Part shown: in pieces, positions 1 through 64,000 of the stretch
Position numbering within the stretch: the stretch's first letter is position 1
Layout of the letters: each line of letters opens with the position of its first letter
IMG/VR virus record: IMGVR_UViG_3300023184_000081
Location: 16,242-80,241 of that record
Source: a virus
Reading direction: 5' to 3' (one strand)
Length of the DNA: 64,000 bases
Program-made: the position numbers and the translations under genes
Notes under the pieces: model-generated
The model's database searches: none
What the model was told of the DNA's origin: nothing
Seen by the model: only the letters and a program-made list of their open reading frames with translations

Positions 1-4
1 TCAG

Positions 5-1183
5 TTGAGCACCGGTGCCGTGGATATATGTATAGTTAATCCGACATCTAGTCCTGCATGTCCAGGATATCAAATTGCTATGTGCGCTATTAATGAATTA
101 TTTACTCCATCATGTCCTGGATATCAGCAAGCATATCTCACTCAACAGTGCGGAATAAATTCATTATATGATACTGCATGTCCAGGATACGCAGCCACTT
201 ATTTACAATATCAATGTTCTTTAAGTCCACTATATTCTTCAACGTGTGAAGGTTACGCAGCTGCATATAAGACACAGCAATGCGATCTGGACGGATTATA
301 CGCAAGAGATTGTCCGAATTATGCGGAAGCCTATGCTAGAAGATATGTTCTAAATATTTCCCCAACTACGTCTTATCAAGCTGGGCCAGCGGCGGGTGGT
401 GACCAGTCATCGTATAATAGTCAGAACTCAAATTCCGGACCAGCAACGATGGGCTATAGTGGTCCTGGTGCAACAAACGTCACAACAACCCAACCAGTAA
501 CTTCGATTAGTAATACTGGACAAGTTTCTACTGGAGTTAATTTGACGAGCAATAGCACAGTTAACGCGATTATCTCCGCGCCACCAATGACTGGTCCAAT
601 GGCAACAAATACCAACAATCCTGTTGCTTCCGCTATTGCTCCGGTTCAAACACAAATGGCTGATGGACCAATGGCAACGTCCGCGCCAGCGCAAAGACCA
701 GCAGAATCGTCACCAGAGCAAAGATCATCTACTGCATCTAACGACGGACCAGCAACTGATAGTTCTACACCTGCTCCAAGGCAATCTTCTACATCGGCTC
801 AAGCAAGTCCTGCGCCGCAGCAGAGTAATACTCAAAGTGCTCCGGCACCAACTGCTCGCCAAGAACTTCAAGCCAAACGAGAACAGGCTGCAAAGGCACA
901 AGCAGTTGAAGCCGGAAAGAACTTGGCAAATGAGATGGGCAAGGCAGCGTCAATGGAACAACAGATCTCCGTGCAAAATGTAGTTCTTCAAGCAATGGGT
1001 TATAGTCCAGGATTCGCTGGGTATACAAAGGGATATATCCCCGACGTTGCAGGATATAAATCGCACACAGCATATGCCAATCAAAAGAATGTGGACAACG
1101 CAAGACTAAGTCGTGGTTTATTTGGTGCCACTGATAGATTACATAATGATATGATCGAATCACAATATCAATTAGAAAAATAA
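5..1183 (+). CDS. Cys-repeat / low-complexity hypothetical protein (probably 5'-truncated by the window edge)
   Basis: Five C-x9-C[PE][GN]Y repeats (e.g. CIVNPTSSPACPGY, CAINELFTPSCPGY, CGINSLYDTACPGY), then an S/T/P/A/Q-rich linker and a helical C-terminus. The frame is open back to position 2. Confidence 0.7.
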   Translation: MSTGAVDICIVNPTSSPACPGYQIAMCAINELFTPSCPGYQQAYLTQQCGINSLYDTACPGYAATYLQYQCSLSPLYSSTCEGYAAAYKTQQCDLDGLYARDCPNYAEAYARRYVLNISPTTSYQAGPAAGGDQSSYNSQNSNSGPATMGYSGPGATNVTTTQPVTSISNTGQVSTGVNLTSNSTVNAIISAPPMTGPMATNTNNPVASAIAPVQTQMADGPMATSAPAQRPAESSPEQRSSTASNDGPATDSSTPAPRQSSTSAQASPAPQQSNTQSAPAPTARQELQAKREQAAKAQAVEAGKNLANEMGKAASMEQQISVQNVVLQAMGYSPGFAGYTKGYIPDVAGYKSHTAYANQKNVDNARLSRGLFGATDRLHNDMIESQYQLEK

Positions 1184-1194
1184 AGGAATTATAA

Positions 1195-1791
1195 ATGGCA
1201 GAAGAAATCAAAGACGTCAATGCAAAGATTGACGATCTAGAGGCAGCGGCAAAGAAATACGCAAGTAAAGATACAGTCATTAGCATTGGCGGATATGCAT
1301 TCACTCCGGCAAAATTGATGGTAGCCTTTACTCTTATATCTTCTATCCTTGGTGGTCTTTATGGCACATTTGAGGTATACAAAGATTATCAGGGCATGAA
1401 GAAAAAGATCGCTGAATATGTTTCACCTGATTTAGCTGAACTATATAAGAAAATAGAAGTGCTGGATGCTAATACTAGCAAGATGACTGAATACACCAAT
1501 AACATTAAGAACGATCTGAAGTCGGACGTTCGTAGATTAGAAACTGTAGTCGAGAGTGTTGAAAGAACTACCAAAACAGATCAACGTATGACCGATACTA
1601 CTGTGAAAGAAATTAAACGAGACGCAGATAATACTTTGAAAGAAATTAAGCGTGATGTTGATACTACGCTGAAAGAAGTTAATCGTGAAATCGTGAAGAA
1701 TCAAAAAGAAACAGCCGCTGATATTCGCACAGTAAGAAGTGAAGTTGACGCCAAGATTAAAAAAGCATTGGATAATCCTCTAAGCAATTAA
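1195..1791 (+). CDS. Single-TM coiled-coil membrane protein
   Basis: Hydrophobic segment LMVAFTLISSILGGLYGTF followed by heptad-rich repeats (KEIKRDADNTL/KEIKRDVDTTL); RBS AAGGA. Confidence 0.75.
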   Translation: MAEEIKDVNAKIDDLEAAAKKYASKDTVISIGGYAFTPAKLMVAFTLISSILGGLYGTFEVYKDYQGMKKKIAEYVSPDLAELYKKIEVLDANTSKMTEYTNNIKNDLKSDVRRLETVVESVERTTKTDQRMTDTTVKEIKRDADNTLKEIKRDVDTTLKEVNREIVKNQKETAADIRTVRSEVDAKIKKALDNPLSN

Positions 1792-1826
1792 TCAAACTAA
1801 ATAGAATATAACTAGAAAGAAATAAC

Positions 1827-2183
1827 ATGGAAGAAAAGAAACAAGAAGATTGGATGCAAAAAAAATGGAGACCTGCTATGGGCTGGACTTATATGGTTAT
1901 TTGTTTATTGGATATGGCAGTGTTTCCAGTTATTTGGAGCTTGGCTCAAGTCTTAACTAAGCAACCTCTTTCGCAATGGATGCCGCTTACATTACAGGGT
2001 GCTGGATTATTTCACATTGCAATGGGTGCAGTATTAGGTATTGCAGCGTTTGGTAGAACTCAAGAAAAAGTAGCTGGTGCCGCAAATAATATTGAACCTG
2101 CAAAACCTACAGCGGCACCAATTGGATTTGTATCAACAACTGCTACAAAGAAACCGGTTCCCGCTGAGGATCAATCACTTTAA
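1827..2183 (+). CDS. Holin of 3TM (GTA-holin-like) family
   Basis: EDWMQKKWRPAMGWTYM...PLTLQGAGLFHIAMGAVLGIAAFGRTQEK is the pattern of this phage holin family; hydrophobic helices. Confidence 0.7.
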   Translation: MEEKKQEDWMQKKWRPAMGWTYMVICLLDMAVFPVIWSLAQVLTKQPLSQWMPLTLQGAGLFHIAMGAVLGIAAFGRTQEKVAGAANNIEPAKPTAAPIGFVSTTATKKPVPAEDQSL

Positions 2184-2192
2184 GGATCTAAT

Positions 2193-2381
2193 ATGAAGTC
2201 ACTAATTTTGATTGGAACGCTACTATTCTTTGGATTGAATAGTAGTGTGTATGCTGCTGAAAGTAAGAAAGTTTGTAAAAATGTAACTGCAAAAGGTAAG
2301 ACGACTGAAAAATGTAGAACGGTGAAAATTCACAAAAAACTTGATGGCAAAAAGATTCCGGAAAAGGCGAAGAAAAAATAA
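2193..2381 (+). CDS. Small secreted basic protein
   Basis: Signal peptide ending VYA|AE, two Cys, Lys-rich; RBS AAGGA. Confidence 0.6.
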   Translation: MKSLILIGTLLFFGLNSSVYAAESKKVCKNVTAKGKTTEKCRTVKIHKKLDGKKIPEKAKKK

Positions 2382-2692
2382 TGGATAATATATTGATTAT
2401 ACGATTAATTAGTGGTGAAGAAGTTATTGCGAATATGTCACTGTTAGAATCAAGCGTCACCTTAAAAGCACCCGCATCTATAATTATTCAATCTGGACGA
2501 GATGGGCGACCATCTATGGGATTGGCTGACTATTTGATGTTTGCAGATAATAAAGAAATTAGAATTTCAACAGAACATATTCTATTTTCATACGAGCCGA
2601 ATGCAGATATCAGAAATGCGTATAATTCGGCATTTGGTTCTGGAATAGTTGTAGCAAAAACTACAGGAAATATTATTCCTTTTTCAAAATAA
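2381..2692 (+). CDS. Phage Sm-like domain protein
   Basis: IRLISGEEVIA...YNSAFGSGIVV pattern typical of T4-like Sm-fold proteins located next to gp43. Confidence 0.65.
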   Translation: MDNILIIRLISGEEVIANMSLLESSVTLKAPASIIIQSGRDGRPSMGLADYLMFADNKEIRISTEHILFSYEPNADIRNAYNSAFGSGIVVAKTTGNIIPFSK

Positions 2693-2749
2693 GCCTTTAC
2701 ATTTAGTTGTATATGAAGTATAATACTATATTGACTTATTGGAAATACT

Positions 2750-5251
2750 TTGAGCAAATTCTATACATCAGCTATTCTATGGGGAGATAATGTTCTTGTT
2801 CGTGGGTATGATGACGACGGAGCATTCTCCAAAAAGATACACTACAAACCGAAACTATTCGCTCTAGCTAAAACTAAATCAGCTGCGACTTGGTCGAGCA
2901 TTGAAGGACTACCTCTAGAACCAATAGAGTTTGATTCAGTCACTGAAGCTAAAAACTTCATCGAAAATTATAAAAATGTTACAGGGTTTCCTATCTATGG
3001 ATTTTCTAGATATGAATATGCGTGGCTGAATGAAGAATATCGAAATGAAGTTGTATACGATGTTGATAGAATTCGTGTCGCTAATATCGATATCGAAGTA
3101 TACTCTGGAAACGGATTTCCGAATGTAAGTTCTGCGAGTGAAGAAATTACTGCAATCACACTTAAGAAAGACAAAATTTTCTATGTGTTTGGCTGTAATA
3201 ATTATGAGCCTGAACGTGACGATGTAAAATATATTCATTGTAAGAATGAAAGGCATCTATTGAAGGCGTTCTTAGATGAATGGGAACGCTACGGCGCTCC
3301 CGATATTCTGACTGGATGGAATATATCTTTCTTCGATATTCCATATCTAGTCAATCGTATTCGTCAAGTTCTTGATGAAAAAGAATGTAAACGTCTTTCG
3401 CCATGGAAGCATATAAATGAGAAGACGACTAAATTCATGGGAAAAGAACATACATTAATAACAATCGTTGGTGTTGCAGTTCTTGATTATCTTGAGATGT
3501 ATAAGAAGTTCACATACACTCAGCAAGAATCTTATCGTCTAGATCATATAGCATTCACTGAACTTGGTGAAAAGAAATTAGATTTTCACGAACTGGGTTA
3601 CGAAACTCTTCATGAATTTTATGAAAACGATTTCGTTAATTACATCAATTATAATATTCGAGATGTTGAGCTTGTAGATAAACTAGACGATAAGATGAAA
3701 CTTATTGAGATGGTTTTAACTCTAGCATATGACGCCAAAGTCAATATGGCTGATACTTTCACGCAAGTTAAGATGTGGGATGTTATCATTCATAATCATC
3801 TATATAAAAAGAATATTGCTATTCCGCTTTCTGGAGGAGGTCATAAGTCCGAACAATTTATTGGTGCTTATGTTAAGGATCCACAAGTCGGATCGAGCGA
3901 TTGGGTAATATCATTCGACTTGAATTCATTGTATCCACACTTGATCATGCAGTATAATATTTCTCCAGAAACTATGCTGAAGGGTAAGAAGGCAGATATA
4001 TCTATTGATCACTTCTTGAGTGATAAACCACTTCCTCTTATCGATGGATATTGTCTTGCACCAAATGGAAGCTATTTTAAAAATGATAAGCAAGGATTCC
4101 TTCCTGAAATTATGGAAAGGCTCTATGCAGATAGAACGATCTATAAAGAGAAGATGATTGTTTCTCAAAAGAAATATGAAGTAGCAAAAACTCCAGAAGA
4201 GAAGAAAAAGTATTCTAAAGAAATATCACGTTTCAAGAATATGCAGTTGGCTAGAAAAGTGCAATTGAATTCTGCTTACGGCGCGATTGGTAATCAGTAT
4301 TTTAGATTCTTTGACATAGATCACGCAACTGCAATTACCATGGGCGGACAGTTAGCTATTCGTTGGGCAGAAAATCATTTGAACATCTATATAAATAGAT
4401 TGTTAAAAACAAATGAAATCGATTATGTTATTGCATCCGATACGGACAGTCTATACATTACTTTTGGTAGGCTTGTGCAGAGTGTTTTTAAAGATAGAGA
4501 CAACATTTCAAAAGAAAGAATTGTCGAATTCTTGGATAGGATTGCACGCGAGAAATTTGAACCTGTTATTGATGATATTTACCAGAGACTTGCTGAAAGA
4601 TGCAGTGCTTTCCAACAGAAAATGAACATGAAGCGAGAGGTTATCGCTGATAGAGGAATATGGACAGCTAAAAAAAGATATATTCTAAACGTGTATGATA
4701 GTGAGGGTGTTCGTTATGCAAAACCTAAACTGAAGATGATGGGCGTCGAAACAGTTAAATCATCCACTCCGTCTAGTTGTAGAGCAGCATTGACAGAGTC
4801 TTTGAATATTATCATGAATAATAGCGAAGAACGAATGCAAGAATATATCAAAGAGTTTAAGAAGAAATTTAAAACTCTACCGTTTGAGGATATATCGTTT
4901 CCAAGAAGTGTTCAGAATGTTCAATTCTATTCTAAGGAAACGAAAGCTATACCGATTGCAGTCCGAGGTGCGATTACATTCAATAAGGCTCTCAAAGATT
5001 TTAAACTAACAAAAAAATATGAGTCGATTAAAGATGGCGAGAAGATAAAATACTGCTATATGAAGATGCCAAATCCATTGCATGAAAATATTTTATCTAT
5101 TGTATCCATTCTTCCTAAAGAATTTAAAATCAATGCATATGTGGATTACGATTTGCAATTCGAAAAGGCGTTTCTTGATCCATTGCGATCAATATTAAAT
5201 GTGATTCACTGGAAAGAAGAACCGATTGCATCTCTAGAAAACTTTTTTTAA
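2750..5251 (+). CDS. gp43: DNA polymerase, family B (T4 gp43)
   Basis: ExoI DIEV, SFDLNSLYPHLIMQYNISPET, KVQLNSAYGAIGN, ASDTDS, KKRY; no intron or intein seen. Confidence 0.98.
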   Translation: MSKFYTSAILWGDNVLVRGYDDDGAFSKKIHYKPKLFALAKTKSAATWSSIEGLPLEPIEFDSVTEAKNFIENYKNVTGFPIYGFSRYEYAWLNEEYRNEVVYDVDRIRVANIDIEVYSGNGFPNVSSASEEITAITLKKDKIFYVFGCNNYEPERDDVKYIHCKNERHLLKAFLDEWERYGAPDILTGWNISFFDIPYLVNRIRQVLDEKECKRLSPWKHINEKTTKFMGKEHTLITIVGVAVLDYLEMYKKFTYTQQESYRLDHIAFTELGEKKLDFHELGYETLHEFYENDFVNYINYNIRDVELVDKLDDKMKLIEMVLTLAYDAKVNMADTFTQVKMWDVIIHNHLYKKNIAIPLSGGGHKSEQFIGAYVKDPQVGSSDWVISFDLNSLYPHLIMQYNISPETMLKGKKADISIDHFLSDKPLPLIDGYCLAPNGSYFKNDKQGFLPEIMERLYADRTIYKEKMIVSQKKYEVAKTPEEKKKYSKEISRFKNMQLARKVQLNSAYGAIGNQYFRFFDIDHATAITMGGQLAIRWAENHLNIYINRLLKTNEIDYVIASDTDSLYITFGRLVQSVFKDRDNISKERIVEFLDRIAREKFEPVIDDIYQRLAERCSAFQQKMNMKREVIADRGIWTAKKRYILNVYDSEGVRYAKPKLKMMGVETVKSSTPSSCRAALTESLNIIMNNSEERMQEYIKEFKKKFKTLPFEDISFPRSVQNVQFYSKETKAIPIAVRGAITFNKALKDFKLTKKYESIKDGEKIKYCYMKMPNPLHENILSIVSILPKEFKINAYVDYDLQFEKAFLDPLRSILNVIHWKEEPIASLENFF

Positions 5252-5259
5252 GGATTAAT

Positions 5260-5631
5260 ATGACCACCCACGCAGTAGTTCCCGCAGAGTATCTTTCATT
5301 GGATTATGGATTTTCGGCTGTTGATGAAAGTGCTATAAAGCCAATTGAGTCCATATCGACGACAGAACAAGCTATTCCTTCTCAGGATATTCAACGTCTT
5401 GAAGAAAAAATAGACGCGCTTACTTCACTAGTATTTCAATTGGAACAACGTGGAGACGAAAATATAACTGAAGCGCAGTTGAAAGATAAGATACACAAAC
5501 TAGAACAGATTATCGTTCCGCTTCTAAATAATCTTTTAAAGACTGCAGATAAGGAATATATCTTATGGCCGAATCGTGGTCCAATAGTTCAAAAACAATT
5601 GGATGCAGTATTAGCTATTACAAGAGGCTAA
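5260..5631 (+). CDS. Conserved T4-like hypothetical protein downstream of gp43
   Basis: DYGFSAVDE...IVPLLNNLLKTADKEYILWPNR; RBS AAGGA. Confidence 0.75.
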   Translation: MTTHAVVPAEYLSLDYGFSAVDESAIKPIESISTTEQAIPSQDIQRLEEKIDALTSLVFQLEQRGDENITEAQLKDKIHKLEQIIVPLLNNLLKTADKEYILWPNRGPIVQKQLDAVLAITRG

Positions 5632-6450
5632 ATGATTGATAAGTTACTATGTAATGAGATACAGAAAAATTCTAAATCAGGATCTGTAGCTGTTTTAATG
5701 TCTGGTGGTGTTGATAGTATTTCTTGCGCTTTCTCTGCACATAGATTAGGTAAGAAAGTTCATGTGTATACGTTTCATTTAGAAAACGATCCTTCATATG
5801 ATGCAATAAAGGCTATTGAAGTTGCAAAGATCATGAATTGGGATTATACTTTAACTGAAGTTCCTACTAAAAATCTCGAGAGTGATTTTATACATCTAGC
5901 TACAGATATCAAATGCAAAAAGAAGACTCATTTTGAATGCACATTTCCATTTCTATATGTATATCCGAAGATAAAAGAATCTGAGGTAATTTCTGGAATT
6001 GCAGCTGATGGTCATTATGGAGTTTCTAAGAAAGCGTGTATTCATTACAAATCACCAAAATGTAAATTCGATGAATTCCGTATAGATTATTTTTCACAAA
6101 AAAATCCTGCAGGATTGATTCAACAAAAAATTCTAGCTAAACAATATGGTAAGAAATTCATTGCTCCTTATTTAGAATCAAATGTAATTGATTTCTTTCG
6201 ACGGTATGATTGGTATGAATTGAATAAACCATTTCAAAAACATCATGTAGTGAATTCTTTTCCTGAATTTAAAGAAATAGGTAAGTTTAAGAAACATATT
6301 AATCTTCAATTAGGTTCAAACATAGATAAATTATTTGAAACTCTTTTAGAAAACGATAGAATCAATTTCAAGAAACGAATTCGAGTTATGGATATATGTC
6401 GCGATTGGAGTAAATTAGGTAAAAGTTTATATGAAGATCAAAATCAATAA
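5632..6450 (+). CDS. PP-loop ATPase, asparagine-synthase-like C-terminal domain only
   Basis: LMSGGVDS PP-loop and ISGIAADGHYG (cf. SGEGADELFG of AsnB); no glutaminase domain. Confidence 0.75.
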   Translation: MIDKLLCNEIQKNSKSGSVAVLMSGGVDSISCAFSAHRLGKKVHVYTFHLENDPSYDAIKAIEVAKIMNWDYTLTEVPTKNLESDFIHLATDIKCKKKTHFECTFPFLYVYPKIKESEVISGIAADGHYGVSKKACIHYKSPKCKFDEFRIDYFSQKNPAGLIQQKILAKQYGKKFIAPYLESNVIDFFRRYDWYELNKPFQKHHVVNSFPEFKEIGKFKKHINLQLGSNIDKLFETLLENDRINFKKRIRVMDICRDWSKLGKSLYEDQNQ

Positions 6451-7318
6451 AGACAGATCATTAGCAATTTTTACGGGGATTACACTTTCATTTGTATCCG
6501 CGTGGTATGCCATAACTGGATTAGCTGCTATATTTTCTGCATCGTTTTGGCCAATCATTATAATGGGAACTACTCTAGAGATAGGTAAAATTATTACAGC
6601 TTCTTATCTATACAGAAACTGGAGTATATTACCCTTTCTGATGAAAACTTATTTTTCTATTGCAGTTATTATATTGATGTTTATCACGAGTATGGGTGTT
6701 TTCGGATTTCTTTCTAAAGCACATATAGATCAGAATCAATCTTCAGGTGACGTTCAATCTAAGATAGAAATGATAGACTCTAAGATAGAAAGAGAAAAGA
6801 GTCGGATAGATACTAGTGCGCTCGCCCTCAAACAATTAGATTCTGCAGTCAATAAAATCATTTCAGATAAAGATGCAGAGCAAGGATTACGTTATAGAAA
6901 GAGTCAAGAAAAAGAACGGTTATCAATAAACAAAGAAATTAAAGATGCACAAAAAACTATTGATGAACTTCAAACAGAAAAGATGCCACTAGCAAAAGAG
7001 ATGCGTGCTGCCGAAAAAGAAGTCGGACCTATTCGTTATGTAGCCGAATTAATCTACGGAGAATCTAACAAAGAAATATTAGAGAAAGCAGTGCGATTTA
7101 TGATCATCGCTTTGGTTTTAGTATTAGACCCATTGGCTTTATTACTCATAGTTTCCGCCAATATTAATTATTCGCAGAAATCCAAACCGACAGATATTTC
7201 TAATAAATATTCTATGGAAGCTCGGAAGTGGTTTAAGAGTAACGCAAATGCAGTAGCAACAGATGGTAAGAATTGGATGGAAATGCCAGACGTAACTGTA
7301 ACAAAAACAAAAAAATAA
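6431..7318 (+). CDS. Multi-TM membrane protein with coiled-coil
   Basis: Three N-terminal TM segments, GVFGFLSKAHI, a coiled coil, EVGPIRYVAELIYG, and a C-terminal TM with DPLA. Confidence 0.8.
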   Translation: MKIKINKDRSLAIFTGITLSFVSAWYAITGLAAIFSASFWPIIIMGTTLEIGKIITASYLYRNWSILPFLMKTYFSIAVIILMFITSMGVFGFLSKAHIDQNQSSGDVQSKIEMIDSKIEREKSRIDTSALALKQLDSAVNKIISDKDAEQGLRYRKSQEKERLSINKEIKDAQKTIDELQTEKMPLAKEMRAAEKEVGPIRYVAELIYGESNKEILEKAVRFMIIALVLVLDPLALLLIVSANINYSQKSKPTDISNKYSMEARKWFKSNANAVATDGKNWMEMPDVTVTKTKK

Positions 7319-7373
7319 GCCTTTACATATCTCGAAATATAGTTTATAATATACTTTATACAAGGAGTTTCAT

Positions 7374-8483
7374 ATGTCGAAATACGATTTTATCAAAAAC
7401 ATGATTAAGGATCTTGGCGATGTTGATACACATTTGGCGGACGATGGTTTACATTCCTCAGAATATTCTGGAGCTATCGATACTGGCTCTTATATTCTTA
7501 ATGCTGCACTAACTGGAAGCATCTACGGCGGAGTTCCAAATAATAAGATCACCGCATTCGCAGGTGAAAGTGCTACAGGAAAAACATTTTTCGTTCTAGG
7601 AATTGCTAAAAGGTTTCTGGACGATAATAAAGATGCAGCAATTTTCTACTATGACACAGAAGCTGCTGTTACTAAACAGATGATGCTTGATCGCGGGATT
7701 GATACGAAACGAGTTATCATTGTTGAAACAGATACCATTCAGAATTTTAGAACTCATGCGATTAAAGTCCTAGATAATTATGCTAAGATCTCGAAGGATG
7801 ATCGTCCTCCAATGCTTATGATTCTAGATTCCTTTGGTATGTTGTCGAGCACGAAAGAAATTTCTGATTCTACTGAAGGTTCAGAAACCAAAGATATGAC
7901 CAAAGCTGCTTTAGCTAAAGCAACCTTTCGAGTGCTTTCATTGAAGCTGGCAAAAATTAATGTTCCTCTGATCATCACCAATCACGTCTATGCAGCTATC
8001 GGTTCTTTCTTTCCTACAAATGAAATTTCTGGCGGATCCGGATTGAAATACGCAGCATCACAGATTGTAATGCTGTCAAAGAAAAAAGATAAAGAGGGAA
8101 CTGAAGTCGTAGGCAATATCATTCACTGCAAGATGCACAAGAGTCGAATGACAAAAGAAAATAAGATGGTTGATGTTAAACTATCTTATTCTAAAGGTCT
8201 AGATCGCTATTATGGATTGTTGGATCTTGCTGAAAAATACGGTATCATTAAGAAGGTCAGCACTCGTTACGAACTTCCAGATGGAACTAAAGTTTTTGGT
8301 AAAACAATTAATGACGAACCAGAAAAATACTTTACAAAAGATCTCCTTGATCAATTAGAAGTTGCAGCTGCTCGTGAATTTAAATATGGACAAGAAACTA
8401 AGTCCGACGATGGATCAATTGAAACTACACAGAAGAAAGTAAATGAGAATCGAATCGACGATACTGAATCATCTGTTGCATGA
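7374..8483 (+). CDS. uvsX: RecA-like recombinase UvsX
   Basis: IDTGSYILNA, Walker A AGESATGKT, YYDTE, ILDSFGML, SGGSGLKYAAS. Confidence 0.96.
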   Translation: MSKYDFIKNMIKDLGDVDTHLADDGLHSSEYSGAIDTGSYILNAALTGSIYGGVPNNKITAFAGESATGKTFFVLGIAKRFLDDNKDAAIFYYDTEAAVTKQMMLDRGIDTKRVIIVETDTIQNFRTHAIKVLDNYAKISKDDRPPMLMILDSFGMLSSTKEISDSTEGSETKDMTKAALAKATFRVLSLKLAKINVPLIITNHVYAAIGSFFPTNEISGGSGLKYAASQIVMLSKKKDKEGTEVVGNIIHCKMHKSRMTKENKMVDVKLSYSKGLDRYYGLLDLAEKYGIIKKVSTRYELPDGTKVFGKTINDEPEKYFTKDLLDQLEVAAAREFKYGQETKSDDGSIETTQKKVNENRIDDTESSVA

Positions 8484-9858
8484 TGATAGCTATGCACGAA
8501 AAGTTATTCCCTTCCTTAAAGAAAAGTATTTTGTAGATTCAAGCGAAAGGCTCGTTTTCAAACAGATCGAGTCTTTCGTTTCAAAATATAATTCACTGCC
8601 AACAAAAGAAGCACTTTCAATTGAGTTAAATAATTTAATCGGAGTTGGTGAGTCTGAACATAAGCAATCTTCAGAACTTATCGACAGCTTAACTCCTCCA
8701 GAAAAGGTTGACGAAACTTGGTTGCTGAATACAACTGAGCAGTTCTGTCAGGAGAAAGCTGTATACAATGCCATTATGGATAGTATTCATATTCTGGATG
8801 GAAAGGAAAAGCATCAGGATAAAGGTAATATCCCACAGATATTGACTGATGCTCTTGCCATCTCTTTCGATAATCATATTGGTCATGATTTTCTAGAGGA
8901 CTTTGCAGAGCGATATGATTTTTATCATCGCGTTGAAGAGAAAGTTCTTTTCGATTTAGATATGATGAATAAGATAACTCGCGGCGGATTTTCTAAGAAG
9001 TCATTGAACATTGTCATGGCTGGAACTGGCGTTGGTAAAACTCTAGCGATGTGTCATTTCGCAGCAGCAAATATGATGCTCGGAAAGAATGTTCTTTATA
9101 TCACCATGGAAATGGCTGAAGAAAAGATTGCGGAACGTATTGATGCGAACCTTTTGAATGTTGCATGTGAAGATCTAGCTAATCTTTCCAAAGATCTGTA
9201 TGAAACAAAAGTTTCTAAGGTCCGCGCAAAAACTGTTGGAAAACTCATCATCAAGGAATATCCAACAGCAACTGCTCACGTTGGTCATTTCCGCCATCTA
9301 CTCAATGAGCTAAATCTGAAGCGAACATTCAAACCAGATATTATCTATCTAGATTATCTGAATATCGCTATGTCTTCGCGAGTTAAACCTGGAGCAAATA
9401 TAAATAGCTACACTTATATTAAATCTATCGCGGAAGAATTGAGAGGATTGGCAGTTGAATTTAATGTTCCTATCGTCAGCGCAACACAAACAACTCGATC
9501 TGGTTTCAGTAACTCAGATCCGGATTTAACTGATACCTCAGAATCCTTTGGTCTCCCAGCCACAGCAGATTTCATGATAGCACTTATATCATCGGATGAA
9601 CTGCAAAATTTAAATCAAATAATGATTAAGCAATTAAAAAATCGATACAATGATCTTACACTTCATTCTAAGTTCGTTGTCGGTATTGATAGATCTAAGT
9701 TTCGATTATATGATGTAGAGCAATCAGCACAGGAAGATCTTATCGTCGATAAGCCAGCGTTCGATAAGAGTAAGTTTGGGTCGCGTGCGAATGAAGAAGA
9801 TTCCATGCGTTGGGCTACTAAAAAAATGGGTCGTAAAGACTTTAGCGGATTTAAATAG
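8443..9858 (+). CDS. gp41: Replicative DNA helicase (T4 gp41)
   Basis: AGTGVGKT, YITMEMAEEKIAERIDANL, IIKEYPT, SATQTTRSG, SESFGLPATADF, KQLKNRY. Confidence 0.97.
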   Translation: MRIESTILNHLLHDDSYARKVIPFLKEKYFVDSSERLVFKQIESFVSKYNSLPTKEALSIELNNLIGVGESEHKQSSELIDSLTPPEKVDETWLLNTTEQFCQEKAVYNAIMDSIHILDGKEKHQDKGNIPQILTDALAISFDNHIGHDFLEDFAERYDFYHRVEEKVLFDLDMMNKITRGGFSKKSLNIVMAGTGVGKTLAMCHFAAANMMLGKNVLYITMEMAEEKIAERIDANLLNVACEDLANLSKDLYETKVSKVRAKTVGKLIIKEYPTATAHVGHFRHLLNELNLKRTFKPDIIYLDYLNIAMSSRVKPGANINSYTYIKSIAEELRGLAVEFNVPIVSATQTTRSGFSNSDPDLTDTSESFGLPATADFMIALISSDELQNLNQIMIKQLKNRYNDLTLHSKFVVGIDRSKFRLYDVEQSAQEDLIVDKPAFDKSKFGSRANEEDSMRWATKKMGRKDFSGFK

Positions 9859-9866
9859 GGTGTAAT

Positions 9867-10034
9867 ATGGGAAAAACTTGGAGAAAAGAACGCTACGAAT
9901 CAGACGAAAATTCCAATCGTAGTTTTGCTAAAAGCCAAAAAAGGCATTGGGTTGAGCAAGAAATTATTGAGGAATTTGGATATGAGGCATCAGAAGGCGA
10001 AGACGAAGACGAAGAAGTGAAGAATAATAAATAG
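9867..10034 (+). CDS. Small acidic hypothetical protein (55 aa)
   Basis: ATG at 9867 reads MGKTWRKERYESDENSNR...EDEDEEVKNNK*; fills the gap between gp41 and the next gene. Confidence 0.55.
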   Translation: MGKTWRKERYESDENSNRSFAKSQKRHWVEQEIIEEFGYEASEGEDEDEEVKNNK

Positions 10035-10058
10035 TGATATATCTTCATGGAGAACTAG

Positions 10059-10544
10059 ATGAGGAATTCGATATTATCAGTGCGAAATGCTCCGAAAGGA
10101 ACTCTAAAGCAATTTAGATCAGCTACGCGATCGATATCTGCTCATCTTCTTGGTAGTAGACTTTCCGAATTAATATCTATACATCTAATATTCTGTAAGG
10201 ATCTCTGTAAGAAAGAGTTCGTTTATGGAGATTGTGGCTGGGAAGACGATAGCTGTCCGCCAAGAATGTTTACGATACGCATAGATTCTGGTATGACGAG
10301 GTTCCAACAATTTATTACATTAAGCCACGAATTGGTTCATATGAAACAATTCGCTAAAGGTGAGCTTTATGATTACACTTATCGTCCAGAAATTACTAGA
10401 TGGAAACGAAGAAAAATTAATGTAGAGAAAACAGATTATCAAGATTTGCCTTGGGAAAAAGAAGCATACAAACTGCAAAGAAATTTAATTATTTCGTGGG
10501 CTAAAGAAACAGGGAATATGAAATTCATACACAAGAAAAAATAG
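10059..10544 (+). CDS. Zincin-like metallopeptidase (HExxH)
   Basis: TLSHELVHMKQF plus downstream PWEKEAY. Confidence 0.8.
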   Translation: MRNSILSVRNAPKGTLKQFRSATRSISAHLLGSRLSELISIHLIFCKDLCKKEFVYGDCGWEDDSCPPRMFTIRIDSGMTRFQQFITLSHELVHMKQFAKGELYDYTYRPEITRWKRRKINVEKTDYQDLPWEKEAYKLQRNLIISWAKETGNMKFIHKKK

Positions 10545-10556
10545 CCCTTTTGGTAT

Positions 10557-10564
10557 TATAAATA
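10557..10564 (+). promoter_or_regulatory. T4-type late promoter TATAAATA
   Basis: Exact TATAAATA just upstream of the 10570 ATG. Confidence 0.75.
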
Positions 10565-10569
10565 AGTGT

Positions 10570-11181
10570 ATGTTAAAATTCACAGAATTCATCGCAGAAG
10601 ATATGAGAGCAAGTTCGCTTTCTATTTTCGATATAGATGACACTCTCTTTCGCACAACAACAAAAGTGTTCGTTGTAAAAGGTGATAGACGTGTTAAAAC
10701 ATTAACACCAGCAGAATTTAATGTCTACAAATTAAAATCTGGAGAAGAATTCGACTTCTCCGAGTTTCGTTCGGCTGAAGTATTTAACGCCACTGCGCGT
10801 CCTGTCGATACTGTATTTAAAACAGCAAAGAAGATGCTGAGTAAATTCAGAGACAGTCCTCAGAAAAAAATCATTATCATCACAGCTAGAGCTGATCTAG
10901 ATGATAAAAAACTATTCCTAGCTACATTTAAGAAATATGGATTCGATATCAATCGTGTTCATGTTGAACGTGCAGGCAATAGAAGTATACCGGGTCCGGC
11001 TGCAAAAGCACAGATCACTTCTGAGTATCTACAAAAAGGAAATTACACTGTTGCAAGAATGTTTGATGACGCTGTAAAAAATCTTCAATCATTCCTTGCG
11101 CTCAAAAGAGAATTTCCTAAAGTTAATTTCGAAGCATTCTTGATACATGAGAATGGTTCAATTACTAGATACGGAGGATAG
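10570..11181 (+). CDS. HAD-superfamily phosphatase with capsid-targeting-like leader
   Basis: Motif I FDIDDTL, motif II ITAR, K, motif IV FDDAVKN; N-terminus MLKFTEFIAE. Confidence 0.85.
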   Translation: MLKFTEFIAEDMRASSLSIFDIDDTLFRTTTKVFVVKGDRRVKTLTPAEFNVYKLKSGEEFDFSEFRSAEVFNATARPVDTVFKTAKKMLSKFRDSPQKKIIIITARADLDDKKLFLATFKKYGFDINRVHVERAGNRSIPGPAAKAQITSEYLQKGNYTVARMFDDAVKNLQSFLALKREFPKVNFEAFLIHENGSITRYGG

Positions 11182-11185
11182 GATA

Positions 11186-11950
11186 ATGGCAAAACTCAAC
11201 GAAGGAGATGTGATTGAAGGCATCTTTACAATTGCGTTAAGTCTATATCTTGCTTATGGAAAAGTTGATAAAATTAAATTAAATAAAATCCGTACTGAAA
11301 TAGACACAAAGATGTTTAATACGGGTCGTTTCAAATACACAGTTGTAAAAGAATATGTTCGTCAAAGAGGAAAAAATCCTCCAGATATTTTCAATGTCAA
11401 TTTCGAAATGAGATTAAAATTTGAATCAACCGTTGGTGCATTCGATAAAGAATATAATCTTTTATATAAATCATCTAAAGAAATTGGTAACTTGGATAAA
11501 AAGATAGATCAATTAATTAACTCTTTTAAAACAGCAAATTTTGCAAAAAAAGCAGACGCGGCAGTAGATCATTTTTTAAATAATAATAAAGGTGAAGTTG
11601 TCACATTTACCGTTATCGCGGATGGAATTGCAGGAGAATCAAGCGGCGGGGGTGTGAAGGGTGACGTTACACTAGAAGTTTATGCCACAGGTAAAAATTC
11701 TAATAAAAAAATAATATCTGGATCTTTACCATTTTCACTTAAATCTGAAAGCGTTACTGTTGCAAATTTATCTCCCTATAATGGCATGTTAGATTTTGCA
11801 GAGGCTATGCAAATTAATTGGAATGCTAAAGATGATTATATTAGACTAAAAACACCATTTAATGGTCCAATTGAGCAAGCAGCTAAATTTAAATTAATAG
11901 CCTCAATGTATAATGAATTAAAAACAGAAATAATTAAAAAAATCAAATGA
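11186..11950 (+). CDS. PD-(D/E)XK-like nuclease-fold protein, N-terminal part (frameshifted at an A7 run)
   Basis: NEGDVIEGIF helix and KGDV...FSLKS motif; the ORF stops immediately after AAAAAAA (11936-11942). Confidence 0.6.
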   Translation: MAKLNEGDVIEGIFTIALSLYLAYGKVDKIKLNKIRTEIDTKMFNTGRFKYTVVKEYVRQRGKNPPDIFNVNFEMRLKFESTVGAFDKEYNLLYKSSKEIGNLDKKIDQLINSFKTANFAKKADAAVDHFLNNNKGEVVTFTVIADGIAGESSGGGVKGDVTLEVYATGKNSNKKIISGSLPFSLKSESVTVANLSPYNGMLDFAEAMQINWNAKDDYIRLKTPFNGPIEQAAKFKLIASMYNELKTEIIKKIK

Positions 11951-12242
11951 TTCGAATTTCACAAAAACAGCATTTTCTTTTTTAAAGAAAAGTATTTTTG
12001 GTTCTGATCTTGCAAATGTTATTGACATTCAATCAGGAACAGTAAAAGAAATTACAGTAGAATATGTGAATGTTCTTGAAAAAACGATAGAATTGAGTGT
12101 TGAAGCAAAAGGAAATAATTTAGTATTTTCGGATAAGAAAAATAATATTTCTATTTTTCAAATAAGAACAAAACTAAGACCGCCTCCAGCTAATGAAGCA
12201 AAATTCTATTTAGAAGTTGGAAAGGGTATTTATTCAAAATAG
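11941..12242 (+). pseudogene. Out-of-frame C-terminal continuation (~100 aa) of the 11186 gene
   Basis: Removing one A from 11936-11942 gives ...IIKKSNDSNFTKTAFSFLKKSIFGSDLANVIDIQ...IFQIRTKLRPPPANEAKFYLEVGKGIYSK* ending at 12242. Confidence 0.65.
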
Positions 12243-12309
12243 AAAAACACTAAATAGATCATGATTAACCGCAGTTAGGCTTAGGTAAACCTGCGAAAAA
12301 GGATATAAT

Positions 12310-13449
12310 ATGCTAAGATTTACTAGTTTCCTCGCTGAAGCAGCACAACAGCGGGGAATATTACATATAGAGCACCCATCCGATGGAACATTCGACGGTC
12401 CAGACGCTGCTCGTAACGCTCTCAATACTATCAAGGGCGTTGCTTCTGGCAAAACTCCAATCACCCGTAAGATCGACGATAAGATGTCTTATCAAGCGAT
12501 TCGAGACAAAAATGGTCGCGTTGGAGTTAAATACAAAGGCGCAGGATCACATTACAATTTCTCTCATGGAGATATCGATAAGCAACACGGCCATAAGCCA
12601 TATCTTGCTCATCCGCTTCATGCTCTTCTAAGCCACGTTGGAAAAGTTCTTCCAAAAGGTCATGGTGAATATCAGGGTGGCTTTATGAGCACTCCAGAAA
12701 CGAGAGCAACGTCTGGTGGAAAAATTTCTCATACACCAAACACTCTGAAATACGAAACTGATGCTAAATCTGAAGAAGGTAAAAAACTTAAGAAGTCTAA
12801 AGTAAGCACAGTCATTCACACAAAAATAGATGCAGAAGGTCGTGCTCACCCAATTACCGAGTCGATTGATATTACAGAAGCCAAAGGTTTTGGTAGTCAT
12901 CCAGATGTTCATCAGGTAGATCACATCGTTGGAAAAGATGAGCGCAAGTTATCACCAGAACATCAAAAAGCTGTAGACCATCACGTCAAAGAAGCTGAGA
13001 AGTTAATGAAGGATCACACATATGGTCATCTGGCTGGTCATGAAGGTCATCTAAGAACATACATAAATTCAACTGTTCGTTCGGGAGATACTCCTAGCGT
13101 CTCAGGATACAAAGCTCATTTGGCTGCTCATCACGATAAGCAGATCGCTGCAGTTAAGATGGAAAAAACAAAGGCTGCTAAAACAGGCGAGAAAAATAAT
13201 TCTCTAGCGCATGTAGATAAAAATAAAAGCGCGTTTCAACGTTCCTTTGATATTCATCATCACGTTCAACAAGCTACTAATCATTTAGCTAGAGGATTAG
13301 ACGCAGCATCTAAACATCCATTCGAAACTTCTATTGAAGGAAACAAAAGCGGTGGTGAAGGCTATGTAGCGAATGGACTTAAGGTTGTTGATCGTGCAGG
13401 ATTCTCAGCAGCCAATTTAAAAGCGTCTGATAAGTTTAAAAAAGGTTAA
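12310..13449 (+). CDS. His-rich DUF6267-like protein with ligase-type nucleotidyltransferase motifs
   Basis: Leader MLRFTSFLAE; HIEHP; RKIDD (motif I-like), EYQGG, GEGYVA (motif IV-like), LKVVDR (motif V-like). Confidence 0.65.
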   Translation: MLRFTSFLAEAAQQRGILHIEHPSDGTFDGPDAARNALNTIKGVASGKTPITRKIDDKMSYQAIRDKNGRVGVKYKGAGSHYNFSHGDIDKQHGHKPYLAHPLHALLSHVGKVLPKGHGEYQGGFMSTPETRATSGGKISHTPNTLKYETDAKSEEGKKLKKSKVSTVIHTKIDAEGRAHPITESIDITEAKGFGSHPDVHQVDHIVGKDERKLSPEHQKAVDHHVKEAEKLMKDHTYGHLAGHEGHLRTYINSTVRSGDTPSVSGYKAHLAAHHDKQIAAVKMEKTKAAKTGEKNNSLAHVDKNKSAFQRSFDIHHHVQQATNHLARGLDAASKHPFETSIEGNKSGGEGYVANGLKVVDRAGFSAANLKASDKFKKG

Positions 13450-13451
13450 AA

Positions 13452-14513
13452 ATGAAAACATTTAAATCTTTTTTAAATGAACAAGATCTTTACGAAGAAT
13501 CATTGTTCGAAGAGTTTCTTTCAGAAGCAGCCGATGATGCTTCTAAAGAACATGGTGTTTCAAATAACACTAAAGGTGTTCTTCATGAAATTCTAACTGG
13601 CAAACATCTTAATGGTGAAAAGCATATGGAGAAACATGTCAATGAACATGGCGAAACTCCAACACAAACCCATGATCGTTTGAAGAAAGCAATTCATCCA
13701 AACGACTATAAGCGTATTGATGCCAATGCTAAGTCTGCTGCTGCTCATATTAAGAAGCATATCGAGTCTACTCATCCAGGTCATGCAATTAATGCTGTCA
13801 CTCATACTTCTAAACCTGGAGATACAGAAAAGGTAACTGGTCATAAAGCATCTCAGAAAGAAGATTCTTCTGATATTTATGTTTCCACTAAGCATCCTAA
13901 GACTGGAAAAGTAACTCACCATGGTATAAGTTTAAAAGTTAGCGATAACTCTAACAAAAATATTCCTACATCAAGTCTTGGTATTGAATCTGGTGGTTTA
14001 AAAGCCAAAAAACATTTCGCTGCTCACAAATCTGCGATTCTTAAAGCACATCCTACATTGATTGGTAAAAATAAAGCAGATCGTAAAGAAGCTGCAAAAG
14101 CACACCCTAAGCTGCATGCTGATGTTAAAGAACGCAATAAAACACTATTGAATAAAGTTGCTCATAGCCACGCTGCTGAATTACAGCATCACTTAGATAC
14201 TGGCAATCATGAGAACGTAGTTAAGCATATCCGTGAAGTCATACATGCTCATAAAACTCCTGCTCAAGAAAAGGGAAATAGTTTTATTAAGCATACAACT
14301 TATCAAACTGCCAAAGGCGTTCAGCACCACATTAGCAGCCCAAGTGAAGACCATGAGCATATCCTAAAAGATCATAAAAATCTTTCAGTTAAGTCGAGTG
14401 GTGGTTCTGTTCACTTCTATCACAAAGGTAAGAAATTTGCGTCGCAATCGCATAAATTTGATTCGCAAAGCGATCCACTAAGTTCACTGAAGAGCGCAGG
14501 TAGAGTAACATGA
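13452..14513 (+). CDS. His-rich PD-(D/E)XK-like protein with capsid-targeting-like leader
   Basis: MKTFKSFLNE; KGVLHEIL...SSDIYV...HGISLK; about 39 His in 353 aa (hand count). Confidence 0.6.
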   Translation: MKTFKSFLNEQDLYEESLFEEFLSEAADDASKEHGVSNNTKGVLHEILTGKHLNGEKHMEKHVNEHGETPTQTHDRLKKAIHPNDYKRIDANAKSAAAHIKKHIESTHPGHAINAVTHTSKPGDTEKVTGHKASQKEDSSDIYVSTKHPKTGKVTHHGISLKVSDNSNKNIPTSSLGIESGGLKAKKHFAAHKSAILKAHPTLIGKNKADRKEAAKAHPKLHADVKERNKTLLNKVAHSHAAELQHHLDTGNHENVVKHIREVIHAHKTPAQEKGNSFIKHTTYQTAKGVQHHISSPSEDHEHILKDHKNLSVKSSGGSVHFYHKGKKFASQSHKFDSQSDPLSSLKSAGRVT

Positions 14514-17500
14514 AAACACTTTTTCAATTATCAGAAGCGACTAAAGCAGATCAACATCATGTGACTGCATTCACACGTATGAATCCTCCAACAACAGGTC
14601 ATATGCAGTTGATTGATAAAGTTCATGCAGTCGCAAAAGATCATGGCGCTGATCATTCAGTTGTTGTGTCACATTCTCAAGATCCTAAAAAAAATCCATT
14701 ATCTTCTGATCAGAAAAAGAAACATCTTAAAAGATTTTCTTCAGAAACTAATGTCATTGCTTCGTCAAAAGAACATCCAACAATTCTTCATCATCTTTCA
14801 TCATTACACAAAGCTGGAGTTACACACGCTCATATCGTTGCTGGATCTGATCGTCACGATGAGATGAGTAAATTGACGAATGCTTATAATGGTAAAAAAG
14901 CAGGTCACGGATATTACAAATTTAAAAAGATAACAATTCATTCTGCTGGGGAAAGAGATCCAGACGCCGAAGGCACATCCGGCGTTAGCGCAACCAAGCA
15001 ACGTGAACATGCAGCTTCTGGAAATTTCAAAGAATTCCGTAAAGGTGTTCCTGCGCATGTGTCTGATGAGCATACCAAAGACTTAATGAATGATGTTAAA
15101 AATGGACAAAAGACTAAGAAAAATGAGGAGTCGGAAATGGAATCATTAGACAATCTATTCGAAGAATTCATGATTGAGGATAGCCAATCATTTTCCGATG
15201 AAGAAATGTGGAATGTTGTAAATGGAATGCATTCTCATGAATTAGATCCGAACGAAAATGATGTAGAATTCGTTGATATTCTAATGGGTGAATCGTATGA
15301 AGAAGACATCGACGAGAGTCGTGTTCTTTCTATTGCGCAACGTCAACGTGCCAAAATGAAATTTAAATCGCGTCAGCCACGTCTAAAAAGAATGCGCGAA
15401 ATCAAAAGAAAAAGAATGGCCACGCCGCAAAGATTGCAGTATCGCGCTAGAACATCTGCGCTTATGATGTTGCGTAAACGAATTGCCGGTGCTAAGGGTC
15501 TCGCTTATCACACACTATCTCCATCACAAAGATATACAATTGACAAAGCTGTTCAACAAAGATTTGGAAAGAATCTAGATAAACTCGTCGGAACGATATC
15601 TAAAAGAACGCTTCCCATGATTCGTAAAAAAGAAATGGCTCGTCTTGCTAAAGCGCGCGGTCAAAAAACTTCTTCGATAATTGGTCCACAAACGATGACT
15701 CAGTCCTATGATGTGAGTGAAGCGCCGGATTATATTTCAACCAACAACGATCATCTCCTGACACCAAAAGTTAATATGCTTCTGCGTCTTGGTTTGGTTG
15801 ATCAAGATGAAATTGAAAGATATCGTCGCGCTCTTAAGATTGGTGAAAAAGCATTATCATCTCCAGAATTACGAAGCAAGATTCTTTCTATGCTTGATAA
15901 AACATTGAAGCTGGCTACAGACGATCCGCAAACATTCGCTAGAATTCGCGCTATGGTTGTGCTCAGAAAAAATTCGCAGAATGAACAAAATTCTCTTGAA
16001 GTGAATCCGCTCGAAATAGATCCTCTTCAAATTGATAAAACAGATCCGACTCCAGATAAAGGTCATTCGCAGCATTTGACTTTGCGCAAGAAGATGATTC
16101 GGCAACATGAAGCGGTGAATCCTGCAGTAGTTGCACAGAAAGCACAAAAGGCACAGAAAGCAAGTGCACTTCGTCAGCAGAAAATTCAACGATCTTTAAA
16201 ACAGAAAGCGTTTACAGAAAAACAACGCCGAGAAAAAGAGCAATTTAATGCAAGCACTGGCAAACCACAGAAAAAATTCTCATCAATGAAAACTAAAACA
16301 TCTGGAGTTTCTTCTCTAGGTGGAATCGCAGCTGCAGCTGCATTTGGAGGAGACAAAGAAATGACAGCAGCTGTTGGTAATGCCGTGCATAAGGGTTATG
16401 GTTGGTTAAAGAAAAAATTAACTTCAGAGTATGATCCATTAGCAGAAGATAAGATTGTAGAGAGTCTATACAAAAAATCAATGAAGTATAATATTTCTAT
16501 AGATACTGTCGTTGAAGTTTATGAAGCTGCTCTTAAACATTCTGGTAACGAAAACATTGCTTTCGATGCAGTTAATTCGTTCTTAGCGAATCAACAGGAA
16601 GCTGTCAACGAGAAGGATTCAGTAGTAATGGATATCCCTCTGTTGATTCGTGTTCTGGAATTAGCTCGCGAAGATTTAAAGAGTGATATGGATTTGCATA
16701 AAGTTGTAGAAAAATTAATCAATATTCGCAACAAAGGTATATTGACTATGGACGACTATGATTATATTGCACACATCAAAGAGCAAGTCGAACAGATTGA
16801 CGAAAAACATTTAGTTAATGTAACTATATCTGATCCAAATCACACTATGGTTTCTAAGCGTAAAGAAACAATGCAAAGACGTGCTTCAGTAACAGCAAAA
16901 GATCGTGAACATGCTATAGATACTGCAATTAATCATTATAAGAAACAAGGTTATAAAGTTCATGACCATCAATATGTTGAAAAAGATTTTGAAAATACTT
17001 CGCCTGCACCTAAAGTGAGTAAAACATCTCTGCTCCAAGATGTAAAAGAAGATGTGGATGCAGATTCCATATTCGAAATCGAAATGTATGTTCCAGAAAT
17101 ACACGAGGCAAGAGGCGATCATCTTCTAACGATTCAAGGTGGTCGTGGCAAGGGAAGAAAGTTCATGCATAAAGACACATCTGTAGATGACCACCTTTCT
17201 GCTATGGAGTTTCACCTTAAAGGATATCATGCCGCTAAGAAAGATAAATTAGACGCGACAAAAAATCATCACGCTAAGATGTATCATAAGCATAAAGATC
17301 AGATCGAAGCTCTGGGTGAAAAGGGTAATCATCTTAAAGAATCCAATGCGCATAAAATCTTGGCTCAAAAAATTCAACAAATGGCTAATCGTAAAAAGAT
17401 GACAGATGATGCTTTAGCAAGACATAACGCTGAGCAGGAAAAAGCTGAGAAAGAAAAGAAGCAAGGTGTGGCGGAAGCATCAGATAGGATGCAAAGATAT

Positions 17501-18085
17501 GGTCAACAAATACTTAAACGTGCTAGAGCTGCACGAGATGCTGAAGCAAATAAAGAAAAACCACAAACATCAACTGATACTAGTTCCACTAGCACACGTG
17601 ATCTTCTCCAGCAACTAAGAAGACCCAATACTAAGAAAAAACGCGTGTCTGAAGAGGGCGGAGCTGGTGTGGCGGAAAAAATCGTAGAGGTAAAGAGATT
17701 TCGCACAACTTATGGCTTTGCGGGCGGTGCTAAAGAACCACGATCAGCTCATGCCAAAGAAGTGGCGCGTAAAAACGCAGAATATTTAAAAACTTTGGGT
17801 CACTTTGAACCAAATGATGATATGGTTGGTACTGCTAAGAAGATTAAAAAACCTGTTAAGGAAGAGGGTGGAGCTGGTGAGTTTGGTACTCCAGAACTCA
17901 CAAAAAACTACGCAAAAGACACACCAGGACAATGCCAAGAAATACTAAATATGAATACTTCCGATATGGGTGATGTAATTAAAGACTTTAAGAAATCCGA
18001 TGCGCCTCAGTTTAAAGGTAAGAGTATCGAAAAGAGACGTCAAATGGCTATTGCTGCAAAATTAAGTTCACAAGATAAGGAATAA
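14510..18085 (+). CDS. Cytidyltransferase-like (HxGH nucleotidyltransferase) N-terminal domain plus long modular C-terminus
   Basis: FTRMNPPTTGH, KNPLS, VAGSDR, SAGERDPDAEG, SATKQR; the C-terminus is punctuated by EQIDE/VAE/EEGGAG motifs. Confidence 0.85.
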   Translation: MKTLFQLSEATKADQHHVTAFTRMNPPTTGHMQLIDKVHAVAKDHGADHSVVVSHSQDPKKNPLSSDQKKKHLKRFSSETNVIASSKEHPTILHHLSSLHKAGVTHAHIVAGSDRHDEMSKLTNAYNGKKAGHGYYKFKKITIHSAGERDPDAEGTSGVSATKQREHAASGNFKEFRKGVPAHVSDEHTKDLMNDVKNGQKTKKNEESEMESLDNLFEEFMIEDSQSFSDEEMWNVVNGMHSHELDPNENDVEFVDILMGESYEEDIDESRVLSIAQRQRAKMKFKSRQPRLKRMREIKRKRMATPQRLQYRARTSALMMLRKRIAGAKGLAYHTLSPSQRYTIDKAVQQRFGKNLDKLVGTISKRTLPMIRKKEMARLAKARGQKTSSIIGPQTMTQSYDVSEAPDYISTNNDHLLTPKVNMLLRLGLVDQDEIERYRRALKIGEKALSSPELRSKILSMLDKTLKLATDDPQTFARIRAMVVLRKNSQNEQNSLEVNPLEIDPLQIDKTDPTPDKGHSQHLTLRKKMIRQHEAVNPAVVAQKAQKAQKASALRQQKIQRSLKQKAFTEKQRREKEQFNASTGKPQKKFSSMKTKTSGVSSLGGIAAAAAFGGDKEMTAAVGNAVHKGYGWLKKKLTSEYDPLAEDKIVESLYKKSMKYNISIDTVVEVYEAALKHSGNENIAFDAVNSFLANQQEAVNEKDSVVMDIPLLIRVLELAREDLKSDMDLHKVVEKLINIRNKGILTMDDYDYIAHIKEQVEQIDEKHLVNVTISDPNHTMVSKRKETMQRRASVTAKDREHAIDTAINHYKKQGYKVHDHQYVEKDFENTSPAPKVSKTSLLQDVKEDVDADSIFEIEMYVPEIHEARGDHLLTIQGGRGKGRKFMHKDTSVDDHLSAMEFHLKGYHAAKKDKLDATKNHHAKMYHKHKDQIEALGEKGNHLKESNAHKILAQKIQQMANRKKMTDDALARHNAEQEKAEKEKKQGVAEASDRMQRYGQQILKRARAARDAEANKEKPQTSTDTSSTSTRDLLQQLRRPNTKKKRVSEEGGAGVAEKIVEVKRFRTTYGFAGGAKEPRSAHAKEVARKNAEYLKTLGHFEPNDDMVGTAKKIKKPVKEEGGAGEFGTPELTKNYAKDTPGQCQEILNMNTSDMGDVIKDFKKSDAPQFKGKSIEKRRQMAIAAKLSSQDKE

Positions 18086-18089
18086 TAAA

Positions 18090-18353
18090 ATGCAAACTTA
18101 CAAGAATCTCTCTTCGGTTATAAGACAGGTAGTAACAGAAGCGCATACAAAAGATCATCCTCCATTTGAACCGGATGAAAAATCATCTTTTAAGAAGCCA
18201 GATAACAAAAATAGAACTGGAATGGATGCTGCTAGAGCACTGGCTCGTAAGGCAATGCAGCAGAAGATGAAAGAGTCGTTCGACTTGGATATCACAGATG
18301 AAGAAGCTGATGATCTTCTAGAACATATCCAAGAAATTTCAAAAGGAGAATAA
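18090..18353 (+). CDS. Hypothetical (likely head-internal) protein
   Basis: PPFEPD...ARALARKAMQ; contiguous with the late operon. Confidence 0.7.
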   Translation: MQTYKNLSSVIRQVVTEAHTKDHPPFEPDEKSSFKKPDNKNRTGMDAARALARKAMQQKMKESFDLDITDEEADDLLEHIQEISKGE

Positions 18354-18354
18354 C

Positions 18355-19374
18355 ATGAAACCAACAACAAATTACGGATTATCCGATTCACTTATCGATG
18401 CAGTAAGAAAATCGGTCGAAGAAGCTCTTGTTGGTGGCCAGAAGAAATTGGACGTCGATAAAGATGGTAAGCTAGAAAAGTCGGACTTTGCTTCTCTGCG
18501 CGCTAAGAAAGATGCTGTCAATACAAAGCCTAAGTTGAAGGAAGAAGACGAACAGATAGATGAAGCTCCCTTGCGCACAGTTAATGCTTTAGTCGGATAT
18601 CCAAAGCTGAATAAAAAGGTCGCTGCAAAAGGAACACCAGGTTCTGAAGATGAAAGAAACAAAGCAGCTGCTGGATTAAGGAGAGATCGCAGTGGTCTTG
18701 GTCGTCGTGCATACACTGGAGACCAGCACTATGATGTTCGTAGGGAAGAAGAACAGATGGACGAAGCAATATATGATAATAAAGATCACGCTCAATCTAT
18801 CACTGATAAACTTAAAAAGAAAAATAATGACGGTAACTACTTTATAAAAGCTGATCATGGCAAACATCGTATTGTCCACGCTTATTATTCTAACTCAAAA
18901 GTTAAGAAAGATATTGCTAGATTAAACGAAGCTGAATTGGACGAAGTCGAACAGATGGATGAAAGTCTCGATTCTATTGCTAAAAAACATGGCATGAAAT
19001 ACACGACTACAGCCTATGGTGCAGGAATGAAACATCCAACTAAAGGCGAAATTTCTATTAATCGTTATGGCGAATGGCATCATAAAGGAACTAATAAAAC
19101 AGGTGATAGTGAAAACGATTTTTCTAGTTTAGATAAACACCTTTCGACAGTTAAAGAAGAAGAACAGATGGACGAGGTTAAACTTGCAGATCTTCCCCGT
19201 CGTAAAGTTGTGGGTAAATCCTATGGTGCAGACTATGTCGATCCAGAAGGCGCTGATGAAACTGCAGCAGATATGAAAAAAGCAGAACCAAAGCGTAAAA
19301 GTGGTCCACAAGGAACCATGAAGAGACGATTTAATACTAAATCTTACGCTAAACTTAAATCACAATACAAATAA
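18355..19374 (+). CDS. Modular protein with repeated EEEQ[MI]DE linkers (likely protease-processed head protein)
   Basis: Four linkers EEDEQIDE/EEEQMDE/EVEQMDE/EEEQMDE; EF-hand-like LDVDKDGKLEKSDF. Confidence 0.75.
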   Translation: MKPTTNYGLSDSLIDAVRKSVEEALVGGQKKLDVDKDGKLEKSDFASLRAKKDAVNTKPKLKEEDEQIDEAPLRTVNALVGYPKLNKKVAAKGTPGSEDERNKAAAGLRRDRSGLGRRAYTGDQHYDVRREEEQMDEAIYDNKDHAQSITDKLKKKNNDGNYFIKADHGKHRIVHAYYSNSKVKKDIARLNEAELDEVEQMDESLDSIAKKHGMKYTTTAYGAGMKHPTKGEISINRYGEWHHKGTNKTGDSENDFSSLDKHLSTVKEEEQMDEVKLADLPRRKVVGKSYGADYVDPEGADETAADMKKAEPKRKSGPQGTMKRRFNTKSYAKLKSQYK

Positions 19375-19378
19375 AGTT

Positions 19379-19386
19379 TATAAATA
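19379..19386 (+). promoter_or_regulatory. T4-type late promoter TATAAATA
   Basis: Exact match upstream of 19451. Confidence 0.75.
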
Positions 19387-19450
19387 GACAATACTATATT
19401 ATGCAGAGTAGTCAATTTCGACGAAAATGTGAATTCTAGGAGAAAAAGAA

Positions 19451-20200
19451 ATGGCACAATTTGGATTTAGTAGAGAAAACAGTCAGGTAAAAAGTGGCGC
19501 AAACACTGAGGCTTCACTGAAAGCTGGTCAGCAACCATTTGCCGGCATGACTGACGGAAATGAACCATGGAAGCGGAATGTTGTTGCTACAACTGCAGGA
19601 TGGGTTCGTAGAACAAACAAAACACCAACTACCGGAGCAGTTCGTCAGCATGATGAAATTCTTATTGCCGGAAGTCCAGGCCGCGAATATGGCGGTGGTT
19701 CAGTTGCATTTACATATGTAGCTAATACGAATCTGGGTCCTGCAGATATCTCAGAAATATTTGTTAAGCTAAATGCGAATAATGTTATTTCCGCAAACGT
19801 AGCTGCTAACCTTTATGTTGTTTTCAATCAACCCGTTCATTTCAAGGCTTCAGGCAATTCATTCCATCTTCAATTGAGCAATACTGCTGGTGGAAATCAC
19901 GGCCGAGCAGTTTTCGCAACTGGTCGTCGTGCAAACGGAGCAAATAACATTCTTGTATTCGTTATGCCTAAACTTCAAGGTCGCACTGGTTCATTGAAAG
20001 CGACTTATCATATCAATGCAGCTGCTAAATTCTTCGGTCCAACGACTGGTGTTGCAGTAGTAGGAATGCCGCTTTACAATCCTGAAATCGGAATTACAGC
20101 TGCAGCAAATACTACAATCACTGGTGCAGTTGCGAATGGATTGAATAATGGTTTTGGAACTCGTATTACTAACTTTACAGTGTCACCAAGAGGCGTTTAA
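19451..20200 (+). CDS. Putative virion structural protein
   Basis: Late promoter, RBS AGGAG, G/A/N/T-rich beta-type composition, ATTAGWVRR. Confidence 0.65.
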   Translation: MAQFGFSRENSQVKSGANTEASLKAGQQPFAGMTDGNEPWKRNVVATTAGWVRRTNKTPTTGAVRQHDEILIAGSPGREYGGGSVAFTYVANTNLGPADISEIFVKLNANNVISANVAANLYVVFNQPVHFKASGNSFHLQLSNTAGGNHGRAVFATGRRANGANNILVFVMPKLQGRTGSLKATYHINAAAKFFGPTTGVAVVGMPLYNPEIGITAAANTTITGAVANGLNNGFGTRITNFTVSPRGV

Positions 20201-20202
20201 TT

Positions 20203-20733
20203 ATGGCTGATAAAAAGATATCTCAACTGACTGCGCTTTCGACAACTTCGTCGGAAGATCTATTATTGATTGTTGACGATCCAAATGGGACTCCAGCTTC
20301 GAAGAATATTACTGTAAAGAATTTCTTCGGTGCTGTTTCTTCCAACACAGTATTTTCTGGTGCGAAGAACATTATTCGAAGTGCGAATACAGTTTTTCCT
20401 GCTGGAAATACGACGTTCACGAAAACAGTTTCTATGAACGTCGCAGTTTATTTTGGATTGACTTCACAACGCTCTGCTGCACCTACTGTCGCAAGTGCAA
20501 CAACAATTGCCCCAACGACTCAAATTGCATATGTTTCCGGCACAACTGCAATTGTTACTATTACTGCGCCAACTCCAATTTCTATAGGTGGTGGTCAGAT
20601 TACATTGATTCCTACAGGAATCTTTACAACTACAACAGCTGGAAATATTGCGTTGGCATCAACAGCTGTTGTTAGCAAGGCTCTTATTATGACTTATGAT
20701 GCAACTGCTGCTAAATGGTATCCGAGCTACTAA
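20203..20733 (+). CDS. Putative fibre/decoration protein
   Basis: MADKKISQLTAL...DLLLIVDDP N-terminus typical of fibre-like proteins; T/A-rich C-terminal domain ending KWYPSY. Confidence 0.65.
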   Translation: MADKKISQLTALSTTSSEDLLLIVDDPNGTPASKNITVKNFFGAVSSNTVFSGAKNIIRSANTVFPAGNTTFTKTVSMNVAVYFGLTSQRSAAPTVASATTIAPTTQIAYVSGTTAIVTITAPTPISIGGGQITLIPTGIFTTTTAGNIALASTAVVSKALIMTYDATAAKWYPSY

Positions 20734-20739
20734 CGAAGT

Positions 20740-21129
20740 ATGCATCAATTGACAGATTCAAACTTTATATTATACGCAGCGCAAAATTATAATAATGCAT
20801 CATGTATCGATGAGAAAGAATTTTACGATGATTTATCAAAGATAAAGAGTTTAAGTAAATTATTCAACCGCTACATGAAAAGTGGCGAGTTGAATGATAA
20901 ATTGATTTTGAATCATCTTATAATTTTATATAATGTTTTCGATCGTCAGGCTATAACTCGAATTCTTGTCTTTAAATTATACAGCTATCTTTATTATCTA
21001 AAGCCATTTTTGATTCTACTTGGATTTTGGCCGGAGAGAATAGAAGGAATTGGCATCAATAATGAAACAATTATTAGTAGCGATATTCCTATGGATAATA
21101 ATGTAGTAAATATACTCAGAAGAATATAG
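20740..21129 (+). CDS. Conserved T4-like hypothetical protein
   Basis: LTDSNFILYAAQNY...EFYDDL...LILNHLIILYNVF pattern seen upstream of primase in T4-like phages. Confidence 0.8.
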   Translation: MHQLTDSNFILYAAQNYNNASCIDEKEFYDDLSKIKSLSKLFNRYMKSGELNDKLILNHLIILYNVFDRQAITRILVFKLYSYLYYLKPFLILLGFWPERIEGIGINNETIISSDIPMDNNVVNILRRI

Positions 21130-21692
21130 TGGCCTCTCCAATTATCGATATCTATCTAGTCTATGAATTTATAAAAAGACTAGTTACGCCATTCAATAAG
21201 ACTAAAGCGTTTTCTCTTGGTCTTATTGACGCTGATGGTAAAAAACTTAAAAATGCAGTTACGTCTCAAGAAAAAGACGCGATGGGTTATTTTGATCGTC
21301 TTGTATTTAATCTAAAAAGAATTCTAGAAAAAGTTCCTCTTGGTAAGAGTCAGATTGCGTCCTACGCAGCTGCTCTACTTCTATTGAGAGAACGAAACGA
21401 AGCAACTCTAATCGGAGACTATCCATTACAGCTTCGTGAAAAATTATACGAGCAAATGAAAGCTCTAGAATTAAATGAAGATGTCGGAGCAGTAGCTGCG
21501 CCTGCAAACGCAACTGGAGCCGCAGTCTCTGGAACTGGAGATAATGTCGCGTCATTTAAAGGAACTAAAACTAGCAAAACTATTTCTAAAATTCTACGCA
21601 GAAAAGGTATTAAGACTGAAGAAAATAAGTGCAATAAAACACGCGCAGGAATACAGTGTCCGACACATGGTATTAAATCATGTGGTTATTAA
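21129..21692 (+). CDS. Conserved T4-like hypothetical protein
   Basis: YEFIKRLVTPFNKTKAFSLGLID...RLVFNLKRI...SYAAALLLLRE. Confidence 0.8.
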   Translation: MASPIIDIYLVYEFIKRLVTPFNKTKAFSLGLIDADGKKLKNAVTSQEKDAMGYFDRLVFNLKRILEKVPLGKSQIASYAAALLLLRERNEATLIGDYPLQLREKLYEQMKALELNEDVGAVAAPANATGAAVSGTGDNVASFKGTKTSKTISKILRRKGIKTEENKCNKTRAGIQCPTHGIKSCGY

Positions 21693-22267
21693 GTTTCATT
21701 CCTACTGAAATTCTTCAATGGATGATTCATGGAATCGTTCTATTAGGTCTCTTCGCATTTATTTCTAGTTACTTTGTACCCGTATATGGAAAGATAATTT
21801 CTCCAATCGCAATATTGATTTTAGCATTTGGTGTATATTGTGAAGGTGGTTATTTTGTTGAAAAAGAATGGCGCAGTAAAGTAGAAGAAATGGAAAAGAA
21901 AGTTGCAGCGGCTGAAGAGAAATCTGCAGTAATAAATACAGTCATTAAAACTAAGATTGTTGAAAAGATAAAAGTAATCAAGGAAACAACCAAAGGGAAT
22001 ATAGAATATGTTGACCGTGTTGTTGCGAGGTATGATAACAAGTGCGTTCTGTCTAATGCTGCTGTCGGGGTGCATAACGCAGCCAGTCAAAATGTCTTGG
22101 CCAAAAGTTCCGGAGCAACTGATGAAGGAGCCTCCGATGTTAAAATCAGTGAGCTCGTCAGAACAGTCACAGAAAACTACGGTCTCTACTATCAAACCAG
22201 AGAGCAAGTAATCGGTTGGCAGATGTGGTACTCGGAACAGAAAAAGATTTTTGAAAGCGTAAAATGA
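21680..22267 (+). CDS. i-spanin (Rz-like)
   Basis: N-terminal TM segments, coiled coil WRSKVEEMEKKVAAAEEKS, C...VHNAA motif; contains a nested lipoprotein ORF. Confidence 0.75.
   Translation: MWLLSFIPTEILQWMIHGIVLLGLFAFISSYFVPVYGKIISPIAILILAFGVYCEGGYFVEKEWRSKVEEMEKKVAAAEEKSAVINTVIKTKIVEKIKVIKETTKGNIEYVDRVVARYDNKCVLSNAAVGVHNAASQNVLAKSSGATDEGASDVKISELVRTVTENYGLYYQTREQVIGWQMWYSEQKKIFESVK
22008..22211 (+). CDS. o-spanin (Rz1-like) lipoprotein nested in the +1 frame
   Basis: Lipobox LLSG|C followed by Pro-rich ITQPVKMSWPKVPEQLMKEPP; alternative ATG at 22032. Confidence 0.7.
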   Translation: MLTVLLRGMITSAFCLMLLSGCITQPVKMSWPKVPEQLMKEPPMLKSVSSSEQSQKTTVSTIKPESK

Positions 22268-22686
22268 AAAATTTCAAACAATTTTTAAATGAAGAATTTA
22301 AATTTCGGCGGACACTTGTTATGGATAAACCAGTTCATACCAAGACGATTACCTCAGATGAATTGCTAAAGCACATCGGACGTTCGAAGATAAGATCTAT
22401 GGTTAAACATCCATTTCATCGGGAGTATTTTAACAATGTTTCGCATGCTGGGTATCAATATCATCGTGATTCAAATGGTCATGAGCATGTTCTAGCAGCA
22501 CCAGTTGATCCACAAAAGAAAAAAGACGGAACCGAGATTAGAAGAATGGTTCAGTTTGATTTTTATAAGCGTTCTGTAAATAATGCTCATCTCTTTCATA
22601 ATAAAGATAATGAACGTCACCATCCCGATGATGGTGGTAATAGAATTTGGCGTCACATAAGAAGTCATAAAGAGGATGAAGAATAA
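22264..22686 (+). CDS. His-rich hypothetical protein with capsid-targeting-like leader
   Basis: MKNFKQFLNEE N-terminus. Confidence 0.7.
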   Translation: MKNFKQFLNEEFKFRRTLVMDKPVHTKTITSDELLKHIGRSKIRSMVKHPFHREYFNNVSHAGYQYHRDSNGHEHVLAAPVDPQKKKDGTEIRRMVQFDFYKRSVNNAHLFHNKDNERHHPDDGGNRIWRHIRSHKEDEE

Positions 22687-23171
22687 TGTTAACCTTTAAA
22701 CAGTTTATAAGAAAACGTCCTCCTGAAAAATATTATGGACCAGACAGACGCGTTGGTCCTCGTAGAACTAAATCTGCAATTCCTGGAAATGTTGTGAAAT
22801 GGGGTGGAAGAAGAAAAGTTGATGAAACAAAGAAAGATCCCTGCTGGAATGGATATAAGATGTTGGGTATGAAAAAGAAGGGGAACAAAAAAGTTCCGAA
22901 TTGTATTCCGGAAGCAGCAGTTGACGCCAAAGGATATAAGAGTTCTACAGGCGGATTAACTCAAAAGGGTCGCGATCATTATAATAGCCAATCTGGCGGA
23001 AATCTCAAAGCACCAGTCACAACTCCTCCTTCGGAATTAAAAGCTGGAAGCAAAGCTGCTAATCGTAGAAAGTCTTTCTGCGCTCGTATGGGTGGAGTAG
23101 ATGGTCCGATGACAAAGCCAAATGGTGAGCCAACACGTAAAGCTCTTGCCCTTAGAAAATGGAATTGCTAG
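22686..23171 (+). CDS. Basic conserved phage protein (DUF6321-like)
   Basis: DPCWNGY...KVPNC module, then GGLTQKGR...LKAPV...RRKSFCARM...ALRKWNC. Confidence 0.75.
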   Translation: MLTFKQFIRKRPPEKYYGPDRRVGPRRTKSAIPGNVVKWGGRRKVDETKKDPCWNGYKMLGMKKKGNKKVPNCIPEAAVDAKGYKSSTGGLTQKGRDHYNSQSGGNLKAPVTTPPSELKAGSKAANRRKSFCARMGGVDGPMTKPNGEPTRKALALRKWNC

Positions 23172-23590
23172 TGAAACTGTTAACAACAATCATACTTATT
23201 TTTTCTTTAAGTGGATGCGCGACTATATCTAATCTTTATGATTCATATTTTATGGCACCATATGACACTAATGAACATTTTTTAGTCAATAAGATTAAAT
23301 TTTATTCTGAGTTCTCAAAGAAAAACTGTGCAAATCATGAAGCTGCTAAAAGTTCAGCTACAGAGCTCTTTTCATTATCAAGTCAGTTAAAGAGTTTTAG
23401 TGGAAATCTTCCACGAAATAAATCGACAATCCAAATGACTGATTCTTTATTCGTGCTCGTTGATGAACTATACATAAGATATGATACTGCAAAAGAAGTC
23501 AACAAAACTTATTGTGAGCTGAAACTACAATCGATTTCGGACTCTGCAAATACTATACAAAAAGTTATCGCAAAGAGGAATAGACCATGA
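23159..23590 (+). CDS. Lipoprotein
   Basis: Lipobox LSG|C, two further Cys. Confidence 0.7.
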   Translation: MELLVKLLTTIILIFSLSGCATISNLYDSYFMAPYDTNEHFLVNKIKFYSEFSKKNCANHEAAKSSATELFSLSSQLKSFSGNLPRNKSTIQMTDSLFVLVDELYIRYDTAKEVNKTYCELKLQSISDSANTIQKVIAKRNRP

Positions 23591-23793
23591 CACCAGAAGA
23601 ACTAGCAATAAGAGCACAAGACTTAAAACAGATGTTTGAATCTGGAGATTTGAGTAAAGAAGAATTTAAAGAACTGATTGATAACATAATTATAGTAGAA
23701 ACAATAAATAATGATGCATTACGACTTGAAGAAAATATTGCAACTCGAGAAATTATTGTAGGAATTATTGACTTCGCATCGGTGTTAGTATAA
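23587..23793 (+). CDS. Small hypothetical protein
   Basis: ATGA overlap with the upstream gene; GDLSKEEFKEL. Confidence 0.65.
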   Translation: MTPEELAIRAQDLKQMFESGDLSKEEFKELIDNIIIVETINNDALRLEENIATREIIVGIIDFASVLV

Positions 23794-23844
23794 TATGAAA
23801 AAATAACCCTTGTAATTTAGCTTGTAGTATTATATAATGACTGT

Positions 23845-24852
23845 ATGATGACTCTTCAAATTGATCAAAGATATATCGGGCTAATATCAGCCAAACTCCC
23901 TCTATTCAAGAAAAAAACAGAACGACTGTATAATTGTCGTTGTGTCTTTTGCGGCGATTCTAAAAAGAATCGCCTTCGTTCTCGGGGATATCTTCTAGAG
24001 TATAAGGGCAGTTTTCTTTTTAAGTGCCACAACTGTAATGTTGCAGTCTCATTAGATAAACTAATTGAACATTTAGATCCTAGTCTACAGCGTGCGTATC
24101 GCTTAGAAAAGTTCAAGAGTAAACAAAGTAATGATTACACAATAATTCGAAATGATGTCATTAAGAATATTGTTATTCCTAGAGTCGATTTGAGTGAGTA
24201 TGGACTTATTCCTATTTCAGAATTGTCCTCACATCGTGCTCTTTCTTATTTAGAATCTAGAAAAATTCCAGTAAAATTTTATTCTGAATTGTATTATGTT
24301 CCTTCTATGAAAGAGCTAGAAAGATTCAGTCCGATGTATGAAGGAAAACTTTCTAAAGAAGAAAGAATTGCAATACCATATTATAATAAAGAAAATGAAC
24401 TTGTAGGTCTAAGTTGTAGATCTATGGGTAATTCTTCATTACGATATCTCACTGTTAGAAAAACAAATGATCCTCTTGTTTATGGAATTCAAAATGTTGA
24501 TCTGAATAAAACAGTATTCGTGATAGAAGGTCCATTCGATAGTATGTTCGTCGAAAACTCTATCGCGCCCGGCGGAACGGATTTCATCAAAGCAACAAAC
24601 ATGATACCAAAAGAAAATGCAGTCTTAGTTTTCGACAATCAGCCTAGAAATAAAGAAGTCATACAGCGTATGGAAAAAATGATTTCTTTTGGATATAGGA
24701 TGGTTATTTGGCCTAACACTTGGAACTTCAAAGACATCAATGAGGCAATTATTTCTGGCATGAATTCAAAAGACGTAGAAGACGTTCTAAATAGAAACTC
24801 CCACAAAGACTTATCTCTAAAATTAGCTTTACGAAATTGGAAAAAAATATGA
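23845..24852 (+). CDS. gp61: DNA primase (T4 gp61)
   Basis: Zn ribbon CRCVFCGDS...KCHNC; TOPRIM VIEGPFDSMF, FDNQPRN, KDINE. Confidence 0.96.
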   Translation: MMTLQIDQRYIGLISAKLPLFKKKTERLYNCRCVFCGDSKKNRLRSRGYLLEYKGSFLFKCHNCNVAVSLDKLIEHLDPSLQRAYRLEKFKSKQSNDYTIIRNDVIKNIVIPRVDLSEYGLIPISELSSHRALSYLESRKIPVKFYSELYYVPSMKELERFSPMYEGKLSKEERIAIPYYNKENELVGLSCRSMGNSSLRYLTVRKTNDPLVYGIQNVDLNKTVFVIEGPFDSMFVENSIAPGGTDFIKATNMIPKENAVLVFDNQPRNKEVIQRMEKMISFGYRMVIWPNTWNFKDINEAIISGMNSKDVEDVLNRNSHKDLSLKLALRNWKKI

Positions 24853-25514
24853 CAGTATCACTTATATCCTATTCACAACAACCAGAAGGATGTCGCTGCA
24901 GCGGAAGTTCGTTGTTAGATATCATAGCATTTTGTGCTCGTGTTTCAAATCCAAGTAATCAAAACAATACTGAAACGAATGAAAAACTTATTCGATATCT
25001 GATTAAGAATAATCATTGGTCTCCATTTGAGATGGTCACTGCTTGTTTAGAAATCACAACGACTCGTGATATTGCACGTCAGATTCTTCGTCATCGCTCT
25101 TTCAGCTTTCAAGAATTCAGTCAGCGTTATGCAGATCCAACAAAAGATTTGAATTTCGTGACACGTGAAGCACGATTACAAGATTCTAAGAACAGACAGA
25201 ATAGTATTGAGACTAATGATATTGCTCTAAATTTGAATTGGGAAACACAACAGAGTTATATTATGGACGCAGCGATTAAAACATATCGTTGGGCTATAGA
25301 CAAAGGAATTGCCAAGGAACAGGCTCGCGCTGTTTTGCCAGAAGGACTGATCGAATCGAAATTGTATATGACCGGATCTATACGTTCTTGGATTCACTAT
25401 ATACAACTACGAAGTGGTCCTGAAACTCAAAAAGAACATAGACAAATTGCTTTGGAATGTGCAAACGCCTTAGGACCAATTTTTCCGATGATCACTGAAT
25501 TTGTAAATCAATAA
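24849..25514 (+). CDS. thyX: Flavin-dependent thymidylate synthase
   Basis: CARVSNP, HWSPFEM, RQILRHRSFSFQEFSQRY, TQKEH. Confidence 0.97.
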   Translation: MTVSLISYSQQPEGCRCSGSSLLDIIAFCARVSNPSNQNNTETNEKLIRYLIKNNHWSPFEMVTACLEITTTRDIARQILRHRSFSFQEFSQRYADPTKDLNFVTREARLQDSKNRQNSIETNDIALNLNWETQQSYIMDAAIKTYRWAIDKGIAKEQARAVLPEGLIESKLYMTGSIRSWIHYIQLRSGPETQKEHRQIALECANALGPIFPMITEFVNQ

Positions 25515-25535
25515 CAACAATATTGGAGTTAAAGT

Positions 25536-27320
25536 ATGTCGGAGATTAAGATAGACTATTCGCGTGACAATTTATTCGATGAGCTAGGTATCAAGAGATT
25601 AAAAGAATCATACATGAAGAAGGGTGAGGAATCTCCTCAAGAAAGGTTTGCATATGTATCCAAAATTTTCGGAAGCAATCCGGATCATGCTCAACGTCTT
25701 TATGATTATTCTAGTAAGCATTGGTTATCTTATTCTACTCCCGTTCTTTCTTACGATCATACTGGTCGTGGGCTTCCTGTTTCATGCTATCTTAATTATA
25801 TTGAAGATACTGCGGAAGGTTTAGTAGAGAATCTATCAGAAACAAATTGGCTTTCTATGATGGGGGGTGGTGTTGGAATCGGTTTTGGTATTCGCAGTGC
25901 TGGCGATAAGTCTACTGGTGTTATGGCTCATCTTAAAATTTACGACGCTAGTTCTTTGGCATATCGCCAAGGTCGCACTCGCCGTGGGTCTTATGCTGCT
26001 TATCTTAATATTAATCATCCCGATATTATTTCTTTTCTTGATATGCGCAAGCCTACTGGCGATCTGAACATTCGTTGTCAGAACATGCATCATGGAATTA
26101 ATATCACAGACGACTTTATGCAGATCATTGAGAACTGTATGATTAATCCGGAGTTCGATGATAAGTGGGATTTAGTCGATCCTCACTCAAAAGAAATTCG
26201 TGATACAGTATCAGCGAAAGCTCTTTGGCAAAGCATATTGGAAATGAGAATGCTAACTGGAGAGCCATACATTCATTTCATTGATGAGTCTAATCGTAAA
26301 CTTCCGAAGTGGCTTAGTGACAGAGGACTTCGTGTTCATCAATCGAATCTATGCTCAGAAATCATTCTTCCGACGAATGAAAAGAGAACTGCGATTTGTT
26401 GTCTTTCATCATTGAATCTAGAATATTTTGACGAATGGAAAAGTAATAAACAATTTCTGAGAGATGTTGCTGAGATGTTGGATAATGTTCTTCAGTGCTT
26501 CATTGATAATGCGCCTAAAGAAATTAAACGCGCAAAGTATTCAGCGCAGCGAGAACGTTCAATAGGAATTGGTGCTCTTGGATTCCATGCGTATCTTCAG
26601 AAAAACAATGTTCCATTTGAGAGCGCATCAGCAAAGAGTAGTAATTTGAAAATGTTCAAACACATTCGAAAAGGATTAGATATAGCTAACTTAGAATTAG
26701 GAACAGAGAGAGGATCTGCTCCAGACGCAGAAGGAACAGGTCTTAGACTATCTCATCTAATGTCAATTGCACCAAATGCATCAAGTTCAATTATTATGGG
26801 AAATACATCTCCATCAATTGAGCCATTCAGAGCCAATGCGTATCGTCAGGATACGATGTCTGGCGCTTCTCTGAATAAAAACAAATATCTAGATAAAATT
26901 ATAAAGGATAAATGTGATGCCGATAAAAAGATGGACTACAACGAAATCTGGTCATCCATCATCGCAAATGACGGTTCGGTCCAACACCTTGACATTCTCG
27001 ACGACTGGCAGAGGGATGTTTTCAAAACAAGTATGGAGATCGACCAAAGATGGATTGTGGAACATGCAGCTGACAGACAGAGTTACATTGATCAGTCGCA
27101 ATCCCTTAACCTATTTTTTCGGCCAAACTCCAACATAAAGTATATTCATGCAGTTCATTTTCAAGCATGGAAGCAAAAATTAAAGACGCTGTATTATTGC
27201 CGTTCTGAGAAAATTGGTAAGGCTGATAAAGTTGCTAAGAAAATTGAACGACAAGTGATCGATGAGATTGATCTGAAACAACTTGTCGAAGGTGATTCCT
27301 GTTTGGCTTGCGAAGGATAA
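25536..27320 (+). CDS. nrdA: Ribonucleotide reductase class I alpha subunit
   Basis: PVSCY, GGGVG, QGRTRRGSYAAY, SNLCSEI, IAPNASSS, KTLYY, C-terminal CLACEG. Confidence 0.97.
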   Translation: MSEIKIDYSRDNLFDELGIKRLKESYMKKGEESPQERFAYVSKIFGSNPDHAQRLYDYSSKHWLSYSTPVLSYDHTGRGLPVSCYLNYIEDTAEGLVENLSETNWLSMMGGGVGIGFGIRSAGDKSTGVMAHLKIYDASSLAYRQGRTRRGSYAAYLNINHPDIISFLDMRKPTGDLNIRCQNMHHGINITDDFMQIIENCMINPEFDDKWDLVDPHSKEIRDTVSAKALWQSILEMRMLTGEPYIHFIDESNRKLPKWLSDRGLRVHQSNLCSEIILPTNEKRTAICCLSSLNLEYFDEWKSNKQFLRDVAEMLDNVLQCFIDNAPKEIKRAKYSAQRERSIGIGALGFHAYLQKNNVPFESASAKSSNLKMFKHIRKGLDIANLELGTERGSAPDAEGTGLRLSHLMSIAPNASSSIIMGNTSPSIEPFRANAYRQDTMSGASLNKNKYLDKIIKDKCDADKKMDYNEIWSSIIANDGSVQHLDILDDWQRDVFKTSMEIDQRWIVEHAADRQSYIDQSQSLNLFFRPNSNIKYIHAVHFQAWKQKLKTLYYCRSEKIGKADKVAKKIERQVIDEIDLKQLVEGDSCLACEG

Positions 27321-27321
27321 T

Positions 27322-28656
27322 ATGGCATTTAATACAGAAAGTTTTTGTCCGGAACTATATAATGCGATCGAAATCGACGAGCAAGGTGATTTCAAAATAT
27401 GTTGTCTAGCTAACTCTGATGAAAATTTTGGCGTGGCGATGACTCAAGATGGCGTTAAGATGAATATCATGACACATTCTATTTACGAAGCGATCAATAG
27501 TCCCACACACAATGCTCACAGACTTCTATTGAAGGATAATATAAAACCTGAAAGATGTAAGACCTGTTATCAGGAAGAAGCTGCGCATAGAATTGCTGGC
27601 GGTACGCACGATTCGACAAAGCGTCTTGTGAATCTATCAAGAGATTATTATGTAAAAGCTGATCAAGCACACGATTATACAAATCAAGATGGATCGTTGA
27701 CATATCTCTCAAAAATTAAAATGTTAAGTCTTCGTTTTGGAAATTTTTGCAACTTTAAGTGTATTATGTGTAGTCCAAAACACAGTCATTTGTGGGCAGA
27801 TGATCATGTTAAACTATATGGAACTAGAGAATTCGATAAAGGAAATAGTATTTATGAAATACCATTAAATGAGAGAGGAAAGCTAGACGCAAAATCATTT
27901 CCATGGTGGGAAACGGATCAGTGGTGGAAGAAGTTCGATTCAGTGATTCCGACTTTGAGTTCTATGTATTTCACTGGCGGAGAACCATTTTTGATTCCGG
28001 CAATGGGTAAATGTTTGGATCGACTTATAGAAGCAGGAGTTTCAAAAGATATAACTCTACAATATGACAGCAATATGTCGGTTATTAACGATAATATCAT
28101 ACAGAAATTTGAAAAGTTTAAAGGTATTTCTATTGCAGCCAGCGTCGATGATATAGAAGAACGATTCGAGTTAATTAGAGATCCTGGAAAATATGATGTT
28201 GTATTAGATAATATCAAAAACATTTTATCTATGAAAGAGAAAAAACATAACATCAATATCAATATGACAATTACAAGTTGCATTGGAATAGCATCACCTT
28301 ATGTAACTTCTAGAATAATTCCTCTAGCAGAAGAACTAAACTGTGATACTTTTTTTAGATATCTAGAAGGGCCGAAATGGCTGAGTTTGAAATATATGTC
28401 ACCTGGTTCCAAACTTCAAATGATTCGCGAACTAACTTCTATGAAAAATTCAGCATCTAAAGATCTAACAAAACATATTTATCAAACTCAAATTAATTTC
28501 TTGCATAAGTTTATGGATCTGCATGATCCGATATTAATTCAAACCTTTGTCATTAATATGGACAAATTAGATAAACTACGAAATCATGACTGGAAGAAAA
28601 CATTACCAGACGTCTACGAACTACTTTATAAATATTCACCAGAAGCATTTGAATGA
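27322..28656 (+). CDS. Radical SAM protein with N-terminal twitch/SPASM-like Cys cluster
   Basis: CNFKCIMC, FTGGEPF; N-terminal CP...GDFKICC...RCKTCY. Confidence 0.9.
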   Translation: MAFNTESFCPELYNAIEIDEQGDFKICCLANSDENFGVAMTQDGVKMNIMTHSIYEAINSPTHNAHRLLLKDNIKPERCKTCYQEEAAHRIAGGTHDSTKRLVNLSRDYYVKADQAHDYTNQDGSLTYLSKIKMLSLRFGNFCNFKCIMCSPKHSHLWADDHVKLYGTREFDKGNSIYEIPLNERGKLDAKSFPWWETDQWWKKFDSVIPTLSSMYFTGGEPFLIPAMGKCLDRLIEAGVSKDITLQYDSNMSVINDNIIQKFEKFKGISIAASVDDIEERFELIRDPGKYDVVLDNIKNILSMKEKKHNININMTITSCIGIASPYVTSRIIPLAEELNCDTFFRYLEGPKWLSLKYMSPGSKLQMIRELTSMKNSASKDLTKHIYQTQINFLHKFMDLHDPILIQTFVINMDKLDKLRNHDWKKTLPDVYELLYKYSPEAFE

Positions 28657-28907
28657 AAACATATATTCATGTGAATCAAAATGTTATACGATCAAATAAG
28701 AAATACGATGCTAATGATCCGATAATAACAGTCAAGCAAGGATCAAAAAATACTTATGGTCATGAAGTAATCATCAACGGTCCGTCGAGAGTTGTATATA
28801 GCAAAGACAATCCTCTCTCTTGTGGTGCAAGAGTTTGGATTGAAACGGAAAACGATGTAACAATATTGGGAGCAGCAAAGTATGAGCGCAGGAAAAGTAA
28901 AAACTAA
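28653..28907 (+). CDS. Conserved small phage protein
   Basis: IHVNQNVIRSN...PLSCGARVWIET. Confidence 0.75.
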   Translation: MKTYIHVNQNVIRSNKKYDANDPIITVKQGSKNTYGHEVIINGPSRVVYSKDNPLSCGARVWIETENDVTILGAAKYERRKSKN

Positions 28908-29877
28908 ATTAACGGATTCGCGGGATCACTTCAAACCTTTCTCATACAGCTGGGCGTATGATGTATGGCTTAAACATGAGCAATCTCATTGGCTACATTC
29001 AGAAGTTCCGATGGGAGAGGATGTTAAGGACTGGAAGAAAAATCTCACTAAAGAAGAAAAACAATTCTTAACTCAGATCTTTAGATTTTTCACGCAAGGG
29101 GATCTAGATGTCGCTGGTGGATATGTTGAGAATTATTTGCCGTATTTTAAGCAGCCAGAAATCCGTATGATGCTACTTGGATTTGCAGCAAGAGAAGCAT
29201 TGCATGTAGCTGCATATTCTCATCTAATCGAAACATTAGGAATGCCAGATTCTACATATGCTGACTTTCTTGAATACAAAGAAATGCGAGAAAAGCATGA
29301 ATATTTCCTCGAACTCTCAGGAAAGAATGGAACTCTTGAGTCAGTCGCTACTAACATTGCTGCGTTCTCGGCGTTCACGGAAGGTATGCAACTCTTTAGC
29401 TCTTTTATTATGCTTCTTAATTTTACTCGTCATGGTAAAATGAAAGGCATGGGTCAAATAATTACTTGGTCTATCGTCGATGAAACCATGCATGCAGAGT
29501 CTATGATTAAATTGTTTCGGACGTATATTGAAGAAAATAAAGAAATCTGGAATGATGATCTGAAGTCTAAGATTTATGCGATCGCTGAAAAGATGGTAGA
29601 ACTAGAAAATAAATTTATCGATCTTTCATTCTCGACAGGTGGTATCATTGGTCTTACTGCAGATGAAGTGAAAGAATACATTAAATATATCGCAGATCGT
29701 AGATTAATTTCTATGGGTATGCGAGGAATATTTAAGGTAAAGAAGAATCCATTGCCATGGGTAGAAGAAATGATCAATGCTCCGACGCATACTAATTTCT
29801 TCGAAAATCGTGCTACGGACTACGCCAAGGGAGCTCTTACAGGAGAATGGTCTGATGTGTGGGCGCGACCCAGTTAG
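28882..29877 (+). CDS. nrdB: Ribonucleotide reductase class I beta subunit
   Basis: FFTQGD, REALHVAAY, FTEGMQLFSSF, DETMH, NFFE. Confidence 0.97.
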   Translation: MSAGKVKTKLTDSRDHFKPFSYSWAYDVWLKHEQSHWLHSEVPMGEDVKDWKKNLTKEEKQFLTQIFRFFTQGDLDVAGGYVENYLPYFKQPEIRMMLLGFAAREALHVAAYSHLIETLGMPDSTYADFLEYKEMREKHEYFLELSGKNGTLESVATNIAAFSAFTEGMQLFSSFIMLLNFTRHGKMKGMGQIITWSIVDETMHAESMIKLFRTYIEENKEIWNDDLKSKIYAIAEKMVELENKFIDLSFSTGGIIGLTADEVKEYIKYIADRRLISMGMRGIFKVKKNPLPWVEEMINAPTHTNFFENRATDYAKGALTGEWSDVWARPS

Positions 29878-30199
29878 GAATAGAAAGATCTCTCAAATAG
29901 CTAAGACGCAATCGAACATTCCACATATCATTTTTCATCAGTGGATTAAGTCTGTTATTCCATTGAAGTATATGTTCAGTTGCTCTAGCGTGAGATCTCT
30001 TTTCGAATTCAGCGATTGTTTCTTTTCTGAAGCCGTGTGATTTAGGATTTGTTTTTATTTCGTCTAAGATGAGCTTTGATGATCCAAAATACTTCTCATA
30101 CTGGGTTCCACTCTTCGAAGAGAATCCGATATAGAATTTTCCATCTGGCCAGTGCGTCACATAGACCTTAAAGATTTTCTTTTCTTTCTTTTTTCTCAT
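29837..30199 (-). mobile_element. Free-standing GIY-YIG (Seg-like) homing endonuclease
   Basis: VYVT...KFYIG, YFGSSK, conserved E and N; convergent with nrdB and overlapping its 3' end; minus-strand TATAAATA at 30226-30233. Confidence 0.75.
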
Positions 30200-30244
30200 A
30201 TATATAATAATGTATAATAATTTGATATTTATAATGGAGTTACA

Positions 30245-30841
30245 ATGAAAATTAATATAATTGATTCTGCATCATCAGATGACGAACTTCCAGAACATCT
30301 TGGAGGTCATCTAAATAAAACCCATGTAGACGAAGGCGCTCTAGATTTTCTAATTGAAAATTTTGATATCGCAACAATGCTAGATATTGGATGCGGTCCT
30401 GGCGGAATGCTAGATCTAGCTCACAATCGAGGAATTCATTCTGTTGGTCTAGATGGAGACTATACTCTCCCTCGGAGACGGAATGTTCATATTCACGACT
30501 TCACGACTGGACCGTTTTTAAATTGGGAAAATAACGATATTGAATTTGATCTCGGCTGGTCTGTAGAATTTCTAGAACATGTAGAATCTAAATATGTTCC
30601 AGTGATCATGCACGCATTTCAACGATGCAAACTTTTGATGGTTACTGCTGCACCTCCTGGTTATACTGGACATCATCACGTGAACTGCAGAAATCTAGAT
30701 TATTGGGAAGGTGCATTTAATGCTAGTGGATTCTATTATGATGCAGAAATGACAACAAAAATCATTGAGGCATCCTCTATGAAAAAACCATTCTTGCAAA
30801 TGCATGGAATGTTCTATCGGAGATTTCATTATGACAATTAG
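30245..30841 (+). CDS. Class I SAM-dependent methyltransferase
   Basis: LDIGCGPG, SVEFLEHV, GHHHVNC. Confidence 0.88.
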   Translation: MKINIIDSASSDDELPEHLGGHLNKTHVDEGALDFLIENFDIATMLDIGCGPGGMLDLAHNRGIHSVGLDGDYTLPRRRNVHIHDFTTGPFLNWENNDIEFDLGWSVEFLEHVESKYVPVIMHAFQRCKLLMVTAAPPGYTGHHHVNCRNLDYWEGAFNASGFYYDAEMTTKIIEASSMKKPFLQMHGMFYRRFHYDN

Positions 30842-31550
30842 ACTGTTCATCGGAACATCTGCTAATGGTGAGGATACAGATGCAGAAATGGTATATGAAC
30901 ATTCACTAAGAAAGAACAGTTCTGTTCCCATAGATATCACATGGATGCGTCAAACAAATGATAAGTCTAGTGTGTGGGGTGGTTGGGATACTTCTCTATG
31001 GCCAACACCATTCAGTGGCTATCGTTGGGCGATACCTGAAGTTTGTAATTTTGAGGGTCGTGCAATTTACACAGACGTAGACATGATTAATTTCAGAGAT
31101 CTGAATGAGCTATGGAATATTGATCTTGGAGATAACTGGGTTGGTGCTCGTCTTGGTCCAAGATTTGGTGGACACGAATTCTGTGTTATGGTTATCGACT
31201 GTGCTTCGATGAAAGGAGAGATTGCGTCGATAGAAAGAATGAAAGTTATTCCAGAATCACATTCCAGATATATTCGTGCATTCAGCGGAAGTGAAGTTAT
31301 AAAGAGTATTGATCCAAGATGGAATTGTCTAGACGGAGACGATCTAAAAATAGAAGATATGTGGCAACTTCATTATTCTAGAATGAGCACTCAGCCATGG
31401 CGTCCCACTTGGTATACTGGAGAAAGTGCTGATCATCCTCGTCCAGAGTTAGTTAAACTTTGGTTTGATTATCGTGATAAGCTCTTAGAAGAAGGACACA
31501 AACCTAATGTAGTCAACAATAGTGTAACATATGATTTTATAGGCAAATGA
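30831..31550 (+). CDS. GT-A (GT8-like) glycosyltransferase
   Basis: TPFSGYRWAIPE, AIYTDVDM (DxD), RWNCLD, LHY. Confidence 0.82.
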   Translation: MTIRLFIGTSANGEDTDAEMVYEHSLRKNSSVPIDITWMRQTNDKSSVWGGWDTSLWPTPFSGYRWAIPEVCNFEGRAIYTDVDMINFRDLNELWNIDLGDNWVGARLGPRFGGHEFCVMVIDCASMKGEIASIERMKVIPESHSRYIRAFSGSEVIKSIDPRWNCLDGDDLKIEDMWQLHYSRMSTQPWRPTWYTGESADHPRPELVKLWFDYRDKLLEEGHKPNVVNNSVTYDFIGK

Positions 31551-32311
31551 TGATAAACTGGAATGTAATTGGCGAGCGTCCTAGAAAATTTTGTCTATTC
31601 ACTTCGTGTGATCCTAAGTATCTAGATGCACATGCTCAAGCATATATTTCTTCTTGTGCTAAAGCTGAAAATAACGTTCATCTTCATGTAATCAATGCAA
31701 GTGTGAATGACTGGACATATATGCAAACTCTTAAGATGGGATATAAACTTATGTTCCCGTCTGGTGAAATGACTATATCTTCAGAGGATACAGATCTACC
31801 AACGATCTCTGATGAACAGAAACGAACATATTATGCGTGTAATAGATTCATTTTTGCTTCTTCAATAATCACTCAGCCAATGTTGATTACAGATATTGAC
31901 TGTTTGATAATGAAACATATAAATCCTCTGGAAACAGATCTTGGAATATTTCTTCGAGAGCCACTTCCAGGCGTTAATGACTGGGAGAAAGAAGGATCTA
32001 GAGTAGCTGCAGGCGCAGTCTTTGTTAAAGAAACTGCAAAAGAATTTTTAGAAGGCGCTGCTCAGATTATTCTAGATAACGAATGGAGATGGTTTTTAGA
32101 TCAGAACGCATTGAATGTTTCGTATCAACATTTCAAAACTAAATACACATGCACTGCGTTCGGAACAGATTTTATGGATTGGGAATTTATTGACGGAACT
32201 ACGATCTGGACTGGAAAGGGAGATAGAAAATACAGCAATCCGAAGTATCTTGGTATGAAGAAACACTATTATGATGCATTTCCTAAACTCTCTGAGGAAT
32301 ATTGGTTATGA
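31547..32311 (+). CDS. Putative GT-A glycosyltransferase
   Basis: YYACNRF, ITDIDCL (DxD), WFLDQNAL, WTGKG. Confidence 0.7.
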   Translation: MMINWNVIGERPRKFCLFTSCDPKYLDAHAQAYISSCAKAENNVHLHVINASVNDWTYMQTLKMGYKLMFPSGEMTISSEDTDLPTISDEQKRTYYACNRFIFASSIITQPMLITDIDCLIMKHINPLETDLGIFLREPLPGVNDWEKEGSRVAAGAVFVKETAKEFLEGAAQIILDNEWRWFLDQNALNVSYQHFKTKYTCTAFGTDFMDWEFIDGTTIWTGKGDRKYSNPKYLGMKKHYYDAFPKLSEEYWL

Positions 32312-33306
32312 AAAAAGTTTTACTGCTATCGCCCAGATTAGATTGCATGTTTAAGAAGGGTCCGGTTCCTTCTGAAATCGGCTCAATCGCACCAATCAGA
32401 AAGCACTGGAGGAATTTTATAGAACGAGTCATATCTGAATATTCCAACAGAACTGATGTTTCATTTAAAGTTCTAGAACTGCCGCTCTGGCAGTTCACTC
32501 CAGAACTTGTTAATGAACTCAAGCCTGATATTGTATTCGTTCCGCATAAAGAAGCGCACAGCTTTCCTGTAGAAAACTGCGAAGTGTATTACTATATGCA
32601 AACTGCATTTCCGTGGATGTTTTCAGTAGATCGAAAAGGATGGGGTGCTGGATCATCTAAATATCCGTTCGACCGCAGATATATCGGCACTGCTCAAGAC
32701 GCATATAACGGAGCCGACATATTTAACATGCTTCAAAGTCGCATGAACGACAATCAGAGTAAATTTGAACAGCCAATTTATCAGAGCAGAGAAAAGATAA
32801 ATCTACCTGATTACTACGCATTTTTCCCCTGTCAGATTCCACACGACGAAACAATTAAGTTTCATTCCGACGTCACTGTGGAAGAAGCATTAGAAAGAAC
32901 TTGTATAGCGACTCAAGAAATAGGAATGAATTTAGTTGTAAAAGGTCATCCTGTCAATCCTGGTAGTATGCAATCATTAAAAGAAATCGCCAAAAAATAT
33001 CTGCATGTTACTTGGTATGATGATGTATCCATCCATCAATTGATTCAGACTGCTCGCTGCACAGTGACAGTAAACTCTGGCGTCGGATTCGAATCTCTTT
33101 TGCATAAAGTTCCAGTTGTAACATTCGGAAGATCAGAATATGACTGCGTTACATATAAAGTGAATAGCAATACAGATCTCGCAAAAACTATAAAATTAGC
33201 AAGCCATAGCGTTTTCAACTATGAAGAAGTATGTGATTTCTACAATAACTGGTGGAAATATTGTTACGACTCAAAGAACGGAGATGATTTCACGAAACTG
33301 CCATAA
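32308..33306 (+). CDS. Capsule polysaccharide biosynthesis protein (KpsS/KpsC-like, GT-B)
   Basis: PCQIPHD, VVKGHP, TVNSGVGFESLLHKVPVVTFG. Confidence 0.8.
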   Translation: MKKVLLLSPRLDCMFKKGPVPSEIGSIAPIRKHWRNFIERVISEYSNRTDVSFKVLELPLWQFTPELVNELKPDIVFVPHKEAHSFPVENCEVYYYMQTAFPWMFSVDRKGWGAGSSKYPFDRRYIGTAQDAYNGADIFNMLQSRMNDNQSKFEQPIYQSREKINLPDYYAFFPCQIPHDETIKFHSDVTVEEALERTCIATQEIGMNLVVKGHPVNPGSMQSLKEIAKKYLHVTWYDDVSIHQLIQTARCTVTVNSGVGFESLLHKVPVVTFGRSEYDCVTYKVNSNTDLAKTIKLASHSVFNYEEVCDFYNNWWKYCYDSKNGDDFTKLP

Positions 33307-33312
33307 TAAATC

Positions 33313-33341
33313 TTGACAATTCATTATAAATAGGGTATAAT
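33313..33341 (+). promoter_or_regulatory. Composite sigma70 promoter with embedded late promoter
   Basis: TTGACA-17 nt-TATAAT with TATAAATA at 33325-33332 inside the spacer. Confidence 0.75.
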
Positions 33342-33389
33342 ACGTGTTCGAATGAAGTTCCTTTTTAAATTAAAAGTATTGGAGAAAAT

Positions 33390-34097
33390 ATGAAGAAAAT
33401 TATTTTTGCACTATTGTTTGTAAGCGGTATTGCACAAGCGCAAGTAACTGGTAATGTTGGAGTGACTTCCGACTATCGTTTCCGTGGCATCAGTCAAACA
33501 CAAAATTCACAAGCTCTACAAGGCGGAATTGATTATTCTCATAAGAGTGGATTCTATGTTGGCAACTGGAATAGCAGCGTCAGTAGTCTTGTTTATACCG
33601 ACAGCATCGGTCTAGAAAATGACGTTTATGGTGGCTTTAAGAAAGAACTTTTTAAGGGCGTAACCGTCGACGTAGGATCGTATAATTATTACTTTTCGCG
33701 TTCTGGCAATGCTTTCAACAGCAATAGCAATACACATGAAGTCTATGCTGGAGTTTCGACAGGTCCGGTAAGTTTCAAGTATAGTCAGTCTCTTGGTGAT
33801 TACTTCGCCGTTGCTAATAGCAAAGGAACGAAATATGTTCAAGCTGATCTGAATATGCCTATCATAGAAAAACTAACGGGTAATGTTCATTTTGGTCACG
33901 CTTTTATTGCAAATCATAAAGATAGCAATTTTACTGATATCAAACTTGGCGCAACTTACAATATTGTTGGTGTAGATGTAGGCGCGCACTATTACACAAA
34001 TCGTGGAATGACAGCTGCCACAAAATTAGCTGATACAGTTTCTGGAGAAAAACTCTACAAAAACGCATTTGTCTTTTCTGTAGCGAAATCATTCTAA
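33390..34097 (+). CDS. TorF/Gcw_chp-family outer-membrane beta-barrel (putative porin)
   Basis: Signal peptide AQA|Q, TSDYRFRGISQT...ALQGGIDY..SGFYVGNW, C-terminal aromatic F. Confidence 0.9.
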   Translation: MKKIIFALLFVSGIAQAQVTGNVGVTSDYRFRGISQTQNSQALQGGIDYSHKSGFYVGNWNSSVSSLVYTDSIGLENDVYGGFKKELFKGVTVDVGSYNYYFSRSGNAFNSNSNTHEVYAGVSTGPVSFKYSQSLGDYFAVANSKGTKYVQADLNMPIIEKLTGNVHFGHAFIANHKDSNFTDIKLGATYNIVGVDVGAHYYTNRGMTAATKLADTVSGEKLYKNAFVFSVAKSF

Positions 34098-34114
34098 TTT
34101 ATAATGACTTATTT

Positions 34115-34149
34115 GAAAACAAGGGATCTGTTGCTAACCCCTTGTTTTC
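34115..34149 (+). terminator. Hairpin after the porin gene (putative terminator)
   Basis: GAAAACAAGGG / CCCTTGTTTTC inverted repeat. Confidence 0.5.
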
Positions 34150-34179
34150 ATTGATGATTTTAAATGACCAAAATACGCC

Positions 34180-34253
34180 TTGACATTTAATCTGATATGA
34201 CTTATAATAGTTGTATATTAAATGGTAGCACAAGCAGTAACTGCTCTTTAAAA
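34180..34253 (+). promoter_or_regulatory. sigma70 promoter and boxA leader of the tRNA array
   Basis: TTGACA(34180)-17 nt-TATAAT, then TGCTCTTTAAAA at 34242-34253. Confidence 0.75.
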
Positions 34254-34267
34254 ATTTGGAAAATAGT

Positions 34268-34342
34268 GTCCTGTTTGACTTCTGGTGAGGTCACCACCCT
34301 TTCACGGTGGCAAGAGGGGTTCGAATCCCCTACAGGACGCCA
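34268..34342 (+). tRNA. tRNA-Glu(TTC)
   Basis: Cloverleaf, anticodon loop CT-TTC-AC, encoded CCA. Confidence 0.92.
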
Positions 34343-34460
34343 TATTGAAGCGCATTATTGTCTATTTCGGCGTTCCTCCGATGGGTCAGAGTGTTTATAT
34401 AGACACCCTGATAAGGAAAACAGTATCCATTGACAAGATATTGGTAGTGCGTTTCAATAT
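34343..34460 (+). ncRNA. Inter-tRNA stem-closed RNA cassette 1
   Basis: (CCA)TATTGAAGCGCATT ... AGTGCGTTTCAATA(TGG) closing stem with nested inner helices. Confidence 0.6.
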
Positions 34461-34591
34461 GGTAACATGCAACAGCATGAGAGTAACGTGATACTGGCCA
34501 GTAAGCGTTCGGACATGCAATATCTCAAAGCGGAAAGTCATGAGTCCGTAGAGAAAAAGATTTCGGTTCGATTCCGAATTGCGTGTGACCA
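34461..34591 (+). ncRNA. tRNA-like stable RNA (T4 species-I-like)
   Basis: GGTAACA/TGTGACC terminal stem, T-arm TTCGG-TTCGATT-CCGAA, 3' CCA, no anticodon arm; 131 nt. Confidence 0.65.
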
Positions 34592-34597
34592 TATTAC

Positions 34598-34671
34598 GCG
34601 GGATTAGTTAAATGGTATAATTAGAGTTTTCCAAACTCCAGTCATCAGTTCGATTCTGATATTCCGCTCCA
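34598..34671 (+). tRNA. tRNA-Gly(TCC)
   Basis: Cloverleaf, loop TT-TCC-AA, CCA. Confidence 0.88.
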
Positions 34672-34679
34672 TTTGTTGT

Positions 34680-34753
34680 TGGGGATTAGTTAAATGGTAT
34701 AACCGCGGATTTTGATTCCGCTATCACAAGTTCGATTCTTGTATCCCCTGCCA
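34680..34753 (+). tRNA. tRNA-Gln(TTG)
   Basis: Cloverleaf, loop TT-TTG-AT, CCA. Confidence 0.9.
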
Positions 34754-34783
34754 GAAAATTTTATTTAACAGAAAGGAAATTGT

Positions 34784-34816
34784 ATGAAGCGAAAATCCAA
34801 AACACGCAAGACATAG
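34784..34816 (+). CDS. Minigene MKRKSKTRKT* inside the tRNA array
   Basis: Strong RBS AGAAAGGA; the G of the TAG stop is the first base of tRNA-Lys. Confidence 0.4.
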   Translation: MKRKSKTRKT

Positions 34817-34892
34817 GGAGTGTGGTGTAAAGGCTTGCACAACGGACTTTTAATCCGCTAAGAGTTAGGTTCGATTCCTACCACTCCCACCA
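34816..34892 (+). tRNA. tRNA-Lys(TTT)
   Basis: Cloverleaf, loop CT-TTT-AA, CCA. Confidence 0.9.
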
Positions 34893-34967
34893 TATGAAAA
34901 CACATTCTTTAAGGTCTTGGTCGTTACCAGCCTGGCAAAAACGACGACAGAGTGTGTTTCCATATAG
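34893..34967 (+). ncRNA. Inter-tRNA stem-closed RNA cassette 2
   Basis: (CCA)TATGAAAACACATTCT ... AGAGTGTGTTTCCATA; inner GTCGTT/AACGAC helix. Confidence 0.6.
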
Positions 34968-34975
34968 TAGAAAAA

Positions 34976-35067
34976 GGAGAGTAATGCAGCGGGGTTGGTC
35001 CTGCGACCAGCCTTGAAAACTGGGTTCTGAGAAATCGGATGGGGTTCGACTCCTCTGCTCTCCGCCA
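34976..35067 (+). tRNA. tRNA-Ser(TGA), 8/4 fold
   Basis: 8-bp acceptor GGAGAGTA/TGCTCTCC, 4-bp T-stem, long variable arm, loop CT-TGA-AA. Confidence 0.85.
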
Positions 35068-35073
35068 ATTTTT

Positions 35074-35149
35074 GACTCGTTAGCTCAATCGGAAGAGCAC
35101 ATGCCTGTCACGCATGAGGTAAGGGGATCGAAACCCCTACGGGTCGCCA
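35074..35149 (+). tRNA. tRNA-Asp(GTC)
   Basis: Cloverleaf, loop CT-GTC-AC, CCA. Confidence 0.9.
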
Positions 35150-35157
35150 AGAATTAC

Positions 35158-35251
35158 GGAGATTTGGCTGAGCATGGTTTAAGGCAGCGGATTGCTAATC
35201 CGTCGATCGAGGAAACTTGATCCATTGGTTCGAATCCAATAATCTCCGCCA
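35158..35251 (+). tRNA. tRNA-Ser(GCT)
   Basis: Long variable arm, loop TT-GCT-AA, CCA. Confidence 0.9.
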
Positions 35252-35265
35252 GAATTAAAAGTTTT

Positions 35266-35361
35266 GCTCCCCAGCACTCGGCGTGCGGCATGCCCTTATA
35301 AAGCGTGGAGACTGGTCAGATAGGCTGGAACGGGAAGGTTCAAAACCTTCGGGGAGTACCA
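35266..35361 (+). tRNA. Atypical tRNA, anticodon TAT (Ile?) with long variable region
   Basis: Acceptor GCTCCCC/GGGGAGT, tiny D-loop, loop CT-TAT-AA, ~25-nt extra arm, T-arm GAAGG-TTCAAAA-CCTTC, CCA. Confidence 0.65.
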
Positions 35362-35366
35362 AATTT

Positions 35367-35444
35367 GGTGAGGTGGCAGAGTGGTCAAATGCAAGAGCCT
35401 GCAAAACTCTAAAATCGTCGGTTCGAATCCGACCCTCACTTCCA
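35367..35444 (+). tRNA. tRNA-Cys(GCA)
   Basis: Loop CT-GCA-AA, U73, CCA. Confidence 0.9.
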
Positions 35445-35449
35445 AACTT

Positions 35450-35524
35450 GCCCTGTTAGTTCTAGTGGTAAAACGTCGGTTTTGTAATCCGAATTCGGGT
35501 GTTCGATTCACCCACGGGGCACCA
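35450..35524 (+). tRNA. tRNA-Thr(TGT)
   Basis: Loop TT-TGT-AA, CCA. Confidence 0.9.
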
Positions 35525-35531
35525 AAGAAAT

Positions 35532-35624
35532 GGAAGTATTGATGCTATGGCGTGTGCATCCCGAGACTGTAAATCTCGTCCCTCAGGGTAAACATTACTG
35601 GTTCGACTCCAGTTACTTCCACCA
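35532..35624 (+). tRNA. tRNA-Tyr(GTA)
   Basis: Loop CT-GTA-AA, long variable arm, CCA. Confidence 0.88.
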
Positions 35625-35631
35625 GATTTAT

Positions 35632-35706
35632 TCCTCGATAGCTCAGCGGTAGAGCAGTTGACTGTTAATCAATTGGTCCGTGGTTCGATCCCACGTCGAG
35701 GAGCCA
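35632..35706 (+). tRNA. tRNA-Asn(GTT)
   Basis: Canonical cloverleaf, loop CT-GTT-AA. Confidence 0.95.
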
Positions 35707-35715
35707 GTATCAAAA

Positions 35716-35791
35716 CGGTGTGTAGCTCAGCTGGTAGAGTGCGTGGTTTGGGACCATGAGGTCGGGAGTTCGAAACTCTCCACACCGACCA
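35716..35791 (+). tRNA. tRNA-Pro(TGG)
   Basis: Canonical cloverleaf, loop TT-TGG-GA. Confidence 0.93.
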
Positions 35792-35796
35792 GAATT

Positions 35797-35883
35797 GCAA
35801 GTGTGATGGAACAGGTATACATAAGAGACTTAAAATCTCTCGCTCGCAAGGGCATGCGGGTTCGATTCCCGCCACTTGCACCA
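35797..35883 (+). tRNA. tRNA-Leu(TAA)
   Basis: Loop CT-TAA-AA, long variable arm. Confidence 0.92.
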
Positions 35884-35899
35884 TAGTGATTCAGTATTT

Positions 35900-35975
35900 G
35901 GGGGTGTAGCTCAGTTGGGAGAGCGTATGCTTTGCAAGCATAATGTCGTCGGTTCGATCCCGTCCATCTCCACCA
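35900..35975 (+). tRNA. tRNA-Ala(TGC)
   Basis: G3:U70 pair, loop TT-TGC-AA. Confidence 0.93.
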
Positions 35976-35983
35976 GATTTAAT

Positions 35984-36057
35984 GCCTCGGTAGTTTAACG
36001 GTAAAACGCCATCCTTACACGGTGGATTCGGGAGTTCAACTCTCCAACGAGGTACCA
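35984..36057 (+). tRNA. tRNA-Val(TAC)
   Basis: Loop CT-TAC-AC; mismatches at the acceptor/T-stem junction. Confidence 0.82.
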
Positions 36058-36066
36058 AAAAGTTTT

Positions 36067-36143
36067 GCCCCGGTGACGGAATTGGCATACGTGTCGGTCT
36101 TAGAAGCCGAATTTTAGGAGTTCGAGTCTCCTCTGGGGCACCA
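36067..36143 (+). tRNA. tRNA-Leu(TAG) with short variable loop
   Basis: Loop CT-TAG-AA; only ~5 nt between the anticodon arm and the T-arm. Confidence 0.88.
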
Positions 36144-36305
36144 TAAGTAACTGCATTGGTAAGGAAAGACAATGTTCATAGACTCTCGAGGGAATATGTT
36201 CATACCTCCGCTGCAGCGGAGAAAAGGAGGATGGGCAAGCGATGATTTGGGGATTTTAGACATCTCCTCTAGCTGGATACCCCACCTGCCAGTGCAGTTT
36301 CTTAT
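36144..36305 (+). ncRNA. Inter-tRNA stem-closed RNA cassette 3
   Basis: (CCA)TAAGTAACTGCATTGGTA ... TGCCAGTGCAGTTTCTTA(TGG); inner hairpin CTCCGC-TGCA-GCGGAG. Confidence 0.6.
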
Positions 36306-36381
36306 GGTAATGTAGCATAGTGACTAATGCAGTTCCTTCATACGGAAAAGATCGTTGGTTTGAGTCCAACCATTACTACCA
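36306..36381 (+). tRNA. tRNA-Met/Ile2(CAT)
   Basis: Loop TT-CAT-AC, paired 1:72 (non-initiator), CCA. Confidence 0.85.
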
Positions 36382-36388
36382 AATTTTT

Positions 36389-36465
36389 GCGCCCATAGCT
36401 CAGTGGATTAGAGCCAACGGTTTCTACCCGTTAGGTCGGCAGTTCGAATCTGTCTGGGCGCACCA
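36389..36465 (+). tRNA. tRNA-Arg(TCT)
   Basis: Loop TT-TCT-AC, CCA. Confidence 0.92.
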
Positions 36466-36471
36466 GTATTT

Positions 36472-36547
36472 ACCATCTTAGCTCAGCGGTAGTAGCAGTG
36501 TGTTGATAACGCATTGGTCAGTGGTTCGATCCCACTAGATGGTACCA
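36472..36547 (+). tRNA. tRNA-Ile(GAT)
   Basis: Loop TT-GAT-AA, CCA. Confidence 0.92.
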
Positions 36548-36552
36548 AATTT

Positions 36553-36626
36553 CTCGGTGTAGTATAATGGCATTACGGCAGCCTCCAAATCTGCTTATGG
36601 GAGTTCGATTCTCTCCGCCGGGGCCA
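36553..36626 (+). tRNA. tRNA-Trp(CCA)
   Basis: Loop CT-CCA-AA, CCA. Confidence 0.88.
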
Positions 36627-36628
36627 AT

Positions 36629-36704
36629 ATCTCTATAACTCAGCGGACAGAGTTCTTCGGTCCTAACGAAGCGGTCGCAAGTTCGAATCTTGCTAGGGAT
36701 GCCA
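36629..36704 (+). tRNA. tRNA-Arg(CCT)
   Basis: Stem CTTCG/CGAAG, loop GT-CCT-AA. Confidence 0.85.
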
Positions 36705-36709
36705 GTTTT

Positions 36710-36787
36710 AGATGGAGAGCTAGTCTGGTGATTCAGCGCGTGCCTGAAGAGCATGAGAACTCAGTTCGATTCTGAGTCCATCTACCA
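36710..36787 (+). tRNA. tRNA-Phe(GAA)
   Basis: Loop CT-GAA-GA, CCA. Confidence 0.87.
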
Positions 36788-36796
36788 AAGAACAAT

Positions 36797-36870
36797 GGTG
36801 TTGTTAATGTAATGGTTGCATAACTGTCTGTGAAACAGTTAGAGAGGGTTCGATTCCCCACTTCACCCCA
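36797..36870 (+). tRNA. tRNA-His(GTG), imperfect stems
   Basis: Loop CT-GTG-AA, G-1:C73; two U:U mismatches in the acceptor and a short T-stem. Confidence 0.72.
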
Positions 36871-36878
36871 ATAAATAT

Positions 36879-36955
36879 CGGTCCTTAACTCAATTGGATA
36901 GAGTGCCAGTCTTCGAAACTGGAGGTTGGGAGTTCGAGTCTCTCAGGATCGGCCA
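36879..36955 (+). tRNA. tRNA-Arg(TCG)
   Basis: Loop CT-TCG-AA, CCA. Confidence 0.9.
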
Positions 36956-36978
36956 ATATTTTAATGAAAGGAGTTTGT

Positions 36979-37449
36979 ATGAAGAAATTAAATTTGCAAG
37001 AGGTTAAAACATTTATAGAAGCGCAAACTCCATCGACCAAAATTTATCTAGGTTGTGATTCTGAAAAGTATAAAGCGAATGGTCAATGGTATGCAGATTA
37101 TATCTTAGCAATTGTTGTGCATATCGACGGATGTCATGGTTGCAAAATCTTCGGTGAAGTTCACACTGAAAAAGACTATGATGCTAAGGCTAGCAAGCCA
37201 TCGCTCAGATTGATGCAGGAAGTTTATAAAGTGGCAGAACTTTATCTGAAACTCGGCGAAGTATTAGAAGGTCGCGATGTAGAAGTGCATCTAGATATTA
37301 ATCCGGATATGGAATATGGCAGCAGCTGCGTTATCAATCAAGCAGTTGGTTACATAAAAGGAATGTGTAATGTCATTCCTCTTGTAAAACCCAATGCTTT
37401 TGCTGCCAGCTATGCTGCAGATAGACTAAAAAGCATAAGAGTCGCATAA
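36979..37449 (+). CDS. YkuK-family RNase H-like protein
   Basis: IYLGCDS, RLMQEV, EVHLDIN, KPNAFAASYAAD. Confidence 0.85.
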   Translation: MKKLNLQEVKTFIEAQTPSTKIYLGCDSEKYKANGQWYADYILAIVVHIDGCHGCKIFGEVHTEKDYDAKASKPSLRLMQEVYKVAELYLKLGEVLEGRDVEVHLDINPDMEYGSSCVINQAVGYIKGMCNVIPLVKPNAFAASYAADRLKSIRVA

Positions 37450-37787
37450 TGGAAACCATTCGTCCGTGGGGATATTATCGTGTATTGCATGATGTCGATG
37501 GAACTAAGGTGAAAGAACTTGTTGTAAATCCTGGTTGCAGTTTATCAATGCAACGACATAATTTTAGATCAGAACATTGGCATGTCACTGAAGGATGTGC
37601 AGTGATTAATACAAGCATAACTTCTGTGGATCCAATTAACACCACATTGTTTATGCATCAGTCTATTCATATCAATCGGGGTGAATGGCATCAATTAACA
37701 AATCCATTTGATACGCCATGTAAAATAATTGAAATACAGTATGGTGAAAAATGTATTGAAGATGATATTGAGAGACATTCTTATTAA
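37449..37787 (+). CDS. Cupin, mannose-6-phosphate isomerase type II C-terminal-like
   Basis: RPWGYY, LSMQRHNFRSEHW, WHQLTN, IIEIQYG..C.EDDIER. Confidence 0.88.
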   Translation: METIRPWGYYRVLHDVDGTKVKELVVNPGCSLSMQRHNFRSEHWHVTEGCAVINTSITSVDPINTTLFMHQSIHINRGEWHQLTNPFDTPCKIIEIQYGEKCIEDDIERHSY

Positions 37788-37846
37788 AGAAATGCCTTGC
37801 CATTTAGCCAACATGAGCGTATAATAATACTCTGAATGGAGATAAT

Positions 37847-38044
37847 ATGGCGTATGTATTCACTGAAGACGAACTAGAAGATATCAAACAGATCGTAGAC
37901 GCTAATGGTGAGTGGGGTATTCGATCCGCTTACTATTGGTGGAATGGCCTTGCTAAGGATAAGACAGTTAAAGTCGACGAAGTAGAAAATTTTGCAATAG
38001 CATTTATGTCACAATATAATGAACAATTTGGAGTAACATATTAA
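37847..38044 (+). CDS. Hypothetical protein
   Basis: RBS GGAG, downstream of a sigma70-type promoter. Confidence 0.65.
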   Translation: MAYVFTEDELEDIKQIVDANGEWGIRSAYYWWNGLAKDKTVKVDEVENFAIAFMSQYNEQFGVTY

Positions 38045-39339
38045 TGAAACCGTGGGAAATAATTACTCGTCTTGAGTCTGACAATTCGCGTCTGTTTAAA
38101 GAATCGGTCATCGCTGAAGCAGTTAAAGAAAATAACATTGAATTTTTTGATGGCATAGGTTATGCTCTCGATTCATTCACCACCTTTGGCGTAAAGAAAG
38201 TTCCGGAGAAAACTAATGAAAATGGCAATGGTGTGTCTTGGTCTGATTTTGATTGTATATGCCAGCGTCTTATCAATCGTGAGCTCACAGGTAATCTCGC
38301 CAGAGATTCGATTGAACAAATGATGAATGATTCTACGAAAGACCAATGGAATAATTGGTATCGTAGAATTCTGATTAAAGATCTTCGTTGCGGTGTTTCT
38401 GAGAAAACTGTGAACAACGTTGTTCCTCCTCTCTTTTCGATTCCGACATTCTCGTGTCAGTTGGCTCATGATTCTGCAAAGCACGAATCCAAAGTTTCTG
38501 GCAAGAAAATGATTGAAAACAAACTTGATGGAGTTCGCGTTATCACGATTGTTAATCCTGATGGTCGTGTTGATCAATATTCTAGGAATGGAAAAGAGTT
38601 ACTCAATTTCCAAAAGATCAAAGATCAAATCAGTGCTATCGCTTCTACCTTTACTCAGCCGATGGTGCTAGATGGTGAAGTAATGTCTAGCAGTTTTCAG
38701 GATTTGATGACGCAAGTGAATCGCAAGAGCAATGTCAATGCTGGCGATGCTATATTGAATCTGTTTGATATTCTTCCTCTGATTGATTTTAAAAAGGGTG
38801 AACACAATGTCATTCAGAAAGAAAGAACTGAATATCTGACAGATTGGTATGAGAACAATATATCTAAACTGCCTAATGTTACTGTTTTGAATCATGCACT
38901 TCTAGATCTAGATACAAAAGAAGGGCAGAAATTGTTCAAGATGTATAATTTTTCTGCGATCGAAAACGGATACGAAGGTCTTATGATCAAGGATCCAGAA
39001 GCGATTTATGAGTGCAAACGAAGTGTTGCGTGGTTGAAACTTAAACCATACATAGAAGTGAGTTTGACCGTAATCTCTACAGAAGAAGGAACTGGAAAGA
39101 ATCTAGGTAAAATGGGTGCACTGATCTGTGAAGGTGTTGATGATGGAAAACTAATCCAAGTCAATGTTGGCTCCGGATTTACTGATCTTCAGCGAGACGA
39201 ATTTTGGTCATGTAAAGTAGATGGTCAAATTGTTGAGGTTCGTGCTGATGCCATAACGCAAAATCAGGATAAGACTTATAGCCTAAGATTTCCGCGTTTC
39301 AAATGTTTTCGTGGGTTCAAAACAGGAGAGAAAATATAA
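38044..39339 (+). CDS. gp30: ATP-dependent DNA ligase (gp30-like)
   Basis: ENKLDGVR, VLDGEV, YEGLMIKD, WLKLKP, VGSGFTD, SLRFPRF. Confidence 0.96.
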   Translation: MKPWEIITRLESDNSRLFKESVIAEAVKENNIEFFDGIGYALDSFTTFGVKKVPEKTNENGNGVSWSDFDCICQRLINRELTGNLARDSIEQMMNDSTKDQWNNWYRRILIKDLRCGVSEKTVNNVVPPLFSIPTFSCQLAHDSAKHESKVSGKKMIENKLDGVRVITIVNPDGRVDQYSRNGKELLNFQKIKDQISAIASTFTQPMVLDGEVMSSSFQDLMTQVNRKSNVNAGDAILNLFDILPLIDFKKGEHNVIQKERTEYLTDWYENNISKLPNVTVLNHALLDLDTKEGQKLFKMYNFSAIENGYEGLMIKDPEAIYECKRSVAWLKLKPYIEVSLTVISTEEGTGKNLGKMGALICEGVDDGKLIQVNVGSGFTDLQRDEFWSCKVDGQIVEVRADAITQNQDKTYSLRFPRFKCFRGFKTGEKI

Positions 39340-39467
39340 GTGAATGTAGTTTACATCATTATGATACCAGTGTATATCGCTTTCATTATAATGTGGTTTG
39401 GCATTATGCCTATAATGTTTTATGGTTTAATCAAATATTTTTTAATATCACTGATGAAGATGATTTA

Positions 39468-39683
39468 ATGAAGACGCCTGCATTTGGAACAAAAGGATAC
39501 ATAATTTTATGTGTAGACGGAAAGTATCGATTTAGAGTCTATACAGAAAAAGATTTTATTGATTACGATTTAGCTCACAGCGATTTATGCGTAGAGATAG
39601 TGGATAAAGATGCGACTTTTTATTCAGACGATCGCGGCGACAGATTGGATCACAACCCCTCAACATTAGGATATGACGAATGA
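39468..39683 (+). CDS. Hypothetical protein
   Basis: YRFRVY...DYDLAHSDL...LDHNPSTLG; ATG at 39468 preferred. Confidence 0.6.
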   Translation: MKTPAFGTKGYIILCVDGKYRFRVYTEKDFIDYDLAHSDLCVEIVDKDATFYSDDRGDRLDHNPSTLGYDE

Positions 39684-40186
39684 GTAATTATAAAACACAC
39701 GCAATAAACGAATTCCGTGCTGCAGGATGGATGGATCAGAATGGTAAATACCTTGATGAGATGCAAGAAATGATATGTAATCATGTTCTTGCTCTATTAG
39801 ATGTTTTTGCCGATGAAGGACATTCTGGCACCACTGCGCCATACACTATCGAATTGTTCTCTAAATTAGCAAAGTTTGATCCGATTGTTCCATTGACTGG
39901 TGAGGACTGGGAATGGAGTGAAGTGTCTGATGGCGACAATGGAAAAATGTATCAGAACAAACGATGCGGTGCTGTATTTAAAGACGCAAATCGACATGAT
40001 GGACAACCATATTATCTTGATGGCAAAGTGTTTTGGGAATGGTATAAGAGTGAAGATGGTGAAATGTCTAAGTCATATTTCACAAGTGCCGATTCTCAAG
40101 AGCCTATTGTATTTCCCTACACACCAAAGTCGGAGTATGTGTTTAGGGCAACAGAACAATTTCCAAATGAGGAAATTACAAAATGA
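39680..40186 (+). CDS. Conserved phage hypothetical protein
   Basis: FADEGHSGTTA...PLTGEDWEW...YQNKRC. Confidence 0.75.
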   Translation: MSNYKTHAINEFRAAGWMDQNGKYLDEMQEMICNHVLALLDVFADEGHSGTTAPYTIELFSKLAKFDPIVPLTGEDWEWSEVSDGDNGKMYQNKRCGAVFKDANRHDGQPYYLDGKVFWEWYKSEDGEMSKSYFTSADSQEPIVFPYTPKSEYVFRATEQFPNEEITK

Positions 40187-40659
40187 ATAACACAGTTAAA
40201 GCAAGTATAGATCTGAGAGACTGGGATACAAGATTTTTGGATCTTACAGAGCATATTTCCAAATGGAGTAAAGATCCATCTACGAAAGTGGGTGCCGTGA
40301 TTGTAGACTCGCAACGCAGAATCGTATCCACCGGATATAATGGATTTCCTGTTGGAGTTATGGATTCGTATGATCGCTTGACTAATCGCGATAATAAATA
40401 TGAAATGATAATCCATGCTGAAGCCAATGCTATTCTTTTTGCTCATCAACGTATGAATGGTATGACGCTATACACAACTCCATTTCAGCCATGCAGTCGA
40501 TGCGCTTCTCTGATCATTCAGAGTGGAATTTCTAGAGTTATATCGTATGAAATAGAAGAATCGAAAAATCGTTGGGTGGATAGTTTTAAACTAGCGAAAG
40601 AATTATTCGAGGAAGCCGGAGTCGAACTTCTACTTTTGGAAAAGGTGTATAATGTTTAA
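40183..40659 (+). CDS. dCMP deaminase
   Basis: SKDPSTKVGAVI, GYNGFP, HAEANA, PCSRC. Confidence 0.94.
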   Translation: MNNTVKASIDLRDWDTRFLDLTEHISKWSKDPSTKVGAVIVDSQRRIVSTGYNGFPVGVMDSYDRLTNRDNKYEMIIHAEANAILFAHQRMNGMTLYTTPFQPCSRCASLIIQSGISRVISYEIEESKNRWVDSFKLAKELFEEAGVELLLLEKVYNV

Positions 40660-40816
40660 TTTGATTTTCTCTGCAATGGCTGGATGTTTCGCATTTATAT
40701 GTTCGAACAATTCACAAGAAATTGGAGTGCTTGGAGCAATTGGATGGATTTTAGTTTCTGGTTATTTCTTTTTGTGTGAATTGATTGAACAATATATTCA
40801 GAAAGAAAAACAATGA
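40652..40816 (+). CDS. Small membrane protein (54 aa)
   Basis: Hydrophobic ORF filling the gap, with overlapping start/stop codons. Confidence 0.5.
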   Translation: MFNLIFSAMAGCFAFICSNNSQEIGVLGAIGWILVSGYFFLCELIEQYIQKEKQ

Positions 40817-41004
40817 ATAGAATAGTCGAAATCTCAAATCCATCGGTCGAGCGTATGATTGCCGAATATAGATTAGCTCAAATGACAAAGTCGATTCGAG
40901 TAGATCAGGAAACTGCTGTAGAAATGGAACAGCACGTAAAAGATCTAAAGATCATCAGAGAATCGTTAGATGGTAAGGGTAAGACAGTAGATATAACAAT
41001 TTAG
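40813..41004 (+). CDS. Hypothetical protein
   Basis: ATGA-coupled ORF ending GKGKTVDITI. Confidence 0.6.
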   Translation: MNRIVEISNPSVERMIAEYRLAQMTKSIRVDQETAVEMEQHVKDLKIIRESLDGKGKTVDITI

Positions 41005-41014
41005 AAAGTATGAT

Positions 41015-41584
41015 ATGCCTTCAGTATTTTTAATCGCAGATACACATTTCGGACATAAAGGAATGTGTACGTTTACGCGAAATGATGGAATTACAAAACT
41101 TAGACCATTTGATACGCCTGAAGAAATGGACGAATTCATGGTCAAAGCATGGAATGATAAAGTGAAGCCTACTGATAAAGTATATCATCTTGGCGATGTC
41201 GTCATCAATAAAAAGTCTTTGTCTATTATGGATAGACTCAATGGCGATAAAGTTCTGATTCGAGGCAACCATGATATCTTTCATGACACGGAATACAGAA
41301 AATACTTTCGTGAACTTCGTGCGTATCATGTTATGAACGGAATGATTCTGAGTCATATTCCTATTCATGATGAAAGTCTTGGTCGATTCGGAACTAACAT
41401 TCATGGACATCTACACGCAAATCGCGTAAAGAAGAATGGCGAAATTGATGTTAGATATCATTGTGTATCAGCCGAGCATGTAGATTTTACTCCGATTCTT
41501 TTTGAAGACGTTATCAAACGCATTGTAGAAGAAGGTGGACATGTCGGTTTCAAAAATGGGAATTATCAAAGCCCTGCTAGTTAA
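41015..41584 (+). CDS. Calcineurin-like metallophosphoesterase
   Basis: ADTHFGH, YHLGDV, RGNHD, LSHIP, HGHLH. Confidence 0.92.
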   Translation: MPSVFLIADTHFGHKGMCTFTRNDGITKLRPFDTPEEMDEFMVKAWNDKVKPTDKVYHLGDVVINKKSLSIMDRLNGDKVLIRGNHDIFHDTEYRKYFRELRAYHVMNGMILSHIPIHDESLGRFGTNIHGHLHANRVKKNGEIDVRYHCVSAEHVDFTPILFEDVIKRIVEEGGHVGFKNGNYQSPAS

Positions 41585-41641
41585 ATGGCATAACGATCAA
41601 TTTGTAGTGATCAGTAGGCAGTTCGATTCTGTCACAGGGTA
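41571..41641 (+). pseudogene. Degenerate tRNA-Thr(TGT)-like sequence
   Basis: D- and T-arms intact (GGCAG-TTCGATT-CTGTC), 8-nt anticodon loop, no CCA. Confidence 0.6.
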
Positions 41642-41802
41642 TCTTAAAACCGGAGAGCAATAATGAGCATATGGGATGAATCGCACGAGAAAAAGCTGAT
41701 GGAGAAACGAATCGCGAATTCCACTAGAAAACGTTCTTACTTTAAAATCTGCTGTATCTTGTACTATGTGTTGATTGGTGTGATTGGTTTATTATTTGGG
41801 GA

Positions 41803-42249
41803 ATGGATTGCGCTGTGGATAAAGTAAGTGATACGCCGAGGACGGATGCGATTGCTACAGAAGGATCAATCTACAGTTTTGGCGTAAGAATTACCAAGCT
41901 ATCTAGAGAACTTGAACGCGAACTCGCCGCCGCAATTGAGCAGCGCGACAAGGCTAGTGGAAATGCGTCGAAGGAGTTGATGGACTGCAAGGGTTATGAC
42001 CTATACCCTGACGGCACGATGCGACCGGCTCATGGCTTGGGCGAATGGGTTAAAGCCGAAGACTACGACAAACTCCACGCCGAGATTGCAATGCTGCGGA
42101 AGGATACGGAACGGCTTGACTGGCTTGATACTGTTGACTGCGGGATTAACCAATGTGGTTACGGAGAATACAGAGATTATACTGGGCGTGGATTTATAAA
42201 AAAGATACGCGAAGTGGTTGACGCGGCGATGAAGGAGTGCTGGAAATGA
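41803..42249 (+). CDS. Hypothetical protein, GC-richer (foreign-looking)
   Basis: SDTPRTDA...LERELAA...ERLDWL motifs typical of small temperate-phage genes. Confidence 0.7.
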   Translation: MDCAVDKVSDTPRTDAIATEGSIYSFGVRITKLSRELERELAAAIEQRDKASGNASKELMDCKGYDLYPDGTMRPAHGLGEWVKAEDYDKLHAEIAMLRKDTERLDWLDTVDCGINQCGYGEYRDYTGRGFIKKIREVVDAAMKECWK

Positions 42250-42548
42250 GCACGCCAAGCGCAGCACAAGCAGCAGGGGAATCTTATGAGCAAAAGATTG
42301 CGCGTCTTGAACGCGAACTCGCCGCGCAGAAGGAGCAGTACCGCGTTCTGACGGATGAAATGCTGGTTATCCATACCCGCTATGAAACGGTCAGGCGTAT
42401 GCGGCCAGCGCAATTCGCTGAACTGTTCAGGGCAAACATTGAACAGAATATTCCGTTCGATGATTTAGTGGACAACGCCGCCACCGCGCAGGGGCGGAAG
42501 GGAGGTGGTCGACAACCGCGCCGGTTGCCGACGAGATTCGTGCGATGA
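42246..42548 (+). CDS. Hypothetical protein, GC-richer
   Basis: LERELAA repeat shared with the upstream gene. Confidence 0.65.
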   Translation: MSTPSAAQAAGESYEQKIARLERELAAQKEQYRVLTDEMLVIHTRYETVRRMRPAQFAELFRANIEQNIPFDDLVDNAATAQGRKGGGRQPRRLPTRFVR

Positions 42549-42559
42549 AGAAAATATAA

Positions 42560-42808
42560 TTATTTTTTATCTTTAATATGTCTTAGCATCAATACAATAT
42601 TGATCTTTTGATTGAGTCTAATCAAATCATTATCTAACATCCTTACACGATCGATTAGAGCTATCAATATAGTTTCAGCTTCTTTTAAGACAGGTTTGAT
42701 TTCTGTCGTTGCCCATTTCCATACGAAATATATCAAATATCCCATCCCACCAGCTGCCACAATCGGAAATCCGTATTTGTTGATAGCATCTACTATGTTC
42801 ATGTCCAT
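42560..42808 (-). CDS. Small single-TM protein (holin/YvrJ-like)
   Basis: KYGFPIVAAGGMGYLIYFVW...RVRMLDNDLIRL. Confidence 0.7.
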   Translation of the reverse strand: MDMNIVDAINKYGFPIVAAGGMGYLIYFVWKWATTEIKPVLKEAETILIALIDRVRMLDNDLIRLNQKINIVLMLRHIKDKK

Positions 42809-42810
42809 TT

Positions 42811-43089
42811 CTAATCCTTCCTAGCATCGCTTTGCCCGTCAGCTCTTGCGATACGATCAACATCAGGTTTAATACCTAATGCGTTAGAAACTAAAGTGTC
42901 AATACGAATCACGTCAGAATTCATGGTTCTAACGCGATTGTTAAGTCCTCCGATTAATCCGGTCAGACCTCTAACTGTGGATGTGACGCCCTGCAGAATA
43001 AACCGTAGAGTTAAGAAGACAAAATATCCACCAGCACATGCTGCAGCTATTGGAAATCCTACTTCTGCTACAAGTTTAAAAAAATCCAT
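42811..43089 (-). CDS. Small single-TM protein, paralogue of the neighbouring gene
   Basis: EVGFPIAAACAGGYFVFL...RVRTMNSDVIRI. Confidence 0.7.
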   Translation of the reverse strand: MDFFKLVAEVGFPIAAACAGGYFVFLTLRFILQGVTSTVRGLTGLIGGLNNRVRTMNSDVIRIDTLVSNALGIKPDVDRIARADGQSDARKD

Positions 43090-43862
43090 TACAAACCACT
43101 CCAATCACTCAATACAGGCTGTGTGATTTCTATCTTCTGTAAATTAGATGGAAGTTGTGGCATAAAATTTATATTTGTTTCTAGTTCAATCGCTTTAATT
43201 GTTGTAGCATATTTTGGAAGGTCTCGAACTGGTAGTGCTTCATTTGGAAATATAAAAGAGATAACCTTACCCGTTTTGCGATCGATGATAACTTTCCACA
43301 ACTTTGTAGGAACACCAACCTTGTTGTTACCTATAGTCAAATGATTTTGTTCATACAAAGTTCCTGTAACAACATAGATATCTTTTCCTTCAAGAACCCA
43401 ATTTCTGATATAAGTTTCTAGTTGCTTCCATATCCCGCGATTGTGATTTGGAACTTGTGGAACCATATTTGACAGAAAGAAACTTTCACTCATAATTTCT
43501 TCCGATGTTGTATTGTTTCCTGCTGGAGATAGATGCCCGCGATCATATGGATTTCCGGCATAGTCTGAAAGAACAGATTGATGCTCTTTTGGAATTTCTG
43601 GATCTGCCCTGAAATCATCTTCTCGATGAGCAGGACCAGAAACAGATTCTTTGGTTACGTGTTCCACCACATACTCTGCTGTTCTTGTGTCATTGCGATA
43701 ATGAATCGCATAATTCTTTTTGCAAAGATATTGTGAATTCGTTAATTTGCTTACTGGTGCGCCGCGAACAACAAATTGTGGACAATTATCGTCTATCGGA
43801 TTTGCGAATGTTTGTAGAGAAACGCATAAAACCGAAAAAAATATTAAATTTTTCATAGTCAT
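43089..43862 (-). CDS. Secreted DNA/RNA non-specific endonuclease (NucA/EndA-type)
   Basis: Signal peptide TFA|N, YDRGHL, SFFLSNMVPQ...NRGIWKQLE. Confidence 0.93.
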   Translation of the reverse strand: MTMKNLIFFSVLCVSLQTFANPIDDNCPQFVVRGAPVSKLTNSQYLCKKNYAIHYRNDTRTAEYVVEHVTKESVSGPAHREDDFRADPEIPKEHQSVLSDYAGNPYDRGHLSPAGNNTTSEEIMSESFFLSNMVPQVPNHNRGIWKQLETYIRNWVLEGKDIYVVTGTLYEQNHLTIGNNKVGVPTKLWKVIIDRKTGKVISFIFPNEALPVRDLPKYATTIKAIELETNINFMPQLPSNLQKIEITQPVLSDWSGL

Positions 43863-43929
43863 TATCTTCCGAATAATTTGTTTTTATTATGTATTCAGAG
43901 AGAATCTACGAAATTATCAATCCTGCATC

Positions 43930-43937
43930 TATTTATA
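43930..43937 (-). promoter_or_regulatory. T4-type late promoter (minus strand)
   Basis: TATTTATA on + is TATAAATA on -, upstream of the nuclease operon. Confidence 0.65.
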
Positions 43938-43941
43938 ACGC

Positions 43942-44002
43942 TAACCTATTGATTTTATTAGCCAAAATAAACCTTGACAATTAGCCAAAACCAGCGTATA
44001 AT
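43942..44002 (+). promoter_or_regulatory. IHF-consensus site plus sigma70 early promoter
   Basis: TAACCTATTGATT (YAANNNNTTGATW), then TTGACA(43974)-17 nt-TATAAT. Confidence 0.75.
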
Positions 44003-44008
44003 ATTCAT

Positions 44009-44404
44009 ATGAACATTGTAATTCAAACAAGAAATCTGTATCGATTTGAGAATGTATATTTTCTCGGGACGGATGTCGTCGTTCAAAGATCTATCAAGGT
44101 TTTACAGAAGAAAATGGAGCGGATCTGGAAAGAATATAAAGATTCAGATTTTCCCATTCTCTTCGAAAGTAAAGGAACTCCTCACTGTGGAAAATGGATG
44201 TCATATAGTATAGAAAATGAAATTCATTTGGCTCCAGGTCAGCGTGATTATTTGACTCTTGTTCACGAAATGTGTCATGCCATGGGTAAAGGTTATCACA
44301 ACAAAAATTTCGTAGATTTAGAATTTGATATATTGGAAAGATTTTTTAATATCGACCGTGGCGAGCTAGAATTAGCAGCAGGTCTATTTGGAGTGGATAG
44401 ATGA
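44009..44404 (+). CDS. HExxH metallopeptidase-like protein
   Basis: LVHEMCH...YHNKNF; leaderless start directly after the promoter. Confidence 0.7.
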   Translation: MNIVIQTRNLYRFENVYFLGTDVVVQRSIKVLQKKMERIWKEYKDSDFPILFESKGTPHCGKWMSYSIENEIHLAPGQRDYLTLVHEMCHAMGKGYHNKNFVDLEFDILERFFNIDRGELELAAGLFGVDR

Positions 44405-44733
44405 GAGCATTGAAAGAAATTACGGAATGGAATGTTGGTTATAAACAACCAAATCATACATATTTGATCGACGATCACGATAACATAATTGCATACAGGA
44501 AATGGCATAAAGGCGAGCAAATCTTTTCAACTAGCAAATTTCCGCTAAATAAAAGATATCGCAAATTTGTAGAGGTTGATGCTGCTCAGTTCAAATATAC
44601 AGCGCCGGAAACCAAAGCTAACATCAAAATTGTTATTGGCAGCAAAGGCGACAAGTATATTATAGATCTAGATAAGTCGACATGCACGTGTAATGGATTT
44701 AAATTTCGGGGAAAATGCAAACATATACCTTGA
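44401..44733 (+). CDS. SWIM zinc-finger protein
   Basis: GSKGDKY...CTCNGFKFRGKCKHI. Confidence 0.82.
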   Translation: MRALKEITEWNVGYKQPNHTYLIDDHDNIIAYRKWHKGEQIFSTSKFPLNKRYRKFVEVDAAQFKYTAPETKANIKIVIGSKGDKYIIDLDKSTCTCNGFKFRGKCKHIP

Positions 44734-44797
44734 CAATTAGGTGTGTTCCTGATATAATACATATGTTCCGAAGGGTCAATATTAATAGGATTTCATT

Positions 44798-45166
44798 ATG
44801 GGTATGATGCCAGTATATTTCACGACTACTTCTTTCAGGAAACGAAAGAAACAGAAGTTCACTAATGCAGCTTCAGCGAAGCTATCACGTGAGAATCAAG
44901 AAAGCTGGAAGAAGCTTCTTCTATCTCATGACGTAAAGAAAATTTCTAAGAATATAAAATCAGTTCAAAGAAAGCCTGTTTCATACCGTGGAAGTGATTT
45001 GCCTAGAATACCTTCTGTCAAAGATACGTGGGAGCCATGTGTTCGACCAGCAGACAAAGTATACACTGGCGATGCGATTGTGGGTATTTCTACGATGCAT
45101 AAGTCTAATGCAGTTCCTGTATTCAATAAACAAGCAGCAATTGATATTTCTAAGATGAGGCGATAG
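44798..45166 (+). CDS. Conserved T4-like basic hypothetical protein
   Basis: YTGDAIVGISTMHKSNAVPVF...ISKMRR. Confidence 0.8.
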   Translation: MGMMPVYFTTTSFRKRKKQKFTNAASAKLSRENQESWKKLLLSHDVKKISKNIKSVQRKPVSYRGSDLPRIPSVKDTWEPCVRPADKVYTGDAIVGISTMHKSNAVPVFNKQAAIDISKMRR

Positions 45167-45345
45167 TGATGAATGCGCTGATAAAAATGTGGGATGACTT
45201 CGATGATTCGTTTTCTCATGTTCTATACGGCGGTGGGAAAGCATTTTCATCAATATTGGTAACTGCAGCTGCGATTGTAATTGAATTGAGCTTCGTCGGA
45301 ATCATGGTTTGGTTGTTTGTATTCTAGAACAATTTAAGGAGTATA

Positions 45346-45516
45346 ATGATGGATAATATTTTTGTTTGGTTGCGGAAATACGATTTGCAAATCGCTTGGT
45401 TTTTGATTGGTCTTTTCTCTTTTGCAGGTCTCGAGGCATTCAAGAATGATGACATTGTAACTGGTTTGGTTTACTTTGGATTTGCTGCTATTAACTATTT
45501 ACTCGTCAGAAAATGA
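45346..45516 (+). CDS. Small membrane protein (56 aa)
   Basis: RBS AAGGAG; two hydrophobic segments. Confidence 0.55.
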   Translation: MMDNIFVWLRKYDLQIAWFLIGLFSFAGLEAFKNDDIVTGLVYFGFAAINYLLVRK

Positions 45517-45809
45517 TGGGAATGTTTAATGAGGTAAATTTTTCTATGACATGTCCGGTTTGTGCAACGGAGATTAATGGATTTCAGACCAAGGACGGCA
45601 CTCTTTTGCTCGACAATGTGGAGCCAGACAGTATAGATAATTTCTATTCATCATGTGATAACTGCTACAGAACAGGTGTCAATACATGGATTGAATATTC
45701 TCGGGCACCAAAAGAGATGACTCACCGAGAAAAGAAACTCAGTGAAGAAGAAATTATTGCGATGGGTTTTGTTTTAAAAGTAACTTCGAAATATATGCCT
45801 TTACTTTAA
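45513..45809 (+). CDS. Zn-ribbon protein
   Basis: MGMFN...CPVC...FQTKD...CDNC. Confidence 0.7.
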   Translation: MMGMFNEVNFSMTCPVCATEINGFQTKDGTLLLDNVEPDSIDNFYSSCDNCYRTGVNTWIEYSRAPKEMTHREKKLSEEEIIAMGFVLKVTSKYMPLL

Positions 45810-45834
45810 CTCAAATCTAGCGTATAATAACACT

Positions 45835-46686
45835 ATGAAGATCGCACTTTGCTCGGATTTACATCTAGAGTTCGGAGATATTATTCTCAAGAACACTGAG
45901 AACGCAGACGTATTGATCCTGAGCGGAGATATCCTCATTGCCGAAGATCTTCGTAGGACTGCTAAATTTTTGGGAATGACTCCAGAGGAATTTGATCAGT
46001 CGATGTATCAAATCACTTATAGAGTCGAAGCAGCTAAACGGTTCAGAGAATTCTTGAGCAGAGTAAGTTTTGAATTTCCGCATGTGATATATGTTGCTGG
46101 TAATCATGAATTTTATCACGGAAAGTGGAATGAGACCATAGATGTATTGCGTGCTGAATGTGCCAGATATGAAAATATTTATTTTCTTGAGTGTGATACA
46201 AAGGTCATTGAAGATATAACCTTTGCTGGCGGAACACTATGGACTGATTGCAATAAAGGTGATCCGCTGACGCTTCATGGTTTGACCACATATATGTATG
46301 ATTATAGCGCGATCGTAAATGATAATGCTGGTTATACAAAATTGCGTCCGATTCATACTGTTGAACGCCATGATAAAACTAAGAGATACCTCAAGCATGT
46401 ATTGGATAACACTGAGGGAAAAATCGTAGTTGTTGGTCATCATGCGCCAACTGCGCTCAGTGTTCATGAAAGATATGTTCGCGACACTATTGTAAACGGT
46501 GCATTTTATAGCGATCTGAGCGAGTTCATTTTAGATCATCCTCAGATTGTTCTATGGACGCATGGACATATGCACGATCCTTGGGATTATATGATTGGTG
46601 ATACTCGCGTTGTATGTAATCCTCGCGGATATACTGGTCAGGAAAGACGCGCATCTGAATTCAAATTGCAGTATTTACAAGTGTGA
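45835..46686 (+). CDS. Calcineurin-like metallophosphoesterase
   Basis: SDLHLE, LSGDI, AGNHEFY, GHHAP, HGHMH, CNPRGY. Confidence 0.92.
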   Translation: MKIALCSDLHLEFGDIILKNTENADVLILSGDILIAEDLRRTAKFLGMTPEEFDQSMYQITYRVEAAKRFREFLSRVSFEFPHVIYVAGNHEFYHGKWNETIDVLRAECARYENIYFLECDTKVIEDITFAGGTLWTDCNKGDPLTLHGLTTYMYDYSAIVNDNAGYTKLRPIHTVERHDKTKRYLKHVLDNTEGKIVVVGHHAPTALSVHERYVRDTIVNGAFYSDLSEFILDHPQIVLWTHGHMHDPWDYMIGDTRVVCNPRGYTGQERRASEFKLQYLQV

Positions 46687-46829
46687 CGAAGTGAAAACCA
46701 TAAGAATATATGGAAAATTTAATTATTGGATAGATATTGAAATGGAAGATGATCAGAATAACGATATGGCTATTATCATTGCCATGACTACTAATTTGGA
46801 TAGATGGAACTGTGAGGAATATAAAGAAT

Positions 46830-47180
46830 ATGAGTGATTACAATCCAGACAAATGGGTAGTTGTTAAAATTACTCAAAAAGATGTATCTCCCATTTATAA
46901 GGTATTCGCTTCTTGGTATGGCGGCTATAATGGTTCGGATTCTTGGAGAATGAATAGTGGTATCGCCAAAGTTTCTTTCTATCAGGATCTCTATGAAGAT
47001 GTGTATTCTTTTCATGGCTATTCTGGTTCGGTTTATGAATGCAACGATGGGAATTATGGCTGTAGTGTTTATGGCCATAATATTATTCTAGGTATGTGTG
47101 CAGACGCTGAAATGCTAGGTTTTGAAATCGAAATACTTCCTGAAGAAACTAACTGGCTGGAGATAAATTATGCAAATTGA
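46830..47180 (+). CDS. Conserved phage hypothetical protein
   Basis: YNPDKWVVV...WYGGY.GSDSWRMNSGI...GYSGSVYEC. Confidence 0.78.
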   Translation: MSDYNPDKWVVVKITQKDVSPIYKVFASWYGGYNGSDSWRMNSGIAKVSFYQDLYEDVYSFHGYSGSVYECNDGNYGCSVYGHNIILGMCADAEMLGFEIEILPEETNWLEINYAN

Positions 47181-47376
47181 AATCGATGAAGCAATTATAG
47201 ATCAAATTATGAAAACTGAATTGCGCGAGTCTATTGACTATCTGAAGATGGATATCAAGAAACTGAAAAAAAATAAATCGCGCGAGAAATATGAAGATGA
47301 GGATTTGAAGCACAACGAACAAATTCTTCCACACCTAGAAGCAGTATACAATTATTTTACTGGGGAAACATTATGA
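47170..47376 (+). CDS. Hypothetical protein
   Basis: RBS GGAG, coupled to both neighbours. Confidence 0.65.
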   Translation: MQIEIDEAIIDQIMKTELRESIDYLKMDIKKLKKNKSREKYEDEDLKHNEQILPHLEAVYNYFTGETL

Positions 47377-48206
47377 GATCGAATTATTGGACATGCAGCA
47401 AATTTGCTGACTGGCTCCGTGGAACTCCGAAACCACAGGCAGCCAGTAGCAAAGGGTGGGATGAGTGGAACGAAAAAGCTAAAGCTGATCATCCATTTCG
47501 TTTTTGGTTGGCTGATGATTTTCTTGATATAATGCAGAAAATTATTTGCTCGCCAGTAAATCTTCTTTATGATATCAAATATTATATCAATAATCGTTGG
47601 GTTACTCGCACTCATAGTCTAACTGCTCATCCTAAAGATATCAAGCCAGGAGAGTGGAAAGATATTGGTCATCGCTTTCTTCCCTGCTTGTTCAATGAGC
47701 TTGTCGATTATGTTGAGGTAGAGCTAGCATGGTTTCATATAGTATGGGACTCGAAAGCAGAAAAGAAATTTGGTGCTCCTTGGTATGCTACTGGCTGGTT
47801 TCGTTGGCGCACTTGGCGTAGTCGGGCGGCAGGTCTTGCGAATCTAGAATGGCAATGTAATTTGACTATGCAGGAGGATATGGGTGTCAATCCAGATAAC
47901 CCAGAATACGGTAAACCCACTAGCCAATCGATTTCTGCGAAAGAGATATTAGATCTATATACTTGGTGGACAGAAACTTATCGTAATCGACCAGACGCGA
48001 TGAATGCGAGTGGTTGGAGTGAATATTGCGAAGCAAGTAGAATCGCTAATGGTGGAAAACTTAATTTCTCAGAGGAGAATGCTACTCTTAAAAAGATGTG
48101 TAGGGAGTCTCTCGATACGATGCATAAAATCGAAAAACAATATGACGATGAAGATGAAGAAATGCTGATTCGTCTCATTAAGATTAGAAATTCACTGTGG
48201 ACATAG
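47373..48206 (+). CDS. Conserved Trp-rich phage hypothetical protein
   Basis: YWTCSKFADWLRGT...LFNELVDYVEVE...RLIKIRNSLWT. Confidence 0.8.
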   Translation: MRSNYWTCSKFADWLRGTPKPQAASSKGWDEWNEKAKADHPFRFWLADDFLDIMQKIICSPVNLLYDIKYYINNRWVTRTHSLTAHPKDIKPGEWKDIGHRFLPCLFNELVDYVEVELAWFHIVWDSKAEKKFGAPWYATGWFRWRTWRSRAAGLANLEWQCNLTMQEDMGVNPDNPEYGKPTSQSISAKEILDLYTWWTETYRNRPDAMNASGWSEYCEASRIANGGKLNFSEENATLKKMCRESLDTMHKIEKQYDDEDEEMLIRLIKIRNSLWT

Positions 48207-48308
48207 ATGAAAAAAGATAAATCTATTTGTCATTTTTGCGGTGAGATTCAAAATGATTTGCGGTGTCCTAGAAACATATGTGGTGATTTAACTATACAGG
48301 TGAGATAT

Positions 48309-48563
48309 ATGACAAGAAACGAGATCTATGATTTGGCACGCAGTAATATTATTTCAGTAACGTTCACCAAGAAAGACGGCGAAACACGAACGATGAAATG
48401 CAGTCTCAAAGATGAATATATAGTTAGTGAAGAGAAAAAAGAATCGACTTCGGTTCGTAAACCTAATGACGAAGTTCTTGCTGTTTGGGATCTAGATAAG
48501 AGCGCATGGCGTTCGTTTCGTATTGAATCTGTGAAAGGTGTGGAAATATGGGAACAAAATTAA
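48309..48563 (+). CDS. WYL_2/SH3-like beta-barrel protein
   Basis: VTFTKKDGETRTMKCSL...VWDLDKSAWRSFR. Confidence 0.82.
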   Translation: MTRNEIYDLARSNIISVTFTKKDGETRTMKCSLKDEYIVSEEKKESTSVRKPNDEVLAVWDLDKSAWRSFRIESVKGVEIWEQN

Positions 48564-49555
48564 ATATTACTGGTATTATGGAAGAAGCTGAGAGTATCGA
48601 ACCTGCAGCAGATGGAACGTATACTAATCTAGGATCCGCTGGTGGAACTGAGATGATGATGGCTGGTCTTCGTGAGAGAGTATCATCAGAACTCCTAGAT
48701 CAATTCAATTTCATCTGCTCTCGATATCGTCCAGAAAATCTTAGCAAAGATAAAAAGAATATCCTCTGGCTGCACGACACTTGGGACGACCCCGAGAGTG
48801 AACATCTCTCTAAGAAAGAAAATCGTAAGAAATTTTCTAAACTTGTTTTCGTATCACACTATCAGCAAGCAACTTTCAACATGGGTCGTAATGTAGATTT
48901 TGCAGACGGTATTGTTATGCAGAATGCTATTGTTCCGATTCCAGAATTTGAAAAGACTAAGAAACATATCAATCTAATCTATCATACAACTCCACATCGC
49001 GGTCTGGAACTTCTGATTCCTGTATTCGAAAAGCTGTGTGAAGCGATGCCAGATGTCGATTTGAATCTAGATGTGTATTCTTCGTTCAACATCTACGGTT
49101 GGCCAGCACGTGACGAACCATACAAAGAATTGTTCGCACGTTGCACAAAACATCCGAACATAAATTATCACGGATATCAGCCAAACGATGTAGTTCGTAA
49201 AGCGTTGCAAGCCGCTCATATCTATGCATATCCGAATATCTGGCCGGAAACATCTTGCATTTCAGTGATTGAGGCGATGTCTGCCGGATGTTCTGTAGTT
49301 TGCCCAAATTTCGGAGCATTACCAGAAACCTGTGCAAATTTCGCAACAATGTATCCATTCATCGAAAACAATAATGCGCACGCAAATATGTTTGCCAGAG
49401 TTCTGATGATGGCTATCAGAAATCACTGGGATGAGAATAATCAGAATAAACTCAAATTTCAAAAACTGTATTTTGATAATTTCTATAATTGGGATGTGCG
49501 AGCATCGCAATGGGAATCACTTTTGAAGGGTATTTTGAGCCAAAATAAACCTTGA
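48548..49555 (+). CDS. GT-B (GT4-like) glycosyltransferase
   Basis: GGTE, TTPHRGL, YPNIWPETSCISVIEAMSAGC (ExxxxxxxE). Confidence 0.9.
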   Translation: MGTKLNITGIMEEAESIEPAADGTYTNLGSAGGTEMMMAGLRERVSSELLDQFNFICSRYRPENLSKDKKNILWLHDTWDDPESEHLSKKENRKKFSKLVFVSHYQQATFNMGRNVDFADGIVMQNAIVPIPEFEKTKKHINLIYHTTPHRGLELLIPVFEKLCEAMPDVDLNLDVYSSFNIYGWPARDEPYKELFARCTKHPNINYHGYQPNDVVRKALQAAHIYAYPNIWPETSCISVIEAMSAGCSVVCPNFGALPETCANFATMYPFIENNNAHANMFARVLMMAIRNHWDENNQNKLKFQKLYFDNFYNWDVRASQWESLLKGILSQNKP

Positions 49556-49597
49556 CAATTCTTTCGAATGAGCGTATAATAGTAATACAATATACAT

Positions 49598-50761
49598 ATG
49601 GATAAAGAATTGAAAACTGCTCAAATACGCGCTGCAACGACTACTATCAAGAGAATTATTCCTAATGGTGTGGAAGGTCAGTTGTATGGAACAGAAAAGA
49701 TTTGGGATTCTGAATCGAATCTTAAAGATGATCGAAATATACAACGGATTCACTGCTTCAATTTCTATAACAGTCAGTGTTCAGAAAAAGATGCTCGTGC
49801 ATATGTTGAAACATATATCAAGAATCTTAAGAAACAGCCTAAACAAATCGAAATGATTAATCATGTCAACGACCAAGAATTTTATGGTCCGTTGGCATGG
49901 CTGTGCCGTATGAATTCTGCTGGCTATGTTTTGAGTTCTGAAGAATTGCAGTATATCGAAGATAAATTCAAGAAGTTAATAATCTCTGGTAAGGAAAAAA
50001 ATGAAACACGTCGTGACGTTCAAAAGGTTGCGCCGATTGATATTCAAAAGAGAACTACAGAAGCGATTCATAAGACTGTAGCAGAAATTGATAATAAGGT
50101 CGACGAATTCATTCAATCTAAATTCAAGGATGCGTTTGATTCTTATGCTTTTCTGAAAGATAATTCAGTAAAACCGCTATATGCAAAACGCATCGCTGAG
50201 ATCTATCTGAGAGAGATTAAAGAGATCAAAGAAGTTATTCGTGGAGAAGATGAGCAGCTGAACGAAGCGTATTCCATTTACAAACCTAAAGAAATTAAGA
50301 AGCTGTATTCTTTCTATCAAAAGATTATTGATGATTCTAAATTGTGGGAAGATCATCTGAAGAAAAGCAAATCACCGCGTAAGAAGAAAGTCAAGAGTGC
50401 AGATCAGCTGATTCAACGATTGAAGTATATGAAAGGTGATGCAGAGTTCAAACTCACCAGCATTGAGCCTACGAAACTCATCGGTGCTTGTGAGGCATGG
50501 ATCTTCAATGCAAAGACTCGTCGCATAGATCATTATTTCTCAAATGATGTTGATGGTATCTCTATCAAAGGTTCAACATTGCAGAACATCAATGAGAAAA
50601 CTTCCATAGCGAAGAAGATTAGAAAGCCGTTAGAAATTTCCAAGAATATTGTTATGGCAACTTCTCGTGGTGCCACAAAATATTTCGATGCAATCAAGAC
50701 GAAGCCTATTCAAAGCACTGGACGTCTGAATGCGTTTTCAATAATTCTTCGGGTCGGATAG
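49598..50761 (+). CDS. Conserved T4-like hypothetical protein upstream of rnh
   Basis: LTSIEPTKLIGA..AWIFNAKTR...IKGSTL...GRLN; has its own sigma70 promoter at ~49552. Confidence 0.8.
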   Translation: MDKELKTAQIRAATTTIKRIIPNGVEGQLYGTEKIWDSESNLKDDRNIQRIHCFNFYNSQCSEKDARAYVETYIKNLKKQPKQIEMINHVNDQEFYGPLAWLCRMNSAGYVLSSEELQYIEDKFKKLIISGKEKNETRRDVQKVAPIDIQKRTTEAIHKTVAEIDNKVDEFIQSKFKDAFDSYAFLKDNSVKPLYAKRIAEIYLREIKEIKEVIRGEDEQLNEAYSIYKPKEIKKLYSFYQKIIDDSKLWEDHLKKSKSPRKKKVKSADQLIQRLKYMKGDAEFKLTSIEPTKLIGACEAWIFNAKTRRIDHYFSNDVDGISIKGSTLQNINEKTSIAKKIRKPLEISKNIVMATSRGATKYFDAIKTKPIQSTGRLNAFSIILRVG

Positions 50762-50767
50762 ACTAAT

Positions 50768-51631
50768 ATGATACTTGTCGATTTGAATCAGACGATGATT
50801 TCCAATCTGATGATGCATCTTTCATATACGAAAGATGACGTTGTGGAAGAAGAAATGCTTCGCCATATGATTCTTAACTCTCTACGATCCTATCGTTCAA
50901 AATTCTATCAGGAATATGGAGAACTAGTCATATGCTGTGATGCTCAGAATTATTGGCGCAGGAGTATATTCCCACATTACAAAGCAAATCGAAAGAAGTC
51001 GCGAGATTCTTCAGGTCTTGACTGGAATACACTATTCGAATCTCTCAATAAAATTCGTGACGAGATCCGTGATTATCTTCCATACAAAGTCCTACGTATC
51101 GATCGATGTGAAGCTGATGATATCATCGCTGCAATCTGTCATGAGCATGGTAAATTCTTAGGTGGAAATGCTGATAAGATTTTGATTCTTTCTGGTGATA
51201 AGGACTTCGCACAGCTTCAGAAATATTCGAATGTCTATCAGTATGCGCCAGTTCAAAAGAAGATGATCGCGATCAATAATCCTGAGAGCTTTCGTAAAGA
51301 ACATATCATGCTCGGAGATAGATCAGATGGAGTGCCGAATTTCATCTCGGATGATGATACATTTGTAGCAGATAAGCGACAGAAACCTATTCGCCGTGAT
51401 AAAATTGCAGACTGGTCTCGTATGGAACCTGAGCAATTTTGTTCTGGAGAAATGCTTCGTGGATACAAACGAAATCAGATGCTGATTGATCTAGATATGA
51501 TTCCTCAGGATTTACAAAAACAATGTATATCAGAATTCGAATCTGCGAAATGTAATGATCGTTCAAAAATATTTAATTATTTCATACAAAATCGTCTTGG
51601 AAGTCTTACAGAATCAATTTCGGATTTTTGA
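50768..51631 (+). CDS. rnh: T4-type RNase H (5'-3' exonuclease)
   Basis: MILVDLNQ, YKANRKK, EADDII, SGDKDFAQLQ, GDRSDGVPN. Confidence 0.95.
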   Translation: MILVDLNQTMISNLMMHLSYTKDDVVEEEMLRHMILNSLRSYRSKFYQEYGELVICCDAQNYWRRSIFPHYKANRKKSRDSSGLDWNTLFESLNKIRDEIRDYLPYKVLRIDRCEADDIIAAICHEHGKFLGGNADKILILSGDKDFAQLQKYSNVYQYAPVQKKMIAINNPESFRKEHIMLGDRSDGVPNFISDDDTFVADKRQKPIRRDKIADWSRMEPEQFCSGEMLRGYKRNQMLIDLDMIPQDLQKQCISEFESAKCNDRSKIFNYFIQNRLGSLTESISDF

Positions 51632-51644
51632 GATATAAATAAAT

Positions 51645-51719
51645 CGCGGGGTGGGAAAGGAGTATTCCGCTTGGCTCATAACCAAGAGATCGTTGGTGCG
51701 AATCCAACCCCCGCAACCA
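51645..51719 (+). tRNA. tRNA-fMet(CAT) under a late promoter
   Basis: C1:A72 mismatch, loop CT-CAT-AA, CCA; TATAAATA at 51634-51641. Confidence 0.85.
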
Positions 51720-51741
51720 ATTACTATAACATGGAGCATAT

Positions 51742-52161
51742 ATGATAAAAAGTCTTGCTGAAATGATTGATGAAATCGAGAAACAAAAAAATGCCGCATC
51801 TCAAACAAAACTTCTTAAGAAGTATGCCTCAGCTGCAATGAAAGCTGTTGTTGGCTATGCGATGGATCCTGGTGTTAAGTTCCTTCTTCCACCGTCCGAT
51901 CCGCCGTTTCGTCCAATGCCAGATGGATCAGATGCGCAAGGTCGTCTTATTGCAGATCACAGGAAATTTATTTACTTTGTAGATTCTCCAGATGGCAGAG
52001 GCATTAGCGCACTTAAACGCGAACAGATGTTCATTCAGATGTTAGAAACTCTAGATGTTCGTGATGCACAACTGTTGCTTCGGATTAAAAATAAAAAACT
52101 CACGATTAGAATGGACGCGGTAAAAGCTGCATTCCCGTCTCTAACTGCAAAGTGGAAATGA
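51742..52161 (+). CDS. Conserved T4-like hypothetical protein (DUF6433-like)
   Basis: FLLPPSDPPF...KREQMFIQMLETL...DAQLL. Confidence 0.8.
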   Translation: MIKSLAEMIDEIEKQKNAASQTKLLKKYASAAMKAVVGYAMDPGVKFLLPPSDPPFRPMPDGSDAQGRLIADHRKFIYFVDSPDGRGISALKREQMFIQMLETLDVRDAQLLLRIKNKKLTIRMDAVKAAFPSLTAKWK

Positions 52162-52757
52162 GCAATAATCCGGCTTTTATCATTGGTAATGGTGAAAGCC
52201 GTAGGAATTTTGATCTAAATGATATAAAGGGTGTTGCTCCTATTTACGGATGTAATGCTCTTTATAGAGATTTCTCTCCAGACTGGCTAGTAGCAGTCGA
52301 TGAGGGAGTCATTGATGAAATAAATTCTTCCAATTTTCCTAAAGAATCTACACTATTCCCTAGATCAAAAGCTGAAGAATACGAACCAGCAGATATGCAT
52401 CCAGGCAGAAACAGATATCCTAGAAACAATTCTGGTATGTATGCCATGCAGCGAGCAATAGAAAAAGATCATAATGTTTTACTGTGCCTAGGATTTGATT
52501 TTCTGATCAATGACAGCTATCTTTCTTGCACAAATTTGTTTGCTGGGACTAAAAATTACGGCGCAGAAACTCATGCGAATTTTGAAGATAATGCTGGACG
52601 GATTCATTATCTTGAATGGTTTGCAAGAAAGAATAAAGATGTTGTTTTTATTTTCGTTCTTGAAGATCTATTCCCAAAAGTTCCAATTGGCGCAAAAAAT
52701 ATTTTCACAATACCATACAGAACTTTAAAATTGAACATACATAGAGACAGTCAATAG
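52158..52757 (+). CDS. DUF115/MptE-like (sialyltransferase-like Rossmann) protein
   Basis: FIIGNGESR, YGCNALYR, AVD, NSG, CLGFDF. Confidence 0.7.
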   Translation: MSNNPAFIIGNGESRRNFDLNDIKGVAPIYGCNALYRDFSPDWLVAVDEGVIDEINSSNFPKESTLFPRSKAEEYEPADMHPGRNRYPRNNSGMYAMQRAIEKDHNVLLCLGFDFLINDSYLSCTNLFAGTKNYGAETHANFEDNAGRIHYLEWFARKNKDVVFIFVLEDLFPKVPIGAKNIFTIPYRTLKLNIHRDSQ

Positions 52758-52772
52758 CATTGGAATTATATT

Positions 52773-54134
52773 ATGACGAAGCAGATAGTATTAAGTGAAC
52801 AGATTGACTGTGAGCATTTGTTAGGTAAATTTCTAGATCATGACGCATACAATTATATTGTTAATGAAGATTGTGACGTGTATAAGCCATTGGGTCCTGG
52901 CGAAAGTCCTCACGAAAATAATTGTCTTTTGAAGTTTCGTAAGAACGTATTTCCTAAGAGCATTACAGACCCTGCATATATTGGATTGCGGGAGGGTGCT
53001 AGTCAATCTGATAACCGTGGTCTTGCTGCTGGAACTCATCGCGATGAATTTCAGATAATGCCAACCGAAACTGGACATGGTAAACGTCGATGGGTAACCA
53101 AACTAGAAAAAGCTATCATCAATTATTTTTTGGCTGGGTCACCAGTATCTGCGTCAGGTGGAGATCAGGTACCTGATATTTTGCGTGAGACATCTAATGA
53201 TCCATTAGAAGGACGAGGAGCCACTGGAGGCGGCAATATTAAAGGTGGATCTATTTGGATTGTAAAGAAAACCACAGAGTTTGATTTTACAGAATGGATG
53301 AATTCCACAAAAGAATTGTCTAGAGAAGATAGAAAGAAGTCTGCTATTGAAGTTCGCAAGTTGATATCAGATACATCTTATGGTAATTCTGTCTACTCTG
53401 GAACGGCTGGATATTTTGATCGTTATCCGCGTATTCCTTTTTGCAGAGAAACTGCTTGGAGTGCCGCAAATGCAGATCTATTCCAAAAAGGATATCCTCT
53501 ATTCGAAGCAGCATCTGATGTATTCAAAGACAATTTTCCGATCAGATGGAATGGACAGAATGACTCTGTTAAGAAACTGAAAGATCCTGGCTGGCGTATT
53601 GGTAATTCAGTTTACACGACCATAACGATCAATAAAGATTTCAGAACAGCTTGTCATAGAGATGCTGGAGATCTATGCGAAACAGAACGAATTAATCTTC
53701 CCGCAGGATTTAGTAATCTCACAGTATTGAGCGATGGAAAGAACTTTGATGGTATGTATCTATGCATGCCAGAGTATAAAGTTTGCGTAGATGTGAAACC
53801 GGGCGATCTATTGCTTATGGATGCTCATCAGATTCATGGCAACGTTCCTCTGATCTCATCAGATGAAGGATTTGAAAGAATTTCTGTTGTTATGTATTTC
53901 AGATCATCTATGTTAGATTGTTCTTCTGTTGAACAAGAAAATCTTCGTAGAAAATTTGTTTATGCAAGAAAAGATAATAACAGTCATGATCAATGGCACG
54001 AAGGTTGGAATGGAGTGTCAGCTGGAATGTGGGAAACTAAAGAATGGTCCGACTATCTAAGCAATAATGGATTTCCAGAAGAAGCGTCTAAAGTATCTAA
54101 GAGTGAAAATATAAGCGTTTTGGACTTCCTATGA
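52773..54134 (+). CDS. TET/JBP-family 2OG-Fe(II) dioxygenase
   Basis: GYFDRYPRIPFCR, YTTITIN.DFRTACHRDAGD (HxD), HQIHGN, ERISVVMYFR. Confidence 0.88.
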   Translation: MTKQIVLSEQIDCEHLLGKFLDHDAYNYIVNEDCDVYKPLGPGESPHENNCLLKFRKNVFPKSITDPAYIGLREGASQSDNRGLAAGTHRDEFQIMPTETGHGKRRWVTKLEKAIINYFLAGSPVSASGGDQVPDILRETSNDPLEGRGATGGGNIKGGSIWIVKKTTEFDFTEWMNSTKELSREDRKKSAIEVRKLISDTSYGNSVYSGTAGYFDRYPRIPFCRETAWSAANADLFQKGYPLFEAASDVFKDNFPIRWNGQNDSVKKLKDPGWRIGNSVYTTITINKDFRTACHRDAGDLCETERINLPAGFSNLTVLSDGKNFDGMYLCMPEYKVCVDVKPGDLLLMDAHQIHGNVPLISSDEGFERISVVMYFRSSMLDCSSVEQENLRRKFVYARKDNNSHDQWHEGWNGVSAGMWETKEWSDYLSNNGFPEEASKVSKSENISVLDFL

Positions 54135-54916
54135 AAATCTATGCTACAGCTACCATATGTGGAAAATGGAAGCTTCCATTCTATATTCCATTGGTTGATG
54201 AAGATAAGACATCAAAGCATGAACGATCATACATGCATTATGTTTCTCAGCATTCCGATCTTGTAGCTGCAAAATGTAATGCTACAGAATGGCTGCTTGG
54301 TGGGATTCTACCTATAGATTGCAAGCTAGTTGTTAGAGAATATTTTGGTGGTGCTGGAATAATGTCCACCATAATTCGAGGCATGTTTGAAGTGAACTCA
54401 CATTATATTGGAGAGCGTGATAAACAGTGCGTGATTCAATTAGAGAAAGCATTTCCACAAGCTATTTGTGAAGAAGCTGATGCTTTAGAATCCATGACTA
54501 GAAGTGAATATGCAGATATAGATATGTTGGATTTTCCATCGTCTAGTATTATTCACACAAAGCGCGCAGGTCAAAAATGGACAAATGGATTTGAAAAAGT
54601 CCTATCACGAAAACCAAATGCGATTATATGGACTGATACATCTGTAACATATCCTATATCAATTCATGGTTCTAGATACGAAACAGAAATTGGTGGACCG
54701 ATTACAACTCAGAGTGAATATCTGATGCGCTATTCGGAGTGGCTCTACAATACACATGGATATTCTATTTGCAGAGCAGCATATCGCGCGCGCAATGCGG
54801 TCTATCTTCTAGCTCAGCCAGGAGCATTTTACTTAGAAGAAAAACATTTTCCTATCATTGGAAATGAGAATGGATTTGTTATGGATAATGTTAAATCTAT
54901 ATTGGATTTTGTATGA
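54131..54916 (+). CDS. Unassigned class I SAM-binding (Rossmann) protein
   Basis: VVREYFGGAG (motif I), IGERD (II), EADA (III), DIDMLDFP (IV). Confidence 0.65.
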   Translation: MKIYATATICGKWKLPFYIPLVDEDKTSKHERSYMHYVSQHSDLVAAKCNATEWLLGGILPIDCKLVVREYFGGAGIMSTIIRGMFEVNSHYIGERDKQCVIQLEKAFPQAICEEADALESMTRSEYADIDMLDFPSSSIIHTKRAGQKWTNGFEKVLSRKPNAIIWTDTSVTYPISIHGSRYETEIGGPITTQSEYLMRYSEWLYNTHGYSICRAAYRARNAVYLLAQPGAFYLEEKHFPIIGNENGFVMDNVKSILDFV

Positions 54917-56064
54917 TCAATGTAGACTCAACGCATCCAATAGGAAATTGGTGTAATCTAAATAAAGTGGCTGAGGTTACAGATCTAAAGAAGGGAATGG
55001 ACTTTAGACTACCAAAATATCGTAGAGAAGTCTTCATGCGATTCTATGAGTTTCATCTACAGAATAGAAGTCATCCTGGTGGCGTATACTTTATGTTTCC
55101 ATGGCTGCAGAAGAAATATAATCTGGATAATGAACAGATGTTGTGGATGACATTCATCAATGGTATGAGTCAGCATATAGTTACAACATGGATGCTTTTT
55201 GAAAAGTTTCCAACATTCAGATCTGATCCAGATCTTATGCAGAAATATATCAGAGACAACTGGGCTCAGCTTGGTTGGGATATGGATAGACGTTATGTTA
55301 AGAATAAATTCGGAAAAGCTCTAGAATGCTATCAGAAGTTGATAGGTAAAAAAACTCAAATCGAATATTGGAATGGTCTGTGCAACACAACTGATGAGAA
55401 ACAGAACTTCAGAAATTGCTGGACAACTGTAATGACTGAATTTCATTACTTCGGTAGATTGTCATCATTCAGTTATCTAGAATATCAGAGGATCGTTGGA
55501 CTGAATATAGATTGTGATCGTCTGTTTCTAGAAGATATGAGTGGAAGTAAATCGCATAGAAATGGTCTAGCTGTAGTTCTTGGTCGTGATGATTTAGACT
55601 GGCATGATAAACTCAATCCGGATTTTCAGGGATATACACCAGATCATATATCTTGGCTGCAGTCACAAGGAGAAGCCCTTCTGATAGAAGCACAAGAAAG
55701 ATTCAAAGATAAAGAATACCTCAAGGATGTTTCCTATTTTACATTAGAGTCTACGCTTTGTTGCTACAAGAGCTGGCATAGAAAGAATAGACGATATGCT
55801 AATGTGTATATGGATATGTTCCATGATCGTATCAAAAAAGCTGAGGCTGCATCACAAGGCAATTATGATTTTTCATTATTTTGGGATGCACGAAAAGAGA
55901 ATCTTCCTGAGCATCTATTATTAGAATGTGTAGAATCTGATCCAGGATTATGTCCAGAAAAACAAAATCATTATCGCGATACTGGACAGGTCATTATGAT
56001 GGATAAGATGTGGTCGTGTTTTGAAAATAACTTTAATAAATCTGGTCTGAGGGAGTTTCTGTGA
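54913..56064 (+). CDS. Amino acid:DNA transferase (alpha-glutamyl/putrescinyl thymine pyrophosphorylase, clade 2-like)
   Basis: DMDRRYVK, YFGRLSSFSYLEY, GSKSHRNGL, LESTLCCYK. Confidence 0.83.
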   Translation: MINVDSTHPIGNWCNLNKVAEVTDLKKGMDFRLPKYRREVFMRFYEFHLQNRSHPGGVYFMFPWLQKKYNLDNEQMLWMTFINGMSQHIVTTWMLFEKFPTFRSDPDLMQKYIRDNWAQLGWDMDRRYVKNKFGKALECYQKLIGKKTQIEYWNGLCNTTDEKQNFRNCWTTVMTEFHYFGRLSSFSYLEYQRIVGLNIDCDRLFLEDMSGSKSHRNGLAVVLGRDDLDWHDKLNPDFQGYTPDHISWLQSQGEALLIEAQERFKDKEYLKDVSYFTLESTLCCYKSWHRKNRRYANVYMDMFHDRIKKAEAASQGNYDFSLFWDARKENLPEHLLLECVESDPGLCPEKQNHYRDTGQVIMMDKMWSCFENNFNKSGLREFL

Positions 56065-56606
56065 AAAAAATTATTGCTCTTGGTGGCGAACCTGCAACTG
56101 GTAAGACAACATTGATGTGGAGAATTATTGATAGCGCAACAGATTGGCAGAAGATTGAACCAAAGAAAACTCTTTCAGCAATTCGTTCAGAATCTCTCGA
56201 TCTAACCATACTGGGTAAGTATGATCGAGGCCTCGAATTCGCAGGAACAGATCGTCTATCAATGAGTGTTCAACCTGCAGCTACAGAGTTCATCAAAGAA
56301 GCCACAGGAAATATTCTATTTGAGGGAGATAGGTTATTCAATAGAAAATTCATCGACGCTATCATATCGTGCAATTGTCTATTCTCTCTAATCTATATTG
56401 AAGCGAGTCGCAATGAGCTTCAAAATCGACATATCGATCGAAAAGACACACAGACAGAAACGTTCCTTAAGAGTAGGCAAACTAAGTATAGCAATATCGT
56501 AAGGAGTTTAGATCTTATGGATATCATTCATACATTCAAGAATGATAATATGGATCAGCAGACAATTATTTACGATTTTATAAGAGCAAATATATTTAAT
56601 AAATAG
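56061..56606 (+). CDS. P-loop nucleotide kinase (putative 5-hmdU DNA kinase)
   Basis: GGEPATGKTT, LGKY...FAGTDRLSMSVQP, LFEGDRL. Confidence 0.85.
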   Translation: MKKIIALGGEPATGKTTLMWRIIDSATDWQKIEPKKTLSAIRSESLDLTILGKYDRGLEFAGTDRLSMSVQPAATEFIKEATGNILFEGDRLFNRKFIDAIISCNCLFSLIYIEASRNELQNRHIDRKDTQTETFLKSRQTKYSNIVRSLDLMDIIHTFKNDNMDQQTIIYDFIRANIFNK

Positions 56607-56610
56607 CATT

Positions 56611-56808
56611 ATGAAAACAGCTAAACTTCCAATTTATTCTTTAGATACAGTTCTTGTAGAAGGTTGGTTCATACGCTGCTCTATAATGAAGGGCAACATA
56701 CTTGTTGTTATGTTGAATTCAATAACTGAAGAATGTCGGATTGGCTTTTTTAAAACTGAAAAAAAAGCCAATCGTTTTGTGAATGATATAATATATGCTC
56801 TCGGATAA
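56611..56808 (+). CDS. Hypothetical protein
   Basis: Contiguous ORF. Confidence 0.6.
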   Translation: MKTAKLPIYSLDTVLVEGWFIRCSIMKGNILVVMLNSITEECRIGFFKTEKKANRFVNDIIYALG

Positions 56809-57211
56809 AATAAAATCTCTGCCCCATTCTGGAAGAACGCTACAAGATCATCTAAATGGAACTGCTGATATACTACGTTATTGGCTCTGTTCTGATGACG
56901 TTGTCAATGCAGGTCTGTATCACTCAGTCTACGGAACTTCAAGCTATAAGAATATAGCTACAACAAACAGAGATGAAGTTATCGCTCTGATCGGCGTATA
57001 TGCAGAATCTCTTGTGTATACATTCTGTAACACGAATCACAATAGAATGCTTCATTTTATTGAAAATCGAAATAAAGAATTGATTTTAGTAGAATGTGCT
57101 AATCTCATGGAACAGAAAAGCAGAAATTTTCAGATATTAGAAAAGGCAGTAGACTATGTTCCAAAATACATCGGAGACGATATAGGTTTCTACATAATGG
57201 ATAATCACTGA
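56795..57211 (+). CDS. DUF6817-like HD-domain protein
   Basis: HSGRTLQDHL.GT...AGLYHSVYGT...IG..AE.LVY.FC...AN.MEQ. Confidence 0.8.
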   Translation: MLSDKIKSLPHSGRTLQDHLNGTADILRYWLCSDDVVNAGLYHSVYGTSSYKNIATTNRDEVIALIGVYAESLVYTFCNTNHNRMLHFIENRNKELILVECANLMEQKSRNFQILEKAVDYVPKYIGDDIGFYIMDNH

Positions 57212-57221
57212 GGAATAGATC

Positions 57222-57398
57222 ATGACTACAGAAATAGATAAAATGATACAGAAATTGGAACTTGCAATGCATCATAATGCATATCTAACATTTGATGAGA
57301 TGGAAGAAATGCATACGTTTCTTCATAATCTCAAAGAAAATTCTCCTCGTCCTGCTATATTTTCGGAACAAGAACAATCTGAACTGTTTACAAAATGA
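57222..57398 (+). CDS. Small hypothetical protein (58 aa)
   Basis: RBS GAGG, ATGA overlap with the next gene. Confidence 0.55.
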   Translation: MTTEIDKMIQKLELAMHHNAYLTFDEMEEMHTFLHNLKENSPRPAIFSEQEQSELFTK

Positions 57399-58090
57399 GC
57401 AGAATCCATGTGAGAGGACAGATGGGTGTTCAGATTCTTCAAGTGGCAGTGGGACTGTCGAAGGAGTCTGATAAAGATACAGATGATTGTGTTATCTGTA
57501 TCAATAACGAAAAGACAGAAGTTCTTTCGTCCGAGAAATTATCTAATCAATTGCATCATGTGTTCGACGCTAAATGCAGAGTCATAGATATAGACTCCAA
57601 AGATAAGACTCCATATTGGGTCGAGGGTGCAGCAACTTCTATCTTTGAGAACAGAGATAATATATTCAAATATCTTGTTCCACGATTCGATATGATAGAA
57701 AAATTATTTCCTATTCAGCTTCCTGCAGTTCATATCAGAGGGAAAGATAAGAATGTAGCGTCTATCGAATCGTGTAGAAAACTTTTAGCCATGGCTGGAT
57801 CGGACGCTGTAATTTATACAGACGATAAAGAGAAAGCCAAAGAAGTATCACCAGAACATAAAGTAAGTCAAAACGAATTGGACATTGATGACTGGATTGA
57901 TATGTATAATTCCGCGATTATATACGCTGCGCCTTCTGCATTTATCATGAGCATGCTTTTGTTCAATCCTCATAAGACGATGGTCTTTATGAATGAAGAA
58001 ATGTGCGACGGGGAATATCCTGCATCGGCCGGAGATTTTCTATTCCTCAGAGAAGCTATGAAATTTTGTCCGAATGTGTCTATTGTCTAA
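57395..58090 (+). CDS. Fucosyltransferase-like (GT11/GT23) protein
   Basis: RGQMGVQILQ (cf. GxLGNQ), AVHIRGKD, IYTDD, PSAF. Confidence 0.65.
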   Translation: MSRIHVRGQMGVQILQVAVGLSKESDKDTDDCVICINNEKTEVLSSEKLSNQLHHVFDAKCRVIDIDSKDKTPYWVEGAATSIFENRDNIFKYLVPRFDMIEKLFPIQLPAVHIRGKDKNVASIESCRKLLAMAGSDAVIYTDDKEKAKEVSPEHKVSQNELDIDDWIDMYNSAIIYAAPSAFIMSMLLFNPHKTMVFMNEEMCDGEYPASAGDFLFLREAMKFCPNVSIV

Positions 58091-58091
58091 T

Positions 58092-58931
58092 ATGAAAATA
58101 AAAGATCTTGAGAGTATATTCAAAAGCTCTGCTAAATCTGCAGATAAGCTACAGGGATTCGTTCCTGATATGCATATCGATCGGGCGCAAAAGGCGCATG
58201 AAGCTCAACTGCAACGTAGAGAAAAACACGGACACAAAACTGAATATTCCAAAAAGTTCGATGAAGAAGGAATTGTAGTCATTCCGAATTTCATGAGCGA
58301 TATGACTGGATTTGTAGAGGAGATTGAAAAGTTTCCTATCGCTGAGAATAAGAATGAACATAATTTACTTTTCGGTGAACCAAGACCTTGGATTCAATCT
58401 CGAGATGATGATGGTTCTCGTCTATACAATATCGTCATGGACTGTCATGCTCTACACACTCTAGACCCACAATTCAAACAAAATACATTCGTTCAGCGTC
58501 TACAGAATAGCCCAGATAATAATGATGTGCAGAAAATTATGCACATGGATACGTTCTTTCCGACTGTTAAATTTTGGTTCTTTCCTCAAGATGTAACAAT
58601 AGATGATGGTCCATTCTGTTATGTGCCAAAATCAAATATTCTTACAGATAAAAGAAAAGAGTGGATGCGAAAACAGTGGGAAGATATTATTGACGGTAAG
58701 GTAGATCCACGAAGAACATATGGTCATGCAGAGGGGTCTCTACGTGTATTCGATGAAGAATTAATTGAGATGGGATTCGATCCAGAATGTAAAGTATATC
58801 CAGTCAAAGCGAATACATTAGTGATCGCTAACACGTTTGGATTCCACGCTCGCGGAGAGGTATCTAATACAGTGATCCGTCAAGCAATTCATGGGTCGAT
58901 CAGATTGTCGAAACCGTTCGAAATTTTCTGA
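58092..58931 (+). CDS. PhyH-family 2OG-Fe(II) dioxygenase
   Basis: FDEEGIVVIPNF, HMDTF (HxD), DGPFCYVPKS, GFHARG. Confidence 0.85.
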   Translation: MKIKDLESIFKSSAKSADKLQGFVPDMHIDRAQKAHEAQLQRREKHGHKTEYSKKFDEEGIVVIPNFMSDMTGFVEEIEKFPIAENKNEHNLLFGEPRPWIQSRDDDGSRLYNIVMDCHALHTLDPQFKQNTFVQRLQNSPDNNDVQKIMHMDTFFPTVKFWFFPQDVTIDDGPFCYVPKSNILTDKRKEWMRKQWEDIIDGKVDPRRTYGHAEGSLRVFDEELIEMGFDPECKVYPVKANTLVIANTFGFHARGEVSNTVIRQAIHGSIRLSKPFEIF

Positions 58932-59197
58932 TGTATGATTTTTTCATTACAGACTATAGAAGCCACAAATTACGGTTCATATTTGAATCTATTGCTTGGT
59001 TGATTTCTATCGGTTGTTGCATCGCAATGGCAGTAACAGTTCCGAATCCTCCGCTACTGATTCTCTATCCAATATGGATGACAGGCTGCGTAATCACAGC
59101 TGGATGCTCTTATTCTCGCGGATCGTTTTGGCTTTTCGCTAATTATATTATTCTAACACTGATAGATTCTGTTGGACTTATAAGGATGATGCTATGA
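58931..59197 (+). CDS. Small multi-TM membrane protein
   Basis: Three hydrophobic segments, TVPNPP. Confidence 0.7.
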   Translation: MYDFFITDYRSHKLRFIFESIAWLISIGCCIAMAVTVPNPPLLILYPIWMTGCVITAGCSYSRGSFWLFANYIILTLIDSVGLIRMML

Positions 59198-60066
59198 GTT
59201 TATTCAATTCTCGTTATCCGATCGTATGCGCTCCAATGAATCAGGTGAGTGACGCAAGATTAGCTGTGGCATGTAATAAAGCTGGAATCATTCCGAGTCT
59301 AGTAACAAATCATCAAATAGAAAAACAACTAAAAGAATATCGTGATTTTTGTCCGAATGGAGATATAATTTTATCTAGCAATTTGATGAATGCGACGATT
59401 ATCAATGGATTCGAAGGACTCATTGCGCTCTTAAAAGATTATAGAGTATCACATATACAGTTGTTGAAAATCTTAAACGATACTGAATTTAAAATGTTGG
59501 AAAGAATTCTAGATAACAATATTAAGGTAATATTTAAATCTCTAGAACCAATGCAATTAGCAGAGATGCAACCTTACTATGATGCAATAGATTTAAAAAG
59601 CCCAGACGCTGCATCCAGAGTGATACATACAGGTCAAACAACGATGGAAAGATTCTTAGAACAGAAAGCCACAAATCCGGATATTCCCATTATCGTGACT
59701 GGAGGGATATCCACATCTGCAGATATTAAAATGTATCTAGACGCAGGTGCAGAAGCAGTGGGATTAGGAACAATGTTCGCTCTCTCTAAAGAGTCTGCAA
59801 TACATCCTTATAAGAAAATGGAGATGATAAGAAAATCTTTCAGTGATGTTACATCTGTTAGAACTAACTTGAATTTTGGAAAGAATCGTATGAACGCGAT
59901 CGTATTTTCAGAGACGCCAGATACAGATGGAAATAATACAGAAGGATTAATACTGGGAAGAGATACAACGGATCGTGGATTACTCTTTGCAGGAAAAGCT
60001 CTAGATAACATCACTGCAATAGAATCCGTTCAAACAATTGTCGATAGACTCACGAAGGAGTTATAA
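59194..60066 (+). CDS. Nitronate monooxygenase/FabK-like FMN TIM barrel
   Basis: YPIVCAPMNQVSD, IPIIVTGGI, GAEAVGLGTMF..SKES. Confidence 0.82.
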   Translation: MSLFNSRYPIVCAPMNQVSDARLAVACNKAGIIPSLVTNHQIEKQLKEYRDFCPNGDIILSSNLMNATIINGFEGLIALLKDYRVSHIQLLKILNDTEFKMLERILDNNIKVIFKSLEPMQLAEMQPYYDAIDLKSPDAASRVIHTGQTTMERFLEQKATNPDIPIIVTGGISTSADIKMYLDAGAEAVGLGTMFALSKESAIHPYKKMEMIRKSFSDVTSVRTNLNFGKNRMNAIVFSETPDTDGNNTEGLILGRDTTDRGLLFAGKALDNITAIESVQTIVDRLTKEL

Positions 60067-60067
60067 T

Positions 60068-60508
60068 ATGAAATATGTAGAAATGCATCGAAGAAGCCTG
60101 GCTAAAACAATCACAGTTCGTGTGTGTTTCACACTGAGTCATCTGTTGAACGGCTTTATCGTGATGGGAACATTCGCAGCTGCAGCACAAATCGCATCAA
60201 TCGCAACACTGATCAATATGTTCCTATTTTGGGCACATGAGAGAACGTGGAATTGGTTTCAGTGGAACAGAAAGCCAGAGATAGACGATAAATTCTTCAA
60301 AGATGGTCATCCGAGAACGATAAGCAAATCTGTAACATGGAGATTATTGATAACTGCATCTAACTTTCTGATACCATATCTGTTGACGGGATCGATCGGA
60401 AAGGCACTCGCATTCCTCACACTCGCAACGATCTTCAACGTCATTATATACTATACGCACGAGAGAGTCTGGAATCGATTTTCCTGGGCTAAGACAATAA
60501 GAGAATAA
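60068..60508 (+). CDS. Tandem DUF2061 membrane protein
   Basis: Two repeats RSLAKTITVR...HERTW / RTISKSVTWR...HERVW. Confidence 0.85.
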   Translation: MKYVEMHRRSLAKTITVRVCFTLSHLLNGFIVMGTFAAAAQIASIATLINMFLFWAHERTWNWFQWNRKPEIDDKFFKDGHPRTISKSVTWRLLITASNFLIPYLLTGSIGKALAFLTLATIFNVIIYYTHERVWNRFSWAKTIRE

Positions 60509-60513
60509 ATTCG

Positions 60514-61098
60514 TTATGGTTCTTTTAATAAAAATCCAAGCCTATCTTCTGCAGGACTAGAATAAAACTCATCACGCCAAATAGGTATAATAGTGATAGC
60601 ATCATGATTAGCAAAGTCATCATTATATCTAAAATGCACCTCAATTACCCTATTGCCTATCACTTCTACATTGAACCATTCGTATCTATTCGCAACAGCT
60701 TGCAGTATTTCGGGCAATGTAAATATATCGTCAATCTTTGTCCACCGACTAAATCTGTTCAGTCGCATCGGATCATTTCTAAACCCCTCAACTGCAAGTG
60801 TCTGTTTCCCCCAATTATAATCAAAACTTAAATGACGTCCAGTGAATATCTCACACCAGAAATATCCATCTGGAATGGAATCTGAATCCAGATATTGTAT
60901 TGTAGCACCAATACTCATCGATCGTAGATTCATAATAGGACGCACTATATACTGACCAGGAACAGATGGAGATATACCCGCAGGACCGCATGTATAATCT
61001 AATTTTTTTGCCAAGATTAGTTTATCCATACACCAAAGATCATCTGTGGCTATGCTATTGAATACATGTGTATCATCAATTTGAGGTATAGTAGTCAT
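60514..61098 (-). CDS. ATP-grasp-like phage protein
   Basis: DKLILAKKLDY.CGPAG, YIVRPIMN, CEIFTGRHLSFDY, NVEVIG..IEVHFR.N. Confidence 0.7.
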   Translation of the reverse strand: MTTIPQIDDTHVFNSIATDDLWCMDKLILAKKLDYTCGPAGISPSVPGQYIVRPIMNLRSMSIGATIQYLDSDSIPDGYFWCEIFTGRHLSFDYNWGKQTLAVEGFRNDPMRLNRFSRWTKIDDIFTLPEILQAVANRYEWFNVEVIGNRVIEVHFRYNDDFANHDAITIIPIWRDEFYSSPAEDRLGFLLKEP

Positions 61099-61124
61099 TT
61101 TAATTATATAGAGGAAAGAAAAGA

Positions 61125-61349
61125 ATGAAAGCCAAGAAAAGCGCAGTAGGATTGAATTCTGATAACGAGACGAGCAGATCAATACGCATAGGAATATCAA
61201 AAGCGATGCCTAGTGCAACGACCATAACAAATGCGTATAGGAAAGCAAAAGAAAATGATCCAACAATACAGTATAGAATGACAGTGAGCGAATGGAGAAA
61301 AGGATATCTACGGTCGCTAAAGAAAGCCAAGAAACGCAAGGAACAATAA
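61125..61349 (+). CDS. Small basic hypothetical protein
   Basis: RBS GAGG; Lys/Arg-rich. Confidence 0.55.
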   Translation: MKAKKSAVGLNSDNETSRSIRIGISKAMPSATTITNAYRKAKENDPTIQYRMTVSEWRKGYLRSLKKAKKRKEQ

Positions 61350-61372
61350 AACATTCCTTGCGTCAGATCATA

Positions 61373-61606
61373 TTAACTCGTAGGACCACTGACAAATTTA
61401 TTCAATTCCTCAGCCTTAGCAATAATCTCAGCAGAAGAAGGAAATGTAGGCATAGTAGGATACGGAAGAGTTCCACGATTAGAATCATTCAGCTTGCAAT
61501 GATATTCATCGCTTAGGTTATTGCGCATTTCATAGATGGGCTGAGAAAGGATTTCTCTAGCCAACTGAAGTAGATCAAATCGAATTTCATACGGGGTTTT
61601 ACTCAT
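61373..61606 (-). CDS. Conserved phage hypothetical protein
   Basis: MSKTPYEIRFDLLQLA...FPSSAEII.KA..LNKFV; RBS AGGAG; minus-strand late promoter at 61730-61737. Confidence 0.8.
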   Translation of the reverse strand: MSKTPYEIRFDLLQLAREILSQPIYEMRNNLSDEYHCKLNDSNRGTLPYPTMPTFPSSAEIIAKAEELNKFVSGPTS

Positions 61607-61799
61607 AGTGTGTTCTCCTGTGTGATGTTACTGTGTGTTATGCAACAAAATTGCTGCATACAATTATATAGGGGAAAGAGAGTCGAATTGTGGTAGAAGC
61701 CAAGAATAATGCGATAGAGAAAAAGCCAGTATTTATAGGGTTTTTCTGCTAGGTATATGCCTTGACAATTAGCCAGAAGGAGCGCATAATAGCTGTATA

Positions 61800-62003
61800 A
61801 TGCTTAGATACACTGCTACGATCATCACCCTTCTGGGAGCTCTCGCGACTGCGTTCCGCTGCGATCCGCTCAACATCTATCTGCTCAACGTCGGAACGAT
61901 GCTGTTCCTGATATATTCCTTTAAACTCAAAGACTTATCGCTCATCATAGTGAACAGCGGTCTGCTCCTGATATATGCTGTCGGGCTGCTCGTAACCCCT
62001 TGA
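61800..62003 (+). CDS. Small membrane protein (early)
   Basis: Hydrophobic ORF, leaderless after a promoter. Confidence 0.7.
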   Translation: MLRYTATIITLLGALATAFRCDPLNIYLLNVGTMLFLIYSFKLKDLSLIIVNSGLLLIYAVGLLVTP

Positions 62004-62087
62004 TTCCTAACGAGAAAACATATGCCTTGACAATTAGGCATTTCGCGTATATAATAACTGTGTCAAATATGAAAAAGGAATCAAAAA

Positions 62088-62276
62088 ATGTTTAAAGTAA
62101 CAATTACCGACGAATTTGAAGAACAAATTGTTTTGAGCGTAGATAACGCTAAGGCTCTTTTAAAGTTAATTAAAGAATACACCAGCACCAAGAGCTTAGA
62201 TTCTACCCCGATATACTCCATCCTCACGGAGCTAGACGAAGAATATTACAATAACCGCGGATTTTATATGGGTTGA
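62088..62276 (+). CDS. Early hypothetical protein
   Basis: RBS AAGGA after a promoter. Confidence 0.7.
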   Translation: MFKVTITDEFEEQIVLSVDNAKALLKLIKEYTSTKSLDSTPIYSILTELDEEYYNNRGFYMG

Positions 62277-62471
62277 TTGTAACCCATTGATTAATAACGA
62301 GAAAAGAAGCAGAATGAAGAAACCCCTTAAGAATCAAAAGGTTAACGCTACACTCCAGTATCTCCGGAGATTCCCTGACGTGCAGACGTGGTTGAAGCCG
62401 CTGACAATAATAAAGCAAAAGAAGCCCAAAAAAGCCTTGTAAATTAGGCCAATGAGCGTTATACTGGTTGT

Positions 62472-62642
62472 ATGATAAATAAAAAGATTACAAGACTCCA
62501 CAAGCTGGCTCTCAAAGCGGCTGTTGCGCGTGACAAGTTCGAGGAAGCACTGGCCAAGGCGCAGCGCGAACGCAACTGGGTCGACATCTGCATCGCCGAA
62601 GGGATCGATCCCCAAGCAAATGCAGGTGACTGGATGTGTTGA
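62472..62642 (+). CDS. Early hypothetical protein (56 aa)
   Basis: MINKKITRLHKLALKAAVARDKFEEAL...GDWMC*, lying between two promoters. Confidence 0.6.
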   Translation: MINKKITRLHKLALKAAVARDKFEEALAKAQRERNWVDICIAEGIDPQANAGDWMC

Positions 62643-62713
62643 TAAGCCTTGACAATTAGCCACAAATACTCTATAATAGCTGTATGATAAATAAAATGAT
62701 AAAAGGAACTGAA

Positions 62714-62938
62714 ATGGAATTGTTTGTATTGTTGGGTGATATTGATAACCAATTGGAGTGTCTGGGTGTTTACGAATCACGTGAAGCGGCTGTCGCTGCA
62801 GCGCGCACTGCGAAGTATTTGGATGATCCCGATATCCAAGATTTCGTGATTGAGCGTCGCGTGGTGGGTGCAACCCCGAAGTGGGGGTTCATGGAAGACT
62901 TCCGCGAAGTCCTCGATCTGGGTGCGTATACAAAATAA
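62714..62938 (+). CDS. Early hypothetical protein
   Basis: RBS AAGGA; LGVYESREAA motif. Confidence 0.7.
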   Translation: MELFVLLGDIDNQLECLGVYESREAAVAAARTAKYLDDPDIQDFVIERRVVGATPKWGFMEDFREVLDLGAYTK

Positions 62939-62999
62939 GCCTTGACAATTAGCCACAAATACTCTATAATAGCTGTTCAATAACTGAGAAAGAAACTAT

Positions 63000-63491
63000 A
63001 TGAAAAACACTACGAAAACCGCAACACAAAAGGCCCTCGAGTTCAAGCGTCAGGAGCTGAAGGATATCAAAGCGACCGCGAAGCGTGCCCAGTCGCAGCT
63101 GAAGAAGGACGTCGCGGAGCTCCGTTACGAGCTGAAGACGCTGCGTGCGAACGTCAAGGCTGACAAGGCTATCGTTCGCGATCAGCGCAAGCAGGCTGTT
63201 ATCGATCGCAAAGCTGCGCGCAAAGCGGCCCGTGACGATCTTATCGCGGCTCGCATGCAAAAGCGCGGCGAGCGTGTGCTCAAAGCGAGCGATCGCCTGA
63301 ATGCGCGGTCGGAGAAAGCCGCAGAACGTGCAGCGAAGAAGGCCGCGCGTATCGATGCGATCCAAGCGAAACTGGATGCTCTGAAGAATCCGGTCGGCAT
63401 CAACGCGAAGAAAGCTGCGAAGAAGCCGAGCAAAGTCACGATCGTCAATCCGTTGGCGGCTCTTGACGCAGCGATGAAGAAGGCGGCCTAA
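63000..63491 (+). CDS. Lys/Ala/Arg-rich helical (histone H1-like) early protein
   Basis: Extreme K/A/R content (KAAERAAKKAAR, KKAAKKPSK); has its own promoter. Confidence 0.75.
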   Translation: MKNTTKTATQKALEFKRQELKDIKATAKRAQSQLKKDVAELRYELKTLRANVKADKAIVRDQRKQAVIDRKAARKAARDDLIAARMQKRGERVLKASDRLNARSEKAAERAAKKAARIDAIQAKLDALKNPVGINAKKAAKKPSKVTIVNPLAALDAAMKKAA

Positions 63492-63633
63492 CCCCTTGTT
63501 TTATATGACTATTTGCAACCCCTTGATTACATTGGAGATTTTCTTTTCACAATAAGCCAAGAAAAGCCTTGTATATTAGGTGAGTCCGCGTTATACTGGT
63601 TGCATGATAAATAAACAAGTGAGCGTAGCGAAT

Positions 63634-64000
63634 ATGAAGATCGACTTCTGTAAGACCACTGGCAAGTTTCTTGGTTTCATCGACGGGAAACTGATCACGA
63701 AATCCAAGAGTAAAAAGCGCGTGGAGCGTATCTGCCGCGAACACTCAGCTGGAACGGAGTTCGTGACGGGTTCCACCAACGACAGCCGCTTCGGAATCAA
63801 CGAACGATTCGACTTCGTCGGTGACCTCGTCACGATGGTTTCAAATAAGACGTCGGCTTCAGCGATTATCACTGGCGAGGGTGGGTTGGGTAAGACCTAC
63901 ACCGTCGTCAAGACGCTGGAAGCGAACGGTCTGGAAGACGCGAGCAACCTGATGGAAGCGGAAGACGAAGACGAAATCATGGAACGCGACGATAAGCAGT
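63634..64000 (+). CDS. P-loop (AAA-like) ATPase, truncated by the window end
   Basis: FGINERFDF...SAIITGEGGLGKTYTV Walker A. Confidence 0.85.
   Translation, partial: MKIDFCKTTGKFLGFIDGKLITKSKSKKRVERICREHSAGTEFVTGSTNDSRFGINERFDFVGDLVTMVSNKTSASAIITGEGGLGKTYTVVKTLEANGLEDASNLMEAEDEDEIMERDDKQ

What the first reader, a model, noticed from the sequence alone, without database searches (positions are those of the whole stretch)
34340..36307. Three RNA cassettes in the tRNA array share a covarying ~17-bp closing stem around unrelated cargo
Seen: each cassette starts at the CCA of a tRNA. Cassette 1 (34340-34462): CCATATTGAAGCGCATT...AGTGCGTTTCAATATGG. Cassette 2 (34890-34967): CCATATGAAAACACATT...AGTGTGTTTCCATATAG. 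Cassette 3 (36141-36307): CCATAAGTAACTGCATT...AGTGCAGTTTCTTATGG. The arms keep CCATA..AA.C..CATT / AGTG..GTTTC..TAT and vary compensatorily (CGCA/TGCG, CACA/TGTG, CTGCA/TGCAG), with G:U pairs that point to RNA-level structure. In cassettes 1 and 3 the upstream tRNA's CCA pairs with TGG overlapping the 5' end of the next RNA. The interiors (roughly 85, 45 and 130 nt) are unrelated but each is structured. Inference: either a reusable processing stem (RNase III-like, as in rRNA operons) that releases variable small RNAs (decoys, antitoxin or anti-defence RNAs) from the tRNA transcript, or a family of miniature tRNA-targeting mobile elements. I do not recognise a named family.
Basis: partly seen in the sequence, partly recalled or inferred. 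Interest (0 to 1): 0.85.

Follow-up and report, generated by a model that had tools for sequence, protein, structure and literature searches.

The report
Stem-closed RNA cassettes, phage tRNA array
Three small RNA modules in a lake phage's tRNA operon are each closed by the same kind of 17-base-pair RNA helix that starts on a tRNA's CCA end. They belong to a large, phage-only RNA family that I could not find described, whose interiors are swapped between phages like cassettes and whose function is unknown.

Summary
Three stems of 15-17 of 17 pairs start exactly at the CCA of tRNA-Glu(UUC), tRNA-Lys(UUU) and tRNA-Leu(UAG), against 0.2 expected by chance.

They are RNA, not DNA repeats. In 114 unique family members found with a strand-symmetric pattern and oriented by neighbouring tRNAs, the free helix positions hold 174 G•U wobbles and 1 A•C. 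U16•G occurs in 100 of 114.

It gave one hit in 185,579 prokaryote species genomes, on a phage-like tRNA-array contig, and none in GenBank phages or Rfam.

Cargos fall into at least 80 types and always keep the same orientation. The same cargo sits behind different tRNAs with different, compensated arms. The same arms at one locus hold different cargos.

C2's 44-nt cargo is nearly invariant in seven other contigs while its arms covary. C1 and C3 cargos have no relatives in the 308 loci fetched and fold no better than shuffles.

Most likely these are co-transcribed small RNAs whose helix serves as a processing and end-closing module (RNase III type, inferred). The arms also allow recombinational cargo exchange. 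No cleavage or function is shown.

This scan noted the same family earlier on other phage DNA.

The parts
34180..34208 (+). Sigma-70-type promoter (TTGACA, 17 nt, TATAAT) in front of the tRNA array. It is the likely start of the transcript that carries all three cassettes.
   Evidence: 12 of 12 consensus match. No terminator-like site on the + strand inside the array.
34267..34342 (+). tRNA-Glu(UUC). Its CCA (34340-34342) forms the first three pairs of cassette 1.
   Evidence: ARAGORN and Rfam tRNA, 49 bits. Anticodon read from the sequence.
34340..34462 (+). Cassette 1: 5' arm 34340-34356, cargo 34357-34445 (89 nt), 3' arm 34446-34462. 17 of 17 pairs, including G11•U and U16•G.
   Evidence: A lake DNA run holds one contig identical to it and another with the same arms around a different 35-nt cargo (tables 8 and 5c). 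L012 and L116 have identical arms with another cargo.
34461..34592 (+). 131-nt stable-RNA-like gene right behind cassette 1. It has a terminal stem, T-arm and CCA, and resembles T4 species 1 RNA (rnaC). It is context, not part of the cassette family.
   Evidence: Fold z -3.8. It shares a ...CGUUCGGAYAUG... segment and a T-arm with T4 rnaC. 97.7% identical copy in L305.
34816..34892 (+). tRNA-Lys(UUU). Its CCA starts cassette 2.
34890..34967 (+). Cassette 2: 5' arm 34890-34906, cargo 34907-34950 (44 nt), 3' arm 34951-34967. 15 of 17 pairs.
   Evidence: The cargo is 86-98% identical in L222 (two copies), L160, L088, L291, L285 and L232. In that alignment the arms covary: 12 of 18 helix pairs changed on both sides, and 0 of 500 shuffles reached this.
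36067..36143 (+). tRNA-Leu(UAG). Its CCA starts cassette 3.
36141..36307 (+). Cassette 3: 5' arm 36141-36157, cargo 36158-36290 (133 nt), 3' arm 36291-36307. 16 of 17 pairs. The helix extends to 22 pairs over 24 positions with A73 and U3 of the flanking tRNAs.
   Evidence: Cassettes lie between tRNA-Leu(UAG) and tRNA-Met in L020 and L022, and directly behind tRNA-Leu(UAG) in L012, L015 and L017.
36306..36381 (+). tRNA-Met(CAU). Its first two G are the last two pairs of cassette 3.
36964..37449 (+). RNase H-like (PF04308/DUF458) gene at the 3' end of the array. It is context and a candidate RNA-processing factor. No link to the cassettes is shown.
   Evidence: Pfam E 1e-16. It is adjacent to the array in G000, G001 and G002, and present in G003. 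It also sits beside tRNA arrays in many of the 36 related loci, including arrays without cassettes.

Best explanation
The three cassettes belong to a large family of small RNAs that uncultured freshwater T4-like phages carry inside their tRNA and stable-RNA operons.

**Anatomy (shown).** Each member is a hairpin module. A closing helix of about 17 bp surrounds a cargo of about 23 to 210 nt. The common form of the helix is 5'-CCAUAUUGAAGCACAUU ... AGUGUGYUUCAAUAUGG-3', with a nearly constant U16•G wobble. The helix is selected on the tRNA-sense RNA strand, is kept by compensatory change, and usually begins on the CCA of the RNA in front.

**Mechanism (inferred).**
- The modules are transcribed with the tRNAs from the promoter at 34180.
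- The helix is the processing and end-closing part. A double-strand-specific RNase of the host (RNase III type) and/or the tRNA end-processing enzymes cut the module out. These would be RNase P at the next tRNA and an endonuclease behind the CCA.
- That frees the upstream CCA and leaves the cargo as an exonuclease-resistant, stem-closed small RNA.
- The helix also insulates the flanking tRNAs from the cargo's folding.
- The cargo is the variable working part. For C2 it is a near-invariant 44-nt RNA of unknown target.
- The constant arms, together with the flanking tRNAs, give homology for recombination. That would explain why cargos are exchanged, gained and lost between phages.
For: **RNA-level helix**
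- Unbiased set of 21 cassettes from protein-anchored loci: cognate arms form 16.2 of 17 pairs, non-cognate arms 11.8. G•U 27 against A•C 8.
- Strand-symmetric scan: 114 unique cassettes, 174 G•U against 1 A•C at the free positions, U16•G in 100 of 114.
- C2 family: 12 of 18 helix pairs changed on both sides, 0 of 500 shuffles reached this.

**Co-transcription is plausible**
- A perfect sigma-70 promoter and no internal terminator.
- Nearly all cassettes in the first scan, and all homologous cargo pairs, share the tRNAs' orientation (54 against 0).

**Confined to the stable-RNA operon.** In two complete 170-kb genomes, clean long stems lie almost only at or within a few kb of the tRNA array.

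**Cargos are real RNAs in at least some families**
- C2's cargo is near-invariant in 8 copies.
- The 125-nt family has internal compensatory pairs.
- Some members sit directly behind their own promoter.

**Helix length suits bacterial RNase III**
- The minimal E. coli substrate is a 34-nt hairpin (PMC1540722).
- The distal box lies about 11 bp from the cut, and cellular substrates are usually at most about 20 bp (PMC3867540).
- Without an endonucleolytic cut, the upstream tRNA's CCA would stay paired. This is my inference.

**Exchange**
- Same locus, same arms, different cargo: L182 and L087 against L073, L092 and L095. A lake DNA run shows the same for C1 (table 5c).
- The same cargo lies behind different tRNAs.
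- Presence and absence vary behind Glu, Gln, Lys and Leu(UAG).
Against: - No RNA ends, no cleavage and no function are shown. The RNA libraries I laid were assembled contigs and cannot show transcription or ends.
- Generic RNase III recognition does not explain why one primary sequence and one U•G wobble dominate across about 80 cargo types. That pattern would fit a sequence-specific partner better.
- The sequence is nevertheless not obligatory. C2-family members carry quite different, compensated arms.
- The phages encode no RNase III, and the host is unknown.
- C1 and C3 cargos have no relatives among 308 fetched loci and fold no better than shuffles. They could be junk.
- Some members are not preceded by a tRNA yet keep CCA...UGG. 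The CCA pairing is therefore not only a by-product of tRNA ends.
Confidence: 0.5

Rival explanations
1. The constant helix is a handle for a dedicated RNA-binding protein, phage or host. The cassettes are a library of partner RNAs (decoys, guides or sponges, for example against tRNA-targeting defences) that all load onto the same protein. Processing would be secondary.
For: - One primary sequence dominates, with a near-invariant U16•G wobble and conserved A9 and A10, across about 80 unrelated cargos and more than 120 contigs.
- The conserved pairs sit at positions 1-5, 9-10 and 15-17, about one helical turn apart, as for a protein footprint. This is my inference.
- Promoter-proximal copies keep the full CCA...UGG helix without a tRNA in front.
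- An RNase H-like gene (PF04308) of unknown role is fixed next to these arrays.
- The operon lies among accessory and anti-defence genes, including Tad3.
Against: - No partner protein is identified.
- PF04308 also occurs beside arrays without cassettes: L004-L010 and phage DLP6.
- Ro/TROVE is absent from three complete cassette-bearing genomes.
- The same conserved cargo works with strongly different arms, so the sequence of the handle is not essential.
Confidence: 0.2
2. The hairpins are structural punctuation with mostly unimportant interiors. They would act as insulators or exonuclease stops between tRNAs, or simply as recombination linkers that shuffle tRNA-array modules, in the way PeSL motifs shuffle genes in T4-type phages. 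Most cargos would be neutral filler.
For: - The window's cargos fold no better than shuffles.
- C1 and C3 cargos have no relatives.
- 60 of 80 cargo clusters are singletons.
- The arrays are heavily rearranged between relatives.
- PeSL-mediated modular shuffling is documented in T4-type phages (PMC2839356).
Against: - Several cargo families are strongly conserved across distant contigs, with near-invariant sequence or internal covariation.
- Cargo orientation never flips despite the inverted arms (54 against 0).
- Some members have their own promoter.
Confidence: 0.15
3. They are miniature DNA transposable elements (MITE-like, as Correia or ERIC elements) that target the 3' side of tRNA genes. 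The stems would be terminal inverted repeats recognised by a transposase.
For: - Inverted terminal arms.
- Presence and absence polymorphism behind the same tRNA.
- The same arms lie around different interiors, and TA occurs next to both arms.
- Correia elements are also co-transcribed and bound or cut by RNase III (PMC2649163).
Against: - The arms are not true inverted repeats. They differ systematically so as to give G•U on the tRNA strand (174 against 1).
- The copies are always co-oriented with the tRNAs and confined to the stable-RNA operon.
- The interiors are not shared, with about 80 types.
- Empty sites show ordinary 4-9 nt A/T-rich spacers with no footprint or target motif.
- Where the sequence changes, the arms change by compensation. 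Selection on transposase binding would not produce that.
- The full cassette pattern gave one hit in 185,579 prokaryote species genomes, on a phage-like tRNA-array contig.
Confidence: 0.05

Closest known systems
RNase III processing stalks: helices formed by sequences flanking 16S and 23S rRNA in rrn operons, and phage T7 early-transcript sites
   Same: A double helix formed by the sequences on either side of an RNA embedded in a polycistronic stable-RNA transcript. Its length (17-25 bp) lies in the range of bacterial RNase III substrates (PMC1540722, PMC3867540).
   Different: - Cleavage is not shown here.
- The same helix sequence is reused around about 80 different small cargos in many phages.
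- It starts on a tRNA's CCA and carries a conserved U•G wobble.
- The phages encode no RNase III.
Phage T4 stable RNAs species 1 and 2 (rnaC, rnaD) in the T4 tRNA cluster
   Same: Small non-tRNA RNAs encoded inside a T4-type phage tRNA cluster, with function unknown. Cassette 1 sits directly upstream of an rnaC-like RNA, the place rnaD holds in T4.
   Different: T4 rnaD has no closing helix and no significant fold (z -0.83). There is no sequence similarity. T4 has single genes, not a swappable multi-member family.
Correia (CREE) and ERIC-type repeats of bacteria
   Same: Short elements with inverted ends that are co-transcribed, fold as RNA hairpins, and can be bound or cut by RNase III (PMC2649163). 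Their presence and absence vary.
   Different: Those are DNA-mobile. They have a shared core, occur in both orientations genome-wide, and duplicate a TA target. Here the copies are strand-asymmetric, lie only in the stable-RNA operon, have unrelated interiors and show no duplication.
PeSL mobile regulatory cassettes of T4-type phages
   Same: Short conserved motifs in T4-type genomes that mediate modular shuffling of what lies between them by recombination (PMC2839356, PMC4122927).
   Different: PeSLs are promoter-plus-terminator units acting as direct repeats around protein genes. Here an inverted pair forms one RNA helix around a small non-coding cargo.
Y RNAs, including bacterial YrlA, with Ro60/Rsr
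   Same: The 5' and 3' ends pair in a long conserved stem and the rest is a variable module. A few cargos (8 of 178) carry a T-arm-like hairpin next to the 3' arm, as in tRNA-mimicking YrlA.
   Different: No TROVE protein in three complete cassette-bearing genomes. No Rfam YrlA match on the cassettes. The helix has no bulged Ro-type site.
Murine gammaherpesvirus 68 tRNA-miRNA units and other tRNA-linked small RNAs (recalled from memory, not checked here)
   Same: A viral tRNA is followed at once by hairpin RNAs that are released by tRNA 3'-end processing.
   Different: That is a eukaryotic virus whose hairpins are Dicer substrates. It has no shared closing helix around diverse cargos.

Membership tests
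Any Rfam 15 family | Covariance-model match at or near the gathering score | tested here: not met
   At E up to 10 the cassettes gave only chance miRNA-hairpin and sX4 matches, 14.6-23.9 bits against 68-77 required. Nothing matched cassettes in 9 related loci either.
RNase III processing stalk | Helix made by the sequences flanking the released RNA, long enough for RNase III (about 11 bp or more from cut to distal box; about 15-22 bp in all) | tested here: met
   17 bp in the common form and 17-26 pairs in the stems. Length criteria taken from PMC1540722 and PMC3867540.
RNase III processing stalk | Staggered cleavage by RNase III in vivo or in vitro | not testable with these tools
   Only assembled contigs of RNA libraries were available.
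RNase III processing stalk | An RNase III available to the transcript | tested here: inconclusive
   No PF14622 match in G000-G004, three of them complete. The host is unknown, and most bacteria have RNase III.
MITE / Correia-like mobile DNA element | True terminal inverted repeats, symmetric at DNA level | tested here: not met
   174 G•U against 1 A•C at the free helix positions when oriented by the tRNAs.
MITE / Correia-like mobile DNA element | Copies with a shared interior, dispersed in both orientations | tested here: not met
   80 cargo clusters in 114 copies. Homologous cargo pairs are always in the same orientation. Nearly all cassettes are co-oriented with the tRNAs. They lie at or near the tRNA array only.
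MITE / Correia-like mobile DNA element | Target-site duplication and a recognisable empty site | tested here: not met
   The flanks are CCA and UGG, which are complementary and not direct repeats. Empty junctions are ordinary 4-9 nt A/T-rich spacers.
T4 rnaC/rnaD stable RNAs | Sequence or structure similarity to T4 species 1 or 2 | tested here: not met
   rnaD has no closing helix (z -0.83). Only the neighbouring 131-nt RNA (34461-34592) resembles rnaC.
Y RNA / YrlA-Ro60 system | A TROVE (Ro60/Rsr) protein encoded by the same genome | tested here: not met
   PF05731 is absent from G000-G003 and present only in G004.
PeSL cassette | A promoter plus terminator stem-loop acting as direct repeats around ORFs | tested here: not met
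   No promoter or terminator consensus lies in the arms. The arms are inverted and enclose non-coding cargo.

The most novel reading that the evidence does not exclude
The constant helix would be the universal adapter of a phage 'RNA cassette system'. This would be a pool of at least 80 interchangeable small RNAs, for example decoys or regulators aimed at host defences or host RNAs. Freshwater T4-like phages would plug these into their tRNA operons, express and excise them through the shared helix, possibly with a dedicated protein partner, and trade them by recombination at the arms. It would be an integron-like gene-cassette economy, but for non-coding RNAs.
Probability: 0.2. Interest if true: 0.85.

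Novelty: new variant of a known kind. Interest (0 to 1): 0.7.

Why it matters
Phage tRNA clusters are now seen as counter-defence loci, yet the non-tRNA RNAs inside them, such as T4 species 1 and 2, GOLLD and ROOL, have had no known function for decades.

This is a compact, very common and phage-restricted module: one helix with dozens of conserved payloads, exchanged between phages. If the helix is a processing or loading signal, it would be a natural design rule for inserting arbitrary RNAs into tRNA operons. The payloads would be a catalogue of candidate phage effector RNAs.

The near-invariant 44-nt cargo of cassette 2 (34907-34950) is a concrete first target for experiments.

Tried and rejected
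**Searches that found nothing**
- Rfam at gathering and at E up to 10 on the window, and at E up to 0.05 or 0.001 on 9 related loci. Nothing matched the cassettes.
- Phage-encoded RNase III: none.
- Ro/Y-RNA reading: TROVE is absent from three complete genomes.
- GenBank phages: no match to a canonical C2-family cassette.
- Literature: six full-text searches and the papers read gave no description of this family.

**Leads that did not hold**
- Cultured model: the nearest cultured carrier of the array-linked PF04308 gene, Stenotrophomonas phage DLP6, has a large tRNA array but no convincing cassette.
- Empty-site signature or target duplication: not found.
- Cargo inversion between the inverted arms: never seen.
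- tRNA-like cargo: a T-arm-like hairpin occurs in only 8 of 178 cargos.
- MotA-box or sigma-70 promoter reading of the arms: spacing and consensus do not fit (and inspection).
- The 47-codon frame through C3 (36172-36315) runs into tRNA-Met, and I did not pursue it as a gene.

**RNA evidence**
- Four lake metatranscriptome runs hold only 6-8% of the stretch's words.
- The two I laid are assembled contigs, mostly of relatives at 90-95% identity. They show neither transcription nor ends of the cassettes.
- One RNA-library contig joins 34594 back to 34457. It is 234 nt long, too long for a 138-nt circle, so a relative with two tandem rnaC-like genes is more likely. This is unresolved.
- A joint linking tRNA-Lys directly to tRNA-Met (34859 to 36306) has only 20 letters on one side. 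It probably comes from a relative, and I use it only as a hint.

A fuzzy-regex search timed out. I replaced it with BLAST.


Full report
**What the window is.** The window is part of an 80-kb IMG/VR viral contig, 43% complete. The phage is uncultured and comes from lake water: DNA runs from 9 freshwater and lake studies hold a third or more of the stretch's sampled words. Earlier notes on this genome call it T4-like (gp43, uvsX, late promoters). It carries a 2.7-kb array of 23 tRNA genes on the + strand (34267-36955). The array lies behind a perfect sigma-70-type promoter at 34180-34208, and no terminator-like site lies inside it. Around it are accessory genes: sugar and capsule enzymes, an outer-membrane-like Gcw_chp protein, an RNase H-like PF04308 protein, a DNA ligase and a Tad3 homologue.

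**Checking the observation.** The three cassettes are exactly as described.
- Their stems are the three best inverted repeats in the region.
- Each 5' arm begins at the encoded CCA of a tRNA. These are Glu(UUC), which ARAGORN mis-called and I read from the anticodon loop, Lys(UUU) and Leu(UAG).
- With G•U allowed, C1 forms 17 of 17 pairs, C2 15 of 17 and C3 16 of 17.
- Three such stems anchored on tRNA CCA ends compare with 0.21 expected in shuffles. One of 1000 shuffles reached three.
- The 5' arm motif occurs three times in the whole contig, all here.
- The whole cassettes fold far better than shuffles (z -6.1, -3.3 and -4.05).
- The cargos alone do not (z -0.98, -0.09 and -0.06). 'Each interior is structured' is therefore not supported for this window's copies.
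- The cargos are unrelated to one another.

**A family, not a local oddity.**
- *Protein-anchored loci.* Loci fetched through the two flanking proteins contain the same kind of stem right behind tRNA CCA ends in a dozen related phages. In this unbiased set of 21 cassettes, cognate arms form 16.2 of 17 pairs and non-cognate arms 11.8. Positions 6-8 and 11-14 show many double compensations. Positions 1-5 (CCAUA), 9-10 (AA) and 15-17 are mostly conserved.
- *Arm scan.* A scan of IMG/VR with the 3' arm alone found matching 5' arms in 63 of 120 loci.
- *Symmetric pattern.* A strand-symmetric two-arm pattern has 24 fixed bases, so almost no chance matches are expected. It hit once in 596 Gb of genomes from 185,579 prokaryote species, on a contig binned to an Aquiluna MAG that holds 16 tRNAs in 4.5 kb, which looks like a phage array.
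- *Known collections.* GenBank phages gave no hit, and Rfam gave no family.

**RNA or DNA?** Because the two-arm pattern is its own reverse complement, it cannot favour a strand. I oriented the 114 unique hits by their neighbouring tRNAs. The unconstrained helix positions (11, 12, 13, 16 and 17) then hold 174 G•U or U•G pairs and one A•C.
- U16•G alone occurs in 100 of 114.
- The helix ends at pair 17. Pairing decays over positions 18-20.
- The two arms are therefore systematically different, in the way that keeps an RNA helix on the tRNA-sense transcript.
- This result, the co-orientation with tRNAs and the confinement of clean long stems to the tRNA region of two complete 170-kb genomes argue strongly against DNA-level terminal inverted repeats.

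**The cargos.**
- The 114 cassettes fall into 80 cargo clusters. Homologous cargos are always in the same orientation (54 pairs against 0) and lie behind different tRNAs.
- Some families are clearly functional RNAs. The 125-nt family found behind Leu(UAG) or Lys(UUU) has two internal hairpins with compensatory changes.
- Cassette 2's 44-nt cargo recurs at 86-98% identity in seven other contigs. In that alignment the cargo is almost invariant, while the arms differ widely and always compensate. 12 of 18 helix pairs changed on both sides, 97.8% of cells are paired, and 0 of 500 shuffles reached this.
- The common arm sequence is therefore preferred but not obligatory.
- C1 and C3 cargos have no relatives among the 308 loci I held.
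- Only 8 of 178 cargos have a T-arm-like hairpin.

**Exchange.**
- The tRNA arrays of relatives are heavily rearranged. Cassettes are present or absent behind the same tRNA: Glu, Gln, Lys and Leu(UAG). Empty junctions are ordinary 4-9 nt spacers without a footprint.
- At one orthologous locus behind a TTGACC-17-TATAAT promoter, near-identical flanks and arms hold a 36-nt cargo in L087 and L182 and a 67-nt cargo in L073, L092 and L095.
- In one lake DNA run, one contig matches this window's C1, and another has the same arms around a different 35-nt interior (tables 8 and 5c). That interior has a partial relative behind a cassette arm in L181.
- In the same run, a relative carries a cassette 5' arm after the CCA of the rnaC-like RNA, where this window has only CCATATTAC (table 7).
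- These contigs were laid at 90% likeness or more and come from relatives in the community, not necessarily from this phage.

**Context and known systems.**
- The RNA just behind C1 (34461-34592) resembles T4 species 1 RNA. C1 thus holds the place of T4 rnaD, but rnaD has no closing helix.
- One relative has a GOLLD RNA inside its array. Others have group I introns or a tmRNA. These operons are general carriers of stable RNAs.
- The phages encode no RNase III.
- With one exception they encode no Ro protein.
- A PF04308 RNase H-like gene is fixed at the array's end, but it also occurs next to arrays without cassettes.

**How it most likely works.**

*Shown:* an RNA helix under selection, in a tRNA operon, around diverse and partly conserved small RNAs that are exchanged between phages.

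*Inferred:*
- The helix is the module that lets an arbitrary RNA sit between tRNAs. It keeps the cargo from interfering with tRNA folding.
- It gives a double-stranded target of the right length for a bacterial RNase III. A 34-nt hairpin is the minimal E. coli substrate (PMC1540722). The distal box lies about 11 bp from the cut, and cellular helices are usually 20 bp or less (PMC3867540).
- After the cuts it leaves the cargo closed by a stem.
- An endonucleolytic cut is needed in any case, because otherwise the upstream tRNA's CCA stays paired.
- The constant arms and flanking tRNAs then act as recombination homology, as PeSL motifs do for genes in T4-type phages (PMC2839356).

I put this at about 0.5. 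The RNase III step alone is weaker, perhaps 0.35. The dominance of one sequence and one wobble pair would fit a specific protein partner better (rival, 0.2).

**Novelty.** I found no description in Rfam or in the papers searched. The parts are known: processing stalks, and stable RNAs in phage tRNA clusters. The constant-helix, swappable-cargo arrangement is not.

This scan's earlier notes describe the same family on other phage genomes, with similar readings. Those notes are unchecked AI leads. My tests here agree with them independently. New here are the strand-symmetric wobble test, the prokaryote-genome scan, the same-locus and within-community cargo replacements, and the finding that a conserved cargo tolerates different compensated arms.

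Noticed in passing
window 34461-34592: 131-nt RNA with a terminal stem, T-arm and CCA but no anticodon arm. It resembles T4 species 1 RNA (rnaC), sharing a CGUUCGGAYAUG segment. A 97.7% identical copy lies in L305. One RNA-library contig of a relative joins 34594 back to 34457, which suggests tandem copies or, less likely, a circle.
   Followed up: partly
window 34975-35064: About 90-nt tRNA-like gene with a long variable arm that ARAGORN missed (Rfam tRNA-Sec 34.9 bits, below the cut-off of 47). It is conserved at 86-98% identity in more than 25 related loci.
   Followed up: partly
window 35252-35366: Another unassigned spacer of about 115 nt, with a T-arm-like end and CCA. It is conserved in L181 (88.6% over 105 nt) and partly in other loci.
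   Followed up: no
window 34785-34817: A ten-codon mini-ORF (MKRKSKTRKT) with a Shine-Dalgarno-like AGAAAGGAAA, in the 62-nt spacer between tRNA-Gln and tRNA-Lys.
   Followed up: no
window 35881-35899: The spacer between tRNA-Leu(UAA) and tRNA-Ala reads CCATAGTGATTCAGTATTTGG. It looks like the two outer halves of a cassette helix without top or cargo, so it may be a collapsed remnant.
   Followed up: no
window 41571-41641: A tRNA with a four-base anticodon (ttgt) by ARAGORN, Rfam tRNA 34.4 bits. It lies alone, 4.6 kb past the array, and is a possible frameshift-suppressor type.
   Followed up: no
window 36964-37449; G001, G002, G003; phage DLP6 (L313 9013-9495): An RNase H-like PF04308/DUF458 gene is fixed at the end of, or inside, the tRNA array across this phage group and in cultured Stenotrophomonas phage DLP6. 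It may be an RNA-processing factor of tRNA operons.
   Followed up: partly
window 39680-40186: Homologue of the Thoeris inhibitor Tad3 (PF25185, E 3.4e-34), 2.7 kb downstream of the array.
   Followed up: no
window 33390-34097: The phage encodes a Gcw_chp outer-membrane-type beta-barrel protein (PF09694, E 1.4e-45). It lies behind capsule and glycosyl-transferase-like genes, just upstream of the tRNA operon.
   Followed up: no
L014 7006-7471; L130 13185-13378; L144 189-441; L087 13913-14302: The loci fetched around related phage tRNA arrays also hold a GOLLD RNA (205.9 bits, with a tRNA inside it), group I introns and a betaproteobacterial-type tmRNA.
   Followed up: no
L073 8768-8868 (- strand), L087 1393-1462, L182 5397-5466: Cassettes sit directly behind a TTGACC-17-TATAAT promoter and split a T-arm-like hairpin (GGGA | cassette | UUUUGAAUCCC). 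Here the CCA is not the end of a tRNA.
   Followed up: partly

Follow-up and report, generated by a model that had tools for sequence, protein, structure and literature searches.

Pathways of the kind considered here, in which thymidine is hypermodified after replication, were reportedly predicted by Iyer in 2013. Lee predicted such a pathway in 2021 (PMC8989533), and phage T-dioxygenases linked to kinases and amino-acid:DNA transferases (AADTs) have now been shown experimentally (O'Toole 2025/2026, PNAS 2026; PMC13229309); post-replicative thymine hypermodification in phages has been demonstrated only recently, and few end products have been characterised. The first-pass annotation of the present locus, which described TET-kinase-transferase neighbourhoods as computational predictions, over-rated the novelty, because these neighbourhoods are now experimentally anchored. 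Clade C1 T-dioxygenases of phages occur 'consistently linked' with kinases of the P-loop type and with AADTs (PMC13229309), and their ParB-dependent clusters (e.g., 5mYOX176/ParB176) have in common with our cassette a TET gene adjoining both of these genes and no neighbouring C5 cytosine methyltransferase (C5-MT). The cultured example that we found is Mycobacterium phage Apex (Coopervirus), whose genes 1-4 run ParB-TET-AADT-Ploopntkinase3, with a kinase of the same Pfam family as the present one. Compared with these clusters, the present cassette is without ParB, its TET protein is ~130 aa longer, and an extra gene, ORF2, stands between TET and AADT.

Other described systems overlap with the cassette in part. 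The pre-replicative pathways of M6, ViI, PaMx11, SP10 and PhiW-14 (Lee 2018; 2021, PMC8989533) likewise pair a 5hmU-DNA kinase with a clade-2 aGPT-Pplase/AADT that has an essential Cys and Glu, and the chemistry of the AADT and kinase has been demonstrated for M6, ViI and PaMx11 (PMC8989533). There, however, 5hmU is made by a dUMP hydroxymethylase and incorporated by the polymerase, whereas the present phage has ThyX, a DNA dioxygenase and, in a contig that is 43% complete, no ThyA-like gene. Tailoring in those phages falls to a PLP decarboxylase, radical SAM enzyme, flavin lyase or acetyltransferase, where our cassette has a protein with a SAM-methyltransferase fold. The C5-MT/TET clusters (Burke, PNAS 2021, PMC8256090) also use a TET/JBP-fold dioxygenase that acts post-replicatively on DNA and primes further modification, but in them TET lies beside a C5-MT and feeds glycosyltransferases, while here no C5-MT is adjacent and the partners are of the thymidine type. 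Finally, JBP1/2 of trypanosomatids (base J) hydroxylate thymine in DNA before the 5hmU is derivatised; that derivatisation is glucosylation, compared with the phosphorylation and amine transfer predicted here, and the sequence kinship is presumably distant.

The window analysed is a stretch of 64,000 nt, positions 16,242-80,241 of IMG/VR record IMGVR_UViG_3300023184_000081, from a contig of 80 kb in all with an estimated completeness of 43%; the genome is that of a marine T4-like phage. The cassette, at window positions 52773-56606, consists of four overlapping ORFs on the + strand (Table 1) with the junctions ATGA, ATGA and GTGA, as expected from the translational coupling first described for it. 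A nucleotide search with the operon against 50,697 GenBank phages gave zero matches. The 201-aa ORF immediately upstream is possibly part of the operon, but it is kept with the cassette only in the close relatives L009-L016. It had no match in a Pfam search, and an atlas search gave a lead of 0.91 to a cluster with PF01973 in 34% of its members.

Table 1. Genes of the cassette and other features of the window (window coordinates unless stated otherwise).
Feature	Position	Strand	Size and family
TET/JBP-family Fe(II)/2OG dioxygenase (5mYOX), long form	52773..54134	+	453 aa; PF12851
ORF2, class I SAM-methyltransferase-fold protein	54131..54916	+	261 aa; AlphaFold2 fold, no family
Amino-acid:DNA transferase (AADT; formerly aGPT-Pplase clade 2)	54913..56064	+	383 aa; PF18724
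P-loop kinase Ploopntkinase3, predicted 5hmU-DNA kinase	56061..56606	+	181 aa; PF18751
201-aa ORF immediately 5' of TET gene	52152..52757	+	weak MptE-like lead
ThyX flavin-dependent thymidylate synthase	~24837-25514 (PF02511 match: contig 41162-41728)	+	PF02511 E 1.9e-46

The Pfam matches of the TET, AADT and kinase proteins all exceed the curated cut-offs, which bears out the families to which the first-pass annotation had assigned them, and every motif that it quoted is present in the translations. For TET the match to PF12851 scores 56.8 bits (cut-off 34.9; E 2.1e-15), or 59.2 bits in a six-frame search. Its motifs HRDAGD, HGN and RISVVMYFR supply the iron triad H295, D297 and H355 and the 2OG-binding R369, which are invariant in 29 homologues and align to the AHRD, H and RIS motifs of TET2. 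The AlphaFold2 model (pLDDT 79) is a double-stranded beta-helix that by structure comparison lies nearest to the solved TETs: Z is 17.1 for TET2 (rmsd 3.4 over 249 aligned residues), 16.6 for NgTET1, 16.0 for CMD1 and 15.6 for CcTet, but at most 11 for AlkB and FTO. The Foldseek match has E 1.4e-8. We predict that the enzyme is a DNA thymine dioxygenase, converting T to 5hmU.

The extra length of this TET, mapped against short homologues, comes from an internal insertion of ~100 aa (residues ~100-200) and a C-terminal tail. Long TETs and the short, ParB-linked ones found in this type of cassette have HxDxGD and R-I-S-x-V-x-Y-[FY]-R in common, but they differ in their neighbours: among cassette-bearing loci ParB lies upstream of 9/9 short TETs, the upstream ORF being ParB_N, and of 0/19 long ones. 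Neither the 80-kb contig nor the complete relative G001 contains a ParB (PF02195). We also considered whether the N-terminal ~200 aa of TET might be a fused ParB domain, and rejected this idea because the TET-fold alignments begin at residue 1, the extra residues form an internal insertion, and there is no ParB_N signal in the contig. In the published enzymes the ParB dependence of phage T-dioxygenases is lost when the variable insert is swapped (PMC13229309), and the enlarged insertion of the long form probably substitutes for the ParB of the short forms.

The AADT matches PF18724 over 215/232 profile positions (66.2 bits, cut-off 26.2, E 4.8e-18), with the motifs FGRLSSFSYLE, SHRNGL and LESTLC, and is 40% identical to gene 3 of the Mycobacterium Coopervirus phages, including Apex. 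The kinase matches PF18751 (40.2 bits, cut-off 27, E 3.3e-10), has the Walker A motif GGEPATGKT as well as GTDRLSM and EGDRL, and is homologous to gene 4 of Apex, which itself matches PF18751 at 1.6e-72; to our knowledge, no member of Ploopntkinase3 has been demonstrated to phosphorylate 5hmU in DNA. Of 33 aligned homologues, Apex gene 3 and a ViI gp247-like protein among them, nearly all keep E279 and C283 of the AADT, both in LESTLC, and the active-site Cys and Glu are essential in the AADTs M6 gp51 and ViI gp247 (PMC8989533). This intactness bears on the idea that the cassette ends at 5hmU or is functionally degenerate here, with an inactive ParB-less TET or dead downstream enzymes. Several ParB-less Clade C1 enzymes were indeed inactive in E. 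coli screens, some of them on both T and 5mC (PMC8256090, PMC13229309), which also speaks against our own preferred explanation. However, the catalytic motifs of the cassette are all intact and do not vary among divergent homologues, each frame is open and coupled, and over 1,600 clusters at 90% identity make up the long TET family, so that we consider degeneration highly improbable.

The same set of genes recurs across metaviromes. In neighbourhoods drawn from 66 related IMG/VR loci, the gene order, with ORF2 between TET and AADT, is found in ~58/66 at 37-92% identity, and over 30 long loci the four cassette genes are the only ones conserved (in 30, 30, 28 and 27 loci) while the flanks vary. 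Two complete genomes carry the cassette, G001 (173 kb) and G004 (50 kb, with terminal repeats), and in neither did we find a C5-MT or a ThyA-like gene. In the related clusters L066 and L067, of which L067 is of the pre-replicative type, TET is exchanged for a dUMP hydroxymethylase: ORF2-like and AADT genes there adjoin HMUDK_hel, a gene of the ThyA-like type, HMUDK-like P-loop ORFs (scoring just under the PF18748 cut-off) and a YfbR-like dNMP nucleotidase. Because these TET-less clusters hold the same ORF2-like and AADT genes, the module would act on 5hmU regardless of its source.

As to that source, the initial reading of the window, with no hydroxymethylase and with ThyX present, so that the phage makes ordinary dTMP, was correct, and the whole 80-kb contig holds no ThyA-like gene, although a hydroxymethylase may lie in the rest of the genome since the contig is only 43% complete. 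Extending the search beyond the window did recover a C5-MT. This gene, the only one of its kind on the contig, is complete, lies 12 kb before the window and 65 kb from the cassette, and is coupled through ATGA to a CmoA-like gene; an Asn-synthetase-like gene is close by. The arrangement is that of the published CmoA/CmoX/CmoY carboxymethylcytosine system (PMC12783734), which argues for such a system and not for a source of 5mC. As the contig's single C5-MT fits this system, hypermodification in this phage probably extends to both C and T.

A complete C5-MT on the same contig nevertheless suggests a cytosine pathway, in which TET would act on 5mC or on the genome's own 5-carboxymethylcytosine and the kinase and transferase would elaborate 5hmC. 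TETs of phage clades A and B have 5mC as a substrate for oxidation, and some of the described C5-MT/TET contigs also bear a kinase (PMC8256090); even the phage T-dioxygenases, 5mYOX97 and 5mYOX176 included, oxidise 5mC in vitro (PMC13229309), a point against our preferred explanation. On the other hand, the C5-MT is remote and fits the carboxymethylcytosine system (PMC12783734), the two complete cassette-bearing genomes have none, ORF2-like and AADT genes occur inside a dUMP-hydroxymethylase/5-hmdU-kinase cluster, and every characterised AADT works on 5hmU-derived DNA (PMC8989533). We regard a cytosine pathway as very unlikely. Where TET was originally proposed to act on T or 5mC, the T part is thus favoured by the complete genomes, by L066/L067, by the Cmo-coupled C5-MT and by the published enzymes (PMC13229309), while 5mC is an unlikely substrate.

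The least familiar member of the cassette is ORF2. It has no match in Pfam, PHROG, NCBIfam, PDB sequences or cultured phages, a PDB sequence-profile search with its family alignment found none either, and an ESM-atlas search returned only generic class I methyltransferases, all with scores below 0.9. The AlphaFold2 model is of high quality (pLDDT 89.4, pTM 0.87) and has the Rossmann-like seven-stranded class I SAM-methyltransferase fold, in agreement with the SAM-binding fold first read from the letters. It matches 440 chains at Z of at least 8, and among the matches listed all are methyltransferases: the scores are 14.8 for Trm1 (210 residues aligned), 13.7 for RlmKL and Trm5a, and 13.0 for TYW2. 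In the family alignment motif I, E70-Y-x-x-G74-x-G76 including Y71, and D134-x-P136 are invariant. After strand 2, where an acidic residue is expected to bind SAM, position 95 is always E or D and D97 is invariant. The family numbers ~420 clusters at 50% identity, from uncultured phages only; among 34 distant relatives two weakly match RrnaAD and two weakly match TRM5-TYW2, and one distant member is a fusion with Ploopntkinase3. The family is new, in that it falls outside every described sequence family searched (Pfam, PHROG, NCBIfam, PDB sequences). A kinship with the FkbM methyltransferase that adjoins TET in Pelagibacter phage HTVC112P was rejected (hhalign probability 0.2%). We likewise rejected a divergent C5-MT, because the PC/ENV motifs are absent, motif IV reads D-F-P, and the structural neighbours are amino- and RNA-methyltransferases.

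Our prediction from the model and the gene's position is that ORF2 tailors the thymine adduct, although methyl transfer itself is uncertain because TYW2, among its structural neighbours, is an aminocarboxypropyl transferase. It is also conceivable that the steps from T through 5hmU and phospho-5hmU to the adduct hold while ORF2 does something else, such as methylating another base (e.g., of the N6-A/N4-C type) or 5hmU itself, transferring a non-methyl group from SAM as TYW2 does, or serving as a non-catalytic partner. The best structural neighbours are TYW2 and methyltransferases of nucleic-acid bases (Trm1, RlmKL, Trm5a, RsmD-like), and D-F-P in motif IV presumably recalls the (D/N/S)PP(Y/F) motifs of amino-methyltransferases. 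Moreover, cultured relatives such as Apex have ParB-TET-AADT-kinase without ORF2, which makes ORF2 an add-on. Against such a separate role, ORF2 lies between TET and AADT in ~58/66 loci, accompanies AADT even where a hydroxymethylase replaces TET, and is in one case fused to the kinase, all of which would tie it to the 5hmU pathway and not to independent methylation. We therefore judge a role other than tailoring unlikely, if less so than a cytosine substrate.

The reading that we prefer, with a probability of roughly three in four, is that the cassette encodes a post-replicative thymidine hypermodification pathway. Judging by family, context and published relatives, TET would act on phage DNA with no ParB to activate it, hydroxylating the C5-methyl group of thymine to 5hmU. 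Ploopntkinase3 would phosphorylate the 5-hydroxymethyl group. Given the conserved Glu/Cys site, Cys283 of the AADT would then attack C6 and expel the phosphate, and a free amino acid or amine would be joined through its amine or hydroxyl to the exocyclic methylene; the donors in known members are glycine, serine, putrescine or glutamate (PMC8989533). These predicted steps, hydroxylation, phosphorylation and amine transfer, are well supported by comparison. The weakest link is the last, in which the target of ORF2 would be either the appended group, with N- or O-methylation as the simplest case, or a pathway intermediate. We would expect a hypermodified thymidine as the outcome, with the DNA protected against host nucleases.

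The kind of pathway is already known; what is new is the methyltransferase-like ORF2 family, the long-insert ParB-less TET, and the Cmo system paired with the cassette on one contig. More tentatively, and at a likelihood that we would place just short of even, ORF2 may found a new family of tailoring enzymes in DNA hypermodification that act on amino-acid-substituted (or phosphorylated) 5hmU to give a chemically undescribed product (e.g., an N-methylated or aminocarboxypropylated adduct), with the TET insertion as a built-in replacement for ParB and two independent systems in the phage, CmoAXY on C and the cassette on T. The chemistry of ORF2 would add to the known enzymes that work on bases within polymeric DNA, and DNA-modifying enzymes of this sort have served as sequencing and labelling tools. 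The cassette is a compact and widely conserved four-gene unit suited to heterologous reconstitution, and the occurrence of long-insert and ParB-linked dioxygenases in the same type of cassette amounts to a natural experiment on ParB dependence. If confirmed, a phage with carboxymethylated C and hypermodified T would be a useful model of the way in which anti-restriction modifications are stacked in marine T4-like phages.

The four overlapping plus-strand genes that the first-pass annotation placed at 52773-56606 are all present, joined in order by ATGA, ATGA and GTGA junctions, and every motif that it quoted was found in the ORF translations. Profile and structure searches agree with its family assignments: ORFs 1, 3 and 4 (TET, AADT and kinase) match Tet_JBP, ADDT and Ploopntkinase3, each above the curated Pfam cut-off, and ORF2, which has no match in Pfam, PHROGs or NCBIfam, is predicted to have a class I SAM-methyltransferase fold.

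Coordinates of the cassette and of other features discussed (window positions unless another contig or locus is named)
Feature	Position	Strand	Details
ORF1, TET/JBP dioxygenase	52773-54134	+	453 aa; Tet_JBP, E 2.1e-15 (Pfam)
ORF2, predicted SAM-methyltransferase fold	54131-54916	+	261 aa; AlphaFold2 model
ORF3, AADT	54913-56064	+	383 aa; ADDT (amino-acid:DNA transferase), E 4.8e-18 (Pfam)
ORF4, kinase	56061-56606	+	181 aa; Ploopntkinase3, E 3.3e-10 (Pfam)
Upstream ORF	52152-52757	+	201 aa; ends 15 nt before TET gene
Genes 3' of kinase	56795-60066	+	four genes
C5-MT (C5 methyltransferase) + CmoA-like gene	contig G000:C1:3930-5933		outside window, ~10-12 kb before its start; loci L006/L007
Asn-synthetase-like gene	5632-6450		between gp43 and uvsX
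TET-less cluster	L067:6542-13666		91-kb IMG/VR contig, G003
Cytidylyltransferase-domain protein	14510-18085	+	1191 aa; domain N-terminal
Capsule-synthesis-like gene	32302-33306	+	
tRNA array	34267-36955		
Odd tRNA calls	34267; 41571-41641		ARAGORN; anticodons undetermined
GT1-family glycosyltransferase gene	48548-49555	+	3 kb upstream of cassette
tRNA-Met	51645-51719		just upstream of operon region

Comparative genomics is the core evidence for the pathway proposed here. Scanning IMG/VR with an ORF2 alignment returned 66 loci, about 58 of which have the order TET, ORF2-like gene, AADT, kinase, at 37-92% identity; the loci that depart from it are mostly cut by contig ends. When all ORFs of the longer loci were clustered, the four cassette genes were present in 28, 30, 30 and 27 of 30 loci, and no flanking cluster was found in more than 10. 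Because the four genes are conserved but their flanks are not, the cassette is a mobile unit. The 201-aa ORF upstream, without a match in Pfam, accompanies the cassette in close relatives only; a language-model lead (0.91) gives it an MptE-like (pyrophosphokinase/sugar-transferase) fold. The genes that follow the kinase, namely a DUF6817 (HD-like) gene, a 231-aa orphan, a weak PhyH-like 2OG oxygenase and an NMO/IMPDH-like FMN TIM-barrel enzyme, are kept beside the cassette only in its nearest relative, L010. A flavoenzyme takes part in the PaMx11 thymidine pathway, so by analogy a functional tie of these genes to the thymidine pathway is conceivable.

Two cassette-bearing genomes are complete: G001, a T4-like genome of 173 kb with a long TET, and G004, of 50 kb with terminal repeats and a short TET. 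Genes for a C5 cytosine methyltransferase and for a ThyA-like hydroxymethylase are absent from both, and judging from this gene content the two would lack an alternative source of 5hmC or 5hmU. ThyX is encoded by G001 as it is by our contig. The earlier observation of ThyX without a hydroxymethylase in the window holds, and extends to the entire 80,241-bp contig (43% complete by CheckV), of which the window is bases 16242-80241; no ThyA-like gene was found anywhere on this contig. Taking the protein families together with the literature, we infer that TET would convert T to 5hmU, the kinase would carry out a phosphorylation step and AADT a Cys-mediated substitution, after which the SAM-fold protein might perform some tailoring, most simply methylation of the adduct. 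We put the probability of this overall pathway at roughly 75%.

The loci L066 and L067 have an ORF2-like gene and an AADT, but no TET of any kind, within a classical pre-replicative 5hmU cluster with a ThyA-like gene, HMUDK_hel, two kinase-like P-loop ORFs (one matching the 5-hmdU DNA kinase family PF18748 just under cut-off), a YfbR-like HD nucleotidase and a family A polymerase; L067 also has a Pyr_excise-like glycosylase. The L067 cluster appears to be the pre-replicative counterpart of the cassette's hypermodification. This arrangement argues that the ORF2-AADT pair acts on 5hmU-containing DNA whichever enzyme makes the 5hmU, and TET would be an alternative source, interchangeable with a hydroxymethylase.

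TET could also act on 5mC, if the phage made it. The first-pass annotation had allowed for either a hydroxymethylase or a C5 methyltransferase in the rest of the genome; the former did not turn up on the contig, but the latter did, outside the window, complete and with the motifs FAGGGGS, SPPCSAFS and AENV. However, this gene lies 65 kb from the cassette and is ATGA-coupled to a CmoA-like gene (end-to-end CmoA alignment, 5.7e-32, below the equivalog cut-off), and an Asn-synthetase-like gene is also present. The set matches the CmoA/CmoX/CmoY arrangement of Synechococcus phage S-B43, which makes 5-carboxymethylcytosine and then ligates glycine to it (PMC12783734), and for this reason the enzyme is unlikely to feed 5mC to TET. 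As the contig carries this match together with the proposed thymine cassette, its phage probably subjects both C and T to hypermodification.

For TET as the proposed T dioxygenase, the AlphaFold2 model (input alignment of 29 homologues, pLDDT 79) scores highest against solved TETs (TET2, Z 17.1; NgTET1, 16.6; CMD1, 16.0; CcTet, 15.6), well above AlkB and FTO (Z 11 or below); Foldseek agrees with the assignment, and H295, D297, H355 and R369 are invariant in the alignment. A profile alignment to TET2 sets D300 opposite N1387 and R377 opposite H1904, the TET2 residues that we take to contact 5mC, which is a lead on base recognition rather than evidence; D300 and R377 are common to the long and the ParB-linked short cassette enzymes. 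The family, of ~450-aa proteins, is very large and forms over 1,600 clusters when a 90% identity threshold is used. GenBank holds full-length homologues of the long dioxygenase misannotated as 'SNF2 DNA repair protein' in Stenotrophomonas DLP6, Caulobacter Cr30 and Synechococcus S-CBWM1 (L002-L004), of which DLP6 and Cr30 are T4-like phages. Cr30 also has a Ploopntkinase3-like gene, labelled 'terminase small subunit' in RefSeq, 7 kb from its TET homologue.

TET exceeds the usual ~300-aa phage enzymes in length. A fused ParB domain is ruled out as the cause, since the structural alignments start at residue 1; when TET is aligned with 308-332-aa homologues, its extra residues fall into an internal insertion, at about residues 100-200, and a C-terminal tail. 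The same conserved cassette thus holds two size classes, short dioxygenases of 308-332 aa with ParB_N and long ones of 424-468 aa without it. Specifically, an ORF of ~200 aa immediately upstream matches ParB_N at 9/9 short-TET loci (loci with a ParB-like ORF directly before TET include L030, L032, L042, L044, L047, L049, L051 and L071), compared with 0/19 long-TET loci, and ParB_N was found neither in the complete relative G001 nor anywhere in our 43%-complete contig. Giving 5mYOX176, a member of the TET superfamily, the 'variable insertion' from an enzyme that does not need ParB removed its ParB dependence, and some of the Clade C1 enzymes that lack ParB showed no activity in E. coli (O'Toole et al., PMC13229309). 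From that insertion swap, we suggest that the larger insert of the long enzymes may stand in for ParB. The two forms, within one cassette, offer a natural contrast for studies of ParB dependence.

In AADT, E279 and C283 line up with the Glu and Cys on which M6 gp51 and ViI gp247 depend for activity (PMC8989533), and almost every one of the 33 homologues aligned keeps this pair. The closest cultured relatives are Mycobacterium Coopervirus phages. Genes 1-4 of phage Apex, adjoining terminase, encode ParB, a TET-like oxidoreductase, AADT and Ploopntkinase3; an ORF2-like gene is missing there, and the ParB gene has no counterpart on our contig. Since the core exists in Apex without it, ORF2 supplements a core that was already known.

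The ORF2 model is confident (pLDDT 89.4, pTM 0.87). Its nearest structures are modifiers of nucleic-acid bases: Trm1 (Z 14.8 over 210 aligned residues), RlmKL and Trm5a (both 13.7), RsmD-like (13.1) and TYW2 (13.0). Motif I (E70-Y-x-x-G74-x-G76) is conserved in the family, as are the acidic residue that follows strand 2 and, where motif IV lies, D134-x-P136. The family has no relatives by PDB sequence search and no members among 50,697 GenBank phage records, and an exhaustive HMM search gave 420 clusters at 50% identity. Almost none of 34 distant members has a Pfam match; one of them, P0266, carries a Ploopntkinase3 domain as a fusion. That ORF2 is a new tailoring enzyme yielding an undescribed base is a tentative proposal, with a little under an even chance of being right.

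The phage is T4-like, with a gp43-type polymerase (~50% identity to those of Synechococcus myoviruses), gp41-type helicase, UvsX, ribonucleotide reductase, ligase and RNase H. It has about 23 tRNA genes in an array, with two odd calls and a separate tRNA-Met listed in the table, which also gives a glycosyltransferase, a cytidylyltransferase-domain protein and a capsule-synthesis-like gene, a set that amounts to a capacity for handling sugars.

This kind of system is already known, and the locus is a variant of it; Iyer et al. reportedly predicted such systems in 2013. Lee et al. 2021 inferred TET as the 5hmU source in TET-containing metavirome contigs (PMC8989533). The first-pass annotation called TET-kinase-transferase neighbourhoods computational predictions, which do exist, but they have since been demonstrated too: O'Toole et al., 2025/2026, showed the T-dioxygenase role of phage Clade C1 and C2 enzymes experimentally, with the ParB-dependent subclass 'consistently linked' to P-loop kinases and AADTs (PMC13229309). 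What is new at this locus is the accessory family represented by ORF2, the ParB-less dioxygenase with its long insert, and their co-residence with a Cmo system.

Follow-up and report, generated by a model that had tools for sequence, protein, structure and literature searches.

A candidate tailoring methyltransferase within a phage thymidine hypermodification operon

A four-gene modification operon

The window we analysed is a stretch of 64,000 nucleotides of viral DNA (IMG/VR record IMGVR_UViG_3300023184_000081, positions 16,242 to 80,241). Our interest lies in four genes that run head to tail along its plus strand. The first, at 52773..54134 (+), encodes a TET/JBP-type 5-methylpyrimidine dioxygenase of 453 aa (Pfam PF12851, E 2.1e-15; PHROG 24024, E 1.5e-111), probably the source of 5-hydroxymethyluracil (5hmU) in the DNA. 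The second, at 54131..54916 (+), is a real open reading frame for a protein of 261 aa, P0001, which conserved motifs and an AlphaFold model place among enzymes of the class I SAM-methyltransferase fold, in an unnamed family. Then comes the AADT (amino-acid:DNA transferase; aGPT-Pplase), 383 aa at 54913..56064 (+), recognised by PF18724 (E 4.8e-18), and finally, at 56061..56606 (+), a P-loop kinase of 181 aa, of the type paired with AADTs in such cassettes (Pfam P-loop Nucleotide Kinase3, PF18751, E 3.3e-10). With PF12851, PF18751 and PF18724 all matched in adjacent genes, this is a thymidine hypermodification cassette of the AADT type. Start and stop codons overlap by 4 nt at all three junctions (ATGA, ATGA and GTGA), so the earlier note on this DNA was right to embed P0001 in a modification operon; judged by these overlaps, the gene is translationally coupled on both flanks. 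The open reading frame upstream of the dioxygenase (52152-52757) gave no ParB match by HMM search or Pfam.

Fold and active site

In its AlphaFold (AF2) model, P0001 is a seven-stranded, Rossmann-type class I methyltransferase (pLDDT 88.6, pTM 0.87) that ends right after the methyltransferase domain. Foldseek against the PDB returned at least 500 matches at E <= 0.001, those listed being SAM-dependent transferases, and by VIA 49 of the best 50 matches were too, the remaining one being a ribosome-assemblosome chain. The check by AlphaFold and Foldseek that had been proposed for this protein thus came out in favour of the methyltransferase fold. The best VIA match was Trm1 (Z 15.1, rmsd 4.3, 215 residues aligned), followed by RlmKL, Trm5, an RsmD-like protein, TYW2 and TrmM at Z 13-14. 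The leading neighbours, among them Trm1, RsmD and Trm5, are enzymes that N-methylate RNA bases. TYW2 and a nocardicin 3-amino-3-carboxypropyl transferase lie at Z 11.8-13.8. Since the Z values differ by about 2 units and CmoM, a carboxyl O-methyltransferase, scored Z 13.4, the fold matches do not tell N- from O- or C-methylation.

We scored residue conservation over 108 diverse representatives of the family. The motif series read by eye in the earlier note is all there: EYFGGAG is E70-G76, IGERD is I93-D97, EADA is E115-A118 and DIDMLDFP is D129-P136. Motif I, the SAM-binding loop (E70-Y-F-G-G-A-G76; 54338..54358, +), has invariant G74 and G76, with E70 kept in 102/108 and F72 in 93/108. Motif II (I93-G-E95-R-D97; 54407..54421, +) closes a strand modelled at 88-95; its position 95 is acidic (D/E) in every representative and D97 is kept in 70 of the 108, and by analogy this acidic end would contact the ribose. 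Motif III (E115-A-D117-A118; 54473..54484, +) has D or N at position 117 in 101/108. Motif IV, the putative catalytic-site loop (D129-I-D-M-L-D134-F-P-S-S-S139; 54515..54547, +), is acidic at position 134 throughout (D/E, 108/108), aromatic at 135 (F/W/Y, 80/108) and T or S at 139 (103/108). A second family-wide acidic residue, D169 (D/E in 107/108), is found where strand 5 ends, within T168-D169-T170 (54632..54640, +). Because the motifs are kept across 108 representatives they are not a product of chance, and the pairing of a glycine-rich motif I with an acidic residue ending strand 2 is the mark of a class I SAM enzyme. Motifs I-III, D134 and D169 together make an active SAM-dependent methyltransferase the best reading of the sequence. 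By analogy of position, D134 and D169 might form a COMT-like metal site.

A family that annotation misses

P0001 is not the orphan it had been called. At 50% identity its relatives form 182 clusters or more, and nearly all of these come from uncultured viruses. Family databases had nothing to say about it: Pfam (E <= 0.01), PHROG and NCBIfam gave no family match, and a PDB sequence search with P0001 itself, or with alignment A1 of its relatives, found none either. A wider profile, A2, did reach PDB entries, weakly and in the SAM-binding half only (KsgA, E 8e-4). Among the 108 representatives, 12 distant members weakly match TRM5/TYW2 (PF02475, best E 5.7e-4) and 12 weakly match RrnaAD/KsgA (PF00398, best E 1.7e-4), with P0001 itself matching neither. 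Every ESM Atlas cluster returned for P0001 was either a generic class I methyltransferase cluster or a viral hypothetical one, at scores below 0.9. Neither megablast nor tblastn found a homologue in 50,697 deposited phage records, so that among the records searched no cultured phage carries the gene. No extended or fused version (477-2000 aa) turned up, a negative that carries little weight. Over the databases and phage records searched here, the best reading is a new, virus-restricted family, spread widely across uncultured aquatic phages that are mostly T4-like, and one to which Pfam-based annotation is blind.

The company it keeps

Using our own HMMs for the neighbouring genes, we surveyed 80 related loci that carry the methyltransferase gene. 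The AADT was found in 72 of them, and in 67 it lay next to the methyltransferase, no more than 400 nt away; of the eight misses, six are contig ends and the other two have an AADT 17 kb off in the same record. Such co-occurrence had been put forward as a check, and the homologues are indeed tied to modification genes. A TET/JBP dioxygenase is present in 64/80 loci and the P-loop kinase in 56 of the 66 examined; in 20, a ParB gene lies upstream of a short TET. Eight loci have no TET at all; in these a thymidylate-synthase homologue is encoded together with the methyltransferase, the AADT and parts of an HMUDK-type kinase. Methyltransferase loci thus have two routes of 5hmU supply, TET/JBP (64) or thymidylate-synthase-like (8), and because the TET-less loci keep the methyltransferase with the AADT, it is to the AADT, not to TET, that the gene is linked.

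What of AADT cassettes that lack the methyltransferase? In 30 of 55 such loci a PLP fold-type-II enzyme resembling D-cysteine desulfhydrase or ACC deaminase takes the slot just upstream of the AADT. We had considered this slot protein of about 345 aa as a diverged methyltransferase, an idea ruled out by hhalign (probability 0.8%), and we dropped the notion that the two genes are mutually exclusive, as both occur in four loci. In its own cassette, P0001 is apparently the sole conserved tailoring gene.

A polymerase-like tail

P0001 ends in S-I-L-D-F-V (54896..54913, +), a candidate sliding-clamp docking peptide in a region of low pLDDT (255-261). The tails of the dioxygenase (...ISVLDFL) and AADT (...SGLREFL) are alike, and so is that of the phage's family B DNA polymerase (...ASLENFF), our comparator (2750..5251, +; 833 aa; PF00136 and PF03104). 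In loci without ParB the motif ends 23 of 39 methyltransferases, 26 of 39 TETs and 13 of 41 AADTs, against 7 of 420 other genes. It was found in none of 37 kinases, none of 18 methyltransferases from ParB-type loci and none of 26 PLP slot enzymes; the tail is therefore not universal, since the kinase, itself DNA-acting, and the ParB-locus methyltransferases do without it.

The phage encodes a gp45-like clamp. Complex prediction of this clamp with P0001 residues 230-261 scored 0.39 (best control 0.02), 'weak support' in a test whose mark was reached by 51/78 solved complexes and 2/108 mismatched pairs, and in which, at 0.60 or lower, the mark was reached by only 5 of those 78 solved complexes and by every one of the 4 mismatches (of 180) that passed. 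At least 69% of contacts agreed between runs, with partner pLDDT of 41 or more. A similar clamp-peptide complex from a T4-like phage has reportedly been solved already, and because of this the pass may be memorised. The polymerase-like tail common to P0001, TET and AADT suggests that in T4-like phages all three dock on the sliding clamp and act on DNA, and its confinement to ParB-less loci is a hint of how modifying enzymes reach newly made DNA.

What might the enzyme do?

What the analysis shows is a class I fold, a SAM site kept across the family, linkage to the AADT gene and enrichment of the tail. Because an AADT lies next to the gene in nearly every related locus fetched, methylation of a side chain is the most likely role: P0001 would be a tailoring enzyme of the AADT route that adds a methyl group to the amino acid joined to thymine in DNA, a reading to which we give about an even chance. 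The DNA substrate, the order of steps and the methylated atom, as we infer them, would be as follows. In finished DNA, thymine would be oxidised to 5-hydroxymethyluracil by the TET/JBP dioxygenase and then phosphorylated by the P-loop kinase; the AADT would swap the phosphate for an amino acid, and P0001 would methylate the resulting adduct on DNA. Methylation would most likely fall on the amino nitrogen of the adduct, in the way that nm5U becomes mnm5U in tRNA; a second option is a methyl ester on its carboxylate. In T4-like phages the clamp probably holds P0001 on the DNA by its C-terminal tail. Counting against adduct methylation, motif IV is not the canonical motif of amino-methyltransferases, the fold matches suit N-, O- and C-methylation alike, no cultured phage among the records searched has the gene, the kinase lacks the tail although it too acts on DNA, and the clamp test came out as weak support. 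The earlier note is, then, partly supported: in the SAM fold, in the place within the operon, in an identity other than C5-cytosine methyltransferase and in a gene context that suits tailoring of the transferred side chain, the word 'orphan' being the part that fell.

Two rivals are each unlikely. P0001 could be a stand-alone methyltransferase of exocyclic base nitrogens (m6A, m4C or m2G type) that protects or marks the DNA and is merely co-inherited with the cassette. Its closest structures (Trm1, RsmD, TrmM, RlmKL and M.BseCI) methylate exocyclic or ring nitrogens of bases, its E-x-F-G-G-x-G motif I looks like the one in amino-methyltransferases of DNA and RNA, and a clamp-like tail would suit any DNA-acting enzyme. 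But such co-inheritance sits badly with an AADT adjacent in 67/80 loci despite two 5hmU routes and deep divergence; no member appears among the 50,697 deposited records, and 261 aa leave no separate target-recognition domain. Nor does the family's motif IV show the canonical (D/N/S)PP(Y/F/W), its consensus being D-(F/W/Y)-(P/N/G)-x-x-(T/S), and the N6-adenine/N4-cytosine amino-methyltransferase domain PF02086 is matched weakly by only 2/108 members (best E 0.033). A small-molecule role, about as unlikely, would have P0001 methylate the free amino acid or amine destined for the AADT, or donate an aminocarboxypropyl or aminoalkyl group from SAM; the earlier note's thought that the enzyme might supply the amine belongs here. 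The PLP amino-acid enzyme that takes the same slot in other cassettes argues for it, as do TYW2 and the nocardicin transferase among the fold matches and the dozen distant members with a trace of TRM5/TYW2; against it, P0001 has its polymerase-like tail in common with TET and AADT while the PLP enzyme has none, and the four loci holding both genes show that they are not simple alternatives. The likeness to aminopropyltransferases suggested in the earlier note is weak. In those enzymes an acidic motif I residue selects decarboxylated SAM, whereas motif I of this family, G-G-(A/V)-G, has no acidic residue; D-x4-D spacing is a generic strand-4 pattern of class I methyltransferases, and no spermidine-synthase family is among the Pfam matches. 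Less probable still is that P0001 transfers no methyl group and instead takes an alkyl or amino-acid group from SAM, such as the 3-amino-3-carboxypropyl group that TYW2 transfers. If true, the thymine side chain would be partly built from SAM, and enzymes tethered to the clamp would install, behind the replication fork, a base without precedent in RNA or DNA.

The remaining two fare worse. A non-catalytic scaffold or activator, serving AADT or TET by binding or flipping the base, would fit translationally coupled genes; phage T-dioxygenases can need a protein activator (PMC13229309), a role that ParB plays for some, and some clade C1 dioxygenases were inactive alone (PMC8256090). A pseudoenzyme would not, however, need the SAM-binding motifs kept in 108 representatives, the methyltransferase and AADT occur together in TET-less clusters, and 20 loci have ParB besides the methyltransferase, all of which leaves this idea very improbable. 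The least credible is an unusual C5-cytosine methyltransferase supplying 5mC to TET. Its appeal is that the gene adjoins TET/JBP and that C5-methyltransferases accompany phage TETs from other clades (PMC8256090), but those published partners retain the catalytic cysteine (PMC8256090). P0001, as the earlier note had seen, lacks the Pro-Cys motif (motif IV reads D-F-P-S-S-S), and across the 108 members no cysteine is conserved there or after strand 5; C100, on the helix that follows strand 2, is the one cysteine that never varies among its close relatives. PF00145 matches neither P0001 (E <= 0.01) nor the 108 members (E <= 0.1), and the gene also occurs without TET, beside a thymidylate-synthase homologue. 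The missing catalytic cysteine and PF00145 match largely refute this identity. A canonical C5-cytosine methyltransferase (PF00145) does lie elsewhere in the same genome, about 65 kb from P0001, given which this phage may have a 5mC/5hmC route.

Adduct methylation, the preferred reading, has a practical side: the four-gene set is compact and directly testable in E. coli. Novel bases of this sort bear on how phages resist restriction and CRISPR, and are of use as tools for labelling DNA enzymatically.

Comparison with known systems

The best structural neighbour is Trm1, tRNA (guanine26-N2)-dimethyltransferase (PDB 3AXS/3AXT, 2DUL), in an alignment that takes in the N-terminal extension. Its motif IV has an Asp followed by a nearby aromatic residue, as in P0001. 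Yet sequence identity is only 7-11%, P0001 has no Pfam TRM match, and the Trm1 profile PF02005 matches neither it nor the 108 members. Trm1 also has a C-terminal RNA-binding domain, which P0001 lacks, and acts on tRNA, whereas the substrate of P0001 is probably DNA. Because this structural likeness is the strongest found, P0001 may share Trm1's way of working while lying outside its family.

For the chemistry, we look to the wobble uridine of tRNA, where MnmC2 and MnmM convert nm5U to mnm5U and CmoM and Trm9 make carboxyl methyl esters. All are class I methyltransferases acting on an amino-acid-derived side chain at uracil C5. No sequence-level kinship to P0001 was detected, and the substrate is tRNA as against DNA, so we use the parallel as a working analogy only. 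N-alpha-glycinyl-thymidine, which AADT is known to make, corresponds in deoxy form to cmnm5U, and the MnmC parallel has been discussed (PMC8989533).

Lee et al. 2021 (PMC8989533) predicted that metavirome contigs with TET_JBP, 5-hmdU DNA kinase and AADT modify thymine. Phage T-dioxygenases, ParB-dependent or ParB-independent, were tied to kinases and AADTs by O'Toole et al. 2026 (PMC13229309). Their cassettes have the same three enzymes in the same order as ours and the same predicted logic, from thymine to 5hmU to phosphate to amino-acid adduct. In the sections searched, neither paper names a methyltransferase between TET and AADT; here it is the core fourth gene. Lee et al. annotated by Pfam (PMC8989533), which gives no match to P0001. 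The cassette type is thus published, and the enzyme family is not named in the literature covered. Because P0001 is widespread, invisible to Pfam and apparently the only conserved tailoring gene, a specific undescribed base is indicated, a methylated amino-acid-thymine adduct. Every characterised version of kinase and AADT thymidine hypermodification ends with a different tailoring enzyme and a different base. M6 uses a PLP decarboxylase and a radical-SAM isomerase, ViI a PLP enzyme, and PaMx11 a flavin lyase and an acetyltransferase (PMC8989533); these enzymes differ from P0001 in fold and cofactor but share its accessory position next to the AADT.

The cassette and its genome

The gene of interest (54131-54916, +) encodes P0001, an unnamed methyltransferase of 261 residues that sits second in a tightly packed unit of four. 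A TET/JBP dioxygenase precedes it (52773-54134, +; PF12851, E 2.1e-15), and behind it come an amino-acid:DNA transferase, or AADT (54913-56064, +; PF18724, E 4.8e-18), and a P-loop kinase (56061-56606, +; PF18751, E 3.3e-10). Start and stop codons overlap by 4 nt at each of the three junctions (ATGA, ATGA and GTGA). The genes around the cassette, judged by their sequence matches, are a T4-like phage set: family B DNA polymerase, UvsX-like RecA, DnaB-like helicase, ribonucleotide reductase, RNase H, ligase and dCMP deaminase. The source record is an 80-kb viral contig, about 43% complete.

Several other features of this DNA caught our eye. A plus-strand array of 23 tRNA genes (34267-36955) explains a GC-rich stretch with many short minus-strand ORFs. 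A homologue of the Thoeris inhibitor Tad3 (39680-40186; PF25185, E 3.4e-34) lies beside a dCMP deaminase and a DNA ligase. Directly after the DNA polymerase is a 272-residue protein (5632-6450) with weak asparagine-synthase/QueC-type (PP-loop ATPase) matches, perhaps a sign of a further function in modifying nucleotides or bases. The cassette flanks (48548-50761 and 56795-60066) encode a GT1 glycosyltransferase, a 387-residue PHROG 11903 protein, a DUF6817 protein, a weak PhyH-like dioxygenase and an NMO/IMPDH-like flavoenzyme. Of these, the two upstream (glycosyltransferase and PHROG 11903 protein) recur in four to six related loci (L001-L007) and the downstream set in L002 only. They may extend the pathway, for instance by glycosylation or oxidation, or have no part in it.

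The methyltransferase family

The earlier note had taken P0001 for an orphan with a class I SAM-methyltransferase motif series and no Pro-Cys motif. The series is there (E70-G76, I93-D97, E115-A118 and D129-P136), and motif IV reads D-F-P-S-S-S, without Pro-Cys. The fold holds up as well, in an AlphaFold model built from 26 homologues (pLDDT 88.6, pTM 0.87) and in structural comparison by VIA against 48,161 chains. The top match was Trm1 (Z 15.1, rmsd 4.3, 215 aligned), with RlmKL, Trm5, RsmD-like, TYW2, RlmO and TrmM behind it at Z 13-14. Such matches show the fold and a leaning to nucleic-acid base methyltransferases; because the Z values are closely spaced, they are silent on the reaction.

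The label of orphan had to be dropped. P0001 matches nothing in Pfam, PHROG, NCBIfam or PDB sequences; a word-indexed search returned 25 relatives at 40-93% identity, and an exhaustive HMMER search 182 representative clusters at E <= 0.001, 79 of them at E <= 1e-10. Weak profile links, confined to the SAM-binding half, reach only KsgA/RrnaAD, TRM5/TYW2 and EEF2KMT. BFVD has two entries of the family, both from uncultured Caudovirales and annotated simply as 'AdoMet_MTases domain containing protein'; tblastn of 50,697 phage records found the gene in no cultured phage.

In an alignment of 108 diverse representatives whose columns average 18% identity, the SAM-site residues G74, G76, E70, F72, H91, an acid at 95 and D117 are fixed or nearly so, as are D134, D169, Y183 and Y197. 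That the SAM site is kept in its entirety points to a working enzyme. The likeliest residues to touch the substrate are D134 and D169, which close strands 4 and 5. Acids in such places are the norm when an amine is methylated; with a carboxylate they would be odd, unless a metal bridges the two.

AADT is the constant partner

The 66 viral loci fetched with the alignment of P0001 relatives nearly all share the order TET, methyltransferase, AADT, kinase. TET is present in 60/66, AADT in 62/66 and the kinase in 56/66, and no other gene family is common to more than 20. When loci were pooled to 80, AADT was found in 72 and at most 400 nt from the methyltransferase in 67. Six of the eight exceptions lie at contig ends, and in the remaining two AADT is 17 kb off in the same record. 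The source of 5hmU varies: TET in 64 of the 80, a thymidylate-synthase-like protein in 8, both in none. TET is absent from ten loci (L058, L059 and eight from more distant subfamilies), of which eight carry a thymidylate-synthase homologue, seven of these with a 5-hmdU DNA kinase helical domain and an HMUDK-like kinase. There too the methyltransferase adjoins AADT.

What stays constant is thus AADT rather than TET. This speaks against two other roles for the methyltransferase, as an activator of TET and as a supplier of 5mC, and argues for thymine/5hmU as the modified base. A cytosine route is possible in the source phage, since the same genome encodes an intact canonical C5-cytosine DNA methyltransferase (446 residues; PF00145, E 4e-38; G000:C1:4089-5213, locus L067), upstream of the window and some 65 kb away from the TET cassette. 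Against this, the thymidylate-synthase/HMUDK contexts favour thymine.

In one locus (L073:3789-5786), a single open frame of about 666 residues matches both TET and AADT profiles and may be a fusion of the two; the methyltransferase follows it immediately, and ParB lies on its upstream side.

The slot upstream of AADT

Looking in reverse, from AADT, we found the methyltransferase in 25 of the 80 viral loci with the AADT closest to the window's. In 30 of the 55 without it, the place immediately before AADT is taken by an unrelated protein of some 345 residues with no Pfam match. Its model (pLDDT 93.1) is a PLP fold-type-II enzyme, like D-cysteine desulfhydrase or ACC deaminase. We rejected the idea of a diverged methyltransferase, hhalign against that family giving 0.8% probability. 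The two proteins occur together in four loci. The place beside AADT thus serves as a slot for accessory enzymes, of which the methyltransferase is one.

The PLP enzyme, aligned from L092:1772-2893, L087:2289-3413 and 24 other loci, has an invariant lysine in the motif N-G-S-K-L-R-Q. It probably makes or processes the transferred amino acid.

Tails, clamps and ParB

Four proteins of the window end alike: polymerase (...ASLENFF), TET (...ISVLDFL), P0001 (...KSILDFV) and AADT (...SGLREFL). We counted the C-terminal pattern L-x(1,2)-[FY]-hydrophobic across loci. Where ParB is lacking, it ends 23/39 methyltransferases, 26/39 TETs, 13/41 AADTs, 0/37 kinases and 7/420 other genes, the last including a clamp-loader family and an ~830-residue family matching the window's polymerase by size and tail. 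In ParB loci the counts are 0/18, 0/20, 0/18, 0/15 and 0/153; for the PLP enzyme, both kinds of locus together, 0/26. Overall, the tail is good positive evidence, if not proof, of a methyltransferase acting on DNA together with TET and AADT.

A gp45-like clamp is encoded just upstream of the window. Tested as a complex with P0001 residues 230-261, it scored 0.39 (best control 0.02; verdict 'weak support'), with at least 69% of contacts shared between runs and a partner pLDDT of at least 41. The test's mark is reached by 51/78 solved complexes and 2/108 mismatched pairs; passes at 0.60 or less came from only 5 of the 78 solved complexes and from all 4 passing mismatches (of 180). Since a comparable complex of clamp and peptide from a T4-like phage has been solved, the pass may reflect memorisation.

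A ParB_N gene lies directly upstream of a shorter TET in 20/66 loci (for example, ParB at L022:6238-6864), matching the published ParB-dependent T-dioxygenase subclass (PMC13229309). The polymerase-like tail (as on TET, methyltransferase and AADT of L011) and the ParB gene are mutually exclusive in L001-L066. ParB, a DNA clamp in its own right, may take over the tethering role of the gp45 clamp.

Proposed chemistry and relation to known pathways

In the published route (PMC8989533), 5-hmdU in DNA is phosphorylated and AADT swaps the phosphate for an amino acid (glycine via nitrogen or serine via oxygen), after which the known pathways dispose of the carboxylate, or mask it, using PLP, radical-SAM, flavin or acetyl enzymes. 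The only conserved accessory in the methyltransferase cassettes is the SAM enzyme, which is why we propose that it would methylate the adduct formed by AADT. The adduct's amino nitrogen is the favoured target, because the conserved residues of the active site are acidic and the structural neighbours are N-methyltransferases, of which Trm1 and KsgA add two methyl groups. A carboxyl methyl ester, the second option, would in addition do away with the negative charge. Both the order of steps and the atom methylated are inferred.

Cassettes of this type have been published, and the methyltransferase family goes unnamed in the sections and terms covered of PMC8989533, PMC8256090 and PMC13229309; Pfam-based annotation would miss it. 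What emerges is a new enzyme family joined to a known pathway, and one that predicts a base not yet described.
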